Source: an uncultured Bacilli bacterium
Lineage (GTDB): Bacteria > Bacillota_I > Bacilli_A > RF39 > UBA660
Assembly: GCA_963931515.1 (NCBI GenBank)
Contig: OZ007022.1
Coordinates: 1,408,327 to 1,472,326 of the forward strand
Length of the DNA: 64,000 nucleotides
Reading direction: 5' to 3'
The notes below the pieces were generated by a model. That model saw only the letters and a program-made list of their open reading frames with translations, ran no database searches and had not been told where the DNA came from. The position numbers and the translations under genes were made by a program. Positions 1-64,000 of the stretch are shown here, piece by piece; positions within the stretch are counted from its first letter, which is position 1; each line of letters opens with the position of its first letter.

Positions 1-2
1 GA

Positions 3-164
3 ATTTTAGATTCTAGTTTTCAAAGTCATTTAATTAATGCGAAGAAAAATGACATTACGAAAGATGAGATGGCTGAGATTTTGACTCATGCAGCTTTTTA
101 TGCTGGATGGCCAAATGCTTGGGCAGCTTTTAGAATGGCAAAGGAGGTTTATAAAGATGAATAA
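3..164 (+). CDS. carboxymuconolactone decarboxylase (CMD/AhpD-like) family protein, C-terminal fragment cut by window edge
   Basis: Frame 3 is open from the window edge. The tail ...EILTHAAFYAGWPNAWAAFRMAKEVYKDE* looks like a CMD-family C-terminus. The stop overlaps the next start (ATGAATAA). Confidence 0.55.
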   Translation: MLDSSFQSHLINAKKNDITKDEMAEILTHAAFYAGWPNAWAAFRMAKEVYKDE

Positions 165-585
165 AGAAGAATTTGAAAAGGTAAATGTATTTGGATTAGG
201 TAAACCTAATGATGCTTTTGCACAGTATTTTATTGGCCAAAGTTATTTGAATCCATTAACTGATTCAAAAGAGACAAGTTTATTTTTAGCTAATGTTACT
301 TTTGAACCAGGATGTAGAAATAATTGGCACATACATCATGCTTCTAAGGGTGGTGGACAATTATTGATATGTACTGCTGGATATGGATGGTATCAAGAGG
401 AAGGTAAAGAAGCTATTTCTCTAGAACCTGGTAAAGTTATTACAATACCTGCTAATGTAAAGCATTGGCATGGGGCTAAAAAAGATTCGTGGTTTAGTCA
501 TATAGCTATCGAGGTGCCTGGTGAGGATACTTCAAATGAATGGTTAGAGTCTGTTAGTGATGAAGAATATGACAAATTAGGTTAA
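157..585 (+). CDS. cupin domain protein
   Basis: ATG 157 lies behind AAGGAGG (141-147). Cupin His motifs NWHIHH...VKHWHG are present. The ORF-track start at 88 lies in the upstream gene. Confidence 0.8.
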   Translation: MNKEEFEKVNVFGLGKPNDAFAQYFIGQSYLNPLTDSKETSLFLANVTFEPGCRNNWHIHHASKGGGQLLICTAGYGWYQEEGKEAISLEPGKVITIPANVKHWHGAKKDSWFSHIAIEVPGEDTSNEWLESVSDEEYDKLG

Positions 586-612
586 TACCTAATTTTTTGA
601 TATAATTTTATT

Positions 613-1491
613 ATGATATTAAATGTTAGTGGTAGAACAGATATAGTAGCTTTTTATAGCAAGTGGTTTATGAATAGATATAAAGAAGGTTATTTGGATG
701 TGCGTAATCCTTTTTATCCTAAATTTGTTAGTAGGATATATTTTGATGATGTGGATTTAATTGTGTTTTGTACTAAAAATCCTTTGCCTATTTTAAGTTT
801 TTTAGATAAGATTGATAAGCCAATTATTTTTCATGTGACTTTAACGCCTTATGGTAAGGATATCGAACCTAATGTGATGCCTAAAGGTAAAATTATAGAA
901 GCTATAAAAAGATTATCTAAAATAGTTGGTGTGGATAATGTATATGTAAGATATGATCCTATTTTAATAAATGATAAGTATGATGTTAATTTTCATATTA
1001 AAGCTTTTGAAAGTTTATGTATTAAACTTAATGGGTATATAAAACATATTATTGTGTCTTTTGTTGATGATTATAAAAATGTTAGAAATAATATGTATGT
1101 TTTAAAATTAAAAAAAATTGATGCTAGTATTTATAAAATTATTGGACAAAATTTTAGTAGGATTGCGAGAGAAAATGGAATGACTGTTCAAACTTGTTTT
1201 GAGAAAAATGATTTATCATGTTATGGTTTTATTTCTAGTCCTTGTGTTTCTAGGGAACTTGCACTTAGTTTGACTGGTAAGAAGTTTCCAAAATGGAAGG
1301 CTAGGGATTGTGGGTGCGCAGAGATGGTTGATATTGGAGTTTATAATACATGTAGTCATTTTTGTAAGTATTGTTATGCAAATTATGATGAGAAAAAGGT
1401 AAATGCAAATATTAAAAATCATGATGATGCTTCTTCATTGTTAGTTGGCTATTTGAATGATGATGATGAGATTAAAATAAGAAGGAATTAA
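613..1491 (+). CDS. DUF1848 domain protein
   Basis: The N-terminus SGRTDIVAFYSKWFMNRYKEGYLDVRNPF and the C-terminal Cys cluster CSHFCKYCYA match my recollection of the DUF1848 family. Confidence 0.65.
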   Translation: MILNVSGRTDIVAFYSKWFMNRYKEGYLDVRNPFYPKFVSRIYFDDVDLIVFCTKNPLPILSFLDKIDKPIIFHVTLTPYGKDIEPNVMPKGKIIEAIKRLSKIVGVDNVYVRYDPILINDKYDVNFHIKAFESLCIKLNGYIKHIIVSFVDDYKNVRNNMYVLKLKKIDASIYKIIGQNFSRIARENGMTVQTCFEKNDLSCYGFISSPCVSRELALSLTGKKFPKWKARDCGCAEMVDIGVYNTCSHFCKYCYANYDEKKVNANIKNHDDASSLLVGYLNDDDEIKIRRN

Positions 1492-1729
1492 TTTACACTT
1501 TATTTACATTTTTCTATTTTATTTTATTATTTTTTTAAAATGTTACTTTTTGCTCCTTGAAATAATTTTATAATTTTTTGATAGTTTCTTTATATTTTTG
1601 AAAAAATATGATATTTTGATATGTAAGGTAATAAAGTGTAAAAATATGTTGTTTAATTTTTACTGATTCGCTATTTGTGGGGTATTAAAATTGTATATAT
1701 TTTGATATCCTTTTTTTGAGGTGAGAAAA

Positions 1730-2875
1730 ATGGATACTTTAAAAATTGGTAAATTTATTGCACGTATGCGAAATGAAAAAAAGATGACACAAGAAGAATT
1801 GGCTAAGATTTTAGGCGTAACTAATAAAACAGTATCGAGATGGGAAAATGGAAATTATATGCCTGATTTATCTTTGTTAAAACCACTTAGTGAAGTTCTA
1901 GGGGTTAGTTTAAATGAACTATTAAGTGGAGAAAAAGATATTACTTTTCAGAAGGCTGATGAAAATATTTCTAATATTACTAATTATTCTAATTTAGTAA
2001 TTAGTAAGGTTTTAAAGAATATTTATGTTGCTATAATGTTTTTTGGGTTATTTTTGATTATATCGGCTTTGCTTGTTACTTCACCAGAGAGTAGTTGGGG
2101 AGCAATTTATACTGCTATTGGACTTTGTATGTTTATAATTTGTTTTAATAGATGTTTAAAAAAGTATAAAATTATTTGGCAGTGGGTTTTGACTTTAGGG
2201 GTTACTATTTTGAGTTTAGGGTGTTTATTATTTTTTGATTATGTGAATGTTATAGAGAATAATAGTGTTCCTAGGTTTAGATTGTCGGTTACTTATACTA
2301 GTGAAGATGTATTAGAATATAATACTTTGTTTTATAAGGTATTTAGAATAAATCATGACACTCCAAATGAATATTATATTGTGGATAATTCAAAAAAATA
2401 TAATGTTTTTACAGTCCCAAAAAGTCCTTTTAATAGAAGTGTTAGTGGTATAGATAACATTATTAAATATAAAAGTAAATATGTTGGCGATAATAGTAAT
2501 ACAGGTAATTTACTTAATTCTTTACCGCTTGCAAATTATGGTTATGTGTTTGAAATTGATAATACTAATTTGAAAATAGATTATTATATGACAGATTGGT
2601 ATTATAATGATGATTTATATGTTGATAAAGCTTTAATATATAATAGTATTTCTTTGTTTAGTTTAATTGATAATTTGGATAATATTACTTATAATTTTAG
2701 TGGTTCATCTTATTATGTAAGTAGGAGTAATATTGTGGAAAATTATCCTAAGTATTCTAAAATAGTATATAATAGTGAAATAAATAAAAATAGTTTTAAT
2801 GAGTATGTAGAAAAAGTTTTGAATGATAGTAATTTTGTAAAAGAGTATTTTGATAAAATAATTAAAAAAAACTGA
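1730..2875 (+). CDS. XRE-family HTH membrane protein with DUF4825-like C-terminal domain
   Basis: ATG 1730 follows GAGGTGA. The N-terminal Cro/C1 HTH reads MTQEELAKILGVTNKTVSRWENG. Central TM helices are followed by a C-terminal KYVGDNSNTGNLLNSLPL motif typical of DUF4825. Confidence 0.7.
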   Translation: MDTLKIGKFIARMRNEKKMTQEELAKILGVTNKTVSRWENGNYMPDLSLLKPLSEVLGVSLNELLSGEKDITFQKADENISNITNYSNLVISKVLKNIYVAIMFFGLFLIISALLVTSPESSWGAIYTAIGLCMFIICFNRCLKKYKIIWQWVLTLGVTILSLGCLLFFDYVNVIENNSVPRFRLSVTYTSEDVLEYNTLFYKVFRINHDTPNEYYIVDNSKKYNVFTVPKSPFNRSVSGIDNIIKYKSKYVGDNSNTGNLLNSLPLANYGYVFEIDNTNLKIDYYMTDWYYNDDLYVDKALIYNSISLFSLIDNLDNITYNFSGSSYYVSRSNIVENYPKYSKIVYNSEINKNSFNEYVEKVLNDSNFVKEYFDKIIKKN

Positions 2876-2935
2876 ATTTGACAAATTTTTTTGATGTTAT
2901 ATAATATACCTCGTATTCAGAAGGGGGGAATTATT

Positions 2936-3394
2936 ATGAAATTTAGTAAAATGGAAAGTAAAAATGTTTTGGGTCTATTTGATATTAAGAAAAAAGATAT
3001 TTCTGAAAATGAAAAGATAGTAAGTTTTGCTTCTGAGTATTGGGCAGATGCAATTATGAATGCTGGAAAAGGACAAATTAATTATCAAATGGGTAATGGT
3101 ATGATTGAGCTTAGTGAAAATGATATTGAGGCATTTAAGGAAGCATTTAATGATTATATATTGAAAATTTTTCCAACTAATGGGAATAAAATTATGCTTT
3201 GGACATCTGATGGTGAATATTTTGAAAGAGTGGGAACAGATGCTTATTTAAAGCAAATTATGAGTGATTGTAATTTACCGCTTACTTGTTTACCAAGTGA
3301 TGTAAGTATGAATATTTATAATAAAAGAATTGAACTTGAAGATGGTTATCAATGTAATGTTATTTACAGTTTAGAAGAAAAAAAAGTAAAATAA
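2936..3394 (+). CDS. hypothetical protein
   Basis: ATG 2936 follows AAGGGGGG. The ORF is intact but I recognise no family. Confidence 0.55.
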   Translation: MKFSKMESKNVLGLFDIKKKDISENEKIVSFASEYWADAIMNAGKGQINYQMGNGMIELSENDIEAFKEAFNDYILKIFPTNGNKIMLWTSDGEYFERVGTDAYLKQIMSDCNLPLTCLPSDVSMNIYNKRIELEDGYQCNVIYSLEEKKVK

Positions 3395-3422
3395 AAATGG
3401 ATTTTGATTAATCCATTTTTTA
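3393..3422. terminator. bidirectional rho-independent terminator between convergent genes
   Basis: AATGGATT (3396-3403) pairs with AATCCATT (3410-3417). The stem is flanked by an A-run upstream and a T-run downstream. Confidence 0.7.
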
Positions 3423-3433
3423 ATTTATTTGCT

Positions 3434-4459
3434 TTATTTATTTGGGTCTACCATAATTTTTACAGCATCATCGGTACCACTAGTTAATCTTTCATAAGCT
3501 TTTTGAACATCGGTTAATGGAACAATGTCATCGACAAATTTCATTACGTTGATTTTTTTATTAGCAATTAAGCTAATACAATCTTTAAATTCTTCTTTAG
3601 TATAAGCTATTGAACCTTTAATTGTAAGTTCTTTCATGACGGCTAAAATTGAAGCAAATTCAATTGGTTTTTGTGAAACTCCAACTAAAATAATGGTTCC
3701 TCCTGCTTTAACACTCATTAATTCACTGTCTACGGCTTTGGTATTTCCTGAGCAATCAATGACAATATCAAATCCATCAATTGTTTTAGTTATAACATTT
3801 TTTATAAAATTTGGGTCTTTAGCATCTAACCATTCATCGGCAACTTTTAATTTTACTGATTTTTTGCCTCTAGCTTCATTTGTTTCACTAACAGCAACGT
3901 ATTCAGCACCTTCTAATTTCGCAAACATGGCAGATACTAGACCTATTATTCCGCCACCAACAACTAATACTTTGTCACCAACTTTGATATTGGCTAGATG
4001 AACTGCGTGGAGTCCGACAGCAGTAGGTTCAACCATAGCACCTTCTTCTTCTTTAATATTATTTGGTAGTTTTAAAACCATGTCTGGTCTAACGGCGATT
4101 GTTGCAGTTAATCCACCAGGATTATCTAAAGAAAGTCCAACGGCATGTAACCACGTTTCGGCACAATATTGTGGATTTCCTGTTTCACAAGCTTCACAAT
4201 GACCACAAGGAGAAATAGGTAGTGCTGTGACTTTGTCACCAACTTTTAAATCATATCTGCTTCCTGAATCAACAACTTTTCCTGTGAATTCATGACCTAA
4301 GACCAATCCTTTAGGTTCACCGGCATCCCAATAATGAATATCAGAACCACATATACCTGTTTTTAAAATGTCAATTATTACTTTTTCTTTATCGGGTGTT
4401 GGTTTATCAATGTCTGTGATTTTAAATTTTTTTACATCTTCAATTATTGCAGCTTTCAT
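3434..4459 (-). CDS. zinc-dependent medium-chain alcohol/polyol dehydrogenase
   Basis: The catalytic Zn motifs GICGSDIHYW and GHEFTGKVV are present. So are the structural Zn cluster CGHCEACETGNPQYC and the Rossmann motif VVGGGIIG. Confidence 0.9.
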   Translation of the reverse strand: MKAAIIEDVKKFKITDIDKPTPDKEKVIIDILKTGICGSDIHYWDAGEPKGLVLGHEFTGKVVDSGSRYDLKVGDKVTALPISPCGHCEACETGNPQYCAETWLHAVGLSLDNPGGLTATIAVRPDMVLKLPNNIKEEEGAMVEPTAVGLHAVHLANIKVGDKVLVVGGGIIGLVSAMFAKLEGAEYVAVSETNEARGKKSVKLKVADEWLDAKDPNFIKNVITKTIDGFDIVIDCSGNTKAVDSELMSVKAGGTIILVGVSQKPIEFASILAVMKELTIKGSIAYTKEEFKDCISLIANKKINVMKFVDDIVPLTDVQKAYERLTSGTDDAVKIMVDPNK

Positions 4460-4585
4460 ATTTTACCTCCATTATAATTATACCATTTTTAAATAATGGT
4501 AGATAAATAATTTTTTTTACATTATGAAATTTTACTTTTTGTATACTAAAAGTAGTATGCTTTTATAAGCACACTACTTAAATGT

Positions 4586-5461
<876 letters not shown>

Positions 5462-5564
5462 TTATATCTAAAAAATCAATTTTATTTTTGAGATGTTCAG
5501 TATGTTGATTTTTAATGTTATATTATGCTAATATAAAGTAAATTTCAAAATATGTGGTGATAAA

Positions 5565-6089
5565 ATGCAAGTAATAGGTGATATTAAAGGAAAAATATAT
5601 GAAGATTTAGTAAGATATGCATCAAAAAGATGTGATGCAGTTATGTTTGTTTTTTCTAAAGTAGCTTTTAGAGACGAACAACTTTTATTGTTGGAAATTA
5701 CAAAAAATAAGGTAAAGGAACAACTGAAAGAATCAATTTTAAAAGTTAGAGAAGGTGATCATTGGGTTTTTACCGGTAGATCTTATTATCTTCCAGGTGA
5801 TGCCATAGATGCAACTGAAATACAATTTTATAAATTTGATGATACTTTAACTGATTTTCTATTAACAAATAAAAATTTGTATAATTGGTTAAATCCCAAT
5901 TATCCTGAAGATGTTGCCTTTTTTAAAGATGGGTATTGTTGGTTATATTCTGTGGCTCACGAGGATATTTGTGATATTTATTGTACTGATGAAGCTGAAT
6001 ATGATACTTTAAAAGAAATTGGTATTGAATTCTATGAAAATAAATTTGAACCGACTGCTAAAGGACAATTATATTTTGAACAGTATTAA
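5565..6089 (+). CDS. hypothetical protein
   Basis: Intact 174-aa ORF with a GTGGTGA RBS-like sequence upstream. No family recognised. Confidence 0.55.
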   Translation: MQVIGDIKGKIYEDLVRYASKRCDAVMFVFSKVAFRDEQLLLLEITKNKVKEQLKESILKVREGDHWVFTGRSYYLPGDAIDATEIQFYKFDDTLTDFLLTNKNLYNWLNPNYPEDVAFFKDGYCWLYSVAHEDICDIYCTDEAEYDTLKEIGIEFYENKFEPTAKGQLYFEQY

Positions 6090-6538
6090 TTTGCTTTATA
6101 TATAAAATTATTATGAAAGTAAGCAAAGTACAGTAATAGTTTATTTTGGCTTGTTTTTATTATGTAGTATATAGTTCAATAATAATAGATGTTTATTATG
6201 ATAAAGTATGGAAGAATTAAATTGTTATATAAATAAGATAAAATAAAATCAGTAAATAATCAAAGTAGTTCTTTAGATTTGAAAATTAATTTTGATAGAG
6301 TTTTAAGAAACTTAATCTAGTATAAAAGTAGATAGTTGTTTTATACTATTATAAATGATAAAATATCTAATAGCTTTAAAATTAATGTTATTTGATTCAA
6401 GTAATATTATTTAGTTGGTGTTTAGTAAGTTTGTGACTTTTTCGTGTTGCAAAGCTAAAAATAGTCAAAATTTGAGTAAAAAAATACTATTTTTTTGAAA
6501 TATATAGGCTGATAGTAATCATAATAAGGAGGGATTTT

Positions 6539-8488
6539 GTGTTCGATTTAGTATCTAAATTTGATCCTAGTGGAGATCAACCAGAAGCAATAGATGAACT
6601 TGTTAAAGGAGTAGAGGAAGGCAAGAAATTCCAAGTATTACTTGGTGCAACTGGTACTGGTAAGACTTTTACGATAGCTAATGTTATTCAAAAAACGCAA
6701 AAACCGACGCTTGTTTTAGCTCATAATAAGACACTAGCTGGACAGTTGTATGGGGAACTTAAGGAACTTTTCCCAAACAATCACGTGTGCTATTTTGTTA
6801 GTTATTATGATTATTACCAACCGGAAGCTTATGTCGCAAAAACCGACACTTATATTGAAAAAGATGCTTCTATTAATGATGAGATTGATGAACTTAGGCA
6901 TTATGCGACTGCGTCTTTGCTTGCGCATAAAGATGTTATAGTAGTGGCTTCTGTTTCTTGTATATATGGTATTGGAGAAATAGAGGATTATAAGAAAAAG
7001 GTTTTGTTTTTAAATGTTGGAGAAACTGTTGATAGAGATAAGATTATTGAAAAGTTAATTGAGATGCTTTATGAAAGAAATAATATTGATTTAAAGCGTG
7101 GTACTTTTAGAGTACACGGTGATGTTTTAGAAGTTGTTCCAATTGGTCAGCATTCTCATGGTATTAGAGTGGAATTTTTTGGTGATGAAATTGATAGAAT
7201 TAGTGAATTTGATTTAGTAACTGGAGCTTTAGTACATGATAAAAAAACTTATACATTATTTCCTGCAAGTCACTTTGTAACTAATGAAGGAAAATTAAAG
7301 ATTGCTATTGAAAATATTAAGAAAGAATTAGAGGAACAGTTGGATAAATTTCAGCGTGAAAATAAGTTGCTTGAGTATCAGAGATTGAAGGAAAGGACAA
7401 ATTATGATATTGAGATGCTTTCTGAGACTGGTTCTTGTAGGGGAGTTGAAAATTATTCGGCGCCACTTGCTTTGCGTAAACCTGGAGAGATGCCAACAAC
7501 TTTAATTGATTTTTTTGGTGATGATTTTTTATTGGTGGTTGATGAATCACATGTTACATTACCACAAGTTAAGGCAATGTATAATGGGGATAGAATGCGT
7601 AAGCAGGCGTTAGTTGATTATGGTTTTAGACTTCCTAGTGCCCTTGATAATAGACCACTTAAGTTTGAGGAATTTGAAGGAAAAATAAAGCAGGCTATTT
7701 TTGTTTCAGCGACGCCTGGTGATTATGAAATGGAAAAGGTTCATAATAAGGTTACTGAACAAATTATTAGACCAACTGGTTTATTAGATCCTAAAATTGA
7801 AGTTAAATCTACTAAAAATCAAATTGATGATTTGGTTAGTCAGATACATAAGCAGATTGAAAAGAATGAGCGTACTTTGATTACAACTTTAACAATAAGA
7901 ATGGCGGAAGAACTTTCTGTTTATTTGAAAAATTTAGATATAAAAGTTGCATATTTACATAATGAGATTAAAACTTTAGAGAGAATGCAGATTATTCATG
8001 ATTTAAGAGTTGGTAAATATGATGTGGTTGTTGGCATTAATTTGCTTCGTGAAGGTATTGATGTTCCAGAAGTTAGTTTAATAGCTATTATGGATGCGGA
8101 TAAACAAGGATTTTTACGTAGTGAGAGAAGTTTAATTCAAACGATTGGAAGAGCTGCACGTAATGCGAATGGTAGAGTTATTATGTATGCGGATGAAATT
8201 AGTTCAGCTATGGAAAGTGCTATAAAGGAAACTAATAGACGTAGACAGATTCAAGAAGCTTATAATAAAGAGCATGGTATAGTTCCAAAGACAATTATTA
8301 AAGAGATTCGTGAAGTTATTTCTAATAATTTTGAAGTTAATGATAAGAAAAAGAAGAAAATGAGTAAGAAAGAAAAAGAACATTTAATGATTAACTTAGA
8401 ACAGGAAATGAAAGAAGCAGCTAAAAATCTTGATTTTGAAAGGGCTATGGAACTTCGAGATGCTTTATTTGAGATGCAAAGTGAATAA
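6539..8488 (+). CDS. uvrB: excinuclease ABC subunit B
   Basis: GTG start follows AAGGAGGG. UvrB hallmarks are PSGDQPEAI, Walker [13 protein letters not shown], the helicase motifs and the C-terminal UVR domain ([11 protein letters not shown]). Confidence 0.97.
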
Positions 8489-8516
8489 AGATTGGATATT
8501 TTCTAATCTTTATTTT
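8487..8516 (+). terminator. putative uvrB terminator
   Basis: AAAGATT (8487-8493) pairs with AATCTTT (8505-8511), followed by a T-rich run. The stem is weak. Confidence 0.45.
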
Positions 8517-8574
8517 CTTTTATCTTCTTTTGTTTCTTCTTTTGGAATATGCTATAATGTAGGTGGTGAAATAT

Positions 8575-9000
8575 ATGCATAAAGGTAAGTATAATTTTAT
8601 GAAGTTTATTGATTGGGTTATTCGAATTTTAGGTTATACAGTTATTTTGATGCTTATGACTTTGGTATTTAAGAATACTTTATATATTGATAATTCATGT
8701 TATGGTTTATGGTGTTTAGTGGCAGCAATTTTGATATATCTATTAAATAAAACAGTTAAACCTTTTTTGATATGGCTTACTATTCCAATTACAGGTATTA
8801 CCTTAGGTTTGTTTTATCCATTTATAAATTTAATAATTTTAAAAATAGTTAGCTTTATTTTGGGTGAACATTTTAGTATTTATGGTATTTGGTTTGCGGT
8901 GTTGGTGGCTATTTCAATTTCAGTACTTAATGTTATTTTGGATATGACATTTTTTAAAAGATTAACATTTAAGGAGGACAAACATGGAACCAATAATTAA
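8575..9000 (+). CDS. phage holin 4_2 / DUF360 family membrane protein (YvlD-like)
   Basis: ATG 8575 follows AGGTGGTGA. The product is a small protein with about 4 TM helices, in the conserved position upstream of lgt. Confidence 0.7.
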   Translation: MHKGKYNFMKFIDWVIRILGYTVILMLMTLVFKNTLYIDNSCYGLWCLVAAILIYLLNKTVKPFLIWLTIPITGITLGLFYPFINLIILKIVSFILGEHFSIYGIWFAVLVAISISVLNVILDMTFFKRLTFKEDKHGTNN

Positions 9001-9775
9001 TATAGGATTTATATCTATTCACTGGTATTCAATAATTTTATTTATAGCTATTTTGTTTGGTTCTAATTTAGCAATTAAAGAAGCAAAAAGACATGGCTTT
9101 GATGAAAATTTTATGGTTAATATACTTTTTTTAGTTGTTATTTTAGGTATTGTTGGTGCTAGAATTTATTATGTTATTTTTAATTTTGATTATTATAAAG
9201 ATAACTTGATAGAAATTTTTAAGGTTTGGAATGGTGGACTTGCGATTCACGGAGGAATTATTGCTGGGCTTATAACTATTGCCGTGATTTGTTATAAGAA
9301 AAAAGTTAGTTTGATTAAAATTTTGGATTATTTGGTTGTTGGACTTATTATAGCTCAGGCGATTGGTAGATGGGGTAATTTCTTTAATGGGGAAGCCCAT
9401 GGACCGGTTACAACACTTGCTTATTTGGAGAGTATTCATTTACCGCAGTTTATTATTGATGGTATGTATATAGGTGGTAATTATTATATTCCGACATTTT
9501 TGTATGAATCAATTTGGTGTTTAATTGGCTTTGTTATTATGCTTATTTTAAGAAGAAGAAAATTTATGAAAGTTGGTTATTTGACTAGTTTTTATTTAGT
9601 TTGGTATGGAATAGAAAGATTTTTTGTCGAAGGAATGCGAACTGATAGTTTAATGTTTTTGTCACTTAAAGTGGCACAATTGGTTTCTTTAGCGATGGTG
9701 ATTATTGGTATTATCTTATTTATATATAGTTTTAGAAAGAAAAAAGATTATGAAGGAGGCGCTTTAGATGAGTAA
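8984..9775 (+). CDS. lgt: prolipoprotein diacylglyceryl transferase
   Basis: Lgt signatures HWYSIILF, GARIYYV, WNGGLAIHGG and GRWGNFFNGEAHG are present. The RBS is AAGGAGG. Confidence 0.95.
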   Translation: MEPIINIGFISIHWYSIILFIAILFGSNLAIKEAKRHGFDENFMVNILFLVVILGIVGARIYYVIFNFDYYKDNLIEIFKVWNGGLAIHGGIIAGLITIAVICYKKKVSLIKILDYLVVGLIIAQAIGRWGNFFNGEAHGPVTTLAYLESIHLPQFIIDGMYIGGNYYIPTFLYESIWCLIGFVIMLILRRRKFMKVGYLTSFYLVWYGIERFFVEGMRTDSLMFLSLKVAQLVSLAMVIIGIILFIYSFRKKKDYEGGALDE

Positions 9776-10646
9776 GTGTGTCATTATTGGTGGTGGTCCG
9801 GCTGGTATGAATGCGGCTTTGTATTTGAAAAGGGCAGGTCTTGATGTTGTTATTATCGAGAAGGATGTTCCTGGTGGTGAAATGCTTAAGACAAATAAGA
9901 TAGAAAATTATTTGGGCTTTTCGGAAATTGATGGTGGTGAGCTTGCTTTAAAGATGAGCAAGCAGGTTAAAGATTTAGGTGTGACAATAATTAAAGATAA
10001 GGTTTTGAATGTAAGTAAAAAAGATAGATTTGAAATTGAAATGGAAAAGGATTCTATTAGTGCAGATTATGTGATAGTAGCAACTGGGAGAACACCTAGA
10101 AAATTGAATCTTGATGGTGAAGATAAACTTTTAAATAGGGGAATTAGTTATTGTGCAATTTGTGATGGTGCATTTTACCGTGGTCTAGATGTGGCTGTTG
10201 TTGGTGGAGGCGATAGTGCTTTAACTGAAGCTTTATATTTAGCTGATTTATGTAACAAAGTATATGTACTTGTACGTAAAGATTTAAGAGCTAATGAGAT
10301 TTTACAAAATAGAGTTAAAAATAAGGATAATATTGTGGTTATGAAAAATGTTCAGGTAAGCAGGCTTGGCTACGATGATAAGTTATCTAATATTGTTTTG
10401 GATAATGGAGAAAATATTACTTTAAATGGTTTATTTGTGGCAATAGGTGGAGTGCCTGAATTAGGATTTTTAAAGGACTTAGATATAGATATGCAAAATG
10501 GTTATATTAAAACTGATGATAGAATGGAGAGTAATATTAAGGGGTTATATGCGGTTGGTGATGTTAGATATAAAGATTTTTATCAAATTATTACGGCCGC
10601 TAGTGATGGTGCGGTGGCTGCACTTAGTATTAGAGAGGATGTTTAA
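9768..10646 (+). CDS. trxB: thioredoxin-disulfide reductase
   Basis: Contains the FAD motif GGGPAG, the redox CxxC (CAICDG) and the NADPH motif GGGDSA. Confidence 0.92.
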   Translation: MSKCVIIGGGPAGMNAALYLKRAGLDVVIIEKDVPGGEMLKTNKIENYLGFSEIDGGELALKMSKQVKDLGVTIIKDKVLNVSKKDRFEIEMEKDSISADYVIVATGRTPRKLNLDGEDKLLNRGISYCAICDGAFYRGLDVAVVGGGDSALTEALYLADLCNKVYVLVRKDLRANEILQNRVKNKDNIVVMKNVQVSRLGYDDKLSNIVLDNGENITLNGLFVAIGGVPELGFLKDLDIDMQNGYIKTDDRMESNIKGLYAVGDVRYKDFYQIITAASDGAVAALSIREDV

Positions 10647-11590
10647 TGATGAAAGTGGCAGTTTTAGGTGGAGGAACTGGTATGAGTCAGTTGCTTCGAG
10701 GACTTAAGAAGTTACCTTTTGATATTTCGGCGATTGTATCGGTGTGTGATGATGGTAGTAGTACTGGTAGACTTAGGGAAGAATTTCATACACCGGCGGT
10801 TGGTGATATTAGAAAAGTTTTAATTAGTTTGTCTGAAAATGAGGAAGAAATAAAGAAGTTATTTGATTATAGATTTAATACATCAAGTGATTTGGATGGT
10901 CATGCACTTGGAAATTTACTTTTAACTGGTGCGGCTGAAATTACTGGTAATGTATCTGATGGAATTGAACTTGTAAATTCACTTTTGAAGTTAAAAGGTA
11001 AGGTTATTCCCCTCACAGAGGATGATGTTACTTTGATGGGAAAGATGGCAAGTGGTAATGTAGTTATGGGCGAACACCTTATTACGGAATATGACGATAG
11101 GATAAAAGAGGTATATTATAAAAAAACACCAGAAGTTAATCCTGATGTTTTGAAAGCTATTCGAGAGGCGGATGCAATTATACTTAGTATGGGAAGTTTG
11201 TTTACGAGTATTATTCCTAATTTGCTTTGCCGTGAAGTTAAAAAAGAAATTGACAAGAGTAAGGCTAAAATTATTTATGTTTGTAATATTATGACGCAGC
11301 CTGGTGAAACAGATAATTTTACTGTTGGTGACCATGTGAAACTTTTAAATAAATATTTAGGTAAAAGAAAAATCGATGCGGTTATTTTAAATAATGGTGA
11401 GATTGATTCTAATATTGTTAAAAATTACGAAACTACAGAGCAAAAAGATTTGGTTAAGGCCAATTATGATGTTTTGAATAAGATGAATGTTCAAGTAATT
11501 GAAAATGATTATATTATGATTGAAAATGGAATGATTAGGCATAATACGCTTAGAGTAGCAATTGATATTCTTTCATATTTGCTTGATTAG
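10646..11590 (+). CDS. yvcK: gluconeogenesis factor YvcK (CofD-like, UPF0052)
   Basis: N-terminal VLGGGTGMSQLLRGLK. The yvcK-whiA synteny is conserved. Confidence 0.9.
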   Translation: MMKVAVLGGGTGMSQLLRGLKKLPFDISAIVSVCDDGSSTGRLREEFHTPAVGDIRKVLISLSENEEEIKKLFDYRFNTSSDLDGHALGNLLLTGAAEITGNVSDGIELVNSLLKLKGKVIPLTEDDVTLMGKMASGNVVMGEHLITEYDDRIKEVYYKKTPEVNPDVLKAIREADAIILSMGSLFTSIIPNLLCREVKKEIDKSKAKIIYVCNIMTQPGETDNFTVGDHVKLLNKYLGKRKIDAVILNNGEIDSNIVKNYETTEQKDLVKANYDVLNKMNVQVIENDYIMIENGMIRHNTLRVAIDILSYLLD

Positions 11591-11600
11591 AGGTGATTGT

Positions 11601-12515
11601 ATGTCATTTACGGCGACAGTTAAGGATGAGGTTAGTAAATTAGATATACCAGAGACGGAAAAAATTTCAGAACTTTCGGCTATTGTTCGGAATGGAGAAT
11701 ATGGTGATGACATAAGGATTGTGACTGAGAATAATGCGGTGGCAAGGCTTATTTATTCGTTATTTAAAGATTTATTTAATGTGTATCCTAAAGTAAGTGT
11801 TAAAAGGGGATATAATTATAATAAAAATATGCTTTATACTTTGGAAGTTAGGCGAAAAGTTTCGGATATTTTGAAAAGTTTGGGTATTTTTAATGATGTT
11901 CCTGAAGATTTTATATATGCGGATGAAGATTTATTGATGGCTTATTTAAAAGGTTTGTTTTTGATGAAAGCTAGTGTGAATGACCCAAAGACATCTAGAT
12001 ATCATTTGGAGTTTAATTTGGATACTTTGGAGTATGCAGAGTTTGTTCAAAAATGTTTAAATCATTTTAATCTAAATAGTAAAATTTTACATAGGGAACA
12101 TAGATATGTTGTTTATATTAAAGAAGCTGAAAAAATTGGTGATTTTTTAAGGATAATAGGTGCGGTTAAAGCGGTACTTTATTTTGAAGATATCCGTATT
12201 TATAGAGACCATAAGAATATGACTAATAGACTTAATAATTGTGAACAAGCAAATGTCGATAAGATTATTGAGACGGCTAATGATCAGGTTAAGGATATAG
12301 AGTTTTTGAAGCAAATGGATGTTTATGATTTACTAAGTGACAAAGAGAAAGAGGTTTCTTTTTATAGAGTTAAATATCCAGAGGCTTCACTTGTGGAATT
12401 AAGTGAGATAATAAGCGTGGAAACAGGTAATAAAATTACCAAATCAGGTGTATATCATCGACTTAACAAAATTAGACAGTTGGCTTTAAAGATGAAGGAA
12501 AAATCAGAAAATTAA
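11601..12515 (+). CDS. whiA: DNA-binding protein WhiA
   Basis: ATG 11601 follows AGGTGA. The gene sits in the usual position after yvcK and is about 305 aa. It has a C-terminal HTH (KSGVYHRLNKIRQLA). Confidence 0.9.
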   Translation: MSFTATVKDEVSKLDIPETEKISELSAIVRNGEYGDDIRIVTENNAVARLIYSLFKDLFNVYPKVSVKRGYNYNKNMLYTLEVRRKVSDILKSLGIFNDVPEDFIYADEDLLMAYLKGLFLMKASVNDPKTSRYHLEFNLDTLEYAEFVQKCLNHFNLNSKILHREHRYVVYIKEAEKIGDFLRIIGAVKAVLYFEDIRIYRDHKNMTNRLNNCEQANVDKIIETANDQVKDIEFLKQMDVYDLLSDKEKEVSFYRVKYPEASLVELSEIISVETGNKITKSGVYHRLNKIRQLALKMKEKSEN

Positions 12516-12541
12516 AAGTTTTTTGATTTTTTTATTTGGAT

Positions 12542-12580
12542 AAAAAGGAAATTTGATTTTTACGTCGTATGTTTATATAT
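12542..12580 (+). promoter_or_regulatory. conserved upstream box, copy 1 (AAAAAGGAAAT..GATTT.TACGTCGTATGTTTATATAT)
   Basis: Nearly identical to 13524-13562. It is promoter-like (TTGATT ... TATAT) and lies about 25 nt upstream of the Rpn gene RBS. Confidence 0.55.
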
Positions 12581-12603
12581 GAAGGGGCTTAGAAAGGAGA
12601 TAT

Positions 12604-13500
12604 ATGAATATAACTAAAGAATATTATAAAAAATTAGACCAAGAAATGACTTTAATTCCCTTAAGTTATGATAGAGCTTTTAAAAGTGTGTTTAAAATAA
12701 ATTTAGATATTTTAAAAGACTTTTTAAAAGTAACTATTCCTACCAATATAAACGATAACGATAGTATAAATCTTTTAGATGGTGAAATACCTGTTACTAG
12801 TAAAAATGAATATAAAAGAACCGTCGATATTCTAGTCGTCATTAATAATAGAATATACATTGATGTCGAGATGAATAAAAGTAAATTTGAATATGTATCT
12901 GACCGTAACTTTTCATATGGAGATATAATATCTACAAGAGTTATTGAAAAAGGCGAAGATATCAATAATTTAAAATATAAGTATGTATATCAGCTTAATT
13001 TAAACGAAAGTCCCTATGAAGATGTTTTGGAAGATGATATAGTTTTATATGGATTAAAGACTCATAAGATATATAATTCAAATAGGCATACATTAACTAA
13101 ATCACTTGAACTTTATAGAAATTTATATTACAATGAAGGTGATAGAAGTAAAGAGGTAATATGGTATACAATGTTTACAGCGAGAACATTTACAGAGTTA
13201 TATGAACTAGCTAGACAAGTATTAGATGAAGATAAAGTAGAAAAGTTAATGGAGGCGGTTATTGATATGAGTAAAGATGGATTTATGATTCATGAGTGGC
13301 AGAAAGAGAAGATGGATGCTTTAGTTAAATTAAATGAGATGGAGGGAGCTAAAGAAGAAGGCAAAAACCTTGGAATCGAAGAAAGAACAATAGAAATAGC
13401 TAAAAACATGCTTAAAGAAAAAATTGATGAAGATGTTATTTCTAGAGTAACTGGTCTAACTATCCAAGATATTCAAACATTAGAAAATACTGAAAATTAA
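12604..13500 (+). CDS. Rpn family recombination-promoting nuclease / PD-(D/E)XK putative transposase
   Basis: N-terminal SYDRAFKSVF. A nuclease-core-like D...IDVEMNK segment is present. The C-terminal HTH-like tail (IEIAKNMLKEKIDEDVISRVTGLTIQDIQ) is typical of the PDDEXK_2/Rpn family. Confidence 0.75.
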   Translation: MNITKEYYKKLDQEMTLIPLSYDRAFKSVFKINLDILKDFLKVTIPTNINDNDSINLLDGEIPVTSKNEYKRTVDILVVINNRIYIDVEMNKSKFEYVSDRNFSYGDIISTRVIEKGEDINNLKYKYVYQLNLNESPYEDVLEDDIVLYGLKTHKIYNSNRHTLTKSLELYRNLYYNEGDRSKEVIWYTMFTARTFTELYELARQVLDEDKVEKLMEAVIDMSKDGFMIHEWQKEKMDALVKLNEMEGAKEEGKNLGIEERTIEIAKNMLKEKIDEDVISRVTGLTIQDIQTLENTEN

Positions 13501-13523
13501 AAAATCAGTATTTTTTTAATGAA

Positions 13524-13562
13524 AAAAAGGAAATAAGATTTCTACGTCGTATGTTTATATAT
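13524..13562 (+). promoter_or_regulatory. conserved upstream box, copy 2
   Basis: Matches 12542-12580 with about 4 mismatches. It occupies the same position relative to the second Rpn-like gene. Confidence 0.55.
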
Positions 13563-13599
13563 AGAAGGATAAAAACTTCTTAGGAAAGGAGGTCATTTA

Positions 13600-14391
13600 A
13601 TGACTAATAGAGAATATTGTAAATTGTTAGACAAGAATTATGGTGTTGTTCCGATGACTGATGAGTATAGTTTTGAAGAAGTGTTCATGTTGGTTCCAGA
13701 TATTTTAAATAAGTTTTTATCTGATGTAATTGGAGTAAAACTACCAAAAAATCATGATATTAAAATAGCGACTGATGAAGTACTTAAGGATTATCGGTAT
13801 AAAAATTATGATTTTAATATGCACTTGGTTTTAGATTATAATGTTTTTATTGATACTAAATTAGATGAAAATATTTTAAATGAAAAGGATTTTATAGATA
13901 AGCTTAATAAATTTAAAATTTACGGAGAACCTGTGGGAAAGGATTTTATTTATAATGATGATTATACTGACCGTATTTTATATTGGACGACTATGAAAGC
14001 AAAGCCAGATACGGTTGTTGATGTTACATCTATTAAGTATACTAAATATTATAGATATTTATATTATGAAAAAGGAGTTAGAGATAAAGATGTTATTTGG
14101 CTTACGGCTTTAACAGCTGAATCATATTCAGAACTTTATGAATTATTACGTCAAGTTCTTTCTGAAAAAGAAATTGATAAAATGATTAGTTGCGTTAAAT
14201 TTATGAGTCTTGATGAGTATACTGAGTGCATGGAAAATAAGAGTCAAGTTAAAAAGTTTAGAACAGAAAGAAATGTAAAAACGGAAATTGTGAGAAATAT
14301 GCTTAAGGAAAACATTGATATAGATACTATAGTTAAAATTACTGGTCTAACTAAAGAAATTGTTATTAAAATTAAAGATGCTGAAGGATAA
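13600..14391 (+). CDS. Rpn/PDDEXK_2-like paralog with degenerate nuclease core
   Basis: Shares the architecture and C-terminal tail (VRNMLKENIDIDTIVKITGLTKEIV) with the upstream gene. The E-x-K position instead reads FIDTKLDE. Confidence 0.65.
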   Translation: MTNREYCKLLDKNYGVVPMTDEYSFEEVFMLVPDILNKFLSDVIGVKLPKNHDIKIATDEVLKDYRYKNYDFNMHLVLDYNVFIDTKLDENILNEKDFIDKLNKFKIYGEPVGKDFIYNDDYTDRILYWTTMKAKPDTVVDVTSIKYTKYYRYLYYEKGVRDKDVIWLTALTAESYSELYELLRQVLSEKEIDKMISCVKFMSLDEYTECMENKSQVKKFRTERNVKTEIVRNMLKENIDIDTIVKITGLTKEIVIKIKDAEG

Positions 14392-14402
14392 CTTCAGTTT
14401 TT

Positions 14403-14639
14403 TTAAATGTCTTTTCTAGTTAAATCATTTGCTTTAAATTTATCTTTAGTTTTTTTATTAATGAAATATATTTCATAATCACATTTGTTAGCAATTTGTT
14501 CAATTGTATCAAATGAGATGATTCTTTGTTCGTTTTCATAACGCGAAAGATTTTGCTGGGAAATACCAACGTCTTTGGCTAATACATCTTGCTTTAATTT
14601 TTTTGTTTTTCTCATATATTTTAATGCTTTTCCTATCAT
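14403..14639 (-). CDS. XRE-family HTH transcriptional regulator
   Basis: 78 aa with a Cro/C1 HTH (LKQDVLAKDVGISQQNLSRYENEQR). Divergent from the surface-protein gene. Confidence 0.85.
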   Translation of the reverse strand: MIGKALKYMRKTKKLKQDVLAKDVGISQQNLSRYENEQRIISFDTIEQIANKCDYEIYFINKKTKDKFKANDLTRKDI

Positions 14640-14664
14640 ATAAATCGACCTTGATTATATAAGA

Positions 14665-14716
14665 AATATACCATTTCGGCGTAATTAAATATTTGAATAC
14701 TCCAAAATGGTATATT
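14665..14716. promoter_or_regulatory. inverted-repeat operator candidate in the divergent intergenic region
   Basis: AATATACCATTTCGG (14665-14679) and CCAAAATGGTATATT (14702-14716) match as inverted repeats at 14/15 positions. They are 22 nt apart. Confidence 0.5.
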
Positions 14717-14766
14717 AAAGAAAATGATATAAAAAGTTTAATTATATAAAGAATGGAGAAGTAGGA

Positions 14767-15696
14767 ATGAAAGAGAAAAAGAACAAATATATCAAGACAA
14801 ATATAATAGGCTTTGTAATAGCAATGGTAATAGTAAGTGGCTTTGGAGTATACGCTGCAGTTACATTTCCAAGTAGCGATGTAACATATGAAAATGGGAC
14901 AAGTGGTTTAGAATCAACTAGTGTTCAAGGTGCCATAGATGAGCTTTATACAGAATGTACCAAAGAGCCAACTGCAGGAAATCAAATATTAGATAAAGTA
15001 GACTTGGAAAAAGATCCATATGAGTGTAGATATTTCTTTACAGGAGCAAATCCAAATAATTATGTAAGTTTTAATAATGAGTTATGGAGAATAATAGGAG
15101 TAATAGATGGAAAAATAAAAATAGTAAGGAATGAAAGTATAGGAAATATGCAATGGAATTCATCCAGCTCAAATAATTGGAATAATGCTTCATTAAAAAC
15201 ATATTTAAATGGAGAATACTATAACAGTATCGAAGCTACTTCAAAAAATATGATATCAGCAGAAACGTATTATTTAGGTGGTCCGACTTCAAGCAATTAC
15301 CAAACGTTAACAGCAAGCGGTTATTACAATGCTGAAAGAGATAGCAGCCAAGTATATAGTGGCAATCCAACAAGCACAACACAAAATATAGGCTTAATGT
15401 ATCCAAGTGACTATGGATATGCGGCAGGAAGTAGTTGCCTATCAACAGCACTTTATAAATATAGTTCTAGTTGCAAAAATAGTGATTATTTATCAATTGG
15501 ACTAAACGAATGGTTACAGGCTCCTTTTGCCAGTTATGGTTCCAGTGCGGCCTATCTGAACGGTCCTGGTGGCGTCCGCTACGGCGATTCCGTGGCCGGC
15601 TCCTTTGCGGTCCGCCCAGTCTTATATCTAAACTCCAATGTTCAAATTACTGGTGGAGATGGCAGTCAAAGTAATCCATTTAAACTTTCTTTATAA
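14767..15696 (+). CDS. membrane-anchored surface protein, DUF6273/DUF1566-like lectin-type C-terminus (paralog A)
   Basis: The RBS is GGAGAAG. An N-terminal TM anchor is followed by the conserved YENGTSG..VQGAIDELY box. The C-terminal W...AVRP motif is followed by ITGGDGS. Paralogous to 24916-25854. Confidence 0.8.
   Translation: MKEKKNKYIKTNIIGFVIAMVIVSGFGVYAAVTFPSSDVTYENGTSGLESTSVQGAIDELYTECTKEPTAGNQILDKVDLEKDPYECRYFFTGANPNNYVSFNNELWRIIGVIDGKIKIVRNESIGNMQWNSSSSNNWNNASLKTYLNGEYYNSIEATSKNMISAETYYLGGPTSSNYQTLTASGYYNAERDSSQVYSGNPTSTTQNIGLMYPSDYGYAAGSSCLSTALYKYSSSCKNSDYLSIGLNEWLQAPFASYGSSAAYLNGPGGVRYGDSVAGSFAVRPVLYLNSNVQITGGDGSQSNPFKLSL
15541..15621 (+). other. GC-rich, A-poor, NNC-codon patch (candidate hypervariable region) in paralog A
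   Basis: By manual count, 55/81 nt are G+C, only 7 nt are A, and 15 of 27 codons end in C. The surrounding genome is about 30% GC. Confidence 0.6.
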
Positions 15697-15703
15697 AATA
15701 TTT

Positions 15704-15734
15704 AACTTGAAATAATTTTGTTTCAAGTTTTATT
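15704..15734 (+). terminator. rho-independent terminator
   Basis: AACTTGAAA (15704-15712) pairs with TTTCAAGTT (15721-15729), followed by TTATT. Confidence 0.75.
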
Positions 15735-15832
15735 GTGGAAAAATATATTTATCACAAGATTTTTGTTATTTTAGAGGTTGGTTGACAAGACAAGAATGAT
15801 AATTTATAGTATAATGATAAGAGGGTGATATT

Positions 15833-16813
15833 ATGCGTGAACTCTTCGAAATATTAAATGAAAATATAAAAAAACATGATGAAGTTATTATTATGACACA
15901 TGCTAGACCTGATTTAGATGGAATGGGGTCTGCACTCGCATTTTATAAAATAGTTACTTCTATGAAGAAGAAGTGTTTTATTGTGTCACCAAAGGAAAAG
16001 TTTTATCGTTCTTTAGATAAGGCTATTAAATTATTAGATGAAAATAATATAAAATTTGAATTTAGAAGTGAAGATGAGATATTAAATAGTAAATTTAGTA
16101 AACCTTTACTTGTGATTTTAGATACACAAAAACCAGAATTAGTAGAGTCTGATAAGGTATTGGATTATATTTGTGATAAGATTGTTATTGACCATCATAT
16201 TGGTAGTTTAGATACTATTGATGATACAATTTACAAATATTGTGATGCGAATAAATCTAGTATTGTTGAAGTAATGGCTGAGTATTTGAATTATTTGAAA
16301 TTGGATATCGAGCCATTAATTTTGACGGTATTACTTTCTGGTATGGTTGTTGATACTAGTAGTTTTAATATAAAAACAACGTCTAGAACTTTTGAGATGG
16401 CAGCTTATTTAGCTAAAAATGGCGCAGATTTTGTGATTATTCAGGATTTGCTTAAGGAACCAAAAGAAGAAATGGTTAAAAGGTATGGCTTTATAAGTAA
16501 TAGTGTAGAAGTGATTCCAGATGTGCTTATGTGTAAGATGGATGATAAGATTCATGGTAATGTGGATATTGCTTTGCTTGCTAAGGAACTTTTAAAGTTT
16601 GAAGATATTAAGGCGTCTTTTGCAATTGGAAGGCTATCTCATAGTATTGTTGGCGTTAGTGCACGTTCTATGGGTGGAGTTAATGTCGGTGAGATTATGG
16701 AAAAAATTGGTGGTGGTGGTCATTTGACTGATGCGGCTGCCCAAATTAAAGATAAGTCTATAGACGAAGTTGCTAAAGAGTTAGAAAAAGTTATTAAGGA
16801 TGTGATAAAATGA
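15833..16813 (+). CDS. DHH/DHHA1 family phosphoesterase (GdpP/NrnA-like core only)
   Basis: Contains the DHH motifs DLDGMGS and IDHHIG and the DHHA1 motif GGGGH. It sits in the gdpP position upstream of rplI-dnaB. Confidence 0.85.
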   Translation: MRELFEILNENIKKHDEVIIMTHARPDLDGMGSALAFYKIVTSMKKKCFIVSPKEKFYRSLDKAIKLLDENNIKFEFRSEDEILNSKFSKPLLVILDTQKPELVESDKVLDYICDKIVIDHHIGSLDTIDDTIYKYCDANKSSIVEVMAEYLNYLKLDIEPLILTVLLSGMVVDTSSFNIKTTSRTFEMAAYLAKNGADFVIIQDLLKEPKEEMVKRYGFISNSVEVIPDVLMCKMDDKIHGNVDIALLAKELLKFEDIKASFAIGRLSHSIVGVSARSMGGVNVGEIMEKIGGGGHLTDAAAQIKDKSIDEVAKELEKVIKDVIK

Positions 16814-17247
16814 GAGTTATTTTACTTCAAGATGTAAAGAAACAAGGAAAGAAAAATGATATAATAGAAGTTAAAGATGGATATGGTAGATTTTTGATTA
16901 ATAATAAAATGGCTGTTTTAGAAACTAAAGGTAGTAGTAAGGTTTTGCAAAAACAAACTGAAGAAGCTGCACTTGAGGAGTCTTTACTTTTAAAAGAATG
17001 TGAGGATATTAAAAGTAAATTAGAGAAGATGACTTTAAATTTTAAGGTTAATACTGGTAAAAATGGTCAAGTGTTTGGACAAATTAGTACTAAACAAATA
17101 GCTGATGAGCTTAAGAAAAAAGGTTTTAACATAGATAAAAGAAAGATTAAGTTAGATGTTCCAATTAATACTTTAGGAACGACTAATGTTAAAGTGATTT
17201 TACATAAAAAGGTGGAGGCTACTTTAAAAATACATTTGGAAAAGTAG
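16810..17247 (+). CDS. rplI: 50S ribosomal protein L9
   Basis: N-terminus MRVILLQDVKKQGKKNDIIEVKDGY. Synteny with dnaB is conserved. Confidence 0.95.
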   Translation: MRVILLQDVKKQGKKNDIIEVKDGYGRFLINNKMAVLETKGSSKVLQKQTEEAALEESLLLKECEDIKSKLEKMTLNFKVNTGKNGQVFGQISTKQIADELKKKGFNIDKRKIKLDVPINTLGTTNVKVILHKKVEATLKIHLEK

Positions 17248-17255
17248 GTGATTAG

Positions 17256-18602
17256 ATGAATGATAGGTCGATGCCCCAAAAAATAGATGCGGAGCAAGCT
17301 ATTCTTGGTTCAATGTTTTTAAGTGAGAAGGCTTTAGAACGTATTACTGAAAGATTAAATAAGGATATGTTTTATTTGGATTCTCATAAGAAAATATTTG
17401 AAACAATAAAAAATTTAGCTGATAAGAAAGTACCGATTGATATTACGACAGTAACGGCTGAACTTGAGAAGAAAAAGTTGCTGAATCAAGTTGGTGGTGT
17501 TGAGTATTTAACCCAAATAATTAATATAGTGCCGACGGCGGCTAATGCTGATGAGTATATCAATATAATTGAAGAAAAATTTTTAAGACGTAATTTGATT
17601 GAGGCTGGTACAGATATTGCAAATTCTGGTTTTTCTTCAACAGAAGATATTGGCGATATTTTAGATGAAGCTGAGAAAAAAATATTTGATGTAGTTAAGA
17701 ATAGACGTGGTTCTGAATTTAAAAGTATTCAGGATGTGCTATTTAAGGCACAAGCTGATTTAGAAAAATTATCATCACAAAAAGGTGAAATTACGGGTGT
17801 TCCATCTGGATATTATGATATTGATAGATTAACTGCTGGTTTTCATGAGAATGAGCTAATTATAATTGCCGCGCGTCCAGCAATGGGTAAAACAGCATTT
17901 GCGGTTAATTTAGCTGTTAATATGGCGATGAATGCGAAAAAAACTGTAGCTTTATTTAATATGGAAATGGGTGCAGAACAGCTTATTAGTCGTATGCTTT
18001 CTTCAGTTGGACAAATTGAAGCTTCGAAATTACGTACAGGTAAATTAGAGCATCAAGATTGGAAGCGGGTTAATGAGGCTATTAGTCGCTTAGCAGATAC
18101 TAAAATATTTATTGATGATACTCCTGGTATGACAGTAAGTGAGATTAGAGCAAAATGTAGAAGGCTTGCTAATTCTGAAGATGGACTTGATATTGTTATT
18201 ATCGACTATTTGCAATTAATTAGTGGTTCTGCTAGATATGCAGGTCAAAGGCAACAAGAAGTGTCTGAAATTTCTAGGTCTTTAAAGACAATGGCGATGG
18301 AACTGAATATTCCGGTTATTGCTTTAGCTCAGCTTTCTCGTAGTGTTGAAGGTAGAGAGGATAAAAGACCACTTCTTTCTGATTTAAGGGAATCTGGTTC
18401 TATTGAGCAAGATGCTGATATTGTCGCATTTTTATATCGTGATGATTATTATAATAAAGAAAGTGCGATTGATGAAAATACTAGTAAAAGTGAATTTATT
18501 ATTTCTAAACATCGTAGTGGACCTACCGCAACAGTTAATTTGATATTTAAAAGAGATACTAGTTCATTTTTCAATATGGAAAATAGTCAGGTAGGTGATT
18601 AG
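17256..18602 (+). CDS. dnaB: replicative DNA helicase
   Basis: PQKIDAEQAILGSM N-terminus, Walker A ARPAMGKT, and the IIDYLQLI and ALAQLSR motifs. Confidence 0.97.
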   Translation: MNDRSMPQKIDAEQAILGSMFLSEKALERITERLNKDMFYLDSHKKIFETIKNLADKKVPIDITTVTAELEKKKLLNQVGGVEYLTQIINIVPTAANADEYINIIEEKFLRRNLIEAGTDIANSGFSSTEDIGDILDEAEKKIFDVVKNRRGSEFKSIQDVLFKAQADLEKLSSQKGEITGVPSGYYDIDRLTAGFHENELIIIAARPAMGKTAFAVNLAVNMAMNAKKTVALFNMEMGAEQLISRMLSSVGQIEASKLRTGKLEHQDWKRVNEAISRLADTKIFIDDTPGMTVSEIRAKCRRLANSEDGLDIVIIDYLQLISGSARYAGQRQQEVSEISRSLKTMAMELNIPVIALAQLSRSVEGREDKRPLLSDLRESGSIEQDADIVAFLYRDDYYNKESAIDENTSKSEFIISKHRSGPTATVNLIFKRDTSSFFNMENSQVGD

Positions 18603-20078
18603 ATGAAAAAGTTTTCAATTATGTTTATGCTTTTTATAATAACTGTTGGTGTTTTTGTACTTGGTTTTGGATATAAAACAACGCCTGAGCCTAACAATTA
18701 TTATGAAGTTTATTTAGACGATGAGTCTTTAGGAACAATTAGGTCAGAAAAAGAGCTTGAAGATTATATTGATGCGAATGGCGCATATTATAAACGAAAA
18801 TTTAATGTTGATAAAGTTTATTCACCTAAGGGATTGCAAATTAGAAAGTTGACAACATATAGTGGTGATGTTGATTCTGTAAAGGATGTTTATAAAAAAA
18901 TTTCTGATAAGGAAACATTTACTATTAAAGGATATGAATTTGTTATTAAAAAAACGGCTGACGAGAAGGATACTGAGGCTAAAGAAAAACTTACAACCCA
19001 AACCATTTATGTTTTGGATAAAAAGGTCTTTAAAGATGCGGTAGAGACTTTGATTAAGACTTTTGTTGGTTCAGATCAGTATCAAGCTTATATTGATGAT
19101 ACACAGGTAGAAATTGAAACAACTGGTGAGAATATTGAAAATGTATATATTAATGAAGATATAACAGTTAAGGAAACGAAGATACCTGTTGACGAGACAA
19201 TTTATACTAGTGCTTCTGACCTTGCAAATTACTTGCTTTATGGTAAAGAACAAACTGGAATAGATTATATTGTTCAAGCTGGTGATACGATTGAAAATGT
19301 AGCTTTTAATAATAAAATTAGTCCGGAAGAAGTTTTGATTTCTAATACTAGTTTAACTAGTACAACGAATTTATTATATCCTGGTCAAAAATTAAGGATA
19401 GTTGAAACTAATCCGCAAATCAGTGTGGTTGAAGAGTCTTATGTGGCCATGGATATGGAAAGTCAATATACGACTGAAGAAAGATATGATAATAATGTAG
19501 TTATTGGACAAGATAAGGTTATTCAAGAAGGAGAGAATGGTTTAGTGCGCGTTGCTCAAAGGGTTAGAAAAGTTAATGGAGTTATTAATTATGTTGATCC
19601 ACAAAGTAAAACGGTACTTAAGGAGCCGGTTAGTAAGATTATTTTGAAAGGTAATAAGTATATTCCTGATGTAGGTAGTATTACTAGTTGGGGATGGCCT
19701 ACTGATAGTGGATGGACTTTAAGTAGTGGTTATGTATGGCGTACTAATCCAGTTAGTGGCAAGCGTGAGTTACATGGTGGTTTAGATATTAGTGGTACTG
19801 GATATGGTTCAAATGTTTATGCGACTAATAATGGACGTGTTAAAGAAGCTGGTTATCATTATAGTTATGGTAATCATGTAATTATCGATCACAATAATGG
19901 TTATTTGACTTTATATGCACATATGTCAAAGATAAAAGTTAAAGTTGGTCAGGTTGTGGCTAGAGGGGATGTTATAGGTTTAGTCGGAATGACTGGAGTA
20001 GCAACAGGGCCACATGTTCATTATGAAATATGGAAAGGTTGCGATTATTGCCGAATTAATCCGATGAGTATGTACTAA
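18603..20078 (+). CDS. M23 family metallopeptidase with LysM and G5-like domains
   Basis: TM anchor, LysM (YIVQAGDTIENVAF) and a G5-like segment (VIQEGENGLVRVAQ). The M23 motifs are HGGLDI and GPHVHYEI. Confidence 0.88.
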   Translation: MKKFSIMFMLFIITVGVFVLGFGYKTTPEPNNYYEVYLDDESLGTIRSEKELEDYIDANGAYYKRKFNVDKVYSPKGLQIRKLTTYSGDVDSVKDVYKKISDKETFTIKGYEFVIKKTADEKDTEAKEKLTTQTIYVLDKKVFKDAVETLIKTFVGSDQYQAYIDDTQVEIETTGENIENVYINEDITVKETKIPVDETIYTSASDLANYLLYGKEQTGIDYIVQAGDTIENVAFNNKISPEEVLISNTSLTSTTNLLYPGQKLRIVETNPQISVVEESYVAMDMESQYTTEERYDNNVVIGQDKVIQEGENGLVRVAQRVRKVNGVINYVDPQSKTVLKEPVSKIILKGNKYIPDVGSITSWGWPTDSGWTLSSGYVWRTNPVSGKRELHGGLDISGTGYGSNVYATNNGRVKEAGYHYSYGNHVIIDHNNGYLTLYAHMSKIKVKVGQVVARGDVIGLVGMTGVATGPHVHYEIWKGCDYCRINPMSMY

Positions 20079-20836
20079 TGAAAATATGTGTTTTAGCTAG
20101 CGGTAGTAAAGGTAATAGTGCATATATTGAAACTGATAAGACTAAGTCACTTGTTGATTTAGGTATGAGTGCTGGTTATGTAGCTAAGGCTTTGAAAAAT
20201 ATTGGTGTAGACCCTTCTTCAATTCAGAGGGTCTTTATCACGCATGCACATACGGACCATGTGGCTGGTTTAAAAGTGTTTTTAAAGAAGTATCATCCAA
20301 TAGTTTATTTAACTAAGAAAATGGAAGAAGAAATAGGTTTTGATATCGAAGATAAAGTCTATATTAATGAGGATATGACTATTGAAGATTTGAATGTAAC
20401 GGTTATAAAAACATCTCATGATGCGGCTGATAGTAATGGATATGTGTTTTCTTCTAGAGGTAAATCAGCAGCTTATATTACAGATACTGGTTATATTCAT
20501 GTTAGAAATTTTGATAAGTTAAAAAATAAGAGTGTTTATGTTTTTGAGAGCAATCACGATGTGAGAATGCTTAGAGAAGGAAGGTATCCTTATTATCTTC
20601 AGCAAAGAATATTAAGTGATAAAGGACATTTATCTAATAAAGATTCGGCATATTATTTATCAAAATTTATTGGGGATAATACTGAAAGGATTATTTTAAT
20701 CCATTTAAGTGAAGAAAATAATAAACCAGAACTTGCTTTAAAGACATTACTTGATACATTTGAAAAAAATGATATTAAAATTCCAGATGTTGAGATTGCG
20801 ATGCAGAGGGAAAGTACGGAGTTAATAGAGTTATGA
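20078..20836 (+). CDS. MBL-fold metallo-hydrolase (YycJ/WalJ-like)
   Basis: Contains HAHTDH (HxHxDH). It is about 250 aa and coupled to the upstream gene (TAATG). Confidence 0.85.
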   Translation: MKICVLASGSKGNSAYIETDKTKSLVDLGMSAGYVAKALKNIGVDPSSIQRVFITHAHTDHVAGLKVFLKKYHPIVYLTKKMEEEIGFDIEDKVYINEDMTIEDLNVTVIKTSHDAADSNGYVFSSRGKSAAYITDTGYIHVRNFDKLKNKSVYVFESNHDVRMLREGRYPYYLQQRILSDKGHLSNKDSAYYLSKFIGDNTERIILIHLSEENNKPELALKTLLDTFEKNDIKIPDVEIAMQRESTELIEL

Positions 20837-21279
20837 AGATAATATGTGTTGGAAAAGTTAAAGAGAAGTTCTTTGTGGATGCTATAAAAGAATATAGTAA
20901 GAGAATTTCTAAATATACAAAGTTGGAAATTATAGAAGTTGCTGATGAGGCTTTAGAAAGTGTGGCTATGAAAAAAGAAGGCGAGAGGATACTTTCTAAA
21001 ATTAAGGATAATGATTATGTTGTTACTTTGGAAATAGAAGGAAATAGTTTATCATCTGTAGAGTTTGCGAAAAAGATAGATAATAATTTTAATAGTAATA
21101 AGAATTTAACTTTTGTAATAGGTGGTTCTTATGGTTTGGATGATTCTGTCAAATCAAGAAGTGATTATAAATTATCCTTTTCTAAGTTTACTTTTCCTCA
21201 TCAGATGTTTAGAGTATTGTTATTAGAGCAAATTTATCGGGCATATAAAATAAATAATAATGAGAATTATCATAAATAA
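20833..21279 (+). CDS. rlmH: 23S rRNA (pseudouridine1915-N3)-methyltransferase
   Basis: SPOUT family protein of typical size (148 aa). Contains GGSYGL and the FPHQMFRVLLLEQIYRA tail. Confidence 0.9.
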   Translation: MKIICVGKVKEKFFVDAIKEYSKRISKYTKLEIIEVADEALESVAMKKEGERILSKIKDNDYVVTLEIEGNSLSSVEFAKKIDNNFNSNKNLTFVIGGSYGLDDSVKSRSDYKLSFSKFTFPHQMFRVLLLEQIYRAYKINNNENYHK

Positions 21280-21338
21280 TATTAATTGTATAAAAAAATA
21301 ATTAACCACCCATTATTAAATTGAAGGGTGGTTTTTAA

Positions 21339-21866
21339 ATGAAAAAGACTATTATATTATTGTTTATTATTGGTATTTTTTATATATTTGTAAGTGATGC
21401 TTTAGCTAAGAAATTAACAATTCCTGATGATGCAATTAGAATAAGGATTATTCCTAATAGTAATTCGGCTTTTGACCAAGATGTGAAAGCTAAAGTAAAA
21501 GATAAAATAGAAATTACGATGTATGATTTGCTTAAAGATGCGAAAAGTTCTAAAGAGGCGGAGAAAATTATTAAGAATAATTTAGAACTTGTGGATAAGG
21601 ATGTTAAGAAAATACTTAGTGAGGAAAATTATGATAAAGGTTATAAGATAAATTTTGGTCAGAATTATTTTCCTGAGAAAACGTATAAGGGTGTTAAATA
21701 CGAAGCAGGTTATTATGAATCTTTGCTTATTACTTTAGGTAAGGGAGAAGGGGATAATTGGTGGTGTGTGTTATTTCCACCTTTATGTTTAATTGAGGGG
21801 GAAGAAAATACGGAGGTTGAATATAAATCTATTGTTATGGAAATAATAGAAAAATATTTGTCCTAA
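21339..21866 (+). CDS. spoIIR: stage II sporulation protein R
   Basis: Signal peptide, then IRIRIIPNSNS ... GDNWWCVLFPPLC, which is characteristic of SpoIIR. Confidence 0.88.
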   Translation: MKKTIILLFIIGIFYIFVSDALAKKLTIPDDAIRIRIIPNSNSAFDQDVKAKVKDKIEITMYDLLKDAKSSKEAEKIIKNNLELVDKDVKKILSEENYDKGYKINFGQNYFPEKTYKGVKYEAGYYESLLITLGKGEGDNWWCVLFPPLCLIEGEENTEVEYKSIVMEIIEKYLS

Positions 21867-21899
21867 GATTATAACTAGTACCATAAGATTTTATAAGAG

Positions 21900-22436
21900 G
21901 TGAAGGATTCTGTGCTACTAGTTTTTTTGATGGCAATTAGTTTAAGTATGGACGCTTTTTCTTTGGCACTTGTATATGGAACACTTGGTATAAGTAAAAA
22001 ATATAAAATACTTTTATCTTTTATAGTTGGAGTTTATCATTTTATTATGCCTTTAATTGGTATGCTTTTTGGTGAGTTTATTTCGTCATCATTTCATTTT
22101 AATTATGATATTTTGGTAGCGATAATTTTATCATTTATAGGAATTGAAATGATAGTGAATTCATTTAAGCAAGATGAGGAAGTTTCTGAATTAAAATTAC
22201 CAGATTTGTTTTTATTTGGTTTGGCAGTGAGTATTGATAGTTTAACACTTGGCATAACTTTACCAAATTTTGATGTTAATAGAGTTTTTGCTCCGTTTAT
22301 GTTTGCGTTATTTAGTGGTTTGTTTACTTTTACTGGCTTATCTATAGGTAATAAAATCGAAAAATTATTAGGTAAAATAGCAACTATTGTTGGAGGAGTT
22401 ATTTTAACGTTAATTGGGCTTGTTTTTGCTTTATAG
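21900..22436 (+). CDS. mntP: manganese efflux pump MntP
   Basis: Contains the SMDAFS motif and about 6 TM helices in two internal repeats. The true start may be GTG 21912, after AAGAGG. Confidence 0.85.
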   Translation: MKDSVLLVFLMAISLSMDAFSLALVYGTLGISKKYKILLSFIVGVYHFIMPLIGMLFGEFISSSFHFNYDILVAIILSFIGIEMIVNSFKQDEEVSELKLPDLFLFGLAVSIDSLTLGITLPNFDVNRVFAPFMFALFSGLFTFTGLSIGNKIEKLLGKIATIVGGVILTLIGLVFAL

Positions 22437-22507
22437 TGCGTTAATAAAATGTGACTTACTTGTAAAATTGTGTGAATGTGTTAAAATAGATTGAAAGGTG
22501 ATTTTTT

Positions 22508-23758
22508 GTGGATAAAATTAAAGTTATAGGAAAACAAATTTTAAGTGGAAAAATATATATAAGTGGTTCTAAAAATAGTGTGGTTTCATTGCTTCCTGCC
22601 GCAATTTTGTCTGATGAATGTGTTATTGAAAAGGTTCCACATATTTCAGATGTTGATAATTTAGAGGAAATTTTAAGATTTCTAAATGTTAGATTTTCAT
22701 TAGAAAGTGGAACTATTCATATTGATAGTACACAAATGGTTAACAAACCTATTACGGAAGAATATTCAACGAAACTTAGAGCATCTTATTATTTTATGGG
22801 AGCTTTGCTTGGACGTTTTAAAAAAGTGGAGATTAGTTTACCTGGTGGGTGTAATATAGGAACACGTTCTTTTGATTTTCATTTGAATGGTTTTGAAAAA
22901 TTGGGTGCAAAGGTGACTGTTAAAGATAATTTATATATAATTGAAGCAGATAAATTGGAAGGCGCAGTTATTGATTTACCTTTTCCTAGTGTTGGGGCAA
23001 CGGTTAATATAATATTGGCGTCAGTTATGGCTAATGGCAAAACTATAATTAATAACGCGGCTAGTGAACCAGAGATTGGAAATTTAATTGAGTTTTTAAA
23101 TAGTATGGGAGCAAAAATAAAAGGAGTTAATACAAACAGATTAGAAATTATAGGCGTTTCTAAATTGAGTGGTGGTAAGGTTAAGGTTATTCCAGATAGG
23201 ATTGAGGCTGGGACTTATATTTTGGCTGGAATTATGAATGGTAATAATTTAGAAATTTGTGATGTGATGCCTGAACATTTAACTAGTTTTTTTGAAGTAT
23301 TAGATGAAATGGGGGCTAGTTATAAGATTGAAGGCGATAAAGTTATTACGAATAAGAGTTTACATTTAAAACCGGTGAAAATCGAGACTGCTGTTTATCC
23401 TGGGTTTGCAACTGATTTACAGCAACCAATTACTACTTTGCTTTTGCAAGCTGAAGGGGTAAGTATACTTAGGGAGACAATTTATGAAAATAGGTTTCAA
23501 AATACAAAATATTTGAATGAGATGGGTGCTAATATTGAAGTTTTAGGAGATACGATTAAAGTTTACGGACCTACTTCTTTAAAAGGTAAATTAGTTAAAA
23601 CTAGTGATTTAAGAGCTGGAGCAGCTTTGGTTTTAGCGGCTCTTTCAGCAGAGGGGGAAACGACAATTACTGATATTAAACATTTGCTTAGAGGTTATAG
23701 TGATTTGATAAAGAAATTAACTAATGTTGGAGCTAAAATATGGCTTATAGATGAATAA
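22508..23758 (+). CDS. murA: UDP-N-acetylglucosamine 1-carboxyvinyltransferase
   Basis: GTG start. Contains ISGSKNS, the active-site Cys in LPGGCNIGTR, and DLRAGAALVLAAL. Confidence 0.96.
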   Translation: MDKIKVIGKQILSGKIYISGSKNSVVSLLPAAILSDECVIEKVPHISDVDNLEEILRFLNVRFSLESGTIHIDSTQMVNKPITEEYSTKLRASYYFMGALLGRFKKVEISLPGGCNIGTRSFDFHLNGFEKLGAKVTVKDNLYIIEADKLEGAVIDLPFPSVGATVNIILASVMANGKTIINNAASEPEIGNLIEFLNSMGAKIKGVNTNRLEIIGVSKLSGGKVKVIPDRIEAGTYILAGIMNGNNLEICDVMPEHLTSFFEVLDEMGASYKIEGDKVITNKSLHLKPVKIETAVYPGFATDLQQPITTLLLQAEGVSILRETIYENRFQNTKYLNEMGANIEVLGDTIKVYGPTSLKGKLVKTSDLRAGAALVLAALSAEGETTITDIKHLLRGYSDLIKKLTNVGAKIWLIDE

Positions 23759-23782
23759 TTAAATTTTATAATTAATATATTT

Positions 23783-23807
23783 AAGTAGATTGATGTCTAC
23801 TTTTTTT
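23783..23807 (+). terminator. murA rho-independent terminator
   Basis: AAGTAGA (23783-23789) pairs with TCTACTT (23796-23802), followed by T-run 23801-23807. Confidence 0.75.
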
Positions 23808-23817
23808 GGGGGTTTTT

Positions 23818-24498
23818 ATGAAAAAAATATTAATTATTGGTTTGGTTTTGCTTTCTGTTTTTTTGATTTATTTGGCTAATATGGACAAAAAAGTTTATTA
23901 TGTAGCTTTAGGTGATTCTTTAGAGCGAGTGTATGTTAATAATGAGGAGGTTTATGGATATTCTCATTATATTAAGAAATATTTAAAAGATGAAGGTTTA
24001 CTTGAAAGATATTCTGATGATTTTGCTAAAGTTGATACGAGAATTACTGATGTTATTAATGATATTAATAGTAATAAAAAGATAAAAACTAATAAAGGTA
24101 GTTTTAGTTTAAAAAATGCTTTAATAAAAGCTGATTTAATTACACTAAATATTAGTTTTAAAGATGTATATAATAAACTTAATAAGAAAGATGTGGTATA
24201 TAATGATGTATATGATTATATTGATGATTTAACTTATGATTTAGAACGTTTATTTAAGTTGATGAGAGAATATTGTAAAGAAGATATAGTGATGGTTGGC
24301 CCTTATAATCCGTTTATTGATGAGTCAGATAAGTTAGATGTTTATGAATATTTTAATGAAAAATGCCAAGATGTGTGTTTAGATTATGATGCTATTTATG
24401 TTGATTTGAGTGATATTAATGAGATGAATGGTTATACTTATGAGGTTTTGTCTAATAGAGTAATTAATAAAATGAGTAAAAGTTTATTTGAAACTTGA
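23818..24498 (+). CDS. SGNH/GDSL-like hydrolase, membrane anchored
   Basis: ATG 23818 follows GGGGG. An N-terminal TM helix is followed by block I, VALGDS. Confidence 0.65.
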   Translation: MKKILIIGLVLLSVFLIYLANMDKKVYYVALGDSLERVYVNNEEVYGYSHYIKKYLKDEGLLERYSDDFAKVDTRITDVINDINSNKKIKTNKGSFSLKNALIKADLITLNISFKDVYNKLNKKDVVYNDVYDYIDDLTYDLERLFKLMREYCKEDIVMVGPYNPFIDESDKLDVYEYFNEKCQDVCLDYDAIYVDLSDINEMNGYTYEVLSNRVINKMSKSLFET

Positions 24499-24579
24499 TT
24501 TTTGTTTTGAAGTTTGCTAGAATATATTTGCATTAAATTTCTATGACTTGTTTTAGTCATGGCGGAAGGAGAAGATAGT

Positions 24580-24792
24580 ATGAAAAAAGGAATTCATCCA
24601 GAATACATGGATACTAAAGTAACATGTGCTTGTGGTAATACATTTACAGTAAGATCAAACAAACCAGAGTTAGAGGTTGAAGTTTGTGATAAATGTCATC
24701 CATTTTTTACTGGAAAACAAGGAACAGTTAAAAAAGCTGGTCAAGTTGAAAAATTCAATAAAAAATATGGATTTACTACAGAAACTAAGTAA
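24580..24792 (+). CDS. rpmE: 50S ribosomal protein L31 (zinc type A)
   Basis: ATG 24580 follows GGAAGGAG. Sequence MKKGIHPEY with CACG ... CDKCHPF. Confidence 0.95.
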
Positions 24793-24860
24793 TTGGTTTC
24801 TTTTTTTGTATAAAGTGTCAAGCGAAAAAATAGCGAGTGATTTATCGAAAATATTACTTG

Positions 24861-24877
24861 TTTTTTTTTTTTTTTTT
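24861..24877. repeat. T17 homopolymer tract
   Basis: 17 consecutive T residues. The tract ends 38 nt upstream of ATG 24916 of paralog B, and no hairpin precedes it. Confidence 0.95.
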
Positions 24878-24915
24878 GTGATATCTTGGATATGAATAGA
24901 ATAGGAGAGGTATAC

Positions 24916-25854
24916 ATGAAAGAAAAAATAAAGAAAATAGTGTTAGGATATTTGCCAGGTTTTATAACAGGAATAATAGTATTTGGAGGAGTAAGTGTAA
25001 TAGCGGCGACGTATTTTCCGTCTAATCAAGTGACGTATGAAAATGGGACAAGTGGAATGCAGGCGACTGATGTTCAAGGAGCGATAGATGAACTTTATAA
25101 TGTTTGTTTTCCACCAAAAACAGGTGGAGATGCAATTTTAGATAATACTGATATAGTAACATCAGGTGATGGCCTTTACGCCGATGAATATGAAGAAGGA
25201 AAATATACATATAAAGGAGCCAATCCCAATAATTATGTAACCTTTAATAATGAGGAAGCAGGCTGGAGAATCATATCCATAAATTCAGATGGAACAATAA
25301 AGATAATGAGGGATGCAAGTATAGGAAATATTGCATGGGACACATCAATTTCAAATAATTGGAACCGTCCTGCAACTTTAAATACTTATTTGAATGGTAA
25401 TTATTATAATAGTTTAAGTAGTACTGCTCAAAGTCAAATAGTAGAGGGAACATATTATGCGGGTGGAGTAAATTATTATAATAATGATATACAAGATCAA
25501 ATAAGTGATGAAAAAGTAAGGACATCAAAAGTAAAAGTAGCCTTACCAACATTAAGTGAATATATAAGAGCCAATTCAAATAAAGAACAGTGTGGAACAT
25601 TTAGTTTAAATAATAATAATTATAGTACATGTAAAAATTCAGATTGGATGTATTATTCTAGCGATTATTGGTGGACCTTGTCGCCTCGTTCTGACGGCTC
25701 TAGCTCCTTGTTCTACGTGAGCAGCGATGGCTACGTCAACAGCAGCCATGCGGCCGATTCAGGCGATGCAGTCAGGCCCGCTATAACTCTTTCTTCTGAA
25801 GTCCAAATCACGGGAGGTATAGGAACAGCGTCAGATCCATATATTTTGAGTTAA
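24916..25854 (+). CDS. membrane-anchored surface protein, DUF6273/DUF1566-like lectin-type C-terminus (paralog B)
   Basis: ATG 24916 follows GGAGAGG. It has the same architecture as 14767-15696: a TM anchor, YENGTSG..VQGAIDELY, WRII, YWWTLSP...AVRP and ITGGIGT. Confidence 0.8.
   Translation: MKEKIKKIVLGYLPGFITGIIVFGGVSVIAATYFPSNQVTYENGTSGMQATDVQGAIDELYNVCFPPKTGGDAILDNTDIVTSGDGLYADEYEEGKYTYKGANPNNYVTFNNEEAGWRIISINSDGTIKIMRDASIGNIAWDTSISNNWNRPATLNTYLNGNYYNSLSSTAQSQIVEGTYYAGGVNYYNNDIQDQISDEKVRTSKVKVALPTLSEYIRANSNKEQCGTFSLNNNNYSTCKNSDWMYYSSDYWWTLSPRSDGSSSLFYVSSDGYVNSSHAADSGDAVRPAITLSSEVQITGGIGTASDPYILS
25673..25783 (+). other. GC-rich, A-poor, NNC-codon patch (candidate hypervariable region) in paralog B
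   Basis: Manual count over 108 nt gives about 60% GC and 18 A. 19 of 36 codons end in C. It is in the same structural position and has the same length as the patch in paralog A. Confidence 0.6.
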
Positions 25855-25882
25855 GTATAAAACAGTCGGTAGAACAATTTCG

Positions 25883-25924
25883 CAAACTCCTATAGGAGTT
25901 TGGTAGCGGGGCGAATGCCTCGCC
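25883..25924 (+). other. GC-rich double hairpin downstream of paralog B
   Basis: CAAACTCC-TATA-GGAGTTTG spans 25883-25902 (8-bp stem, 4-nt loop). GGCGA-ATGCC-TCGCC spans 25910-24. No T-run follows either hairpin. Confidence 0.5.
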
Positions 25925-26073
25925 ATGGCTGAAAAATAATTTTTGGAATATTGTAAATGTAAAAATAAACAAAAGAATATTTGTACGACTTTAAAATGGA
26001 TGTTTTATAGTTATGACATGCATTTGTTAAATGTTTTGTAAAGAAAAACCTTATTTCTTCTTGAAATAGGGTT

Positions 26074-27045
26074 TTATGGTTTTTGAATCAAAAAATTGAT
26101 TAATTCTTTAGGGTTTTTATTTTGGTAGATAATTTGTTCCATTAAATTGATAATTGGCATATCGACATCTTTATTGCTTACTAGTTCACAGATTGATTTT
26201 AAGGTGTATAGTCCTTCAATGGTTGTATTTTTTATATAGTTATCTATCTCTTTTTTAGATGCACCTTTTCCAATTAGATATCCAAAAGAGTAATTTCTAC
26301 TTTTAGGAGAAGTAGCAGTTAAAAGTAGGTCTCCAAAGCCTGCATAAGAAAGTACTGTGGAACCATCACCGCCTAAACCTTTGATTAGGGCTTTGATATC
26401 ATGTAATGATTCAGTTATAAGCATAGCAGAAGTTGATTCTGGCATGTTTAGACCTTTTAAAATTCCTGAGGCAATGGCAATTATATTTTTGATAGAGCCA
26501 CATAATTCTGTTCCAATGATATCATAACTTTTTCTTAGTTTAAAATGATTATTTGTTAGAACGTTAGTGGTTAATTCAATAGTTTCTTTGTTTTGACAAG
26601 CTAAGGTTAGACCAACTGGGCAATCATTTGCAATATCAATGGCAAATGAAGGGCCTGAAATAACAGCTATTTTTTCAGTATTTAAAATATTTTTAACAAC
26701 ATCATAGACAAATAAATTTGTGTTTTGTTCAATACCTTTAGTTGCAATGCATATTGGAGTATCTTGATAATATTTTTTTACTTTTTTAATAGTGTTTGAT
26801 AAGAAAGCCGTTGGTATGGCAATAATTATTAATTTGGTTTTATCTAAGGCTTTATCTAAGTTAGTGGTTATATTTATATTATTACTTAGTTTTATGTTTG
26901 GAAGTTTAGGAGTTGTTCTTGTTTCTATTATGTTTTTTTCTTCCTCTTCAAATGGAGTCCATAAAGTAACTTTATTATTATTTTCATTAAGTATTTTAGC
27001 TAAGGCACATCCATAAGCGCCAGCGCCTAAAACAGTAATCTTCAT
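26074..27045 (-). CDS. gpsA: NAD(P)H-dependent glycerol-3-phosphate dehydrogenase
   Basis: N-terminal KITVLGAGAYG Rossmann motif. The length and the C-terminal GpsA-like domain fit the family. Confidence 0.92.
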   Translation of the reverse strand: MKITVLGAGAYGCALAKILNENNNKVTLWTPFEEEEKNIIETRTTPKLPNIKLSNNINITTNLDKALDKTKLIIIAIPTAFLSNTIKKVKKYYQDTPICIATKGIEQNTNLFVYDVVKNILNTEKIAVISGPSFAIDIANDCPVGLTLACQNKETIELTTNVLTNNHFKLRKSYDIIGTELCGSIKNIIAIASGILKGLNMPESTSAMLITESLHDIKALIKGLGGDGSTVLSYAGFGDLLLTATSPKSRNYSFGYLIGKGASKKEIDNYIKNTTIEGLYTLKSICELVSNKDVDMPIINLMEQIIYQNKNPKELINFLIQKP

Positions 27046-27150
27046 TTATTTTCCTCTTTTCTACATTGTTTTCATTTTATCATAAGTAAAATATATTTTC
27101 AAACAAGGTTTGTTCGTGGTATAATTATTATAATATTGGAGGTGGATACC

Positions 27151-27447
27151 ATGAAGGAAACTTTAGAGAATGTTATGCTTATGGGATTAGGTGCGATGGT
27201 TATGACTAGTGAGAAAGCTAATGAGTTAAAAGAAGAACTTTTAAAAAAGGGTGAAGAAGCTTATGCACATGGTCAAGCTTTGAATGAGGAGTTAAAACAT
27301 AATATTGCAGATAAGATTAAAGAAAATGTGACGGTGACTGTGGAACCGGCTGACTTAACAAAAGAGGAACTTGCTTCTAAAATTAATGAACTTAGTGAAG
27401 AAGATAAAAAAGAAATTTTGAATTTACTTAAGAAAGATAAAAAATAA
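27151..27447 (+). CDS. phasin-like coiled-coil protein (COG3937-type)
   Basis: ATG 27151 follows GGAGGTGG. Contains LMGLGAMVMTSEKANEL and is coupled to the downstream ABC1 kinase gene. Confidence 0.6.
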   Translation: MKETLENVMLMGLGAMVMTSEKANELKEELLKKGEEAYAHGQALNEELKHNIADKIKENVTVTVEPADLTKEELASKINELSEEDKKEILNLLKKDKK

Positions 27448-29012
27448 TGTTAAGTAGTAAAGATAGATTAGTAGAGATTGTTCGTATTATTAAGAAATAT
27501 GATTTATTAAAGAAGATAAATCCACAAAATTTACGTTTGGCAATTGAGGAAGCTGGTCCAACATTTATTAAACTTGGGCAAATTTTGGCATCACGTGATG
27601 ATGTTATTCCTAAAGAATATTGTGATGAACTTTCACATTTACGAAATCAAGTAAAGCCGATGAGTTATGATAAAGTTTTGGAAATTTTAGATAGAGAATA
27701 TGATGGTAAAACGGAAGATATTTTTTCTAAAATTGATAAAGTTCCAATCGGTTCGGCTTCAATTGCAGAAGTACATCGGGCTGTTTTAAATGAAGGGGCA
27801 GAAGTTGTTATTAAGGTTCAAAGAGATAATATTTATGAACTTATGGCAATGGATGTGAAATTACTTAAGAATATAGTCGATATATTTAAAATTGATAAGA
27901 TTTTTGATTCAGTTTTTAATTTTAAAGATATTATTGATGAGATGTTTGAAACAGCTAAGGAAGAAATGAATTTCTTGATTGAAGCTTCACATACTGAGGA
28001 ATTTTATGAAAAGAATAAAGATGTTTTATATATTCGTTCACCAAAGGTTTATAACGAGTTTACGACTAGTAAAGTTTTGGTTATGGAATATATGGATGGA
28101 ATTAGAATAAATGATTTTGAGGCATTAGAAAAAGCTGGATATGACCGTGATGAGATTGGACAGAAATTAGCTGTTAATTATATTAAACAGGCACTTGAAG
28201 ATGGTTATTTTCATGCGGATCCACATACCGAAAATTTGAAAATTAAAGATGGTAAAATTGTTTATTTGGATTTTGGAATGATGGGTAGGCTTTCTTCACG
28301 TGATAGAGATCTTTTAAATCAATGTATCTTAGCTATTTTAAAAGATGATGTGACAGAAATTTCTCATATATTACTTGCTTTTGGTAAAACTAGGGGAACT
28401 ATAGATCATATGACTTTAAAGAATGATATTAAAAGAGTTTTAGATAAAAATAAGACTCAGGAGATGTCAAATATTGATGTTAAAGATTTTATGAATGATT
28501 TTTTAATGATGCTTTCTAATAATCATATTAGTTTACCTAGGGATGTTACAATGCTTATGCGTGGTATGATTGTACTTGAGGGTGTGCTTAGAAGTATTAG
28601 TCCAAATATTAATTTGATGCAGATATTTAGCAGTTATATTAAACCGAGTACAGCTATAAATAAGGAAAAGGTTAGTAAGTTATTACAAAAAGGTGTTGAA
28701 AGTAGTACTGATTTAGTTTATTTACCAAATGAGGTCCTTTCTTTTTTGAAGGGTGTTAATAGTGGAGAACTTAGATTTAATATAGAAATTAATGATTCTA
28801 AGCATCAGATGCGTAATTTAGAACAGCTTGTACATTTATGCTTGATTACAATTTTAGATGTGGCTTATATTTTAGGAACAAGTTTAATTGTTATGCAAAG
28901 TGATGATAAGTTGCCATTTATTTTTTATGTATATTTAATACTTGGCGGTATTTGTACAGTATGGATATTTTATAAAATGTTTACTAGTAAAATAAGAAAT
29001 AGGAGACGATGA
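27447..29012 (+). CDS. ABC1/UbiB family atypical kinase
   Basis: Contains FIKLGQILASRDDVIP, ASIAEVHRA, HADPHTENL and DFGMMG. C-terminal TM helices are present. Confidence 0.88.
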   Translation: MLSSKDRLVEIVRIIKKYDLLKKINPQNLRLAIEEAGPTFIKLGQILASRDDVIPKEYCDELSHLRNQVKPMSYDKVLEILDREYDGKTEDIFSKIDKVPIGSASIAEVHRAVLNEGAEVVIKVQRDNIYELMAMDVKLLKNIVDIFKIDKIFDSVFNFKDIIDEMFETAKEEMNFLIEASHTEEFYEKNKDVLYIRSPKVYNEFTTSKVLVMEYMDGIRINDFEALEKAGYDRDEIGQKLAVNYIKQALEDGYFHADPHTENLKIKDGKIVYLDFGMMGRLSSRDRDLLNQCILAILKDDVTEISHILLAFGKTRGTIDHMTLKNDIKRVLDKNKTQEMSNIDVKDFMNDFLMMLSNNHISLPRDVTMLMRGMIVLEGVLRSISPNINLMQIFSSYIKPSTAINKEKVSKLLQKGVESSTDLVYLPNEVLSFLKGVNSGELRFNIEINDSKHQMRNLEQLVHLCLITILDVAYILGTSLIVMQSDDKLPFIFYVYLILGGICTVWIFYKMFTSKIRNRRR

Positions 29013-29013
29013 T

Positions 29014-29826
29014 ATGAATAATATGAGTGAATATGAACCAAATCCAAAATTACAAAATTTAGTTAAACAACCACCAAAGGATAATAAGAAACTTATTATG
29101 ATTTTAGCTGGTGTAATTGCATTTTTAGTTTTAATTATTATAATTTTGGCTATGAGTGGTACAAGGGTTGTGGAAAAGGAAGTTGAGAAAAAACAGAGCT
29201 TGGATGAGATTACTTTGGAACTTGAGAATTTTATGGATGAAAATAAGTTAGATGCTTTAGATGCTTATGGTATGGATGGTATTGTAAGGGTTGCTATAAA
29301 TAAAATTTGTACAGGTGTTGACAATTGTACACAAATTGAAGGTGATGAAGTTACAAAATATATTAAGAATGTGTTTAATAAAGAGGTAACTTATTCAAAT
29401 ATTAATTGTGCGGTTAATGATGGAGTGCTTTATACGTATGATAGTGAAAATAATAGGTTTGTTTGGGATAGTAAGCATGCTAATCATGGAAGTTTACCGA
29501 CAGAGCCCCTTTATACTAAAGTAAATAGTATTAGAAGAGATGATGATAAGATAATTTTGGTTCTTAATAAATTATATTACGATCCGGTAAAAAGTGATTA
29601 TATAACTACAGATCCTGCTGGTATAAATCAGATTTATAATGCTAATGATTATATGCATACTACTGATAATGGTGAAGATATTGATTTAACTAAATTATCA
29701 GCGGCTTATGAAAATAATTTTGATAAATTAAAAAATACAGGAACTAGATATAGATATACTTTTGTTAAAGATGGTGTTAGATATATTTTAGAAAAATACG
29801 AAGTTCTTGGTGGAGAGGAAGAATAA
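29014..29826 (+). CDS. membrane-anchored hypothetical protein
   Basis: Single TM helix (LIMILAGVIAFLVLIIIILAM) followed by an extracellular domain. No family recognised. Confidence 0.6.
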   Translation: MNNMSEYEPNPKLQNLVKQPPKDNKKLIMILAGVIAFLVLIIIILAMSGTRVVEKEVEKKQSLDEITLELENFMDENKLDALDAYGMDGIVRVAINKICTGVDNCTQIEGDEVTKYIKNVFNKEVTYSNINCAVNDGVLYTYDSENNRFVWDSKHANHGSLPTEPLYTKVNSIRRDDDKIILVLNKLYYDPVKSDYITTDPAGINQIYNANDYMHTTDNGEDIDLTKLSAAYENNFDKLKNTGTRYRYTFVKDGVRYILEKYEVLGGEEE

Positions 29827-29933
29827 ACTTTGAGGGTTTATTCTTTTGTGTTTATATATAATTATTTTTGTGTAGATTAGTTTTAAAATTTTATTTATTA
29901 TGATAGAATGTAATAAAGATTTTGGGTGAGAGA

Positions 29934-32096
29934 ATGAGTAAAGTAAAGTATTTTTTTGATAAGGTTTATTCAAAATTTAAAATAGGTTGTATTGTTATTT
30001 TGTTTATTTTTTTTGGAATACCTTTTATTTTTGGTTTTATTGGTTCTTTGTTTGAGTCTTTGAATGAGGAAGAAAAAATTTCTTTAGCAGATGGATTTAC
30101 TATTGAAAAATATAATGTAATTTTAGATGTTAAAGAAGATAATAAGGTTGATGTTACTGAAAATTTAACTGTTAATTTTACAAGTGCATATAAACATGGT
30201 ATTTATAAATATACGCCTGAGTGGCTAGAATATAAAGGTAAGGATGGTAAAGTTATAAAAAGAAAGTCTAATGTTTTAGATTATAGGGCGGATAATGATA
30301 TTTATACTGTGGATAGAGTTAATAAGAAAGCTAGGATAAAAATTGGTGATGCGAATGAGTATGTCAGTAAGGGTGAAAAAACTTATGTAATTAAATATAC
30401 TTATGATATGGGTAAAGATCCATTTAATGGGTTTGATGAGTTTATTTTTCATGCTTATGGAGATTACTGGGGAACGGAGATTAAGAATGCTTCTATAGAG
30501 GTAAATATGCCTAAAAGTATAGAAGGGTATAATGTTAACTTTTTTACTGATAAATATCGAGATGAAAATGTGAATGAAGCGGTTGATTTTTCTATAGATG
30601 GTAACACTTTAAAGGCTAATTTTAATGAAAATAAAAATTATGAACTTCAGTTAAAAAAATATTGTGAGAAACATTATAAACAATATGGTGAAGAGTGTGA
30701 TTATTCTGATTTTGAATATGATTATGAACCGCTTTCTAAATCACTTACGGTTGATGTTGAATTACCTGAAGGATATTTTAAAGGTGGAAGTTATAATTAT
30801 GGTTTTGGTTCAATATTTATTTCTATTTTGGTTTTTATTGTAACGGGTTATACGATTTATAAGTGGTTTAAATTTGGAAAAAATTATGCGAAGAATGTTC
30901 AGACGGTTGAATTTTATCCTCCTGAGGGTCTTAGTTCGGCAGAGATTGGATATGTTTATAATAAAAGACAAGCTAATAAGAAATTAACTATTTCACTTAT
31001 TGTTCAGTTAGCTAGTAAAGGATATATTAAAATAGATGAGATTAAAGATGATATTAAAATAACTAATTTGATGATTAAACCTAAAAAAATAGGATCGTTT
31101 GACGACATGTTACCTAAACGGGAGATAGAAGTTAAAAAAATAAAAGAAGCTGATGATAAATTAAGCAGATCAGAGACGACGATGATGGTTCATTTGTTTA
31201 AAAAAGGTGATGTTAAGAAATTAAAAACGAATATTAATAGATTTTTAAAGGTTAAAGATAGTTTAGTTAATGGTGGATATATTGAGGTTATTAGTGATAA
31301 TGAGGAAGAAAGATTAAAAGATATTAAGCAAAAAAGAAAAGCATATGATGATAGTGTTAAAAATTATGATAAACAAATGACAGAGTATAATGAAAAAATC
31401 TCTAAGATGCCGGAAATTAGTGTGTTTGAGAAAATTGTTTATGATAGGCTATTTAATTCTAAGGATGAAATCATTTTAAGTAAACACAAAACATTTTATA
31501 GGGCTTTTAGTGAGGTTGAAAAAACACTAAAAGATAATTTTAAAGATAAGGTTTACGATAAGACATCTAGTAAACAAAGGTTTTATGCTATAGCAAGGAC
31601 ATTACTTATTTTGATATTATGTATTATATCTTATAAAGTTATAGAAGATATGGATCCAAAGTTTAGTATTTTATATTATTTATCATTTGGGTGTATTTTA
31701 GTTAATATATTATTTACTACTTTGATGGGTAGAAAGACAAAATATGGTGAGATGATAAGTGCTAAAGTAATGGGATTTAGGGAGTTTTTGGTGACAGCGG
31801 AAAAATCTAAGTTAGAACAGTTGGTTTCTGAGAATCCTTATTATTTTTACAATATTTTGCCATATACTTATGTTTTAAATATTTCTAAGAAGTGGATTCA
31901 AAAGTTTGAAAATATTAAAATACCGGAAATGGATATGGGTAATTTTGATTATGGTAGTGACAATTTTTTCTATTCTATATATGATCATGTTTATTATCCG
32001 CCAAGTTCTTCTGGCTCTTCTAGTTCATCATGCGGTGGTGGCTGTTCATCATGTGGTGGTGGATGCTCTTCTTGTGGAGGCGGAGGGTCTTGGTAA
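29934..32096 (+). CDS. DUF2207 domain membrane protein with Ser/Cys/Gly-repeat C-terminal tail
   Basis: ATG 29934 follows GGGTGAGAG. It has an N-terminal TM helix, an extracellular domain and several C-terminal TM helices. The tail reads SSSGSSSSSCGGGCSSCGGGCSSCGGGGSW. Confidence 0.8.
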   Translation: MSKVKYFFDKVYSKFKIGCIVILFIFFGIPFIFGFIGSLFESLNEEEKISLADGFTIEKYNVILDVKEDNKVDVTENLTVNFTSAYKHGIYKYTPEWLEYKGKDGKVIKRKSNVLDYRADNDIYTVDRVNKKARIKIGDANEYVSKGEKTYVIKYTYDMGKDPFNGFDEFIFHAYGDYWGTEIKNASIEVNMPKSIEGYNVNFFTDKYRDENVNEAVDFSIDGNTLKANFNENKNYELQLKKYCEKHYKQYGEECDYSDFEYDYEPLSKSLTVDVELPEGYFKGGSYNYGFGSIFISILVFIVTGYTIYKWFKFGKNYAKNVQTVEFYPPEGLSSAEIGYVYNKRQANKKLTISLIVQLASKGYIKIDEIKDDIKITNLMIKPKKIGSFDDMLPKREIEVKKIKEADDKLSRSETTMMVHLFKKGDVKKLKTNINRFLKVKDSLVNGGYIEVISDNEEERLKDIKQKRKAYDDSVKNYDKQMTEYNEKISKMPEISVFEKIVYDRLFNSKDEIILSKHKTFYRAFSEVEKTLKDNFKDKVYDKTSSKQRFYAIARTLLILILCIISYKVIEDMDPKFSILYYLSFGCILVNILFTTLMGRKTKYGEMISAKVMGFREFLVTAEKSKLEQLVSENPYYFYNILPYTYVLNISKKWIQKFENIKIPEMDMGNFDYGSDNFFYSIYDHVYYPPSSSGSSSSSCGGGCSSCGGGCSSCGGGGSW
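32025..32087 (+). repeat. three tandem 21-nt units encoding SSCGGGC
   Basis: The units are TCATCATGCGGTGGTGGCTGT, TCATCATGTGGTGGTGGATGC and TCTTCTTGTGGAGGCGGAGGG. The GG-rich codons double as SD-like sequences for the overlapping rSAM ORF. Confidence 0.85.
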
Positions 32097-33079
32097 AAAA
32101 GTTTGTTTTGCAGTGGCATTTGAGTGAAAATTGTAATTTGAAATGTTTACATTGTTATCAAGAAAATCATAAACCTATTCAGTTAGAGTTCGATAAGTTA
32201 GTTATAATATATAAGCAGTTTAAAGAACTTTTAAATAAAAAGAAAATGAAGGGGCATATCAATATTACTGGTGGTGAGCCTCTTTGTAATCCTTATTTAT
32301 TTAAACTATTGGATTTAATTAAAGAGGATAGTGATTTTATTTCGTTTTCTATTTTAACTAATGGAACACTTATTAATGAAAAGATAGCTAAAAAGATTAA
32401 ATCTTATAATCCTTTATATGTTCAAGTTAGTTTAGAAGGTGGCAGAAAAACTAATGATTATATTAGAGGTAAAGGAACTTATAAGAAAATTGCGGAGGGT
32501 ATTGTTAATTTAAGAAAAGAAGATATATTTACTTCAATTTCTTTTACGGCGACGAGTTTAAATTATAAGGAGTTTCCGAAGGTTGTTCGTTATGCGAAAA
32601 AGTATGATGTTAATAATGTTTGGTCAGATAGATTTATACCACTTGGTGATTCTGATAAGTCTTTAGCTTTGAATTATGAACAGACTAGAGAATATTTAGA
32701 AATTATGAATAAGGAAAGAAATAAGTTAAAGAAGATTAAAAATAATAAAACAACTATTTCAATGTATAGGGCATTACAGTTTCAAATGACAAATGATTTT
32801 GCTTATGGATGTACAGCTGGTGATACATTACTTACAGTAATGGAAAATGGCGATTTGGTTCCTTGCCGAAGAATGCCGATTGTTATAGGTAATTTATTTG
32901 ATAGAAGTATGTACGATTTATATACAAACAGTGATGTTTTAAAAACTTTAAGGAAGAAGAAGATACCTGATGAATGCATAAATTGTGAACATTCTGAGGT
33001 TTGTCATGGTGGATTAAAGTGTTTGACATATGCGATGTATAATGACTTAAACTATAAAGATTATGGGTGCAATTTGTAA
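32090..33079 (+). CDS. radical SAM / SPASM domain protein
   Basis: The CNLKCLHCY motif is Cx3Cx2C. The SPASM-like motifs are CX12GX4C (CTAGDTLLTVMENGDLVPC) and CINCEHSEVCHGGLKC. The start is uncertain. TTG 32090 lies 9 nt after GGAGG and overlaps the DUF2207 stop by 7 nt. ATG 32030, 32051 and 32063 are alternatives. Confidence 0.85.
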   Translation: MVKKFVLQWHLSENCNLKCLHCYQENHKPIQLEFDKLVIIYKQFKELLNKKKMKGHINITGGEPLCNPYLFKLLDLIKEDSDFISFSILTNGTLINEKIAKKIKSYNPLYVQVSLEGGRKTNDYIRGKGTYKKIAEGIVNLRKEDIFTSISFTATSLNYKEFPKVVRYAKKYDVNNVWSDRFIPLGDSDKSLALNYEQTREYLEIMNKERNKLKKIKNNKTTISMYRALQFQMTNDFAYGCTAGDTLLTVMENGDLVPCRRMPIVIGNLFDRSMYDLYTNSDVLKTLRKKKIPDECINCEHSEVCHGGLKCLTYAMYNDLNYKDYGCNL

Positions 33080-33089
33080 TATTTTCGAA

Positions 33090-33116
33090 AGTTAATCAAT
33101 TGTGATTAGCTTTTTA
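33090..33116 (+). terminator. rho-independent terminator after the rSAM gene
   Basis: AGTTAATCA (33090-98) pairs with TGATTAGCT (33103-11) with one G-U pair, followed by TTTTT. Confidence 0.65.
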
Positions 33117-33120
33117 TTAT

Positions 33121-33156
33121 TTTACGTCAAAGGTGTGTTGAGTATGTTTATATATA
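33121..33156 (+). promoter_or_regulatory. third, orphan copy of the Rpn-gene upstream box
   Basis: TTTACGTC...GTATGTTTATATATA. It is followed by AAAGGAG and a 4-codon ORF (MSKL*). Confidence 0.4.
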
Positions 33157-33516
33157 ATGTTTTAAAGGAGTGGATTGTTAAAATGAGTAAGTTATAATTA
33201 TGGTTTACCTTTAAAAAAATTAGTCTAGTATGGAACAATAGTGCTAAACCGAACTAATTTATCAAAATTGTTATCAGTATAATATTTATTTTATTAATAT
33301 GCTATTTTTTTGAAAAATAAATTTTATTTATTCTTTATTATCTTATGATATATAAAATCATTTTTTCTTTAAGAATACTATATCCTGTTTTTAATAATTA
33401 TGTAACTATTTTTATAACAGCAACAAATATTCAAACTAATGTACAATTTTAACTTTGCTTATGAGAAAATGTATGTTATAGGGAATTTGAATGTAGGAGT
33501 TAGAAAGTGAGCTTGA

Positions 33517-33551
33517 TAAAAAATCAGTTGTTAAGAAAATCTTAACAACTG
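33517..33551 (-). terminator. orphan terminator-like hairpin (minus-strand polarity)
   Basis: Perfect 11-bp stem: CAGTTGTTAAG (33525-35) pairs with CTTAACAACTG (33541-51). The U-run exists only on the minus strand, as the A-run at 33517-23. Confidence 0.5.
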
Positions 33552-33560
33552 CAGGTGATA

Positions 33561-33580
33561 ATAAACACTATAGTGTTTAT
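33561..33580. promoter_or_regulatory. perfect 20-bp palindrome ATAAACACTATAGTGTTTAT upstream of promoter
   Basis: The palindrome is exact and lies 13 nt upstream of the -35 TTGACT of the hydrolase gene. Confidence 0.45.
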
Positions 33581-33593
33581 TAGATGTTGTGAT

Positions 33594-33622
33594 TTGACTT
33601 TTTATTAAAAAAAGTATAGTAT
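33594..33622 (+). promoter_or_regulatory. sigma-A-type promoter of the alpha/beta hydrolase gene
   Basis: TTGACT (33594-99), a 17-nt spacer, then TAGTAT (33617-22). Confidence 0.55.
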
Positions 33623-33644
33623 AAAGCGACAAAGGAGTGATATT

Positions 33645-34415
33645 ATGAAAAATATTTTGTTTTCTGGGTTAGGTTATAATAAAAATAATTTTGAATTAAT
33701 GCGTACTGTTTTGGAGGAAAAAGGCATTACTGATGTTCTTGATTTTGGTATGTATCAGCAGTATAAAAATTTGTCTGATGATAAATTAGTAAATGAGTTG
33801 TGTGCACAGTTTGATAAATTATCAGTAGATGAAGATGTCAATATAATTTGTCATTCTAGGGGATGTAATATAGGTCTTATTTTAGCTAAAGAAAAGTCAT
33901 CAAAAATTAAGCATGCTGTATTTATGTCACCAGAATTACAAAATGCCGGAATTATTGATAAAATTTCTAGTTTGTATTATAGGTTTGATAAATTTACATT
34001 GAGCTTGCATATAACCGTTTATGATGATTCTATAGAAGAAAGTTCTGAATCTGGGTTAAGTGATGAATCAGATTTGTATAAGTTATTTATTCAAACTAGA
34101 AGTCTTGCCGAAGAAGCTTCTAAAGATTTATATGGAATTAATAGTTTAGTTGTTTATGGACGTGGTGATAAATTTATATCAAGAAATGGTGTGAAAGCAC
34201 TTACAAAAAATTTAGGTGGAAAATTAATTGTGGCAGATACTGTTCATCATAATATTTTATTAACTGATACAGGATGTAAAGAAATTTCTGATGAAATAGT
34301 TAAATTTTTAAATGATGAGCCTACATCATATGATAAATTGGAAAATTATTTAGATGAAATTCATCCTACTCGTCGTATATTGAGAAAGACAAAAGAAAGA
34401 ACACGAAATTCATAA
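33645..34415 (+). CDS. alpha/beta hydrolase fold protein
   Basis: The RBS is AAAGGAG. It has a nucleophile-elbow-like IICHSRGCNIG and a late VHHN His region, and is about 256 aa. Confidence 0.65.
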   Translation: MKNILFSGLGYNKNNFELMRTVLEEKGITDVLDFGMYQQYKNLSDDKLVNELCAQFDKLSVDEDVNIICHSRGCNIGLILAKEKSSKIKHAVFMSPELQNAGIIDKISSLYYRFDKFTLSLHITVYDDSIEESSESGLSDESDLYKLFIQTRSLAEEASKDLYGINSLVVYGRGDKFISRNGVKALTKNLGGKLIVADTVHHNILLTDTGCKEISDEIVKFLNDEPTSYDKLENYLDEIHPTRRILRKTKERTRNS

Positions 34416-34441
34416 GTAAATATGCTTATGAATTTTTTTTT
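34411..34441 (+). terminator. rho-independent terminator
   Basis: CATAAG (34411-16) pairs with CTTATG (34425-30), followed by a T9 run. Confidence 0.7.
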
Positions 34442-34541
34442 ACTAGGAATTTGCTTTGCAAAAGTAAAAAAGGCGTGGTTGTAATAAATACACTAAAAAA
34501 GACGGCAATTAAATCCGTTAAAAATCAAGAATAGATTGTTT

Positions 34542-34754
34542 TTAATAATCAACTTCAACAGTAATAGGTTTCATTTTGATTTTACATTTATCGCATAGAA
34601 AAATAGGGTTGTCTTTAAACGTTTCGTTATTCATTTTTTGAAATGTACTTTGTGGAATTAGTTTTGTATTTCCACATTTAGGACATAAAAACTTGATACT
34701 CATAGAAAAGTTTATGTTTTGTTTTTTGTTAATTTTTCTTAACATAGAACTCAT
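34542..34754 (-). CDS. small zinc-ribbon protein (IS-associated)
   Basis: CPKCG ... CDKC, 70 aa. It lies 15 nt downstream of the transposase gene on the same strand. Confidence 0.55.
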   Translation of the reverse strand: MSSMLRKINKKQNINFSMSIKFLCPKCGNTKLIPQSTFQKMNNETFKDNPIFLCDKCKIKMKPITVEVDY

Positions 34755-34769
34755 ATACTATTCACTCCT

Positions 34770-36017
34770 TCACGAGACTTCAAATAAAGGCTCCATTATT
34801 TGATTACATTTAGGACAAATAATGGGTATGCGATTAAATGAAGTTAAAATGAGATTTTTCCATTTAAGCAACTGTCGTTTAAATTTAATTTTTTCTTTAG
34901 AAATAACATATTTAATATTATCACATAATTTATTTGATTTGTTATAAAAACCGTAACTTCTAATAGATTTAAAACCAGTAGGTAATAGATGACATAATAA
35001 TTTAGTAATAAATTCAAAAACAGAAACAGTCTGTTCGTGATATTTTTCTTCTTTGTGGTCTCTATAAAAGAAAGTAACATTTTCGCCATCATAATTAATA
35101 ATTCTAGTTTCTGCCATGGCTGGTCTAGAACAGTATCTAGTAAGATAACGAATTAAATCTTCTATTGATTTGAACTTGTAACCATCATCTTCTAATCTAT
35201 TATTTACATAAAAACCATTTTTGTATTTTAGATACATAATATTTTTAGTTTTAGAAAACTTTTGTTTACCAAAATGGTTTTCCATTTTATCAAGCAAAAT
35301 TTTCATAAATCTTTTAGATAAAGCATCATAATTAAAATAATCATATTTTTTATAATTTTTAAATTTGTCAAAAACACATTCAGCAATAATAACATGAATA
35401 TGAGTATTAAAGTTTAAAGGTCTACCAAAAGTATGAAGAAAAGCGAAGAAACCAGGGGTATATTTTAAATTATATTTTCTAGTTTTTTTCTTTTTGACTT
35501 TACCATTAACGATAGAGTATAAAGTATCATTAACAGATTCAAATAATAAACTAGTATCATTTAGATTATGAAAAAGCCAAGGACATAAAACATCTGGAAT
35601 AGTAAATGTAATATGTCTATGTTTAACGTTTATACATTTTTCTAAAATATTTTCAGTTCTAATTTTTTGAGTCTTAATACCACAAGAAGAACACAGTTTT
35701 CCCTTACAAGTATGATGTGAAAAAATGATTTCTCCACAATCTTTACAACAATAAACAGTAGCTCCTAACTTATGATTAGAACAAGAAATAACTTTATTAA
35801 CTTCTTTATTAGCATTAGGTCTTGTATTATCTATAGTGACTTTATATTTACTATAATAATTGTCCCAATGATCTTCAAAAATTCTAGCAATAGTACCAGT
35901 GGATTTAAAATTATTATTATTTTCCATAATAATAAATCCATCCTTATCAAATTTATTATCATCAGTTATATGCTTTTTAGCCCATGAATTAAAATTAACT
36001 ATGTCTACATGTTTCAT
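34770..36017 (-). CDS. IS91 family (HUH Y2) transposase
   Basis: The N-terminal Zn-binding domain carries CCKDCG and CKGKLCSSCG. The HUH-like motif is NTHIHVII, and the Tyr region is RYLTRYCSRP. A C-terminal CPKC is present. Confidence 0.8.
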   Translation of the reverse strand: MKHVDIVNFNSWAKKHITDDNKFDKDGFIIMENNNNFKSTGTIARIFEDHWDNYYSKYKVTIDNTRPNANKEVNKVISCSNHKLGATVYCCKDCGEIIFSHHTCKGKLCSSCGIKTQKIRTENILEKCINVKHRHITFTIPDVLCPWLFHNLNDTSLLFESVNDTLYSIVNGKVKKKKTRKYNLKYTPGFFAFLHTFGRPLNFNTHIHVIIAECVFDKFKNYKKYDYFNYDALSKRFMKILLDKMENHFGKQKFSKTKNIMYLKYKNGFYVNNRLEDDGYKFKSIEDLIRYLTRYCSRPAMAETRIINYDGENVTFFYRDHKEEKYHEQTVSVFEFITKLLCHLLPTGFKSIRSYGFYNKSNKLCDNIKYVISKEKIKFKRQLLKWKNLILTSFNRIPIICPKCNQIMEPLFEVS

Positions 36018-36099
36018 ACCTTAATTATAACATGTATAATCTTGGACATAAAGATTTCAAACTAAGATTTTGATTTCTTTATGTTTTTTGCTATTATAA

Positions 36100-37520
36100 C
36101 AAGTATCGGTAAAGACGAATTATAACAGGTACTTCGAGTACGTTTTTTTGAAAGTCTGCCATATAATTATTTATTAATTCGGTTGTAGATAATGGAACTT
36201 TAAAGTTCGGATGATTAAGCATGTAGGAATGTAGGTAATTTAATATGGTATTAGCCGAAATATTAACGAAAGGAGATTTTTATGAAACATATCTTAAGTT
36301 TTGATATTGCCAAAGGAAAAAGTGTTTATTGTTTTATTGATGAATTAAAAAATACTATTATTGATGCTACTACTATTGAACATAATAAAACTGATTTTGA
36401 TAATTTATTCAATTTAATTAAAGATTATCCTAATTTAACGGTTATTATGGAATCAACTTCTATTTATCATCTGCCAGTTGAAGATTACTTTAGATTTAAA
36501 GGTATAGAAACAATTGTTATTAATCCTAAACTTGTTAAACAATTTAAAGATACTTTGAACAAATCCAAAACCGATAAACTAGACTGCTTTAAAATAGCTA
36601 GATGTTATTTGGGTACTATTGACAATTTTTATTACAAAAACGATGAATATTTCATGTATAATCCACTAGCTAGACAATATTGGTCATTACTTGAAGGTCA
36701 AACAAGATTAAAAAATAGATATAGACAATTAATTGAGATTATTTTCCCAGAATTTACCCTTATTTTTAATGATTTGTATGACGATTTGGCTTTAAATTTT
36801 ATACATGATTTTCCTCATCCATCGTTATTTGTTAATAGACGAAGTGATTTTCTAATAAACTATTTAAAAAATAAAAATGGTACTACTCAAGCATATAGAT
36901 TTAAAAATAAAGTTTTAAAAATGAAAAAATTAGCTTCTAATTCATTATGTTCTGAATCATTTAATTCCATACAAGTTCAAAATTTAATTCAAGTAATTGA
37001 ACTGATTATGTATTACAAATTAGAAATTAATAAAATTAAAAATCAATTAATCAATGAAATGAGAAACAAAAAATTATTCAAAATTATTAATTCTATTCCT
37101 GGATTTGGTGATTTTTCTACTGCCTTATTTTTAGCTGAAGTTGGAGATATAACAAGATTTGATAATAAATATCAATTCATATCATTTATTGGAATTGATT
37201 CTGTTACTTCACAATCTGGAGTTAGTGCTTATCATGGTCCTATTTCCAAAAGTGGATGTAAGTTTGGTAGAACCATTTTATTTAATGTGGTTACAATATT
37301 ACTTCAAATATCTGCACGTACAGATAAAACTAATCCAATATATTTATTCTTTAGAAAAAAACAATCCGAAAGTAAACATCATTACAAGTGTATAATCGCA
37401 TGCGAAACCAAATTATGCAAGATTATATACAAATTATGTTCTTCGAATTGTTTATATGAAAACAAATAGTTGAATTACCTAAATTTTTTTTAATTGAGGA
37501 AACTCAGTTCTTTTTGTCAT
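36100..37520 (+). mobile_element. IS110 family element; ends not determined
   Basis: Carries the transposase gene plus about 180 nt of noncoding left end. IS110 elements lack classical IRs. Confidence 0.45.
36282..37469 (+). CDS. IS110 family DEDD transposase/recombinase
   Basis: The RBS is AAAGGAG. The N-terminal DEDD domain has LSFDIAKGKS and IMESTSIYH. The C-terminal Transposase_20 motif is IPGFGDFSTALFLAEVGDITRF. Confidence 0.9.
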   Translation: MKHILSFDIAKGKSVYCFIDELKNTIIDATTIEHNKTDFDNLFNLIKDYPNLTVIMESTSIYHLPVEDYFRFKGIETIVINPKLVKQFKDTLNKSKTDKLDCFKIARCYLGTIDNFYYKNDEYFMYNPLARQYWSLLEGQTRLKNRYRQLIEIIFPEFTLIFNDLYDDLALNFIHDFPHPSLFVNRRSDFLINYLKNKNGTTQAYRFKNKVLKMKKLASNSLCSESFNSIQVQNLIQVIELIMYYKLEINKIKNQLINEMRNKKLFKIINSIPGFGDFSTALFLAEVGDITRFDNKYQFISFIGIDSVTSQSGVSAYHGPISKSGCKFGRTILFNVVTILLQISARTDKTNPIYLFFRKKQSESKHHYKCIIACETKLCKIIYKLCSSNCLYENK

Positions 37521-37591
37521 GCTTATAATACCATAAATTTTATGATTTGACAAAACTTAGATAATCAAAAAATGTCCCCTTTAGGGGACGT

Positions 37592-37619
37592 ATGACAAAA
37601 TTTATTTTGTCATTTTTTT
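37592..37619 (+). terminator. rho-independent terminator
   Basis: ATGACAAAA (37592-600) pairs with TTTTGTCAT (37605-13), followed by a T-run. It is preceded by a GTCCCC-TTTA-GGGGAC hairpin (37574-89). Confidence 0.65.
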
Positions 37620-37674
37620 ATTTATTTTGAAGATTGGCATGGATTTTGTCCATTTCTATAAACAAAACTTTAGG

Positions 37675-38130
37675 TTAATTAGTAGATTTATTAATGTTTT
37701 CGTGAAGAGAACCTTTAAGTTCTTTTATTTTTCTAGAAACAGTAGTTCTAGAAATAATTGTATTTCTAATAGCATGTCTACCAGCAGAAGCCATATTGTT
37801 TTCCATGGCATATTTGACAAGTTTATATTCAGCCATATCAGTCATTCTTTGATAAGGTTTAAGACCGAGTATGTCTCTTATATAACAAAATGAAGTTTTA
37901 TCTTTTTTATGCTTGTAGAAAGTAAAATTAACATCAATATAACCTATAGAAGTAAGTAAAGTTCTATTTCTTGTTTCCTTAACAGAATATTTTTCTTTCC
38001 TATTTTTAGATTTTTTATACTCTAAATCAATACCTTCTATAAAAGCTACTAATAATTTTTCTGTAAGTTCATTTCCTTTAGATACAATATAGCTTTCTAG
38101 TTCATATAAGTTAGTTTTATTTTCAGAATT
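37675..38130 (-). pseudogene. ISLre2 (UPF0236) family transposase fragment
   Basis: My translation of the minus strand reads ...KYSVKETRNRTLLTSIGYIDVNFTFYK...ILGLKPYQRMTDMAEYKLVKYAMENNMASAGRHA...ISRTTVSRK*. This matches the N-terminal part of the family. There is no start codon and the DDE domain is missing. Confidence 0.6.
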
Positions 38131-38406
38131 TTATTAAAATTGTTTAAAAAAGTTTTAATTAATGGTAAAATGTTTATGTGATTAATTTCTTTCTATTTTT
38201 TGGTTAATTTAATTATAATTTATTTTCGGGGATTAATCACTCTTTTTTTATGCTTTTTTATTTCCCGTACTTTTGAAACGCGACCATGCCATAACTAATT
38301 TGACTTTTCTATTTTTTAGTTATAAAATATATTCTAATCGAATGAGCGAGGATTTATTCATAAAATTAGAAATTGGATTTTGTATATTAAAAAGAGGAAG
38401 GAAAAA

Positions 38407-39372
38407 ATGAGAATATATCATATAATTGATCATAATGGATTTGGTTCAATTCATAAGTTGTTAATACCGCTGTGTGAAAAATATAGTAATAATATTTTAT
38501 ATACTCCATATTTAAAAAAATATCGTCTAACAAAGGAAGCAATACAAAAAATAAATAATGATAAAAATAGTATAGTTATAATACATTCTACAGGAAGAGA
38601 CAAAACAATATATATAGATCAATTAGATAAATATTTTGATGATAAAAAAATTTTTATTTTTATGCATGTTTCAATTAATTACGAAGTGTTCAAAAAGAGA
38701 GAAAATTTTATAGCAAGATTATATAATATATGTAAAGAAAAACACATATTAATATTAACTCCATCAAAAGAAGTTACGAATCAATATTTAAAATATGGAT
38801 TCGATGCAAAAACTATTCAAATTGGAATAAGAAATTTAAATAATGATTACTACAGAAAAAATATAAAAAGATTAGAAAAATATTATAATAAATTTGTAAC
38901 TGTATGTGCTAGTGAAAGCCCAGCATATTATGATGCAAAAGGAATAAGCAATTTCGTTAAGTTAGCAAAAAAGGAAAAAATAACAAATGATATTTTAGTA
39001 GCAGGAGTAAATAGTTATGTTAAGAAAAATAATGATGTGTTTATGAAAAAGTTTAATGAAGATGATTTTTTAAATGTCTTATATCATTCAAAAGCATATA
39101 TTCAATTGTCAATATTTGAATCATACAATATAACGGCGATTCAATCAAAAAGATTTAAGATACCGACGATTTTATTAAGTGCTGAAGGGAATGAATCCTG
39201 TATGATGGGAAATACATTTAGAAATATAAATGAGATTTGCCATAAAATTCGTGAAGTTAATAACAATTTAATAGATAATAAAACAATAAAAGAATTATAT
39301 AATGATAGTATAATAAGAGAATCATTAAGCAGATTTAATAGTGATTTAATTAAAATGACTGAGGAGGTGTAA
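38407..39372 (+). CDS. GT-B fold glycosyltransferase-like protein
   Basis: ATG 38407 follows AGAGGAAGG. The N-terminus MRIYHIIDHNGFGSIHKLL and the C-terminal ESYNITAIQSKRFKIPTILLSAEG resemble the GT4 E-x7-E region. Confidence 0.55.
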   Translation: MRIYHIIDHNGFGSIHKLLIPLCEKYSNNILYTPYLKKYRLTKEAIQKINNDKNSIVIIHSTGRDKTIYIDQLDKYFDDKKIFIFMHVSINYEVFKKRENFIARLYNICKEKHILILTPSKEVTNQYLKYGFDAKTIQIGIRNLNNDYYRKNIKRLEKYYNKFVTVCASESPAYYDAKGISNFVKLAKKEKITNDILVAGVNSYVKKNNDVFMKKFNEDDFLNVLYHSKAYIQLSIFESYNITAIQSKRFKIPTILLSAEGNESCMMGNTFRNINEICHKIREVNNNLIDNKTIKELYNDSIIRESLSRFNSDLIKMTEEV

Positions 39373-39373
39373 C

Positions 39374-40270
39374 ATGGAACCGTTTGTTTCTTTAAATAAT
39401 AGTTCTGAATCTTTAGAAAAATCAATTTCATTAATTTATAGTGCATTTATTTCAAACGAAGATTTTTATTCAGATAAAGAACAATATGTTTTTTACGGGC
39501 ATAATTTACCTAAAATAACTAAAAATCTAAATGTTTCAGGAACTATTGGATTTTATATTGACAATTTTTTTGACGAAAATTGGTCACCAATTCACAGTTA
39601 TGAAGAATTATGGGAGTTAAAAGAGATAGTTATTAATAATCTTGTTATTAATGGTAGATTATCATATAGAACATCAGAAAAATTATTAAATAACAAAGAA
39701 CTTTATATTAAAGTTATATCAAAATTGCCTGTTGATTTTATTTTTCCACAATTCTATAGTAATTTGTTATCAGTTTTTATAGATAAGTATCCAAATGTTC
39801 ATTTAAAAAAATTAGCTTTAGAAGAAAATATAGAAGGAATTTATACTCATTTACCAAGTGAAAAAAATTTTTATAGTATATATGGCTTAGAGTCTGATGG
39901 TAGAGTTGGACATTATTATATGAATTTAAATGTAAACAATAAAAAATATATTCAAAGAATTGTACATTTATATAGAGATTTAAATAAAAGACTCTCTTTA
40001 TCAGGTAATGTGGGTATTTTGTTAGCAGCAATAGATTATAACATGGAAAATGAAAAATATATTTTGGGATATAGAGAAAGGAAAAATCATTTACGTAAAA
40101 GTAGAAATTTTGCCTTAGACCAAATGACTCCTGCAAAAAAGATAATTGAACCTAAAAATCATTATTTTAATTCTTTTTATGATGGGTTAACTAGTTCAAA
40201 TGAAGAAAAAATTTCGAATGAGGTAGTACAAAAAGTATTTAAAAAAGTAATGAAGGAGTTGAATTATTAA
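39374..40270 (+). CDS. hypothetical protein (possible ATP-grasp-like C-terminal half, very tentative)
   Basis: Coupled to the upstream gene (TAAC ATG) with RBS GAGGAGGTG. The segment LSGNVGILLAAIDYNMENEKYILGYRERKN is loosely reminiscent of an ATP-grasp C-terminal motif. Confidence 0.5.
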   Translation: MEPFVSLNNSSESLEKSISLIYSAFISNEDFYSDKEQYVFYGHNLPKITKNLNVSGTIGFYIDNFFDENWSPIHSYEELWELKEIVINNLVINGRLSYRTSEKLLNNKELYIKVISKLPVDFIFPQFYSNLLSVFIDKYPNVHLKKLALEENIEGIYTHLPSEKNFYSIYGLESDGRVGHYYMNLNVNNKKYIQRIVHLYRDLNKRLSLSGNVGILLAAIDYNMENEKYILGYRERKNHLRKSRNFALDQMTPAKKIIEPKNHYFNSFYDGLTSSNEEKISNEVVQKVFKKVMKELNY

Positions 40271-40271
40271 A

Positions 40272-40847
40272 ATGAAACTTATACTTACTTCCACAGATTT
40301 TTTAACAGATAATTCGAGGAATAAAATATTGTCTGAATTAAAAGATGTATCTAAGTGCAAAATATTATATATTCCAAATGAGAATGCAACGATAGAAAAA
40401 ATAAAAAGCAATAAATATTATGATAGATTGCAAGAATATGGATTTAAACGGGAAAATATATATGTTTTTAATTATAAAGAACCTAATAAATTTAAAAACT
40501 TAAATATTGATGCAATCTATATAGGCGGTGGCAATACTTTCAGTATGTTAAAAATATTGAAAGATACAAAGTTTGATAAGGAAATTATCAAATATGTAAA
40601 AAATGGGGTAACTTATATAGGTGGTAGTGCAGGAGCACATATTGTTACAAAAAATATCAAACATGTATTACCGTTTGATAATAATTCAGTTGGATTAAAA
40701 GATTATAATGGTTTAGGATTATTTGATGGAATTTTATTTTGTCATTATACAGATGATAGAAAGAAATACGTTGATGATTGTAAAAAAAGAAATAAGTATA
40801 ATGTAAGCATATTGAGAGATGATGAAACTATTATTTATGAAGAATAA
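40272..40847 (+). CDS. peptidase S51 family (dipeptidase E-like)
   Basis: Contains IYIGGGNTF, the nucleophile motif GGSAGAHIV and a later FCHY His. It starts 1 nt after the upstream stop. Confidence 0.75.
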   Translation: MKLILTSTDFLTDNSRNKILSELKDVSKCKILYIPNENATIEKIKSNKYYDRLQEYGFKRENIYVFNYKEPNKFKNLNIDAIYIGGGNTFSMLKILKDTKFDKEIIKYVKNGVTYIGGSAGAHIVTKNIKHVLPFDNNSVGLKDYNGLGLFDGILFCHYTDDRKKYVDDCKKRNKYNVSILRDDETIIYEE

Positions 40848-41011
40848 ATAAAGACAATTTACTTTCATTATAGGCAATTCTTTATAACTATTTTTTAGGC
40901 AAGTTAGTAACATTATGTGGAGTAAAAGTGTCAATGTCAAGTAGTGTTGGTGTGACTAAAAACTAATGATAAATGAAATTGTTAAGATGGTCAAGAATTG
41001 ACCTTCTTTTA

Positions 41012-41345
41012 TTATGCTTTGATTGGATTAAGTAAGCCTTTAATAAGCATAACGCTAGCTTTTAAATGTTTAAATTTTCTATAACCACAAGCAGTATGGT
41101 TAATTTGCTTGATAAGATTATTCATCCCTTCAGTCCTACCGTTTGAATATTCATAGTCAAAAGCATTAACAATATATTCTTCCATATTTCTAAAGGTTTT
41201 TAGACTTTTTTTCATATATTTAGAAATGTTTTTATTGTGGTGATGAAGTTAATGATGGATAATGTTTAAAAATTTATCTTTATCTCTGCTGTCGCTAGCT
41301 TTTATAATACCTTGATAAACTTGATAAGTATTATAAAACTTTCCA
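41012..41345 (-). pseudogene. ISL3 family transposase C-terminal fragment
   Basis: The minus-strand translation reads ...YNTYQVYQGIIKAS...*...MKKSLKTFRNMEEYIVNAFDYEYSNGRTEGMNNLIKQINHTACGYRKFKHLK, which is the ISL3 C-terminal signature. It is interrupted by a stop and lacks the N-terminal part. Confidence 0.7.
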
Positions 41346-41399
41346 TCTGTATTAATTAGTTAAATTACAATATCAATCTATGAAACTTTTTTTAAAACA

Positions 41400-41604
41400 T
41401 TTAAAATATTTCTTTTTATCAGAAAGTTTATCTTCATTTTTAAGTATTAATTTCCAGTGTTTTTAGTGACATAATGATTTTTAATTTTTCTAGAGATAGT
41501 AGTGCAGTTTTTGCTTATTAATGTTCATATTTCTTTAAATGATTTATTTTGGTTTAAATATTTTTCTATTTCCATTCTTCATCTAGTGATAGATGCTTAA
41601 ACAT
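41400..41604 (-). pseudogene. IS30-family transposase N-terminal fragment (frameshifted)
   Basis: The minus strand reads MFKHLSLDEEWK* followed, in another frame, by ...SKNCTTISREIKNHYVTK. This resembles the HTH region of the two intact IS30 genes. Multiple stops are present. Confidence 0.5.
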
Positions 41605-41733
41605 AATTCATACTCCTTTCTTATAAGTACTATCAGTGCATTTATTATATTGTTTTACCTGGTAATTGCAACTTTTATTATTTTTAGGGTTGCATTTAGT
41701 TTTACATCTTACTAACTTTAAATTTTCGTGAAA

Positions 41734-41754
41734 TGAAAAAGTAAATTACAGTTT
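41734..41754. repeat. outer 21-bp inverted repeat, left arm
   Basis: TGAAAAAGTAAATTACAGTTT is the perfect reverse complement of 43398-43418. Confidence 0.85.
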
Positions 41755-41910
41755 TATAAAGTGAAATTTGAATGTATGAGAAACGTCCATAATACGGGCG
41801 TTTTTAAGTACTCTAATGATTTGAAATTTGATTAAAAATAGTGTAAAATACAAAGTATGTTAGAAATTTAACCACGACGAAAAGACAAAAGGCTATAGAA
41901 TTTTAAAAAA

Positions 41911-43347
41911 TGTAAGACTAAATTCCTTTTGCTGAATGTTTGTTATTATGGTATTAGATGGGTGTTTCTAACTTTTATGATAAGAATTATTTATTCTTAT
42001 TATGTTTTATGAGATAAGGTTTTAGGGTAACCTCATCTCTTTTTATTTCTTTAATATTTAGTAAATCTAAAATTTCTTTGCCTCTGTTTGGGTTTTCGAA
42101 AGTACTCATCATAAAACTAAATACTTCACAAGGTGTTTTGCCTTTTAAAGACTTTCTAGGAGTAGAGTTAATATGTGAGAACATTAGATTTAAATCATCT
42201 TGAGTGATATTAGATATATCCATTTCATTAGGAATAATATCTCTAATATAGTTATGAGTATTTTCTACATGTGGTTTTTGACTTGATTGATAAGCATCAC
42301 AATAAAAAATATTAGTTCTAAATTCTCCGGTTTCTTGATTAAATTCAAATAAATCAACTTTTTCGAACTCAATACCTCGGTCAGTAAGAATTAAAGGAAA
42401 TAATTCTCTATATAAATCATGACCAAGTTTATTTTCTAAATCATCTAAGGCTTTGGCCATGGATTCAGAAGTTTTTTTTTCATGAAGAAATCCAATCATA
42501 AGGCCAGAGCCTTCAAAATAAAAAGTTTGAATATAAGGTCCAGATTTAGAATTTAAAACAGTATCCATTTCAGTGGTTGGAACAATAGGATTATCTTCTT
42601 TAAACTTTAAATAATCTTTATATTTATGGTTTTCATAATTGGCAGGTTCTTTTCTTTTTTTATATTTATGTTTAAATTGTTTACGATTAACTTGTTCTTT
42701 TAAAGAAAAATTATCAATACCATATTCTTTAAATACTCCCATTTCAATGTAATTGTAAAGAGTTTTAATACATTGTTTAATTTCATTATGAGAAGATTTA
42801 ATTTGATAAAGAGATTGTCCTTGGTCTAATAATGGTTTAAGAATATTCGCCAGTTCTTTTGCTTCCAAAGTGGTCAAATTGATTCCTTCTCTAAAATCAA
42901 CTAAATCTTTTTTATATTCGTCGTCTGCTTGAGCTGCATAATAAAAATATTTATCTAAATGACATTTAGCTATATTAGGGCATTTATTACAAGCACCAGG
43001 AGATTTATCTCTTTTATTACATTTTATTTCTTCATATTTATAACATCTTTTTTTACAGCCTCCACATTCTTGCCTATGAACACAGATGGATGGATAAATA
43101 AATTGATTTCTTGGTTTAAAAGTTCTATGTTTTCTAATTTCTTTAGCTATAGTTGTAGGATCTTTACCAATAGTTCTAGCAATGTCAACTTTATTTGAAC
43201 GATTTTCTATCCCAGTTTGAATAATTTTTCTTTCATCTAAAGTTAAATGCTTATTATTATGGATTTGTTTTGACATAATAATATACCTCTCTTTCACTGT
43301 CAAAACACCCATGTGATATATTATATAAAAAAGAATTTAGTCTTACA
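41911..43347 (-). mobile_element. IS30 family insertion sequence, copy 1 (about 1.44 kb)
   Basis: The terminal IRs are TGTAAGACTAAATTC (41911-25) and GAATTTAGTCTTACA (43333-47). They extend to about 20 bp with one mismatch and enclose a single transposase ORF. Confidence 0.8.
41987..43276 (-). CDS. IS30 family transposase
   Basis: The start at 43276 follows GAGAGG. It has the HTH TTIAKEIRKHR and a Cys-rich linker. The DDE region has LTDRGIEF and HVENTHNYIRD. Confidence 0.9.
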   Translation of the reverse strand: MSKQIHNNKHLTLDERKIIQTGIENRSNKVDIARTIGKDPTTIAKEIRKHRTFKPRNQFIYPSICVHRQECGGCKKRCYKYEEIKCNKRDKSPGACNKCPNIAKCHLDKYFYYAAQADDEYKKDLVDFREGINLTTLEAKELANILKPLLDQGQSLYQIKSSHNEIKQCIKTLYNYIEMGVFKEYGIDNFSLKEQVNRKQFKHKYKKRKEPANYENHKYKDYLKFKEDNPIVPTTEMDTVLNSKSGPYIQTFYFEGSGLMIGFLHEKKTSESMAKALDDLENKLGHDLYRELFPLILTDRGIEFEKVDLFEFNQETGEFRTNIFYCDAYQSSQKPHVENTHNYIRDIIPNEMDISNITQDDLNLMFSHINSTPRKSLKGKTPCEVFSFMMSTFENPNRGKEILDLLNIKEIKRDEVTLKPYLIKHNKNK

Positions 43348-43367
43348 AATTCTTAACTGGATTTTTA

Positions 43368-43387
43368 TGTAAGACTAAATTCTTGTC
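43368..43387 (+). repeat. solo extra copy of the IS30 left IR
   Basis: TGTAAGACTAAATTCTTGTC lies 20 nt outside the right IR, in the same orientation as the left IR. Confidence 0.7.
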
Positions 43388-43397
43388 TAATATATTG

Positions 43398-43418
43398 AAA
43401 CTGTAATTTACTTTTTCA
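43398..43418. repeat. outer 21-bp inverted repeat, right arm
   Basis: AAACTGTAATTTACTTTTTCA is the reverse complement of 41734-41754. Confidence 0.85.
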
Positions 43419-43889
43419 GTTTACATGAATTTTTTTGTTAAAAAAATAATAAAAAAGGATTGAATTAAAAAGAAAATTCCCGTAAAATTATAAAAGAACA
43501 TTTAAAAGAGTAAAATCCCAAAATGAAAAGGATTTTTTAGGAAAAAATTGTAAAAATCAAAAAAATATGATAATATATAGAACATTAAATGAAATTATTG
43601 CATGCAAAAAAGTGTACGACCTTTAGTCTTTTCGCGACTAAGTTCCCGCACATGAGTCAATATGATTGGCTTGTTTGCCAACGAATAAGCGGATTATAAA
43701 ATCTGCCCATTCGTTGATAGTTAAATATTTTCATTTAAAATATCAATTATAAATTTGAGTTGTTGTATTGCAACTTGAGAAGATGATTCAGTAGAAGATT
43801 CATCTGTTAATTTATTTAAAATATCTTGAAGAAAATATATTAAATCTTGAATATTAAAAGTACCTAATAATGAATCTGAGTAGACAATA

Positions 43890-45119
43890 TTATTTTTCAT
43901 TATTGACTCCTAATATTGCTTTTTTGGTTAAACATACATCATCAGGAGAGATGTATGAACAGTTCAAAGATTTAATTAATTCAGGATATTTTTTTAATGT
44001 AAGTTCATAAGGTGTTTTGCCATCTAATGAATCTCTAGGAATATTATTGATAGTGTCTTCTAATCTTTGAATTTGTTCAGTAGTCATATCATCAAAAGAT
44101 GTTCCTTTAGGAAAAATATCTCTTATATATTTGTGATTTTTTTCAATAGTACCTTTTTGCCAAGAAGAGTAAGGTTTACAATAGAAAACATTAGTTTTTT
44201 TAACCCCAGTTTCATAATCGTATTCGATGTGTAATGGATCAAAAAACTCAGAGCCATTATCTGTCAGTACAATTCTAAAAACTTTAGAATATAGTTTAAT
44301 ACTAAGTTTACTTTTAAATAAATCAAATTGATAATTAACAGATTGAACATTTTTCTTATCAAGTAATCTAATAAACATGAATTTAGTATCTTTTATAATA
44401 ATAGTAAGGAGTACTTTTATACTTTCTTTATTGCCTTCAACAGTATCCATTTCACATATATTCATATTAGGGTGTTTTAAAACAAAATTGAGATAATCAT
44501 TATAAGTACGACCTTTTAATAAAGCTAATTTTCTTTTGTATTGTTTTTCTTCTAATTCATCTTTCTTTTTTCTAGGCTTGTAGCTAACCTTTTTAGGCAA
44601 ATCTATATTTTTGAGTGAAAAAACACCGATATTAACATATTTATAAAAAGTCACCTTTGAAAAATACAATATGTCAGAATGATTAGAGTATACTTGATTT
44701 ACACTTTGTTTTTGCTTTTTAATAAGTGGGACAATAGCATGTTCAATTTCATCAATAATTTCAGGAGTAATATCAATACCTTGTCTAGAAGTAACTAAAG
44801 TTTCCTCATAGTGTTTTTGAGCGACTGAAGCATTATAATATAACTTATGCTTATTACACTTGTTCTTAAAAGGACAACAATTGCACACATAAGGCTTATC
44901 CTTTAATTTAGGACATTTTTTTTCTGCTTCACTAATACCTTTAGAATCAAAAGGGTCATAGTAATAACTTTTGACATATCTGTTTCTTTTAATTTCCTTA
45001 GATATAGTAGTTCGATCTTTATTTATAGCTTTACCAATAGAAGTAAAGTTATACTTTTTACCAATCATATACTCGATAGTCTCTCTTTGTTCTTTTAATA
45101 ATTGATTATATTTAGTCAT
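43890..45119 (-). CDS. IS30 family transposase (copy 2, divergent)
   Basis: The start at 45119 follows GGAGG. It has the HTH RTTISKEIKRNR, a Cys-rich linker, and the motifs LTDNGSEF and IEKNHKYIRD. Confidence 0.9.
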   Translation of the reverse strand: MTKYNQLLKEQRETIEYMIGKKYNFTSIGKAINKDRTTISKEIKRNRYVKSYYYDPFDSKGISEAEKKCPKLKDKPYVCNCCPFKNKCNKHKLYYNASVAQKHYEETLVTSRQGIDITPEIIDEIEHAIVPLIKKQKQSVNQVYSNHSDILYFSKVTFYKYVNIGVFSLKNIDLPKKVSYKPRKKKDELEEKQYKRKLALLKGRTYNDYLNFVLKHPNMNICEMDTVEGNKESIKVLLTIIIKDTKFMFIRLLDKKNVQSVNYQFDLFKSKLSIKLYSKVFRIVLTDNGSEFFDPLHIEYDYETGVKKTNVFYCKPYSSWQKGTIEKNHKYIRDIFPKGTSFDDMTTEQIQRLEDTINNIPRDSLDGKTPYELTLKKYPELIKSLNCSYISPDDVCLTKKAILGVNNEK

Positions 45120-45263
45120 TTTAAAAATACCTCCAACTAGATGACAAACAAACCAATGACATATATAGTACACTTAAAATTAAAAAAAGCAAATTAATAA
45201 ATATTATAAGTAATTTAATAACAAGCAAAGGTGAACTTTGCTTGTAACATTTATTATATTATT

Positions 45264-45324
45264 TGAAAAGAGATGTCAATGGTCTAGATAAACTCACTTC
45301 GTTCGCCATTGACATCTCTTTTCA
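45264..45324. repeat. 61-nt palindromic element with 19-bp perfect arms
   Basis: TGAAAAGAGATGTCAATGG (45264-82) pairs with CCATTGACATCTCTTTTCA (45306-24). The loop is 23 nt. Confidence 0.9.
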
Positions 45325-45390
45325 CAACTAAATTCTCGTATAAAATAAAACGGGAACTTTCTAATTTAATTAATAAATAATAAAAAAGTG

Positions 45391-45419
45391 TTGATTTTCA
45401 TATATTTTTATTGTATAAT
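45391..45419 (+). promoter_or_regulatory. S10 operon promoter
   Basis: TTGATT (45391-96), a 17-nt spacer, then TATAAT (45414-19) preceded by TG. A relatively GC-rich leader of about 130 nt follows. Confidence 0.75.
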
Positions 45420-45553
45420 TTTGAGTGTGTGACGTGCTTAGATGTGTGAGGTTGCCGATACACCAGGTTAAGTTGTAAAATATTTTAATCTTTAAGTCGG
45501 GTTTTTACACGGAGCAAGTCTATACTAGATATAGGCGAGAGGAGGATACAATA

Positions 45554-45859
45554 ATGTCAAAGAAAGTTCGTATTAGATTAAAATCTTTTGAACACAAAAA
45601 TTTGGATGCTGCTTGTGGCAAAATTGTTGATACAGTTAAAAGAACTGGTGGCGAAGTTAGTGGACCAGTGCCACTTCCAACTGAAGTTGAAAAGATTACA
45701 ATTTTAAGAGCTGTTCACAAATATAAAGATTCACGTGAACAATTTGAAAAAAGAACACATAAAAGACTTATTGATATCAATAATCCAAGCAAGGAGACTA
45801 TCGATGCTTTATCGCATTTAGATATTCCAAGCGGTGTTGATATTCAAATCAAATTATAA
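45554..45859 (+). CDS. rpsJ: 30S ribosomal protein S10
   Basis: The RBS is GAGGAGG. Contains [12 protein letters not shown]. It is the first gene of the conserved operon. Confidence 0.97.
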
Positions 45860-45874
45860 TAGGAGGATGAAAAT

Positions 45875-46588
45875 ATGAAAGGAATCTTAGGTCGTAAAAT
45901 CGGAATGACTCAAGTTTTTGATCAAGATGGTAAATTAACTCCAGTTACTGTAGTTGAAGTTACTCCTAATGTTGTAACTCAAGTTAAAACTACAGAAAAC
46001 GATGGTTATGAAGCTATTCAACTTGCGTTCGATGATAAAAGAGAAAAATTAGCGACAAAAGCTTCTCTAGGAATTACTAGTAAAGCAAATACGACACCTA
46101 AGCGCTTCTTTAAAGAAATCAGAGGTGTAGACATCAATAATTATCAATTAGGAGATGAAGTAAAAGCTGACATTTTCGAAGTTGGTGAAATGGTTGATGT
46201 AACAGGAACTACTAAAGGTAAAGGTTTCCAAGGTAGTATAAAAAAATATAATCAAAGTAGAGGACCTATGGGACATGGTTCTAAATATCATAGAGGTGTA
46301 GGTTCACTTGGTACAATGCTTCCTAAACGTGTATTTAAAGGTAGAGGACTTCCAAGTCACATGGGAGTTAATACAGTAACTATTCAAAATTTAGAGATTG
46401 TCGATGTTGATTTAGAAAACAATGCAATTTTGGTTAAAGGAAATATTCCTGGACCTAAAAAAGGATTAGTTATTATTAGAAGTGCTGTTAAAAATAATGG
46501 TAAAGTAAATAAACGTGCAGAGCTTGTTAATTATAATAAAGAAGAAAAACCTGCAGAAGTAGAAAATACAGAAAGTGCAGAAGCATAG
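45875..46588 (+). CDS. rplC: 50S ribosomal protein L3
   Basis: N-terminus [15 protein letters not shown]. Operon order is conserved. Confidence 0.97.
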
Positions 46589-46601
46589 GAGGGTTAATCT
46601 T

Positions 46602-47225
46602 ATGAAAAAGAATAATGTAATTAATGTTAAGGGCGAAAAAGTTAGTGATATTACTTTAAATGAAAACATTTTTGGTATTAAACCTAACGATGCCGTTTTA
46701 TACGATGCTATTACTTTAGCGCAAACTTCTCAAAGACAAGGAACAGCTGATACAAAAACACGTTCAGAAGTAAGCGGTGGCGGAAGAAAGCCATGGAGAC
46801 AAAAAGGTACTGGTAGAGCTAGACAAGGTAGTACAAGAGCTCCACATTGGTATCATGGTGGTGTAGTATTTGGACCACATCCAAGAACTTACGGTAAGAA
46901 AATGAACCGTAAAGAAAGAGTTTTAGCTTTAAAATCTGCTTTATCTTATAAGGTAGAGGAAAATGAAATTATCATTTTAGATGAACTTGATGTTAAAACT
47001 CCAAAAACTAAAGATATGATTAAATTATTAAACGATATTAAAGCTCCTAAAAAGACTTTAATTGTTGTAGATGAACTTTCTGATAACTTAATTTTAGCTA
47101 CTCGTAATATTCCAAAGGTAGAATTATTAGAAGCTAGTGAAATTAATGTATTAGATATTATCGGTGCTGATGGCTTAGTTATTACTAAGAAAGCAGTAGA
47201 AATGATAGAGGAGGCGTATAAATAA
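46602..47225 (+). CDS. rplD: 50S ribosomal protein L4
   Basis: ATG 46602 follows AGGAGGG. Contains [19 protein letters not shown]. Confidence 0.96.
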
Positions 47226-47503
47226 TGGAAAACTATAGAGACATTATCAAAGCTCCAATTATCACTGAAAAAACTAGTGATTTAGCTAAAGACAACGTGG
47301 TAGTATTTAGCGTTGATCCTAAAGCTAATAAAATTCAAATTAAACAAGCTATTGAAAAAATTTTCAATGTTAAAGTAGAAAGGGTTAATACAATTAATAC
47401 TTATGCAAAAAGAAAAAGAGTTGGCCGTTATTATGGTAGAGCTAACAAGGTTAAAAAAGCAATTGTTAAATTAAAAGAAGGAAGTTCAATTGAACTTAAC
47501 TAA
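47225..47503 (+). CDS. rplW: 50S ribosomal protein L23
   Basis: TAATG overlap with rplD. Contains [11 protein letters not shown]. Confidence 0.96.
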
Positions 47504-47521
47504 TCTTTAAGGAGGACGAAT

Positions 47522-48352
47522 ATGGCAATAAAATCATATAGACCAACGACTAATGGTAGACGTGGTATGACAACTTTAGTAAATGATGAAATTACTAAAA
47601 CAACTCCAGAAAAATCATTAGTTGTAACAATGAAAAAGTCTGGTGGTCGTAATAATCAAGGCATCATTACTGTAAGACATCACGGTGGTGGAGCTAAGAG
47701 AAAATACAGAATCATTGACTTTAAAAGAAATAAGGATGGTATTGTTGGAACTGTTGCTTCAATCGAATACGATCCAAATAGAAGTGCTAACATTGCTTTA
47801 ATTAATTATAATGATGGAGAAAAGAGATACATAATTGCTCCAAAAGGTTTAAAAGTTGGAATGAAAATTGAAAGTGGAGAACAAGCCGACATTAAAGTTG
47901 GTAATAATTTACCACTTGGAAATATTCCAGAAGGTACTTTAGTTCACAATGTTGAATTAAAACCTGGTAAAGGTGGTCAAATGGCTAGAAGTGCTGGTTC
48001 TAGTGTTCAAATTTTAGGCCGCGAAGGAAATTATACATTACTTCGTTTAACAAGTGGCGAAGTTAGAAAAGTATTAAGTGTTTGCCGAGCAACTGTCGGT
48101 GAAGTTGGAAACGAAGATTATAGTTTAGTAAATTATGGTAAAGCTGGAAGAAAGAGACATATGGGAATTAGACCTACTGTTCGTGGTTCTGTTATGAACC
48201 CTAACGATCACCCACATGGTGGTGGAGAAGGTCGTGCACCTGTTGGACGTAAACACCCAGTTACACCTTGGGGTAAACCAGCTCTTGGCTTTAAGACACG
48301 TAATAATAAGAAAGCTTCAAGCAAACTAATTGTTCGCTCAAGAAAAAAATAA
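47522..48352 (+). CDS. rplB: 50S ribosomal protein L2
   Basis: Contains [15 protein letters not shown] and [13 protein letters not shown]. Confidence 0.98.
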
Positions 48353-48369
48353 GAAAGGATGACTTATAA

Positions 48370-48642
48370 ATGGCTAGAAGTACAAAGAAAAAACCTTTTG
48401 TCGATGATTATTTAATGAAAAAGGTTGAAAAAATAAACGAATCTGGTAAAAAAGAAGTTATTAAAACTTGGTCTCGCCGTTCTACAATTTATCCTGTATT
48501 TATTGGACACACATTTGCTGTGCATAATGGTAAAGAATTCATCCCAGTTTATGTTACAGAAGATATGGTTGGACATAAATTAGGTGAATTTGCCTTGACA
48601 CGTAAGTTTGGTGGCCACGGCGACGATAAGAAGAAAAAATAA
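48370..48642 (+). CDS. rpsS: 30S ribosomal protein S19
   Basis: Contains [13 protein letters not shown]. Operon order is conserved. Confidence 0.97.
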
Positions 48643-48661
48643 ACCGGAAAGGATGGTATAA

Positions 48662-48997
48662 ATGGAAGCTAAAGCAATTGCTAAAGAAATTAGAATTTCA
48701 CCTAGAAAAATGCGTTTATCTATTGATTTAATTCGTGGAAAAGACGTTAAGGAAGCTGATACAATTTTAGCAAACTTAAATAAAGAAGCTGCTAGAGTGA
48801 TTCGTAAAGTTTTAAAATCTGCTACTGCTAATGCAGTAAACAATTTAGAACTTAATGAAGATAATCTTTATGTCAGTGAAGCTTATGTAAATGAGGGCAG
48901 AACATTAAAAAGAGGCCGTGCTGGTGCCAAAGGTAGCCCTAAACCAATATTAAAAAGATCAAGCCACGTTACAGTGGTAGTGAGTGAGAAAAATTAA
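48662..48997 (+). CDS. rplV: 50S ribosomal protein L22
   Basis: Contains [15 protein letters not shown]. Confidence 0.97.
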
Positions 48998-49014
48998 GCA
49001 AAGGAGGGTAATAC

Positions 49015-49728
49015 ATGGGTCAAAAAGTTAGTCCAGTCGGACTTAGAATTGGTATAAATAAAACTTGGGAATCTAAGTGGTATGCTGGAAATCAAGATTT
49101 TGCTAAATTCTTAAATAACGACTATAAGATTCGTAAATGTTTAGAGAAAAAGTTAAAAGATGCCGCTGTTTCAAGTATTCTTATTGAAAGAAATAGTGAA
49201 AAGACCGAAGTTATTATCAATACTGCTAAACCAGGTGTAGTAATTGGTCATGGCGGTGACGAAATTGAAAAATTAAGAAAAGAATTAAATAAATTAACTA
49301 ATGAAGAAATTCATATTTCTATTAAGGAAATTAAGAATCCAAATTTAGATGCAGCTTTAGTTGCAGAAAATATTGCGCATCAAATTGAAAATCGTGTTTC
49401 TTATAAAATTGCACAAAAGAAAGCGATTAGAAATGTTATGAAATCTGGAGCTAAAGGTATTAAAACTTTAGTATCTGGTAGATTAAATGGTGCTGAAATT
49501 GCAAGAGGAGAAGGTTATAAAGAAGGTAGAGTTCCTCGTCATACTTTAAGAGCTGATATTGATTATGCTTTAAAAGAAGCAAATACTATTTATGGTAAGA
49601 TTGGTGTTAAAGTATGGATTTATAAAGGTGAAATCCTTGGGGACGGTGTTAAACCTCAAAAAGAAGCAAAACCTTCTAGACCAAATAAGGGAGGTGTGAA
49701 GGATGGCAGTAATACCAAAAAGAACTAA
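49015..49728 (+). CDS. rpsC: 30S ribosomal protein S3
   Basis: N-terminus [13 protein letters not shown] with KH domain features. Confidence 0.97.
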
Positions 49729-50134
49729 ATATCGTCGTCCTCACCGTTTGTCTTATGAAGGTGAAGCTAGAGGAAATAGACAAGTTTCATTTGGTGAATA
49801 TGGACTTCAAGCTTTAGAAGGAGCTTGGATTACTCAACAACAAATTGAAGCTGCTCGTGTTGCGATGACTCGTTACATGAAGCGTGGTGGTAAAGTATGG
49901 ATTAATATTTTCCCACATTTATCTTTGACAGCAAAAGGTATTGGTATGCGTCAAGGTAAAGGTAAAGGTGCTCCTGAAAAATGGGTTGCCGTTGTTAAAA
50001 AAGGAAAAATTATGTTCGAAATTGCCGATGTTAGTGAGGATGTTGCTAGAGAAGCATTTAGACTTGCTATGCATAAATTACCAATTAAATGTAAGTTTGT
50101 AAAGAAAGAAAGTGGTGAGGCAAATGAAGATTAA
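49703..50134 (+). CDS. rplP: 50S ribosomal protein L16
   Basis: Contains [11 protein letters not shown]. It overlaps the rpsC 3' end. Confidence 0.96.
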
Positions 50135-50318
50135 TGAACTAAGAGAATTAAGTAACGAAGATTTAAAGAAAAAAATCGACGAAACTAAAGCTGAACTTTT
50201 TAATTTACGTTTTAGCCAAGCTACTGGTAGTCTTGAAAAACCAGCTAGAATTAATGAACTTAGAAAGGCTGTCGCAAGAATGAAAACTATTCTTCGTGAA
50301 CGTGAATTACAAGACTAG
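50124..50318 (+). CDS. rpmC: 50S ribosomal protein L29
   Basis: ATG 50124 follows GGTGAGG. Contains [26 protein letters not shown]. Confidence 0.95.
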
Positions 50319-50327
50319 GAGGATTTT

Positions 50328-50585
50328 ATGGAAAATATAAAAAGAGAATTAACAGGTAAAGTTGTAAGCGTTAAGAACGATAAGACTATTACTGTATTAG
50401 TTGAAACTTACATTATGGATAAAAAATATGGTAAGAGAGCTATGTACTCTAAAAAATACGCCGCTCACGATGAAAAGAATGAAGCAAATGTTGGCGACAT
50501 AGTTAGAATTGCTGAAACTAGACCAATATCTAAAACTAAACATTATCGTTTAGTAAAAATCGTAGAGAAAGCAGTTATTTTATAA
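50328..50585 (+). CDS. rpsQ: 30S ribosomal protein S17
   Basis: 85 aa, in the conserved position between rpmC and rplN. It has a KTITVLVE-type fold signature. Confidence 0.95.
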
Positions 50586-50607
50586 CTAGCTAGAAGGAGG
50601 ATTAATT

Positions 50608-50976
50608 ATGATTCAACAGGAAAGCCGTTTAAAAGTAGCTGATAACTCTGGAGCTCGTGAACTATTAGTTATTAGAGTACTTGGTGGTAGTAAAGTTAAA
50701 ACTGGCAATATCGGAGATATAGTTGTTGGAACAGTTAAGAAAGCAACTCCTAATGGAACTATTCCAGAAGGTAAAGTTGTTAAAGCTGTTGTTGTTAGAA
50801 CAAAACGTGGAGTTAGAAGAGAAGATGGATCTTATATTAAATTTGATGACAATGCTTGCATTTTAATTAAAGATGATAAGACTCCAGTTGGAACTCGTGT
50901 GTTTGGACCAGTAGCTCGTGAAATAAGAGATGAAGGATTTATGAAGATTGTTTCACTTGCTAAAGAAGTATTATAG
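50608..50976 (+). CDS. rplN: 50S ribosomal protein L14
   Basis: N-terminus [19 protein letters not shown]. Confidence 0.98.
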
Positions 50977-50994
50977 ATCGTTTGGAGGAATAAT

Positions 50995-51303
50995 ATGAAA
51001 ATAAAACAAGGAGATAAAGTAGTTGTCATTGCTGGTAAAGACAAAGGCAAAGAAGGAAAAGTTATCCAAACTTTTAAAGCCCAAGATAGAGTCATCGTTG
51101 AAGGCGTTAATATTGTTAAAAAACATATTAAACCAAACGGTGGAGAAAACGGAAGAATTGCCGAGGTCGAAGCTCCATTACATGTTTCAAATGTAATGAT
51201 TATTGATCCTAAGACTAAAAAAGGAACAAGAGTAGGACATACTACTGATAAAGATGGAAAGAAAATAAGAGTGTCAAGAAAATCAAATGAAAAACTTGAC
51301 TAA
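50995..51303 (+). CDS. rplX: 50S ribosomal protein L24
   Basis: N-terminus [21 protein letters not shown] (KOW motif). Confidence 0.96.
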
Positions 51304-51322
51304 ACCTGAAAGGAGGGTATTT

Positions 51323-51862
51323 ATGAACCGCCTACAAAAAAAGTACAATGAAGAAATCGTACCTAGTTTAAGAGAAAAATATAATTATAAAAGTGTAATG
51401 GCTATACCTAAATTAGAGAAAATCGTTGTTAATATGGGTGTTGGTGATGCAACTAGTAATAGTAAGTTATTAGATGCAGCTGTAAGTGATTTAAAAGCTA
51501 TTACAGGTCAACAACCTATTGTTACAAAAGCAAAAAAAGCTGTCGCTAACTTTAAAGTACGTCAAGGCCAAGGTATTGGTTGTAAGGTTACTTTAAGAGG
51601 TGACAATATGTATAATTTTTTAGATAAACTAATTAGTATTACATTACCTCGTGTTCGTGACTTTAGAGGGATTAGTCCAAAATCATTTGACGGTAGAGGT
51701 AACTACACTCTAGGTTTAACTGAACAATTAATTTTCTCAGAAATAGATTATGATAAAGTTGTTAAAGTACGCGGAATGGATATTGTGTTTGTTACATCAG
51801 CACATACCAATGAGGAAGCTTTAGACTTATTAAAAGGTTTCGGTATGCCTTTTAGAAAATAA
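51323..51862 (+). CDS. rplE: 50S ribosomal protein L5
   Basis: ATG 51323 follows AAAGGAGGG. N-terminus [14 protein letters not shown]. Confidence 0.96.
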
Positions 51863-51878
51863 TGATTAGGAGGAAATT

Positions 51879-52064
51879 ATGGCAAGAAAAAGTATGGTTG
51901 TGAAAGCTAATCGTGAACCTAAATTTAAAGTACGTAAATATACTAGATGTAAAATTTGTGGTAGACCACATTCAGTACTTAAAAAATATGGTATCTGCCG
52001 TATTTGTTTTAGAGAATTAGCTTACAAAGGACAAATACCTGGAATTACAAAATCAAGTTGGTAA
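51879..52064 (+). CDS. rpsN: 30S ribosomal protein S14 type Z (zinc-binding)
   Basis: 61 aa with CKICGRPH ... CRICF. Confidence 0.96.
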
Positions 52065-52080
52065 GAAGGGAGGATTAAAT

Positions 52081-52479
52081 ATGGTAGTATCAGATCCAAT
52101 TGCTGATATGCTTACGAGAATCCGTAATGCAAATCAATTAAGATATAAAGAAGTAGCAATGCCATCTTCAAAGATGAAAGAAGAAATAGCAAGAATCTTG
52201 AAAGAAGAAGGATATATTGTTAATTACAAAGTTGTTAAAGATGGAGTACAAAATAAACTCGTTTTAACGTTAAAATATGGAGCTAAGAAACAAAGAGTTA
52301 TTACTGGATTAAAAAGAATTTCTAAACCAGGACTTAGAGTTTATGCTCATGCAGATGAAATACCAAGTGTTTTAAATGGACTAGGTATCGCTATTGTTTC
52401 AACATCTGAAGGTGTAATGACAGGTAGAGATGCTAAGGGTAAATCACTAGGTGGCGAAGTGTTAGCTTACGTTTGGTAG
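52081..52479 (+). CDS. rpsH: 30S ribosomal protein S8
   Basis: Contains [13 protein letters not shown]. Confidence 0.97.
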
Positions 52480-52494
52480 AAAGGAGAAAGTAAT

Positions 52495-53025
52495 ATGAGT
52501 CGTATAGGAAACAGAGTACTTTCAATACCTGAAAATGTTACCGTAACTACTTTAGGCAATGTTGTTACAGTTAAGGGACCTAAGGGTGAACTTTCTACTG
52601 AAATTAATAAAAACATTGCTGTAGAAGTAAAAGAAAATGAACTTGTAGTTACAAGAAAAAATGATGCTTATAAAGCATTTCATGGAACAGCAAATGCTAA
52701 TATTGCTAACATGATTAAAGGTGTAACTGAAGGTTTTGAAAAGAAATTAGAAATAGTTGGTGTTGGATATCGTTTCAATTTAGCTGGTAATAAATTAACT
52801 ATTCAAGCGGGATATTCTCACCCTGTAGTTATGGAAATTCCTGCGGGACTTACTGCAGAATGTCCTAGTAATACAGAACTTACTATTAAAGGTGCTGACA
52901 AACAATTAGTTGGTGAATTTGCGGCTAATGTCAGAAAAGTTAGAAAACCTGAGCCATATAAAGGTAAAGGTATTCGTTACCAAGATGAATATATCATCAG
53001 AAAAGTTGGTAAGAAAGCTGCTTAA
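52495..53025 (+). CDS. rplF: 50S ribosomal protein L6
   Basis: N-terminus [15 protein letters not shown]. Operon order is conserved. Confidence 0.97.
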
Positions 53026-53045
53026 TTAGAAAGGAAGAAGAAATT

Positions 53046-53408
53046 ATGATAAAGAAAGTTAATCGTAATGAAGTGCGTCAAGCTAGACATGCTAGAGTTA
53101 GAAAAACTGTTAGTGGAACTAGCGAAACACCAAGATTAAATGTGTTTAGATCAAATAGTAATATTTTCGCACAAATTATCGACGATACTAAAGGTGTAAC
53201 TTTAGCCAGCGCTTCTTCAATTGATAAAGATTTGAAACTAGAAAATGGTGGAAATATCGAAGCAGCTGTCAAAGTCGGAGAATTAATTGCTAAAAGAGCA
53301 AAAGATGCAAAAATTACTAAAGTGGTATTCGATAGAGGCGGATACTTATATCATGGACGTGTTAAAGCTTTAGCTGAAGCTGCACGCGAAAATGGTTTAG
53401 AATTCTAA
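53046..53408 (+). CDS. rplR: 50S ribosomal protein L18
   Basis: Contains [24 protein letters not shown] and [21 protein letters not shown]. Confidence 0.97.
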
Positions 53409-53423
53409 AAGGAGGGAAATATA

Positions 53424-53927
53424 GTGGAAAGACAAAGAAGAGAACCCCGTCCAAAACAATTTGACGAAGAAGTTATTAGCATCGGAAGAGTTACTAAGGT
53501 AACTAAAGGTGGTCGTCAATTACGTTTCGCAGTAACAGCAGTTGTTGGAGACCGTAAGGGTCGTGTTGGTATTGGTTCAGGAAAAGCTGCTGAAGTACCA
53601 ACTGCTATTAAAAAGGCTGTAGCAGCCGCTACTAAGAATGTTATTAACGTGGCTATCGTTGGTGGCAATACTATCCCACATGAAGCTATCGGAAGAAGAG
53701 GTGCTAGTAAAGTTTTATTAAAACCTGCTTCTAAAGGTACTGGAGTTAAAGCTGGTGGACCTGTTAGATCTGTACTAGAACTAGCTGGTGTTAAAGATAT
53801 TTTATCTAAATCACTTGGATCAAGCACTAAAATTAATATGGCATATGCAACATTAGATGCTTTGAAGCAACAAAAAACTGCTGAAGAAGTAGCTAAGTTA
53901 CGTGGTAAGAAAGTAGAGGAATTATAA
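53424..53927 (+). CDS. rpsE: 30S ribosomal protein S5
   Basis: GTG start follows AAGGAGGG. Contains [14 protein letters not shown]. Confidence 0.96.
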
Positions 53928-53928
53928 T

Positions 53929-54372
53929 ATGAAGTTACATACTGTAAAACCAAATCCATATGCTACAAAGGCTAGAAAAAGAGTAGGTCGTGGACCAGGA
54001 AGTGGAACTGGTAAAACAGCTGGTCGCGGTGAAAATGGTCAAAATTCTCGTAGTGGTGGAGGAGTTAGGATAGGTTTTGAAGGTGGACAAACACCACTTT
54101 TCAGAAGACTTCCTAAGAGAGGTTTCTCTAATGCTAAATTTAAGAAAGTGTATGCGGTTATTAATTTATCAGATTTAAATAGATTTGAAGATGGTGCTAC
54201 TGTTACTCCAGAAATTTTAAAAGATATGGGATTAGTTAAAAATGCTTTAGATGGTATTAAAGTACTTGGTAAAGGAAAATTAGAAAAGAAATTAACTGTT
54301 AAAGCTAATAAGTTCTCTACTTCTGCTTTTGAACAAATAGAAAAATTAGGTGGAAAAGCAGAGGTGATCTAA
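53929..54372 (+). CDS. rplO: 50S ribosomal protein L15
   Basis: Contains [15 protein letters not shown]. It starts 1 nt after the rpsE stop, so there is no rpmD between them. Confidence 0.96.
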
Positions 54373-55623
54373 TTGTTTAAAAAAGTCAAACAATTTTTTA
54401 GCCCAGCAAACAAAGATTTGAGGAAAAAAGTATGGTTTACTTTTGCAATGCTTTTTGTATTTAAGCTTGGAACAGCAGTTGTTGTTCCTGGTGTTGAAGC
54501 TGATTTGAATGTTGGATTTTTAGAGCTACTTAATGTTTTAGGTGGCGGAGCTATGGAGAATTTTTCAATTTTTGCTTTAGGTGTTATGCCTTATATTACT
54601 GCATCAATTATTATGCAACTGTTACAAATGGATATAATTCCTTATTTCACTGAACTTTCTAAACAAGGACAGACTGGAAGAAATAAGATTAATCAAATTA
54701 CTCGTGTACTTGGTATTGTACTTGCTTTTGTTCAAGGTTATATGTTTTCATTTGCCTTTATACAAAAAGGTAGTGTAACTGATTATATTGAAGTTTCATT
54801 AGTATTAACAGCTGGTACATCATTACTTCTTTGGATTGGTGATGAGATTACTAAAAAAGGTTTAGGTAATGGTACTTCTATGATTATCATGGCGGGTATT
54901 TTGGCTAGTACTCCTTATATGTTTACGCAAGCATATTCCGGTTTGGTTACTGTGGATGCGGGAGCAATGGGAGTGGTTAAATTTGCTTTGTTTATTATTC
55001 TTTATTTGATTATTGTTTTAGGAGTTTTATTCGTTCAGCTTGCTGAGAGAAGAATTCCAATTCAATATGCTAATAAAACTGATAATGTATTTTCTAACAA
55101 GCAAACTTATATTCCATTTAAGTTAAATTCGGCTGGTGTTGTTCCTGTTATCTTTGCTTCAGCTTTGATTTCAGCTCCAGCTTTAATAGCTCAATTTACT
55201 AAAAATGAAGAATTCATGATGTTTGTTAATAGATGGCTTAGTTTGACATCTATTACTGGGTTTTTACTATTTATTATATTTATTGTTGCCTTTTCTTTCT
55301 TTTATACATTTATTGTTATTAAACCAAAAGATATGGCTGAAAATTTACAGAAGTCAGGTGGTTATATACCAGGTATTAGACCAGGAGAAGAAACAATTAA
55401 ATATGTTAGCAAAGTTTTAATTAGACTTACGGTTGTTGGTTCAGTATTTTTAGCGTTTATTGCGGGACTTCCATATATATTTGGAATGATATCTGATTTG
55501 CCTTCAACTGTATCAATTGGCGGAACTGGATTACTTATTGTTATTGGTGTTATATTAGAAATATATAAACAATTAGAGAGTAGTTTAATAAGCCGTAGTT
55601 ACAAACGCCGGAGAGTATACTAA
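54373..55623 (+). CDS. secY: preprotein translocase subunit SecY
   Basis: TTG start follows GAGGTGA. It has 10 TM helices and contains GVMPYITASIIMQLL. Confidence 0.96.
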   Translation: MFKKVKQFFSPANKDLRKKVWFTFAMLFVFKLGTAVVVPGVEADLNVGFLELLNVLGGGAMENFSIFALGVMPYITASIIMQLLQMDIIPYFTELSKQGQTGRNKINQITRVLGIVLAFVQGYMFSFAFIQKGSVTDYIEVSLVLTAGTSLLLWIGDEITKKGLGNGTSMIIMAGILASTPYMFTQAYSGLVTVDAGAMGVVKFALFIILYLIIVLGVLFVQLAERRIPIQYANKTDNVFSNKQTYIPFKLNSAGVVPVIFASALISAPALIAQFTKNEEFMMFVNRWLSLTSITGFLLFIIFIVAFSFFYTFIVIKPKDMAENLQKSGGYIPGIRPGEETIKYVSKVLIRLTVVGSVFLAFIAGLPYIFGMISDLPSTVSIGGTGLLIVIGVILEIYKQLESSLISRSYKRRRVY

Positions 55624-56265
55624 ATGAATATAACATTTATTTCGGCTCCGGCTGCCGGTAAAGGCTTACTTTCATCAATGATAAATGAAAAGTATGGATT
55701 TCCGCACATATCTATCGGAGATTTACTTAGAAGTGTTGATGATGAAAAGGTAAAAAAACAATTAGAAAATGGGGAATTTGTCGATAATAGATTGATTGCT
55801 AAATTACTTACAACAAGACTTTCAAAAGATGATTGTAAGAATGGCTTTATCTTAGATGGATTTCCTAGAAATATGTCACAAATTTCAATATACGAAGAAG
55901 TTTGTGAGAAAGTAAATGACATGAAAAATGTTATAATAGTACTCGATATACCAAGAGAAATTGGTGAGAAGCGAATTTTAGGTAGAAGAGTATGTTTAAA
56001 TTGTGGTAATGTTTTCAATGATTTGTTTGAACATAGTAAATCAAAAGTTCCAGGAGTTTGTGATAATTGTGGTCATGAGCTGATTAAAAGAACTGATGAT
56101 AATATAGAGGTTTATGAACGTAGATATGATACATTTCTTAAGGAAACAAAACCAGTTATAGATTATTTTGAAGCTAGAGGTAATGTGTATCATGTAGATG
56201 GTTCTAGGTCTAGTGATGAAACTTTTAGCGATATTGAAAAAATAATAGGAGGCTATAATGATTAG
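55624..56265 (+). CDS. adk: adenylate kinase with divergent P-loop
   Basis: It sits in the conserved position. It contains DGFPR, ILGRRVC and a Zn lid (CLNCG...CDNCG). The P-loop reads ISAPAAGKGLL. Confidence 0.88.
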   Translation: MNITFISAPAAGKGLLSSMINEKYGFPHISIGDLLRSVDDEKVKKQLENGEFVDNRLIAKLLTTRLSKDDCKNGFILDGFPRNMSQISIYEEVCEKVNDMKNVIIVLDIPREIGEKRILGRRVCLNCGNVFNDLFEHSKSKVPGVCDNCGHELIKRTDDNIEVYERRYDTFLKETKPVIDYFEARGNVYHVDGSRSSDETFSDIEKIIGGYND

Positions 56266-57004
56266 CATTAAATCTGAAAGAGAGATTGAACTCTTACGTA
56301 TAGCAGGTGAAATTACAGGTAGTACTCATAATTATTTGAAACCTTATATTAAACCTGGAATTACGACTAAAAGATTGAATGATTTAGCCGAAGAATATAT
56401 TAAAAGTAGAGGTGCAACCCCATCATTTAAGGGTTATGATGGTTTTCCAGCAGCGATATGTATATCAATTAATGATGAAGTTGTTCATGGTATTCCAAGC
56501 GATAGAAAGTTAAAAGAAGGAGATATTGTTTCTTTAGATATTGGTGCTTGTTATAAGGGATATCATGGTGATTCAGCTTGGACATATCCAGTTGGAAAGA
56601 TAGATGATAAGAAGAAATATTTACTTGAGCACACTGAAAAATCTTTGTATAAAGGTTTGGAAGCTATTCATGATGGATGTCATGTTGGTGATATTGGTTA
56701 TGCGGTTAGTAAATATGCTTCTGAACATAACCTCGCTGTTGTTCGAGAACTCGTTGGTCATGGAGTTGGTAATGATGTTCATGAAGATCCAGATGTACCA
56801 AATTATGGTGCGAGAAATACTGGCCCTGTTTTAAAAGCGGGTATGGTTATAGCGGTAGAACCTATGCTTAATTTGGGGACTAGAAAAATTTATATTTTAG
56901 ATGATGATTGGACTATTATTACTGCCGATGGTAAACCATCCGCACATTTTGAACATACAGTATTAGTTACGAAGGAAGGGCACGAAATATTAACCAGGAG
57001 GTGA
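56258..57004 (+). CDS. map: type I methionine aminopeptidase
   Basis: Contains the metal-ligand motifs [17 protein letters not shown] and EPM, and FEHTVLVT. Confidence 0.96.
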
Positions 57005-57008
57005 TAAA

Positions 57009-57230
57009 ATGGCAAAAGAAGATGTCATTGAAGTAGAAGGCTTAGTAGAAGAAATCTTGCCAGGTGGCGGATTTAAAGTAAGACTAGAAAACAATCACGT
57101 TATTAAAGCCCACATTTCTGGTAAAATGCGATTACACCGCATTCGTATTTTACTAGGCGACAAAGTGAAAGTAGAATTATCACCTTATGATTTAACATGT
57201 GGGCGAATAACCTATAGAGTAACGAAATAG
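57009..57230 (+). CDS. infA: translation initiation factor IF-1
   Basis: N-terminus [15 protein letters not shown] with an S1-like fold, 73 aa. Confidence 0.97.
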
Positions 57231-57241
57231 GAGGAATAGAT

Positions 57242-57358
57242 ATGAAAGTAAGACCATCAGTTAAAAAAATGTGTGATAAATGTAAGATTATCAGACGTAA
57301 TGGAAAAGTAATGGTAATTTGTGAAAATCCAAAACACAAACAAAGACAAGGTAAATAG
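57242..57358 (+). CDS. rpmJ: 50S ribosomal protein L36
   Basis: Not in the ORF track because it is too short. I read [38 protein letters not shown] after the RBS AGGAGG. Confidence 0.95.
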
Positions 57359-57369
57359 GAGGTGTTTTA

Positions 57370-57735
57370 ATGGCACGTATTAAAGGTGTAGATATACCAA
57401 ATAACAAAAGAATTGAAATCGCTCTTACTTATATTTATGGTATTGGACGAAGTTTATCTAATAAAATCTTAGCTGATGCAAGTGTAGATATTAATAAGAA
57501 AGCAGGAAGCTTAGATAATGATGAACTTTCACGTATCCGTGATGAAGTTAATAAATATTTAACTGAAGGTGATTTACGCCGTGAAGTAAATATGAATATT
57601 AAGACAAAGATGGAAATCAATTCTTATGAAGGTACTCGTCATAAGAAAGGCTTACCAGTAAGAGGACAAAGAACTAGAAGTAATGCTAGAACTCGTAAGG
57701 GTAAACCTAAAACAATAGCAAATAAGAAGAAATAA
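57370..57735 (+). CDS. rpsM: 30S ribosomal protein S13
   Basis: N-terminus [26 protein letters not shown]. Confidence 0.97.
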
Positions 57736-57753
57736 CTTTAAAAGGAGGATATT

Positions 57754-58137
57754 ATGGCTTATAAAGCAAGAAAACGTAAGGTTAAAAAGAATGTCCCAGA
57801 AGGTAAAGCTTTTATTCATTCAACTTTTAATAATACAATCGTTACACTTACTGATAAAGAAGGAAATGCGATTAGTTGGGCTTCAGCTGGTACAGTAGGC
57901 TTTAAGGGTAGTAAAAAGTCAACTCCTTTTGCAGCTGGTATGGCTGCAGAAGCTGCTGGTAAAGCTGCTGCTGAAATGGGTATGAAGAAAGTTGAAGTAT
58001 ATGCAAAAGGTTTAGGTTCTGGAAGAGAAACAGCAATTCGTTCTTTACAAACAGCTGGTTTAGAGATTACTTCAATTTCAGATGTCACACCTATGCCACA
58101 TAACGGATGTCGTCCACCAAAACGACCTCGTGGATAA
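57754..58137 (+). CDS. rpsK: 30S ribosomal protein S11
   Basis: Contains [14 protein letters not shown] and [12 protein letters not shown]. Confidence 0.97.
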
Positions 58138-58154
58138 AAGGAAAGGAGACCTTT

Positions 58155-59102
58155 ATGAATTTTGAAAAACCAGATTATAAAATAACAGATTATGTAGAAA
58201 ATAATAATTATGGAAAATTTGAACTAGAACCTTTGGAAAGAGGTTTTGGTATGACTATTGGTAACGCTTTACGTAGAGTAATGTTATCATCAATGCCAGG
58301 TAGTGCAATTGTTGCTGTTAAAATTGATGGTGTTCAACATGAATTTCAAACTATTGATGGTGTTATCGAAGATGTTACAGCAATTATCTTAAATTTAAAA
58401 GGTATTGCGATTAGAAATCATTCTGATGAAGTTAAGACTGCTCATTTATCAGTTCATGAAGAAAGAACAGTTACTGCTGGTGATATTATTTGTGATAGCG
58501 ATGTTGAAATAATTAATAAGGATCAAGTTATTGCTACTTTAGCTAAAGGTGGAAAACTTGATATGGAGTTTATTATTGCTAATGGTCGTGGAGCTGATTT
58601 ATCATCTGTAAATAAAAAGTATATTACTGATGCTAGTTTAGGATATATTCCAATTGATGCTTTATATTCACCAATTGAGAGAGTTAATTTTGAAATTGAT
58701 AAAGCACGTGTTGGGCAAGATGCTTCTTATGATAAATTAATTATGGAAGTTGAAACTAATGGTTCACTTCGCCCAGAAGAAGCTATGGCTTTAGCTGCTA
58801 AAATATTAATTGAGCATTTGAATATTATTACTAACTTGAGTGAAATTGCCGATATTACTGGTATTATGAATGCTAAACAAGAGGATAGTAAACAAAAGAA
58901 GTTAGAAACTTCTATTGATGATTTAGATTTCTCTGTTAGAGCATATAACTGTTTAAAGAGGGCTAATATTAATACTTTAGGTGATTTAACTGAAAAATCA
59001 GAATTAGAAATGATGAAAATACGTAATTTAGGTAAAAAGTCTTTAAAAGAAGTTATGGATAAAATTAAAGATATGGGACTTAAATTTCGTGATGAAGATT
59101 AG
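58155..59102 (+). CDS. rpoA: DNA-directed RNA polymerase subunit alpha
   Basis: ATG 58155 follows AAAGGAGA. Contains [23 protein letters not shown]. The C-terminal domain has [16 protein letters not shown]. Confidence 0.97.
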
Positions 59103-59116
59103 TTAGGAGGAAATTA

Positions 59117-59473
59117 ATGGCTTATAGAAAATTAGGACGCGACAACAAACATAGAAGAAGTATGCTAGCTAATTTAACTAAAGATGTTATCAACAATGAA
59201 AAAATAGTTACTACTGAAACTAGAGCTAAAGAAGTTCGTAAGTTTGTCGATAAAATGATTTCTTATGGTAAAGATGGCTCTTTAGTTGCTAGAAGAAAAG
59301 CTTTAGCTTTCTTACACAATGATAAAGCTACAGTTAAAAAAGTATTTGATGATTTAGCTGTAAGATACGCTAAAAGAAATGGCGGATATACTAGAATTTC
59401 TAAAATTGATGAAAGAAGAGGAGACGACGCTTTAATGGTTGTTTTATCTCTTGTAGAAGGGGATGCTGAATAG
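59117..59473 (+). CDS. rplQ: 50S ribosomal protein L17
   Basis: N-terminus [20 protein letters not shown]. It is the last gene of the alpha operon. Confidence 0.97.
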
Positions 59474-59519
59474 GCATTCTTTTTTTTATATACTAGGAAT
59501 TTGCTTTGTAAAAAAAATG

Positions 59520-59548
59520 TTTACAAGAACAAATGTTTGTGATATACT
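59520..59548 (+). promoter_or_regulatory. tnpB promoter
   Basis: TTTACA (59520-25), a 17-nt spacer, then TATACT (59543-48). Confidence 0.55.
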
Positions 59549-59576
59549 GAATACACCAAAGATTGAAGGTGATGAT

Positions 59577-60725
59577 ATGAAAATACTAAAAGGCTATGTA
59601 TTTAGAATGTATCCAACTGAAAAGCAAGAAGAGTTAATTAATAAAACTATTGGATGCTCTAGGTTTGTATATAATTATTTTTTGGATGATAAAATTAAAG
59701 AATATAAAAAAACTGGAAAAAGTAAAAGTGTATATGATCAAATAAAATTAATTCCATCACTTTCAAAAGAATATCCGTTTTTGAAAGAAGTAGATAGTTG
59801 CGCTTTAAGAACAAGTCTATTTAATTTAGAAGATGCTTATAAAAGATTTTTTAATGGAAACGGTTATCCTAGATTTAAAGCAAAAGGCGTTCATGAAAGT
59901 TATAAAACTAATAATATTAAAAGTAGTTATAAAGGTAATAATTATAACAGCATAAAACTAGATTTAAAAAATAAAACAATAACTTTACCAAAATTAAAAG
60001 AAGTAAAGATAAGAGGATATAGAAATAAAAATATTATACCTGGTGAGTTAAAAAGTGCAGCAGTTAAGAAAGATGCCGGTAAATATTATGTAAGTGTCTT
60101 AACCAACGAAGAATTAATAAGGCCATCATTTGTACCAACAAGTATAATCGGTATAGATTTAGGAATAAAAGATTTAATAGTAACATCATTTAATGAAAAG
60201 ATAGAAAACAAAATAAAACTAAATACAAAAAGAATGGTAGGTTTACAAAAAGGAATATCTAGATGTAAGTCTGGAAGTAAAAATAGATATAAGATGAAAC
60301 TAAAAATCCAAAGATTGTATCAAAAAATAAGAAATGCAAGAAAACATATGATACATGATATAACAAATAAACTAATAAACGAAAATGACATTATAGTAAC
60401 TGAGAATTTAGATGTAAAAAGTATGCAGAAAAATCACTATGTAGCTAAAGGCTTAAATGAAAACCCAATATCAGAAATCATCAGAGTACTTAAATATAAA
60501 GCTAACTGGAATAATAAGAGATTAATACAAATAGATAGATATTATCCAAGCTGTCAGATATGCAGTATATGTGATTATCAAAATAAAGAAGTAAAAGATT
60601 TGAAGTTAAGGAAATGGGAATGTCCAGTATGTCATACAAAGCACACTCGTGATTATAATGCAGCAGTTAATATAATGTTTAAAGGTTTAGAAAAATATAT
60701 GTTATATCTAGATCAATCTATCTAA
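59577..60725 (+). CDS. tnpB: IS605 OrfB-type RNA-guided endonuclease TnpB
   Basis: ATG 59577 follows GAAGGTGA. The N-terminus is KGYVFRMYPTEKQEELINKTIGCSRFVYN. The RuvC motifs are IGIDLGIKDL, VTENL and DYNAAVNI. The Zn finger is CQICSIC...CPVCH. Confidence 0.9.
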   Translation: MKILKGYVFRMYPTEKQEELINKTIGCSRFVYNYFLDDKIKEYKKTGKSKSVYDQIKLIPSLSKEYPFLKEVDSCALRTSLFNLEDAYKRFFNGNGYPRFKAKGVHESYKTNNIKSSYKGNNYNSIKLDLKNKTITLPKLKEVKIRGYRNKNIIPGELKSAAVKKDAGKYYVSVLTNEELIRPSFVPTSIIGIDLGIKDLIVTSFNEKIENKIKLNTKRMVGLQKGISRCKSGSKNRYKMKLKIQRLYQKIRNARKHMIHDITNKLINENDIIVTENLDVKSMQKNHYVAKGLNENPISEIIRVLKYKANWNNKRLIQIDRYYPSCQICSICDYQNKEVKDLKLRKWECPVCHTKHTRDYNAAVNIMFKGLEKYMLYLDQSI

Positions 60726-60727
60726 TC

Positions 60728-60860
60728 AATAAATTTTGGTAAATAAATAATATAATTAGGGTAGCGACTATCCGATACTGGTCTATGGAGGAGTCTAAGA
60801 CTGCTATGAAGTAGAAAGAGCTTACCGTGAGGTAAGCTAATACCAAAATTTATTTTGGTA
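60728..60860 (+). ncRNA. candidate omega (re)RNA scaffold / right end of the TnpB element
   Basis: A relatively GC-rich structured segment immediately 3' of tnpB. AATAAATTTTGGTA (60728-41) pairs with TACCAAAATTTATT (60841-54). There is an internal hairpin AGCTTACC-GTGA-GGTAAGCT. Confidence 0.45.
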
Positions 60861-60909
60861 TTTTGTTCCTTTAAAGTTCATACATGATATAAATATTATA
60901 GGTGATAAT

Positions 60910-62121
60910 ATGATGGTTGTAACAAATGAGGAAATTAATAATTATATAGCTAGAATTGAAAGTGTTCATATTACAGAAGTAGAATCAATTTTACCTAGTG
61001 CTGATGTATATAATTTTGATATTATTATAAGTAGAATTTGTGATGGTTTGGCAGAAAATATAAATATTTTGAGAAGGCTTAATAGTGAGAACGATAATCA
61101 TGTTTTAGATGATGAGATAAATGATTTGCTTAAAAAGTATTATGTTTGTAACAATTATTTGAGTATACTTAATGATATGAAACATCATAAAAAGTATAAG
61201 GGCAATAAAATAGTTTTTGCTAAAACGCCAGCAGGTAATCCATATTTTAAATTAGATATGAATAAAGTTCCTCAGGATGTTTATGGTGATGTTTTAAAGA
61301 CACTTGGATATATTATTAATGGTGTTGATAAGAGTGATAAAACTAAAGTGAGATATTTTACTAATAATAACTTTTCTCAAAGAATTTTGGAGTATAAAGG
61401 ATTTCAGACTCGAATTTTTACAACGAAATTAAAAGGAAATGTTTTATGTGTAATTGGTATGGTGATAAAAAAAGCAAATGATGATAAAAAAAATAAAGAA
61501 AAATTGCGTTTAAGGATATCTAAGGTTCAAAAACAAGTTGAATCATATAAACTTATGATGAATGATAATAACGAGAAGCAAGAATTGTTAGAAGATAGTC
61601 AAAAAATTTTAGATGATGTTATGCAGATTTTAGGAAAGAACCATTTAGATGAAGATATAGAGTTTTTATTTCCAGATGAGGCTGAATTAGAAGCAATGGT
61701 TCCTTATACTGAAGAATTAGCTTTTGAAAGCAATGATAATATGATTTCTAGTAAATTAGAAGAAGATAGTGTTGGAGTAGATGATAGTAGAGATATTAAT
61801 GTATATACTAAAAATTTAGAAAATAGTGATGAAAATTCGATAAATATTCCAAAGACTTCTAAAAAGGTAAAAAGAAGAGGCAGAGGGCTTGGTAAAAAGA
61901 CGATTGCTAGAAATGAAATTGCATCTTCAATCAAAGGATTTAGTTTAGAAGAATTAATGGAGGTGCAAAATTTTATTACAAAATTAAAAATGAATAAGGA
62001 ATTAAATGATTCTATAAGTGTAATGTATGAAGGTTTTAAAGGTATGACGGACGAACAGGTTAAGGAGTTTGAAGATAATATTAAATATTTTAAATATGAT
62101 GATGTCGGCAGACATAAATAA
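60910..62121 (+). CDS. hypothetical protein with a central Gp49/HigB-like (RelE-fold) segment, tentative
   Basis: 403 aa. The segment RILEYKGFQTRIFTTKLKGNVLCVIGMVIKKAN resembles the core of the phage Gp49/HigB toxin family. The N-terminal region and an acidic/basic C-terminal extension are unrecognised. Confidence 0.55.
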   Translation: MMVVTNEEINNYIARIESVHITEVESILPSADVYNFDIIISRICDGLAENINILRRLNSENDNHVLDDEINDLLKKYYVCNNYLSILNDMKHHKKYKGNKIVFAKTPAGNPYFKLDMNKVPQDVYGDVLKTLGYIINGVDKSDKTKVRYFTNNNFSQRILEYKGFQTRIFTTKLKGNVLCVIGMVIKKANDDKKNKEKLRLRISKVQKQVESYKLMMNDNNEKQELLEDSQKILDDVMQILGKNHLDEDIEFLFPDEAELEAMVPYTEELAFESNDNMISSKLEEDSVGVDDSRDINVYTKNLENSDENSINIPKTSKKVKRRGRGLGKKTIARNEIASSIKGFSLEELMEVQNFITKLKMNKELNDSISVMYEGFKGMTDEQVKEFEDNIKYFKYDDVGRHK

Positions 62122-62150
62122 AAATTGTTAAAAATTAACAATTTTTATTT
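62121..62150. terminator. bidirectional terminator between convergent genes
   Basis: AAAATTGTTAA (62121-31) pairs with TTAACAATTTT (62135-45). The stem is flanked by A- and T-runs and overlaps the minus-strand stop codon. Confidence 0.7.
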
Positions 62151-62641
62151 TTGGATAAAATTTTTTCCTGAACTTCTTTAACCCATTGCTTTTGTTTTTG
62201 TTTATGTTTTTGATGATATTCGTGCATAAGCGCTTCGTTTTTTAACGTTTCAAACATTTCTGATGGAATGTATGGTTCGATTTTGTCGCCCCAAATAATA
62301 TATAATAGTTCTAAAAAATCATTATTATATTTTTCGTCAGTAGGAATTGTTTCAAGGGTTTTTGGGTTTGTTAATAGCATATGAAGAATTGTGTATTCGT
62401 CTTCTAATGTTATAGTAGGTTTATTTATTAATTGTTTTGTATTTTTTTCATTGTTTTGAAGGACTTTAAATATTTCGGTTGGAATGTATGGAGCAATTTG
62501 ATTTCCTAAAATGATATAATATAGTTCTAAAAAGTCTTTATCATATTTATATTTGACTGGCAATGAGGCTAAGAGTTTAGGGTTATTGATGATTGCTCTA
62601 AATAGTTTTGAGCCGTCCATGTTTTGGTTATTATAATTCAT
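62135..62641 (-). CDS. hypothetical protein with internal two-fold repeat
   Basis: It carries two repeats of about 50 aa. The first is NPKLLASLPVKYKYDKDFLELYYIILGNQIAPYIPTEIF. The second is NPKTLETIPTDEKYNNDFLELLYIIWGDKIEPYIPSEMF. Confidence 0.6.
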   Translation of the reverse strand: MNYNNQNMDGSKLFRAIINNPKLLASLPVKYKYDKDFLELYYIILGNQIAPYIPTEIFKVLQNNEKNTKQLINKPTITLEDEYTILHMLLTNPKTLETIPTDEKYNNDFLELLYIIWGDKIEPYIPSEMFETLKNEALMHEYHQKHKQKQKQWVKEVQEKILSKNKNC

Positions 62642-62788
62642 ATTATTACCTCTCTTTAGAATTATATTAAATTATTTTATGTACTATGTCAATTGTTTAT
62701 TATTGTGAGAAATTTATTGTTTTGTTATTTTGTTTTAACGGTTTACAAAGTTTAGGACTTATTATATAATGTTTTTAAGGTGATTAGT

Positions 62789-63541
62789 ATGAAAGCATTA
62801 ATTACAGGGGCAAGTTCTGGAATGGGCGCTGATATGGCTAGAGTATTGGTAGAAGAAGGATATGAAGTTATACTTGTAGCTCGAAGAAAAACTAGACTTG
62901 AGAAGCTTGCAAAAGAATTAGGAGATAAGGCTACTATAATTGTTAAGGATATTTCTAGTACGTATAATTGTATGGAACTTTATAATGAGGTTAAAAAAGA
63001 GGATATTGATATTTTGATTAATAATGCAGGGTTTGGAGTATTTGGAGAATTTAGTAATATTAATTTGGATAAAGAGCTTGATATGATAGATTTGAATATA
63101 AAGTCATTACATACTTTAACTAAATTATTTTTAAAAGATTTTAAGAAAAAAGATAGAGGGTATATTTTAAATGTAGCATCATCAGCTGGTTTTATGGCTG
63201 GACCTTTGATGGCTGGTTATTATGCGACAAAAAATTATGTAGTAAGTTTATCTTTAGCACTTTATGAGGAATTAAAAAAAGATGATAGTAATGTATCTAT
63301 TAGCGTTTTATGTCCTGGACCTGTTAATACAGAGTTTAACAAAGTAGCGAGGGTACATTTTTCAATTAAAGGTATGGAAAGTATGGATGTGGCTAGGTAT
63401 GCAATTAAGGAGATGTTTGATGAAAAATTAATTATAATTCCTGGTTTGAAGATGAAGATTGGTATATTTTTAACTAGATTTGTGCCTAGAAAATTATTAT
63501 TAAAAATTAGTTATAAGATTCAAAATGGTAAGCGAAGTTAA
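62789..63541 (+). CDS. SDR family oxidoreductase
   Basis: ATG 62789 follows AAGGTGA. Contains TGASSGMG, NNAG and the YxxxK motif (YYATK). Confidence 0.9.
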   Translation: MKALITGASSGMGADMARVLVEEGYEVILVARRKTRLEKLAKELGDKATIIVKDISSTYNCMELYNEVKKEDIDILINNAGFGVFGEFSNINLDKELDMIDLNIKSLHTLTKLFLKDFKKKDRGYILNVASSAGFMAGPLMAGYYATKNYVVSLSLALYEELKKDDSNVSISVLCPGPVNTEFNKVARVHFSIKGMESMDVARYAIKEMFDEKLIIIPGLKMKIGIFLTRFVPRKLLLKISYKIQNGKRS

Positions 63542-63597
63542 ATCATTAGTGATTTAACTTTTCTTTTTGCGTATGTTATAATGTAGGAGTGATAATT

Positions 63598-63999
63598 ATG
63601 GGTAAAATATTAGATTATGATGAAATGAATGAAATTTTAGATAGTCTTGATGATAAGGTTATTAAAAAGGAAAAGCCGATAGGTTATACATATTTTGGTT
63701 ATCCAATTAATCATTTTGTTTATGGACATGGAAAATATCATGTAATTATTACTGGTGGTACTCATAGTAGTGAGTTAATTAGTAATGTGTTTGTGATTAG
63801 ATTTATGGAAAAATTATGTAAAAAAGAGATAAATATAGATGATGAGTTATATACTATTCATTTTATTCCGATTGTTAATCCTGAGGGGACTATTATTGTT
63901 ACTAGTGCGGTTAGATCACTTGTTCCGCGAGATATTAGTGCTGAAGAGGAACAAACGTATCTTTTAACATATTATAGAAATAGTTATATTGAAGGATAT
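63598..63999 (+). CDS. M14 family metallocarboxypeptidase (gamma-D-glutamyl-meso-DAP peptidase-like), 5' part, cut by window edge
   Basis: The RBS is AGGAGTGA. The HxxE Zn motif lies in GGTHSSELIS. The frame is open to the window end. Confidence 0.65.
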   Translation, partial: MGKILDYDEMNEILDSLDDKVIKKEKPIGYTYFGYPINHFVYGHGKYHVIITGGTHSSELISNVFVIRFMEKLCKKEINIDDELYTIHFIPIVNPEGTIIVTSAVRSLVPRDISAEEEQTYLLTYYRNSYIEGY

Positions 64000-64000
64000 T

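Follow-up and report, generated by a model that had tools for sequence, protein, structure and literature searches.

The remote-target systems closest to the one described here are the diversity-generating retroelement (DGR) of Treponema denticola, which has seven remote targets, and the 'Lineage 4' cellular DGRs (Wu et al. 2018, PMC5758913). For non-phage DGRs, targets more than 100 kb from the element have been documented. Non-adjacent targets are usually assigned by the rule that they differ from the template by A-to-N changes only, with minor exceptions, and some accepted targets carry multiple non-A-to-N differences, up to 11 in surveyed genes that were still counted as targets (PMC5758913). 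As to the target protein, DGR targets built on the C-type-lectin-like domain DUF6273, with the variable region (VR) at its C-terminus, have already been published (PMC10743442, PMC11792537, bioRxiv 10.1101/2024.10.15.618418). The DUF6273 targets of gut phages, for which these three studies reported a C-type-lectin-like fold, comprise the tentaclins and the Mtd-like targets of nd4 and nd12 (PMC10743442), those of the Faecalibacterium prophages Lelie, Roos and Pioen (PMC11792537) and those of Toutatisvirus (bioRxiv 10.1101/2024.10.15.618418). A DUF6273 domain also forms the N-terminus of the Thomasclavelia ramosa IgA peptidase (PDB 9qa6), where it is fused to an M64 peptidase (PMC12402451).

A GC-rich patch at the end of a DUF6273 domain

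The window, that is, the whole stretch of 64,000 nucleotides analysed here, comes from an uncultured Bacilli bacterium and is about 29% GC. Gene A, at 36% GC, contains a patch (15541-15621) in which 55 of 81 positions are G or C (67.9%; A7, C29, G26, T19) and 15 of the 27 codons end in C, while the wider span 15511-15621 is 62% GC. A preliminary description had singled out this patch as a candidate VR of a remote DGR target, and its counts (55/81 G+C, seven A, 15/27 C-ending codons) were reproduced exactly. We also found the patch where that description had placed it, between a conserved tryptophan (W249, at 15511) and an AVRP motif (15607-15618), and the AT-rich composition that it had reported just behind the patch was seen to resume past GTCCGCCCAGTC.

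When all 81-nt stretches of the 64 kb were ranked by GC content, the highest was 15537-15617, tied with a stretch of a collagen-repeat gene at 5029-5109, and the remaining peaks were low-complexity coding sequence for Gly/Pro/Ala or Cys/Gly/Ser. Stable RNA genes (tRNA or rRNA) were rejected as a source of GC peaks, since no tRNAs were found in the window and the other peaks were collagen-like and Cys/Gly-rich coding sequence. The character of these peaks, together with the abundance of G, A, S and V among the residues that the patch encodes, would fit an origin that involves no retroelement, in which the patch is a Gly/Ala/Ser/Pro-rich surface loop under diversifying selection or a biased or horizontally acquired segment; we regard this as extremely improbable, for reasons given with the template below. 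GC at third codon positions was 0.59 in the patch against 0.20 in the remainder of gene A, and third-position A was 0.00 against 0.44, indicating that the effect is not one of amino-acid content alone.

Pfam DUF6273 (PF19789) matched residues 123-289 of the gene A protein over model positions 10-171 of 172 (26.9 bits, E 5e-6, gathering score 23.5). The patch stands at the C-terminal end of the domain, and the resemblance to DUF6273 that had been suspected from the letters alone is borne out by a match above the gathering score. More than 6,700 homologues of gene A were found. A structure model of the protein, of modest confidence (pLDDT 60), recovered DUF6273 structures and no classical C-type-lectin entry; at this pLDDT the sole significant match among solved structures was PDB 9qa6 (Foldseek E 4.5e-5), and the best viral matches were phage DUF6273 proteins.

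Gene A sits on an NCBI contig of 1,520,450 bp, and the genome has at least 12 DUF6273 paralogs, gene A counted among them. P0001, P0003, P0007, P0009, P0054, P0109, P0130, P0140, P0153 and paralog B are on this contig too. Paralog B has a VR-like patch of its own and differs from a second B-type copy (L002 14500-15435) at codon positions 1 and 2; no TR matching it was found in any fetched locus. The HTH neighbour of gene A is present at the same site in a sister lineage (L021, L022 and L028), where the syntenic site (HTH gene / DHH-rplI-dnaB) is occupied by a quite different DUF6273-like gene, so that this lineage offers no orthologous VR for comparison with that of gene A. Coordinates of the features are collected in Table 1.

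Table 1. Features of the gene A locus and of the DGR cassette. Positions are those of the window unless preceded by L012, which is ENA ERZ21549403 tig00014406, 540171-561106. TR, template repeat; VR, variable region; RT, reverse transcriptase; IMH, initiation of mutagenic homing.
Feature	Position	Strand	Description or basis
Xre-type HTH gene	14403..14639	-	Upstream of gene A, divergent; Pfam HTH_3 E 4e-13
Gene A	14767..15696	+	ORF; 309 aa; N-terminal hydrophobic anchor (residues ~12-32) and DUF6273 domain
VR of gene A	15520..15617	+	98 nt; gap-free alignment to the DGR TR of the genome
Central VR segment	15552..15588	+	Contains each of the 11 non-adenine mismatches to TR0; 'class 1 / TR1-type' framework
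IMH-like 3' boundary	15607..15635	+	Direct comparison with L012 10850-10880 and 11446-11470
AT-rich stem-loop and T-run	15704..15733	+	From sequence; read as a plain terminator, at the site of the GC hairpin in active targets
Paralog B	24916..25854	+	DUF6273 protein; 42% identity with gene A (tblastn); Pfam E 2e-12, 47.8 bits
VR-like patch of paralog B	about 25692-25790	+	NNC-rich; framework unlike that of gene A
VR adjacent to cassette	L012 10763-10860		
TR (resident, TR0)	L012 11360-11457		98 nt
bAvd	L012 12054-12392		PF22296, 43.2 bits (gathering score 40)
RT	L012 12373-13374		Pfam RVT_1 E 5e-20; best solved structure 8ub7_A, E 9e-25

An active DGR on the same chromosome

Within the window, no RT, Avd or TR was found by a Y/F-x-DD motif scan of the long ORFs, by an A-degenerate scan with the VR on both strands, or by tblastn with the RT, Avd, ORF97 and ORF116 of the cassette described below, which confirmed the preliminary description on this point. 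The same description had proposed a search of the whole genome for a DGR-type RT and a template. These were found, with an Avd, on the same chromosome: the cassette lies on the contig of gene A, about 91 kb away and on the opposite strand (gene A at ~640,290, TR at ~549,650-549,747). It came to light in the surroundings of a paralog that differed from another member of its cluster solely in the VR. The genes are arranged in the order DUF6273 target, ORF97, 98-nt TR, ORF116, bAvd and DGR-type RT, flanked by ychF on one side and rpsF-ssb-rpsR on the other. The alignment of the RT to 8ub7_A, which is labelled just 'Reverse transcriptase' in the database and which we take to be the DGR RT of Bordetella phage BPP-1, spans the IGGLSSQ and YMDD motifs. 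The Avd also matched NF033474 DivGenRetAVD (E 4e-13), under the curated cutoff of that model.

We found that the DGR is demonstrably active on its adjacent target. The TR has AAC and AAT codons, no third-position A and 67% G+C at its non-A positions; the VR next to the cassette differed from it at 16 adenines and one non-adenine in L012, and at 17 adenines and no non-adenine in L014. Across 9913-13500 these two loci differed at 14 positions, all of them in the VR. Related lineages behaved alike: the adjacent VRs of L017, L018 and L019 differed from their own TRs at 13-19 adenines and at no other base, and L017 and L018 showed turnover in the VR only. At the protein level, differences between cluster members, counted inside and outside the VR, were 13:0 for P0018/P0430, ~10:0 for P0012/P0153 and 4:0 for P0018/P0431. 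In three lineages the cassette occupies the same syntenic place (ychF / rpsF-ssb-rpsR), which argues for its chromosomal inheritance; in a fourth (L019) its flanks differ. A phage origin was rejected on this synteny and on a distant phage DUF6273 locus (L006) that showed no RT in the 10.9 kb examined.

Sequence comparison supports the patch of gene A as a genuine DGR VR: it is homologous to the TR, and its differences from the TR are strongly biased towards adenines. They affect 21 of the 28 adenines and 11 of the 70 non-adenines of TR0 (odds ratio 16, Fisher p = 4e-8), the A-to-N differences spanning 15526-15605. The expectation in the preliminary description that mismatches would fall on template adenines only was therefore upheld as a strong bias but not in its strict form, and the 11 non-adenine mismatches likewise depart from the A-to-N-only rule for non-adjacent targets (PMC5758913).

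In a protein alignment of the homologues, hypervariable columns were found in the VR patch only. Their residues were N/Y/D/S/G/F/H/R/T/A, with K/E/Q/M/W nearly missing, which is the spectrum expected of NNC/NNT codons. Variation in the VR fell on codon positions 1 and 2, while position 3 was fixed and never A, and in five paralog VRs that were compared the invariant positions were C, G or T, with one A only. An amino-acid spectrum confined to NNC/NNT codons does not arise from ordinary selection, and a surface loop or acquired segment shaped without a retroelement is also at odds with the fixed third positions, with invariant VR positions that are almost never A, and with a 98-nt template in the same genome that carries A at the variable positions beside an Avd/RT pair. 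The TR/VR comparisons at the cassette and for gene A effectively refute that explanation.

As to mechanism, the RT would copy the TR RNA with misincorporation opposite template adenines, and the resulting cDNA would overwrite the VR as far as the GC-rich IMH boundary. Replacement of adenines in an AAC/AAT template that lacks third-position A, and whose non-A positions are 67% G+C, would leave just such an A-poor, NNC/NNT-rich GC island.

Origin and present state of the gene A variable region

The mismatches of gene A to the resident TR are not evenly spread. In the first 32 nt and the last 29 nt of its VR, differences were at adenines only, so that partial rewriting of the 3' end by the resident element is conceivable. 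The central segment, by its sequence, has the framework of another version of the template. This class-1 framework is common to the VRs of L003, L009 and L011, which indicates that the 11 mismatches reflect a template and not RT errors, and when the gene A VR was compared with the TR of L019, from a lineage with an RT of 81% identity, the non-adenine mismatches fell to five. The remote VRs by themselves had yielded a predicted template with the core GTC AAC AAC AAC AAT TCC GTG ACC AAC TCC, and this core was later met in a barely mutated VR (L011) and in the L019 TR.

We then compared the 3' boundary and the downstream sequence of gene A with those of active targets. The GC-rich GCGGTCCGCCC at 15607-15617 is identical in gene A and the TR; from 15618 gene A has the VR-specific AGTCTTATATCTAAAC and the TR runs on as AGCTTCTTAAAAA. 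The boundary of the cassette-adjacent VR is that of gene A except for one base, A/T right after GCGGTCCGCCC. An intact IMH-like boundary so close to that of the active target counts against the view that the gene A VR is frozen. Behind the cassette-adjacent targets of L012, L015, L017 and L019, which represent four lineages, a 30-nt GC hairpin, GTCCCCTGTAAGGCGAAGTCTTACGGGGAC, is identical at 30/30 positions; it is absent from the 64-kb window and hence from gene A. The paralog in L003 retains 193 nt of the downstream DNA of the cassette (90.7% identical), in which the hairpin is present in decayed form; this points to duplication from the cassette. Efficient homing of the Bordetella and Legionella DGRs depends on a GC inverted repeat downstream of the IMH, but a survey detected such repeats in no more than 34% of DGRs (PMC5758913), so that the missing hairpin of gene A is suggestive and not decisive.

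The stability of the VRs was examined across assemblies. The gene A VR was identical in 6/6 contigs and in both VR-containing fragments (P0122 and P0124), a stasis seen in few assemblies, many of them from one study, with gene A known from identical copies only. In clusters of non-cassette paralogs, 0-2 changes were found in the VR and 1-16 elsewhere in the protein. Compared with any of the known TRs, remote VRs showed 5-13 non-adenine mismatches, whereas cassette-adjacent VRs showed 0-1 against their own TR. Pooled over the frozen VRs, changes numbered 2 inside and 39 outside, which is not significant (p = 0.12), and no claim of extra purifying selection on these VRs is made.

Gene A could in principle be a live remote target, with the resident Avd/RT retrohoming into 15520-15617 by means of the resident TR or of a second TR1-type template. 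An active DGR on the same chromosome, the retained IMH-type boundary, the very strong adenine bias and the precedent for remote and imperfect targets (PMC5758913) are all consistent with this. Against it, homing over the full length from the resident TR would erase the 11 mismatches, whose recurrence in three other remote VRs marks them as template framework; the conserved GC hairpin is lacking; and the VR is the same in every assembly that carries gene A, the remote paralogs that were examined being static whereas cassette-adjacent targets turn over. Searches for other elements bear on the second template. The predicted template had no match in GTDB representative genomes as a strict pattern, and a relaxed framework pattern returned one further VR only, that of L011; the exact pattern gave no match in IMG/VR or in JGI metagenomes, and no TR1-type sequence was present in the window or in the loci fetched by the time of those scans. 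Among ten RT clusters inspected (at least 71% identity to the query), only one member lies on the 1.52-Mb contig. A second TR1-type template or a second RT elsewhere in the 1.52-Mb genome would make gene A a live target. Taking these points together, we consider live targeting unlikely.

The VR may alternatively have been made outside the lineage, gene A or its 3' end having been imported by recombination from a strain with a TR1-type DGR and then fixed. The best-matching known template does come from a different lineage (L019), the quite different DUF6273-like gene at the site of gene A in the sister lineage suggests gene replacement there, and Rpn-family nuclease genes and IS elements adjoin the paralogs. 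The flanks of paralogs are also mosaic, L009 combining a class-2-like upstream flank with a class-1 VR. Such an import is nevertheless unlikely: no donor was identified, five non-adenine mismatches remain even against the L019 TR, and the class-1 framework occurs in three paralogs of the genome and in L011, from a MAG with a 96% identical DHH orthologue, so that an ancestral template would explain it equally well.

We consider it likely that the patch is a DGR-made VR in a dispersed duplicate target, written from an earlier or foreign TR1-type template and now frozen. According to this explanation, gene A would derive by duplication from the cassette target family, its VR would have been written from such a template and since escaped overwriting by the resident TR, and the gene, as one of at least 12 paralogs, would now provide a fixed ligand-binding variant at the surface. 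That the VR is probably no longer rewritten is suggested by the non-adenine mismatches of remote VRs, the static non-cassette paralogs, the identical gene A VRs and the missing GC hairpin. The preliminary proposal of a remote DGR target hence holds in that gene A has a DGR VR and is not adjacent to the element, but its implication of a live target was not supported by the 11 non-adenine mismatches, the lack of the hairpin and the static non-cassette paralogs.

A wider scheme, which we put forward tentatively, can be summarized as 'diversify, duplicate, freeze'. The DUF6273 gene adjacent to the cassette would be continuously rewritten, and successful variants would be copied elsewhere, possibly aided by neighbouring Rpn-family nucleases or IS elements, and thereby escape rewriting. 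The paralogs would then be an archive of fixed specificities whose frameworks record successive TR versions, and their non-adenine positions could be read as a molecular stratigraphy of TR evolution.

Comparison with known systems

Seen by eye in the raw sequence, an anomaly of composition had correctly pointed to a DGR target whose retroelement is 91 kb away, suggesting that A-poor, NNC-rich GC islands are a usable signature in AT-rich genomes. The DGR documented here is chromosomal and vertically inherited, and it belongs to a Bacilli lineage that is uncultured, has a small genome and carries sporulation genes. In this lineage a surface DUF6273 family has expanded to a dozen copies, whereas the DUF6273 literature cited here treats the family as a DGR target in phages only. 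The contrast between one rewritten copy and many static ones of different template 'vintages' bears on how targets are recognized in trans and on how DGR-generated diversity becomes fixed. No current view is overturned, as remote targets, non-A-to-N differences and DUF6273 scaffolds have all been described already.

Compared with the gut-phage DUF6273 targets, gene A has the same Pfam domain, and in most of those targets the VR likewise lies at the C-terminal end of the domain. Unlike them, gene A is cellular and membrane-anchored and stands in a housekeeping neighbourhood; it is not a phage tail or head-decoration protein, and its family has grown to at least 12 chromosomal copies. The Thomasclavelia ramosa IgA peptidase resembles it in having a DUF6273 domain from a gut bacterium of the class Bacilli, but differs in having no reported VR or DGR.

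The prototype DGR, Mtd/Brt/Avd of Bordetella phage BPP-1, shares with the present element an Avd partner, the logic of the IMH and a downstream GC hairpin, and its RT is the closest solved relative (E 9e-25), if 8ub7 is, as we presume, the BPP-1 enzyme. The target scaffold is DUF6273 instead of Mtd, however, the TR is placed between the target and avd in the cassette, and the hairpin lies ~88 nt past the VR, after the stop codon, whereas that of the prototype is described as downstream of the IMH.

The system is closest in layout to the remote-target DGRs (PMC5758913), which also have a chromosomal, non-phage cassette with target, TR, Avd and RT, an AAC/AAT-rich TR with A-to-N mutagenesis ending at a GC-rich IMH, a GC inverted repeat behind the active target, and paralogous targets scattered over the genome. 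It departs from them in that clean A-only differences and turnover are confined to the cassette-adjacent target, while the remote copies, gene A included, have 5-13 non-adenine mismatches, appear static, and fall into framework classes that resemble older or foreign versions of the template.

Composition and protein family of the GC-rich patch

The base composition reported in the preliminary description was reproduced: positions 15541-15621 contain 7 A, 29 C, 26 G and 19 T (G+C 55/81), and 15 of the 27 codons end in C. GC content is 36% in gene A and, on average, ~29% across the window. The top 81-nt GC interval of the 64 kb was 15537-15617, tied with 5029-5109 in a collagen-repeat gene; other GC peaks of the window were Gly/Pro/Ala or Cys/Gly/Ser low-complexity coding sequence, and no tRNAs were found in the window. 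Since GC3 (0.59 in the patch versus 0.20 in the remainder of the gene) and third-position A (0.00 versus 0.44) both differed, amino-acid content alone is an insufficient explanation of the anomaly. The tied peak consists of the GPT/GAT repeats of a collagen triple-helix repeat protein (4586-5410, minus strand), which is exosporium BclA-like with a weak C1q/BclA-C-like C-terminus, and the peak at 32013-32093 is due to the Ser/Gly/Cys-rich C-terminal tail (SSSCGGGCSSCGGGCSSCGGGGSW) of a DUF2207 membrane protein (29922-32096).

The gene A protein matched Pfam DUF6273 above the gathering score; over 6,700 homologues could be detected, several of them on the same 1.52-Mb contig. A 25-member alignment was highly conserved save for the stretch from EWLQAP to AVRP, where invariant and hypervariable columns alternate (S.SS.AA.L.S.G.V.....V..S.AVRP). 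In 86 equal-length homologues the variable columns held N, Y, D, S, G, F, H, R, T, A, I, V, L, C and P, with K, E, Q, M and W nearly missing; this spectrum is the NNC/NNT codon repertoire. An AF2 model of only moderate confidence (pLDDT 60) matched phage DUF6273 proteins and, among solved structures, the DUF6273 domain of the IgA peptidase from Thomasclavelia ramosa. No classical C-type-lectin entry was among its structural matches, and for the lectin fold we therefore rely on published work, which reports DUF6273 as a C-type-lectin-like scaffold of DGR targets in gut phages (PMC10743442, PMC11792537, bioRxiv 10.1101/2024.10.15.618418).

Variable regions, template and retroelement cassette

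Four further paralogs were fetched from the same or a near-identical genome and compared with gene A. The flanks of these five VRs were near-identical; within the patch, codon positions 1 and 2 varied and most third positions were fixed, and invariant positions carried C, G or T, with A at one only. This nucleotide pattern is the expected residue of adenine-specific mutagenesis on an AAC/AAT-rich template. The five VRs formed two classes, each with its own set of fixed positions, and therefore more than one TR version was predicted. For the class of gene A the TR predicted from the VRs had the core GTC AAC AAC AAC AAT TCC GTG ACC AAC TCC. Exact-pattern scans for it gained a single additional VR, that of L011 (a MAG), whose 3′ half is unmutated and identical to the predicted core.

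The preliminary description had stated that the window holds no RT, avd or template repeat, and indeed none of the three was found there. The DGR RT and TR that it proposed to seek further afield were found in a cassette on the same contig. The lead came from two 90% clusters, P0012 and P0153, which are identical over 311 residues bar ~10 positions in the patch, and the cassette was located by fetching their loci. The resident locus L012 (ENA ERZ21549403 tig00014406, 540171-561106) shares the contig of the window (window position 4767 is where L001 maps), which places the TR ~91 kb from the gene A VR on the opposite strand. The RT aligned with 8ub7_A, which we take to be the Bordetella phage DGR RT, at E 9e-25, with the IGGLSSQ and YMDD motifs within the alignment (tool label 'Reverse transcriptase').

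Features of gene A, the cassette and their neighbourhoods
Feature	Location	Remarks
Gene A	window 14767-15696 (+)	ORF, 309 aa; N-terminal hydrophobic anchor
Paralog B	window 24916-25854	42% identical to gene A; own GC patch
DUF6273 target	L012 10001-10936	cassette-adjacent
ORF97	L012 11046-11339	97 aa; between target and TR
TR	L012 11360-11457	
ORF116	L012 11711-12061	116 aa; between TR and bAvd
bAvd	L012 12054-12392	Pfam bAvd threshold passed
RT	L012 12373-13374	best solved relative 8ub7_A
rpsF-ssb-rpsR	L012	beyond RT in cassette order
GC hairpin	L012 10948-10977; L015 1223; L017 4553; L019 4608	perfectly conserved
GC hairpin copy	L003 10949	after remote paralog; two substitutions, decayed
Rpn-family genes	window 12604-13500, 13600-14391; L002 8995-9885; L007 12458-13300; L021 1-288	window 12604-13500: TIGR01784 E 1.5e-16

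ORF97 and ORF116, small conserved genes that flank the TR and gave no significant family match, are candidate DGR accessory genes; both are retained in three of four cassette lineages. In the fourth (L015, RT 88% identical), three tyrosine-recombinase genes (1779-5024) are inserted between target and avd, an insertion that deletes 24 nt from the 5′ end of the TR; the adjacent target is truncated (267 aa) and, of the two small ORFs, ORF116 alone is intact; this cassette is possibly crippled.

Aligned with the TR without gaps, the gene A VR (15520-15617) differed at 21 of 28 adenines and 11 of 70 other positions (odds ratio 16, Fisher p = 4e-8), the replaced adenines having become G (11), T (8) or C (2). 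The TR is 48% GC (67% at non-A positions), and adenine replacement, which lowers A from 29% in the template to 8% in the VR and leaves the VR at 64% GC, explains the GC island. The proposal that the patch is a DGR variable region was borne out as to its adenine-biased origin, and it is almost certainly a genuine DGR-made VR in a paralog that belongs to the target family of the cassette and is not adjacent to it; the 11 non-adenine differences depart from what was proposed.

All 11 lie within 15552-15588 and recur in three other remote VRs (L003, L009, L011), and therefore reflect a template framework, not random errors. They drop to 5 against the TR of L019 (a lineage with an 81% identical RT), in which the predicted core is present. 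An orphan template of gene A's version or a distant second RT may exist elsewhere in the genome; of the ten RT clusters inspected (>=71% identity to the query), a single member lay on the 1.52-Mb contig.

The patch of paralog B (~25692-25790) is NNC-rich and VR-like, and its framework bears no relation to that of the TR found. A second B-type copy (L002 14500-15435) differs from it at codon positions 1 and 2, and a one-codon indel also separates the two. None of the fetched loci contained a B-type template; the patches imply a second template, which may have been lost.

Activity on the adjacent target and state of the gene A VR

On its adjacent target the cassette is active: the VR there differed from the TR at 16 adenines and one other position in L012, and at 17 adenines and no other position in L014, the same cassette in a second sample; over positions 9913-13500 the two differ at 14 positions, all in the VR. 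In related lineages, adjacent VRs differ from their own TR at adenines only, and differ between samples. Adjacent-target protein clusters showed 13:0 and 4:0 differences inside versus outside the VR. The cassette occupies the same position in two related lineages and has different flanks in a third. Directly upstream of the active target in L019 (1349-3640) is a 763-aa protein with a Listeria-Bacteroides repeat and a DUF6273 domain; compared with three TRs, the VR of this protein shows 10-13 mismatches at non-adenine positions (10 with the TR of its own lineage) and is apparently another decayed VR, adjoining a live cassette.

The fuller statement, that the patch is a genuine DGR-made VR no longer rewritten, is one we consider likely, because framework mismatches, the missing hairpin, static paralogs and a duplication trace all point in one direction. 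Full-length homing from the resident TR would erase the 11 non-adenine mismatches of gene A; such mismatches number 0-1 between each adjacent VR and its own TR, and 5-13 between remote VRs and every known TR. The 3′ boundary of the gene A VR, GCGGTCCGCCC then AGTCTTATATCTAAAC, agrees with the active VR; its divergence from the TR is exactly that of the IMH/IMH* pair in described DGRs (PMC5758913). Partial rewriting of the 3′ end by the resident element is compatible with the data.

A frozen VR is also suggested by the distribution of a 30-nt GC hairpin, GTCCCCTGTAAGGCGAAGTCTTACGGGGAC, which follows the adjacent targets ~88 nt beyond the VR and is identical in all four cassette lineages (RNA fold of the 64 nt around it -23 kcal/mol), in surrounding intergenic DNA only ~92% identical. 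It is absent after gene A, where an AT-rich terminator is in place; efficient homing in studied DGRs requires a GC inverted repeat 3′ of the IMH, although such a repeat is not universal (PMC5758913). Furthermore, non-cassette paralog clusters showed 0-2 VR changes versus 1-16 elsewhere in the protein, and the gene A VR was identical in every contig and fragment carrying the gene. Finally, L003 keeps 193 nt of cassette-downstream DNA (90.7% identity), so segmental duplication of the adjacent target gave rise to at least some paralogs.

Genomic neighbourhood and known systems

The syntenic site of gene A in a sister lineage holds a different DUF6273-like gene, so replacement may be how gene A came to lie here. 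A comparison of window 14403-15696 with L021-L028 gives the slot, which is bounded by an Xre-type HTH gene and DHH-rplI-dnaB, the look of a replacement hotspot: it holds gene A here, a distant DUF6273-like gene of 322 aa in the sister lineage (whose DHH is 96% identical) and, in L021, a copy with an IS200-type Y1 transposase gene ahead. Rpn-family (PDDEXK_2/HTH_Rpn_C) recombination-promoting nuclease or putative transposase genes adjoin several DUF6273 paralogs and might have a part in their dispersal or exchange. In L009, the 5′ end of the paralog abuts IS200 (Y1) and IS91 (Y2) transposase genes, and an adjoining ~3 kb (1-3000) without called genes, with short ORFs only, is by appearance a candidate 23S rRNA gene. 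The window also carries a TnpB/IS605 OrfB-type gene (59463-60725) with OrfB_IS605, HTH_OrfB_IS605 and Cas12f1-like TNB domains.

The most interesting part of this system is one live target beside many static copies of different template vintages. Remote targets and non-A-to-N differences of DGRs are already documented (PMC5758913), and a VR at the DUF6273 C-terminus is known from targets of Faecalibacterium prophages (PMC11792537) and of Toutatisvirus (bioRxiv 10.1101/2024.10.15.618418).

Follow-up and report, generated by a model that had tools for sequence, protein, structure and literature searches.

We found that the gene for a DUF2207 membrane protein with a cysteine-bearing, Gly/Ser-rich tail overlaps the gene for a radical SAM/SPASM enzyme (rSAM) in a 64,000-nucleotide stretch of DNA from a gut bacterium (the window), and we consider it probable that the two form an enzyme-substrate pair in which the tail is modified. 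The observations behind this inference are the anatomy of the two genes, the linkage of the enzyme clade to such tails across phyla on four protein scaffolds, the specificity of that linkage for Cys, the strict conservation of the tail and the lack of another candidate substrate. The support is genomic only, with no mass spectrometry, activity or interaction data.

The upstream gene (Table 1) encodes a protein in which both Pfam domains exceed their gathering scores (PF09972, 74.4 bits against 24.4; DUF2207_C, PF20990, 105.3 against 33). A simple hydropathy and positive-inside calculation predicts four transmembrane helices, at residues 21-39, 294-312, 556-574 and 583-601, whose Lys/Arg flanks would put the C-terminal 123 residues inside the cell, and both termini are cytoplasmic by this prediction. 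The tail would thus be reachable by the enzyme. This topology is inferred and not demonstrated, and for TIGR04222 proteins a published prediction places the tail in the periplasm, against the cytoplasmic prediction here (PMC12452194). The C-terminal end of the protein reads ...SSSGSSSSSCGGGCSSCGGGCSSCGGGGSW, and the tail itself, SSCGGGCSSCGGGCSSCGGGGSW, has 23 residues with 5 Cys in the pattern SSCGGGC three times and then GGSW, with Cys, Gly and Ser as its main residues. A 21-nt tandem repeat of 3.0 copies (32028-32091) encodes it.

Table 1. Features of the DUF2207-rSAM locus, in window positions
Feature	Position	Strand	Size	Remarks
DUF2207 membrane protein gene	29922 (TTG) or 29934 (ATG)..32096	+	724 or 720 aa	Pfam PF09972 and PF20990
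Tail coding sequence (SSCGGGCSSCGGGCSSCGGGGSW), proposed substrate	32025..32093	+	23 residues	tandem repeat; identical in 8 orthologues
Shine-Dalgarno-like sequence GGAGGCGGAGGG	32076..32087	+		supplied by tail Gly codons; read directly
Radical SAM/SPASM gene	32090..33079	+	329 aa	Pfam Radical_SAM and SPASM; no N-terminal RRE
CX3CX2C motif, C15/C19/C22 (SAM-binding [4Fe-4S] cluster)	32132..32155	+		invariant in alignments A1-A4
SPASM region, seven conserved Cys C241/C259/C296/C299/C305/C311/C327 (two predicted auxiliary clusters)	32810..33070	+		invariant in clade alignment A4

At the junction, GGAGG (32076-32080) stands 9 nt ahead of TTG 32090, which overlaps the end of the DUF2207 gene (TGG-TAA) by 7 nt. 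ATG or TTG occupies exactly this position in 8 of 9 orthologous junctions, supporting 32090 as the rSAM start, and the difference between the two codons amounts to a synonymous TCA/TCT change in the last Ser codon of the tail. In-frame ATGs are present farther upstream (e.g., at 32030), but translation from them would run through the tail DNA in another frame, and the resulting protein sequence is not conserved; close homologues of the enzyme are annotated at 329 or 323 aa. The gene anatomy described in the original prediction, with its three tandem 21-nt units, its overlapping TTG start 9 nt past GGAGG, its upstream ATGs and a following radical SAM ORF with CNLKCLHCY and SPASM motifs, was borne out in each of these points, the last by Pfam matches. 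RNA evidence for the gene pair is weak: low-depth contigs from one "metagenomic RNA-Seq" run lie over both genes, one of them across the junction (31946-32151), and DNA carry-over is not excluded.

The enzyme matches Radical_SAM (PF04055, 84.8 bits against a cut-off of 29.5) and, over residues 241-300, SPASM (PF13186, 32.8 against 21.5), with CNLKCLHCY as its CX3CX2C motif. Its SPASM cysteines are arranged as C241-x12-G254-x4-C259, C296INC299EHSEVC305HGGLKC311 and C327; compared to the subgroup pattern CX9-15GX4C ... CX2CX5CX3C ... C, the last spacing is x5 and not x3. SPASM membership is thus met by score and Cys pattern, and cluster binding by the seven Cys is predicted only. The protein begins 14 residues before CX3CX2C, leaving no room for an RRE. 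Its AF2 model (pLDDT 92.9) matches radical SAM structures, with anSMEcpe as the best match (TM-score 0.79). The clade to which it belongs is well separated across trees (98-100% SH-aLRT), and no NCBIfam model scores above its cut-off for the window's enzyme or for nine other loci (seven clade members with tailed partners plus L062 and L064), placing the enzyme outside families with an established substrate, where membership of such a family, if the substrate were unrelated, would have spoken against the original prediction. The models for SbtM and the ACGX rSAMs, families that are both linked to Cys-Gly motifs (PMC9204691), rank first and second in 7 of the 10 clade members tested and within the top four in all 10.

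Mapping this clade onto its gene neighborhoods, we found that it is closely linked to cysteine-bearing tails. The first sample comprised 80 loci obtained by a search of genome contigs with a 10-sequence alignment, and it contained a 27-member clade (SH-aLRT 99-100), 23 members of which have a Cys/Gly/Ser-tailed neighbor, compared to 0 of the 54 related rSAMs that fall outside it (Fisher p = 2e-16). The test had been set beforehand, and its outcome agrees with the expectation that orthologues of the enzyme would preferentially adjoin Cys-tailed membrane proteins. Fisher tests count loci as independent although many are related, and the distinct partner architectures and gene orders provide the better argument. 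An HMM search of 400 further genomes added four clade members, two of which adjoin Cys-tailed TIGR04222 proteins, while the genomes of the other two carry such a protein elsewhere. With both samplings combined, 25 of 30 clade members adjoin a Cys/Gly/Ser-tailed protein and 3 more share a genome with one; three enzyme-tailed protein pairs are unlinked within their genomes. No tailed partner was seen for the long-branch members L062 and L064, the locus of L049 is cut by a contig end, and a TIGR04222 search in these three genomes gave no match but gave none in any control genome either.

The linkage recurs in Bacillota, Pseudomonadota, Desulfobacterota, Spirochaetota and Archaea, which suggests more than chance, and the tailed neighbor may lie upstream, downstream or in convergent orientation. 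Four architectures occur among the partners (full DUF2207, DUF2207-N only, TIGR04222 and TPM), the tail being their only common element, and rSAM subclades track partner type. Within the genus, the DUF2207 and rSAM genes are gained or lost together, at one and the same ABC1-p270 site. Thus, the proposal that the tail is the substrate gained genomic support, but the partner turned out not to be specifically DUF2207, since TIGR04222, TPM and truncated DUF2207 proteins serve as well.

Gly/Ser tails are common in these membrane protein families, but in all sets that we examined those bearing Cys went with the enzyme, a distinction that the original statement about Gly/Cys/Ser tails of DUF2207-type proteins did not make. 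Of the two Gly/Ser-tailed proteins in the window's genome, each of them a DUF2207 protein, the one adjacent to the rSAM is alone in having Cys in its tail. Among relatives, all three rSAM-adjacent DUF2207 tails have 5-6 Cys and all 13 non-adjacent ones have none. The same holds for TPM paralogues in rSAM-bearing genomes, where adjacent tails are Cys-rich (4/4) and non-adjacent tails are Cys-free (10/11), the single Cys-tailed exception being on another contig. DUF2207-N proteins are single copy in each of the Clostridia genomes, so no paralogues were available there for this contrast.

The tail is also conserved well beyond the protein that carries it. Its 23 residues are identical in 8 orthologues whose protein bodies are only 40-62% identical, and across these orthologues 22 of 23 tail codons vary synonymously while none shows a replacement; the exception is orthologue L045, which lacks two tail cysteines and retains the enzyme. 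Invariant amino acids despite saturated synonymous change in the compared coding sequences indicate purifying selection on the tail.

The linkage data would fit any tight functional partnership, and the tail could instead serve for docking, carry Fe-S clusters or metal or take part in electron transfer, and recruit the rSAM to the membrane for another target, such as a lipid, cofactor or protein. Cys/Gly repeats are able to bind metals or clusters, a NifS-like cysteine desulfurase is found near the pair in three loci, and anSME, the best structural match, targets a separate protein. However, all tail residues are strictly invariant, Gly/Ser spacing included, as one would expect of a site that an enzyme recognizes or modifies more than of a generic metal-binding patch, and the family models closest to the enzyme describe maturases that act on Cys-containing peptides. 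The seven-Cys SPASM pattern, moreover, is the usual one in enzymes that bind a Cys of their substrate: in CteB and CrpC, one auxiliary-cluster iron is thought to do so (PMC13692751), and the seven conserved Cys of the window's enzyme are counted in favor of the same. Nor did we find another gene to supply a substrate. All-against-all clustering of flanking ORFs revealed no third conserved gene, only subgroup-specific neighbors (LemA, a zinc-ribbon protein of ~545 aa in the TPM subgroup, a nucleotidyltransferase-like gene and a NifS-like gene), and no small ORF was conserved either. We therefore regard a tail that is not itself the substrate as unlikely.

Short peptides are the targets of most SPASM maturases, and the rSAM might mature an unannotated small RiPP precursor nearby, leaving the DUF2207 protein as an immunity factor, an exporter or an unrelated neighbor; indeed, the related rSAM L167, outside the clade, adjoins a 65-aa ORF ending NWCFGCTNCNCN. 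Against this, a scan for small Cys-rich ORFs (18-110 aa, at least 4 Cys, within 2.5 kb of the 27 clade rSAMs) found none that is conserved. It found none at all in the window and in the close relatives L042, L043 and L047, and those in L044-L046 are few, on the opposite strand and mostly inside annotated genes. The enzyme also lacks an RRE, and clustering of flanking ORFs found no conserved protease or transporter near clade rSAMs, making a small precursor very unlikely. Finally, inherited synteny or chance adjacency, with tail Cys as compositional noise in a low-complexity tail, is scarcely tenable, for although the DUF2207-subclade loci are related (61-95% rSAM identity) and their gene order alone proves little, the linkage spans several bacterial phyla and Archaea, four partner architectures and three gene orders, non-linked paralogue tails lack Cys in 13/13 and 10/11 cases, and tail amino acids stay invariant under saturated synonymous change.

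If the tail is the enzyme's substrate, the DUF2207 protein would sit in the membrane with its SSCGGGC repeats and terminal GGSW facing the cytoplasm, and the rSAM/SPASM enzyme would be made from the same mRNA via translational coupling at the TTGGTAA overlap. The enzyme would dispense with leader peptide and RRE, bind the tail itself and act on its cysteines by oxygen-independent 5'-deoxyadenosyl radical chemistry. A tail composed of Cys, Gly and Ser only limits the plausible products, which may be Cys-derived 5-thiooxazoles like those that SbtM forms at Gly-Cys motifs (-4 Da per Cys), thioethers from Cys sulfur to the alpha-carbon of Gly or Ser (-2 Da per link) or formylglycine as made by anSME. 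Thiooxazoles or thioethers are slightly favored over formylglycine; the actual chemistry is undetermined, and it cannot be inferred from relatedness, since the deep phylogeny shows no specific grouping of the clade with SbtM. Modification would yield a membrane-anchored, cysteine-derived and probably metal-binding appendage, and the whole would form an anaerobic counterpart of the chemistry proposed for MNIO enzymes and TIGR04222 tails. Both the chemistry and the biological role are inferences.

More broadly, we tentatively raise the possibility of an undescribed oxygen-independent maturation system common to anaerobic bacteria and archaea, in which an RRE-less rSAM/SPASM family makes thiooxazole- or thioether-type groups on the cytoplasmic Cys tails of LemA-associated envelope proteins (DUF2207, TIGR04222 and TPM), yielding a membrane-anchored metal-binding or redox appendage. 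In the literature searched, we found no description of the pairing of such an enzyme with a Cys-tailed membrane protein, which leaves standing the earlier suggestion that it had not been reported. Membrane proteins of the DUF2207, TPM and TIGR04222 types occur very widely; their function is unknown, and their odd Gly-rich tails are unexplained. If the tail is modified as proposed, the tail of an integral membrane protein, without leader or RRE, would be a new substrate class for radical SAM/SPASM maturases and an anaerobic counterpart to the MNIO-TIGR04222 proposal. It would also offer a first way into the biochemistry of the Gly-rich tails of these families and might bring to light a new modification of cofactor-like kind among anaerobes of gut and sediment.

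The closest parallels to the enzyme-tail pair are the proposed MNIO-TIGR04222 pairing (2025) and CrpC/CrpA (2026). The former is an untested bioinformatic proposal (Microb Genom 2025, PMC12452194) that joins an MNIO enzyme (DUF692, as MbnB/TglH/ChrH) to a multi-pass membrane protein encoded beside it, whose unstructured, Ser/Gly-rich, Cys-studded tail is the proposed substrate. There, too, Cys-free members occur without the enzyme, and TIGR04222 is also a partner type of our clade. The enzymes nonetheless belong to unrelated classes, an O2-dependent non-heme iron MNIO and an O2-sensitive rSAM/SPASM protein, and the rSAM and its DUF2207 and TPM partners are absent from that paper (PMC12452194). 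The resemblance is one of function and not of membership, since the window's genome has no PF05114 gene; MNIO genes (PF05114) were not found in 21 of 22 rSAM-bearing genomes, the window's included, so that there is no competing maturase.

In CrpC/CrpA of Methanococcus voltae (ACS Bio Med Chem Au 2026, PMC13692751), as in QhpD/QhpC, a seven-Cys SPASM rSAM has been shown experimentally to modify an adjacent full-sized Cys-rich protein and not a short RiPP. CrpC, however, is a TIGR04463 enzyme with an RRE that makes ranthionine links to Asp/Gln-type acceptors on a soluble repeat protein with a leader-like N-terminus. In the window's system there is no RRE, Ser is the only acceptor side chain and the proposed substrate is a membrane-protein tail; TIGR04463 is not among the best 25 of the enzyme's 71 NCBIfam matches.

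Among characterized or predicted families, SbtM of the thio(seleno)oxazole RiPP system SbtM/SbtA (TIGR04082; Lewis et al. 2021, reviewed in PMC9204691) likewise belongs to the rSAM/SPASM enzymes and targets Cys or Sec within a Gly-rich motif (GGUG/Gly-Cys). SbtM has the N-terminal core LQWH-x4-C-x-L-x-C-x-HCY in common with the clade, and in all clade members tested its model ranks between first and third, trading places with that for the ACGX rSAMs. The window's enzyme nevertheless reaches only 145.2 bits against a cut-off of 350, matching model positions 198-497 of 516, and lacks the N-terminal extension of ~200 aa of SbtM, whose substrate is a small peptide. A sister relation between the clade and SbtM had 81% support when SbtM alone was added and was gone once ACGX rSAMs were included; in the tree, SbtM groups with the ACGX rSAMs, apart from the clade. 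The ACGX-repeat system (TIGR04340, a bioinformatic family) resembles ours in enzyme size, lack of an RRE and a partner with repeated small-residue-Cys-Gly motifs, but the window's enzyme scores 143.6 bits against 400 and falls in a separate clade. ACGX partners, moreover, are not membrane proteins but peptides with acidic spacers, 59-132 aa long when their ORFs are measured from stop to stop, and the small Cys-rich ORF scan found no such peptide beside the window's enzyme.

The similarity to anSMEcpe (PDB 4K36-4K39), which also lacks an RRE, takes a protein substrate and oxidizes the beta-carbon of Cys or Ser, is structural only (65.2 bits to TIGR03942 against 349); anSME differs in having eight SPASM Cys and in targeting the CxPxR motif of a sulfatase, and the window's system includes no sulfatase. 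RRE-dependent maturases of sactipeptides, ranthipeptides and SCIFF rely on an RRE and a short leader-core precursor, both missing at this locus, and the enzyme scores 113.6 bits against the PapB model (cut-off 340). Fusion proteins among distant homologues of the enzyme are only duplicated rSAM modules or a likely mis-join.

Searching six frames of every locus in a sample of 80 loci (one genome scanned per species) for ORFs in which Gly, Ser and Cys make up most of the final 25 residues, we found that the radical SAM/SPASM enzyme (rSAM) of the window belongs to a clade that preferentially adjoins genes for membrane proteins with Cys-bearing tails. The 23 rSAMs adjoining such a tail all fall within this 27-member clade, and 0/54 outside it do so (Fisher p = 2e-16, clade versus outside); the sole other match outside the clade, an RGG protein, is free of Cys. 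Relative to the rSAM, the tailed gene is found directly upstream, directly downstream or in convergent orientation. Four more clade members came from an independent profile search of 400 further genomes, and two of these adjoin Cys-tailed TIGR04222 proteins; the other two are not adjacent to one but have a Cys-tailed TIGR04222 homologue elsewhere in the genome, and the L061 genome has a Cys-tailed TPM protein on a separate contig. In total, a tailed partner lies next to the rSAM in 25 of 30 clade members and elsewhere in the genome in three more; for the two left over, L062 and L064, both on long branches, no tailed partner explaining them was found. One locus cut by a contig end (L049) was counted apart.

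The original prediction paired the enzyme with Cys-tailed DUF2207 proteins, which holds for the window and L042-L047 (full-length DUF2207) but is too narrow for the clade, since partners also comprise a DUF2207-N domain plus TM (about 300 or 545 aa), TIGR04222 membrane proteins and TPM-domain proteins. Their tails include CGGGCGGCGGCGGCGG, (CSS)5CGGGGAD, GCGSGCGSGCGGGGAD and CGGGSSCGGGGCGGGGSSSF; hosts include Bacilli, Clostridia, Thiotrichaceae, a betaproteobacterium, Syntrophobacteraceae, Spirochaetota and one archaeon, and rSAM subclades track partner type in the trees. One rSAM may serve two substrates: in a betaproteobacterial MAG (L055:7018-8946) it is convergent to a tandem pair of TIGR04222 paralogues, each of which has a long Gly/Cys tail. 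In 4/4 loci of the TPM subgroup (L059:3550-5187, L060:3402-5051, L063:3560-5191 and L065), the gene immediately upstream of that for the Cys-tailed TPM protein encodes a conserved protein of ~545 aa that has zinc-ribbon motifs (CPxC...CxxC) at its N-terminus. Three loci (L046:7280-8320, L044 and L062) have a gene for a NifS/IscS-like cysteine desulfurase close to the pair, which may be coincidence or may reflect Fe-S supply for the rSAM.

Features of the gene pair, its surroundings and the second DUF2207 gene of the same genome
Feature	Position	Strand	Details
ABC1/UbiB-type kinase and 270-aa protein	27447-29826		precede the pair; 270-aa protein without family match
DUF2207 ORF	29922-32096	+	724 aa (table-11 ORF listing and direct reading); both DUF2207 Pfam domains matched
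Radical SAM/SPASM ORF	start TTG 32090	+	329 aa; GGAGG 9 nt before start; 7 nt inside DUF2207 gene
AT-rich non-coding DNA	33080-33644		about 560 nt after rSAM stop; alpha/beta hydrolase gene follows
IS element cluster	34441-45330		beyond alpha/beta hydrolase gene; IS91-like, IS110, others
Second DUF2207 paralogue (L031)	G000:C1:718809-720755		outside the window; 648 aa stop-to-stop; no rSAM neighbour

ORF listing, direct reading and Pfam confirmed the predicted tail repeat, rSAM/SPASM motifs and overlapping TTG start. A 21-nt tandem repeat codes for the C-terminal end of the DUF2207 protein, SSSGSSSSSCGGGCSSCGGGCSSCGGGGSW, and the enzyme has CX3CX2C (C15/19/22) plus seven additional conserved Cys, with no room for an N-terminal RiPP recognition element (RRE). 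Eight of nine orthologous junctions keep a start codon precisely here, ATG or TTG depending on whether the final Ser codon of the tail reads TCA or TCT (a synonymous difference); in the ninth, a separate ATG follows the DUF2207 stop by 5 nt. This start and translational coupling are therefore well supported by sequence comparison. Co-transcription has only weak evidence: in a chicken-gut "metagenomic RNA-Seq" run, a 207-nt low-depth contig spans the junction (31946-32151), and further low-depth contigs cover both genes.

In the sets compared, cysteine in the tail follows the enzyme. Just two proteins encoded in the 1.52-Mb genome of the window have a Gly/Ser tail, and both are DUF2207; the second ends in SSGGSSGGGSAGGGSGGGGGGSW, without Cys, and serves as a natural internal control. 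Among 16 distinct DUF2207 tails from 61 relatives, all with GSW or SSW at the end, only the three adjacent to an rSAM contain Cys (5-6 residues each); the other 13 lack it. Likewise, for TPM paralogues in rSAM-bearing genomes, adjacent tails are Cys-rich (4/4) and non-adjacent ones Cys-free (10/11). Genus members have both the rSAM and the Cys-tailed DUF2207 (G000, the genome of the window, G017, G565 and G004) or lack both at the same site (G006, G011, G025 and G036); since the preceding kinase and 270-aa-protein genes are kept where the pair is missing, it behaves as an insertion/deletion unit. The mobile-element-rich surroundings are consistent with accessory status. Across eight orthologues, the last 23 residues are identical, with synonymous variants at 22/23 codons and replacements at 0; outside the tail, identity to the DUF2207 protein of the window is only 40-62%. 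In a MAG labelled Faecalimonas sp. (L045:376-494), the tail is degenerate (CSSYGGGGSSSRGGGCSSCGGGGSW, two Cys replaced) and the overlapping rSAM intact, which may reflect relaxed selection or a tolerated variant.

By NCBIfam, the enzyme belongs to no family with an established unrelated substrate: every model stayed below its cut-off, both for this enzyme and for the rSAMs of nine other loci (L062, L064 and seven clade members that have a tailed partner). SbtM (TIGR04082) and the ACGX-system rSAM (TIGR04340) gave the best matches throughout, ranking 1-2 in 7/10 proteins and in the top four in 10/10, at ~130-165 bits versus cut-offs of 350-400. An exhaustive HMMER search gave 434 clusters (50% identity) at E <= 1e-30. 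In trees of 81-98 rSAMs, the clade has 98-100% SH-aLRT support, SbtM and ACGX rSAMs group together apart from it, and deeper branching order is unresolved. The confident AF2 model (pLDDT 92.9) is structurally most similar to anSMEcpe (TM 0.79), then SuiB, SkfB, TigE and PqqE.

MNIO enzymes (DUF692, PF05114) adjacent to TIGR04222 proteins with Cys-rich Ser/Gly tails have been proposed to modify them in a 2025 survey, which notes many such genes without an MNIO neighbour and makes no mention of rSAM, DUF2207 or TPM (PMC12452194); MNIO genes are absent from 21/22 rSAM-bearing genomes. Nor was a third gene conserved across the clade found, and, in a scan extending 2.5 kb from the clade rSAMs, Cys-rich ORFs (18-110 aa, at least 4 Cys) are neither conserved near clade members nor present in the window. 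Comparative genomics (linkage, Cys-specificity and tail conservation) supports the tail as the substrate, and we consider this likely on these grounds. Most economically, the rSAM would modify the tail cysteines. Because Cys, Gly and Ser are the only residues available in the tail, ranthionine-type acceptors (Asp, Asn, Thr, Gln) are ruled out. The possible reactions are then the formation of thiooxazoles on X-Cys units, sactionine linkage to Gly/Ser C-alpha or Cys oxidation to formylglycine, among which sequence cannot decide. The thiooxazoles that SbtM forms on Gly-Cys/Sec shift the mass by -4 Da and absorb at 304 nm (PMC9204691). By analogy, the seven-Cys SPASM domain would be of the type in which one iron of an auxiliary cluster is free and is proposed to bind substrate Cys, as discussed for CrpC (PMC13692751). 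The tail is predicted to be cytoplasmic in DUF2207, DUF2207-N and TPM forms (hydropathy and positive-inside rule) and is ambiguous for TIGR04222.

rSAM/SPASM maturases of Cys-rich sequences are already known: CrpC was shown in 2026 to put thioethers on a full-size Cys-repeat protein (PMC13692751). However, CrpC contains an RRE and acts on a soluble protein, whereas the rSAM of the window has no RRE and is paired with a membrane-protein tail. Full-text literature searches gave no description of an rSAM paired with Cys-tailed membrane proteins; the proposed modification of such a tail without an RRE would be a further form of this known type of maturase.

Just outside the clade, an rSAM (L167:5254-9926, G619) adjoins a 65-aa ORF ending in NWCFGCTNCNCN, with a second rSAM-like ORF nearby and a third farther off; this locus looks like a conventional small-peptide RiPP cluster. 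Two genus relatives (L004 and L007-L011; G006:C25, G017:C8) have three tandem rSAM/SPASM paralogues, 28-29% identical to the enzyme of the window, which belong to a different, uncharacterised system.
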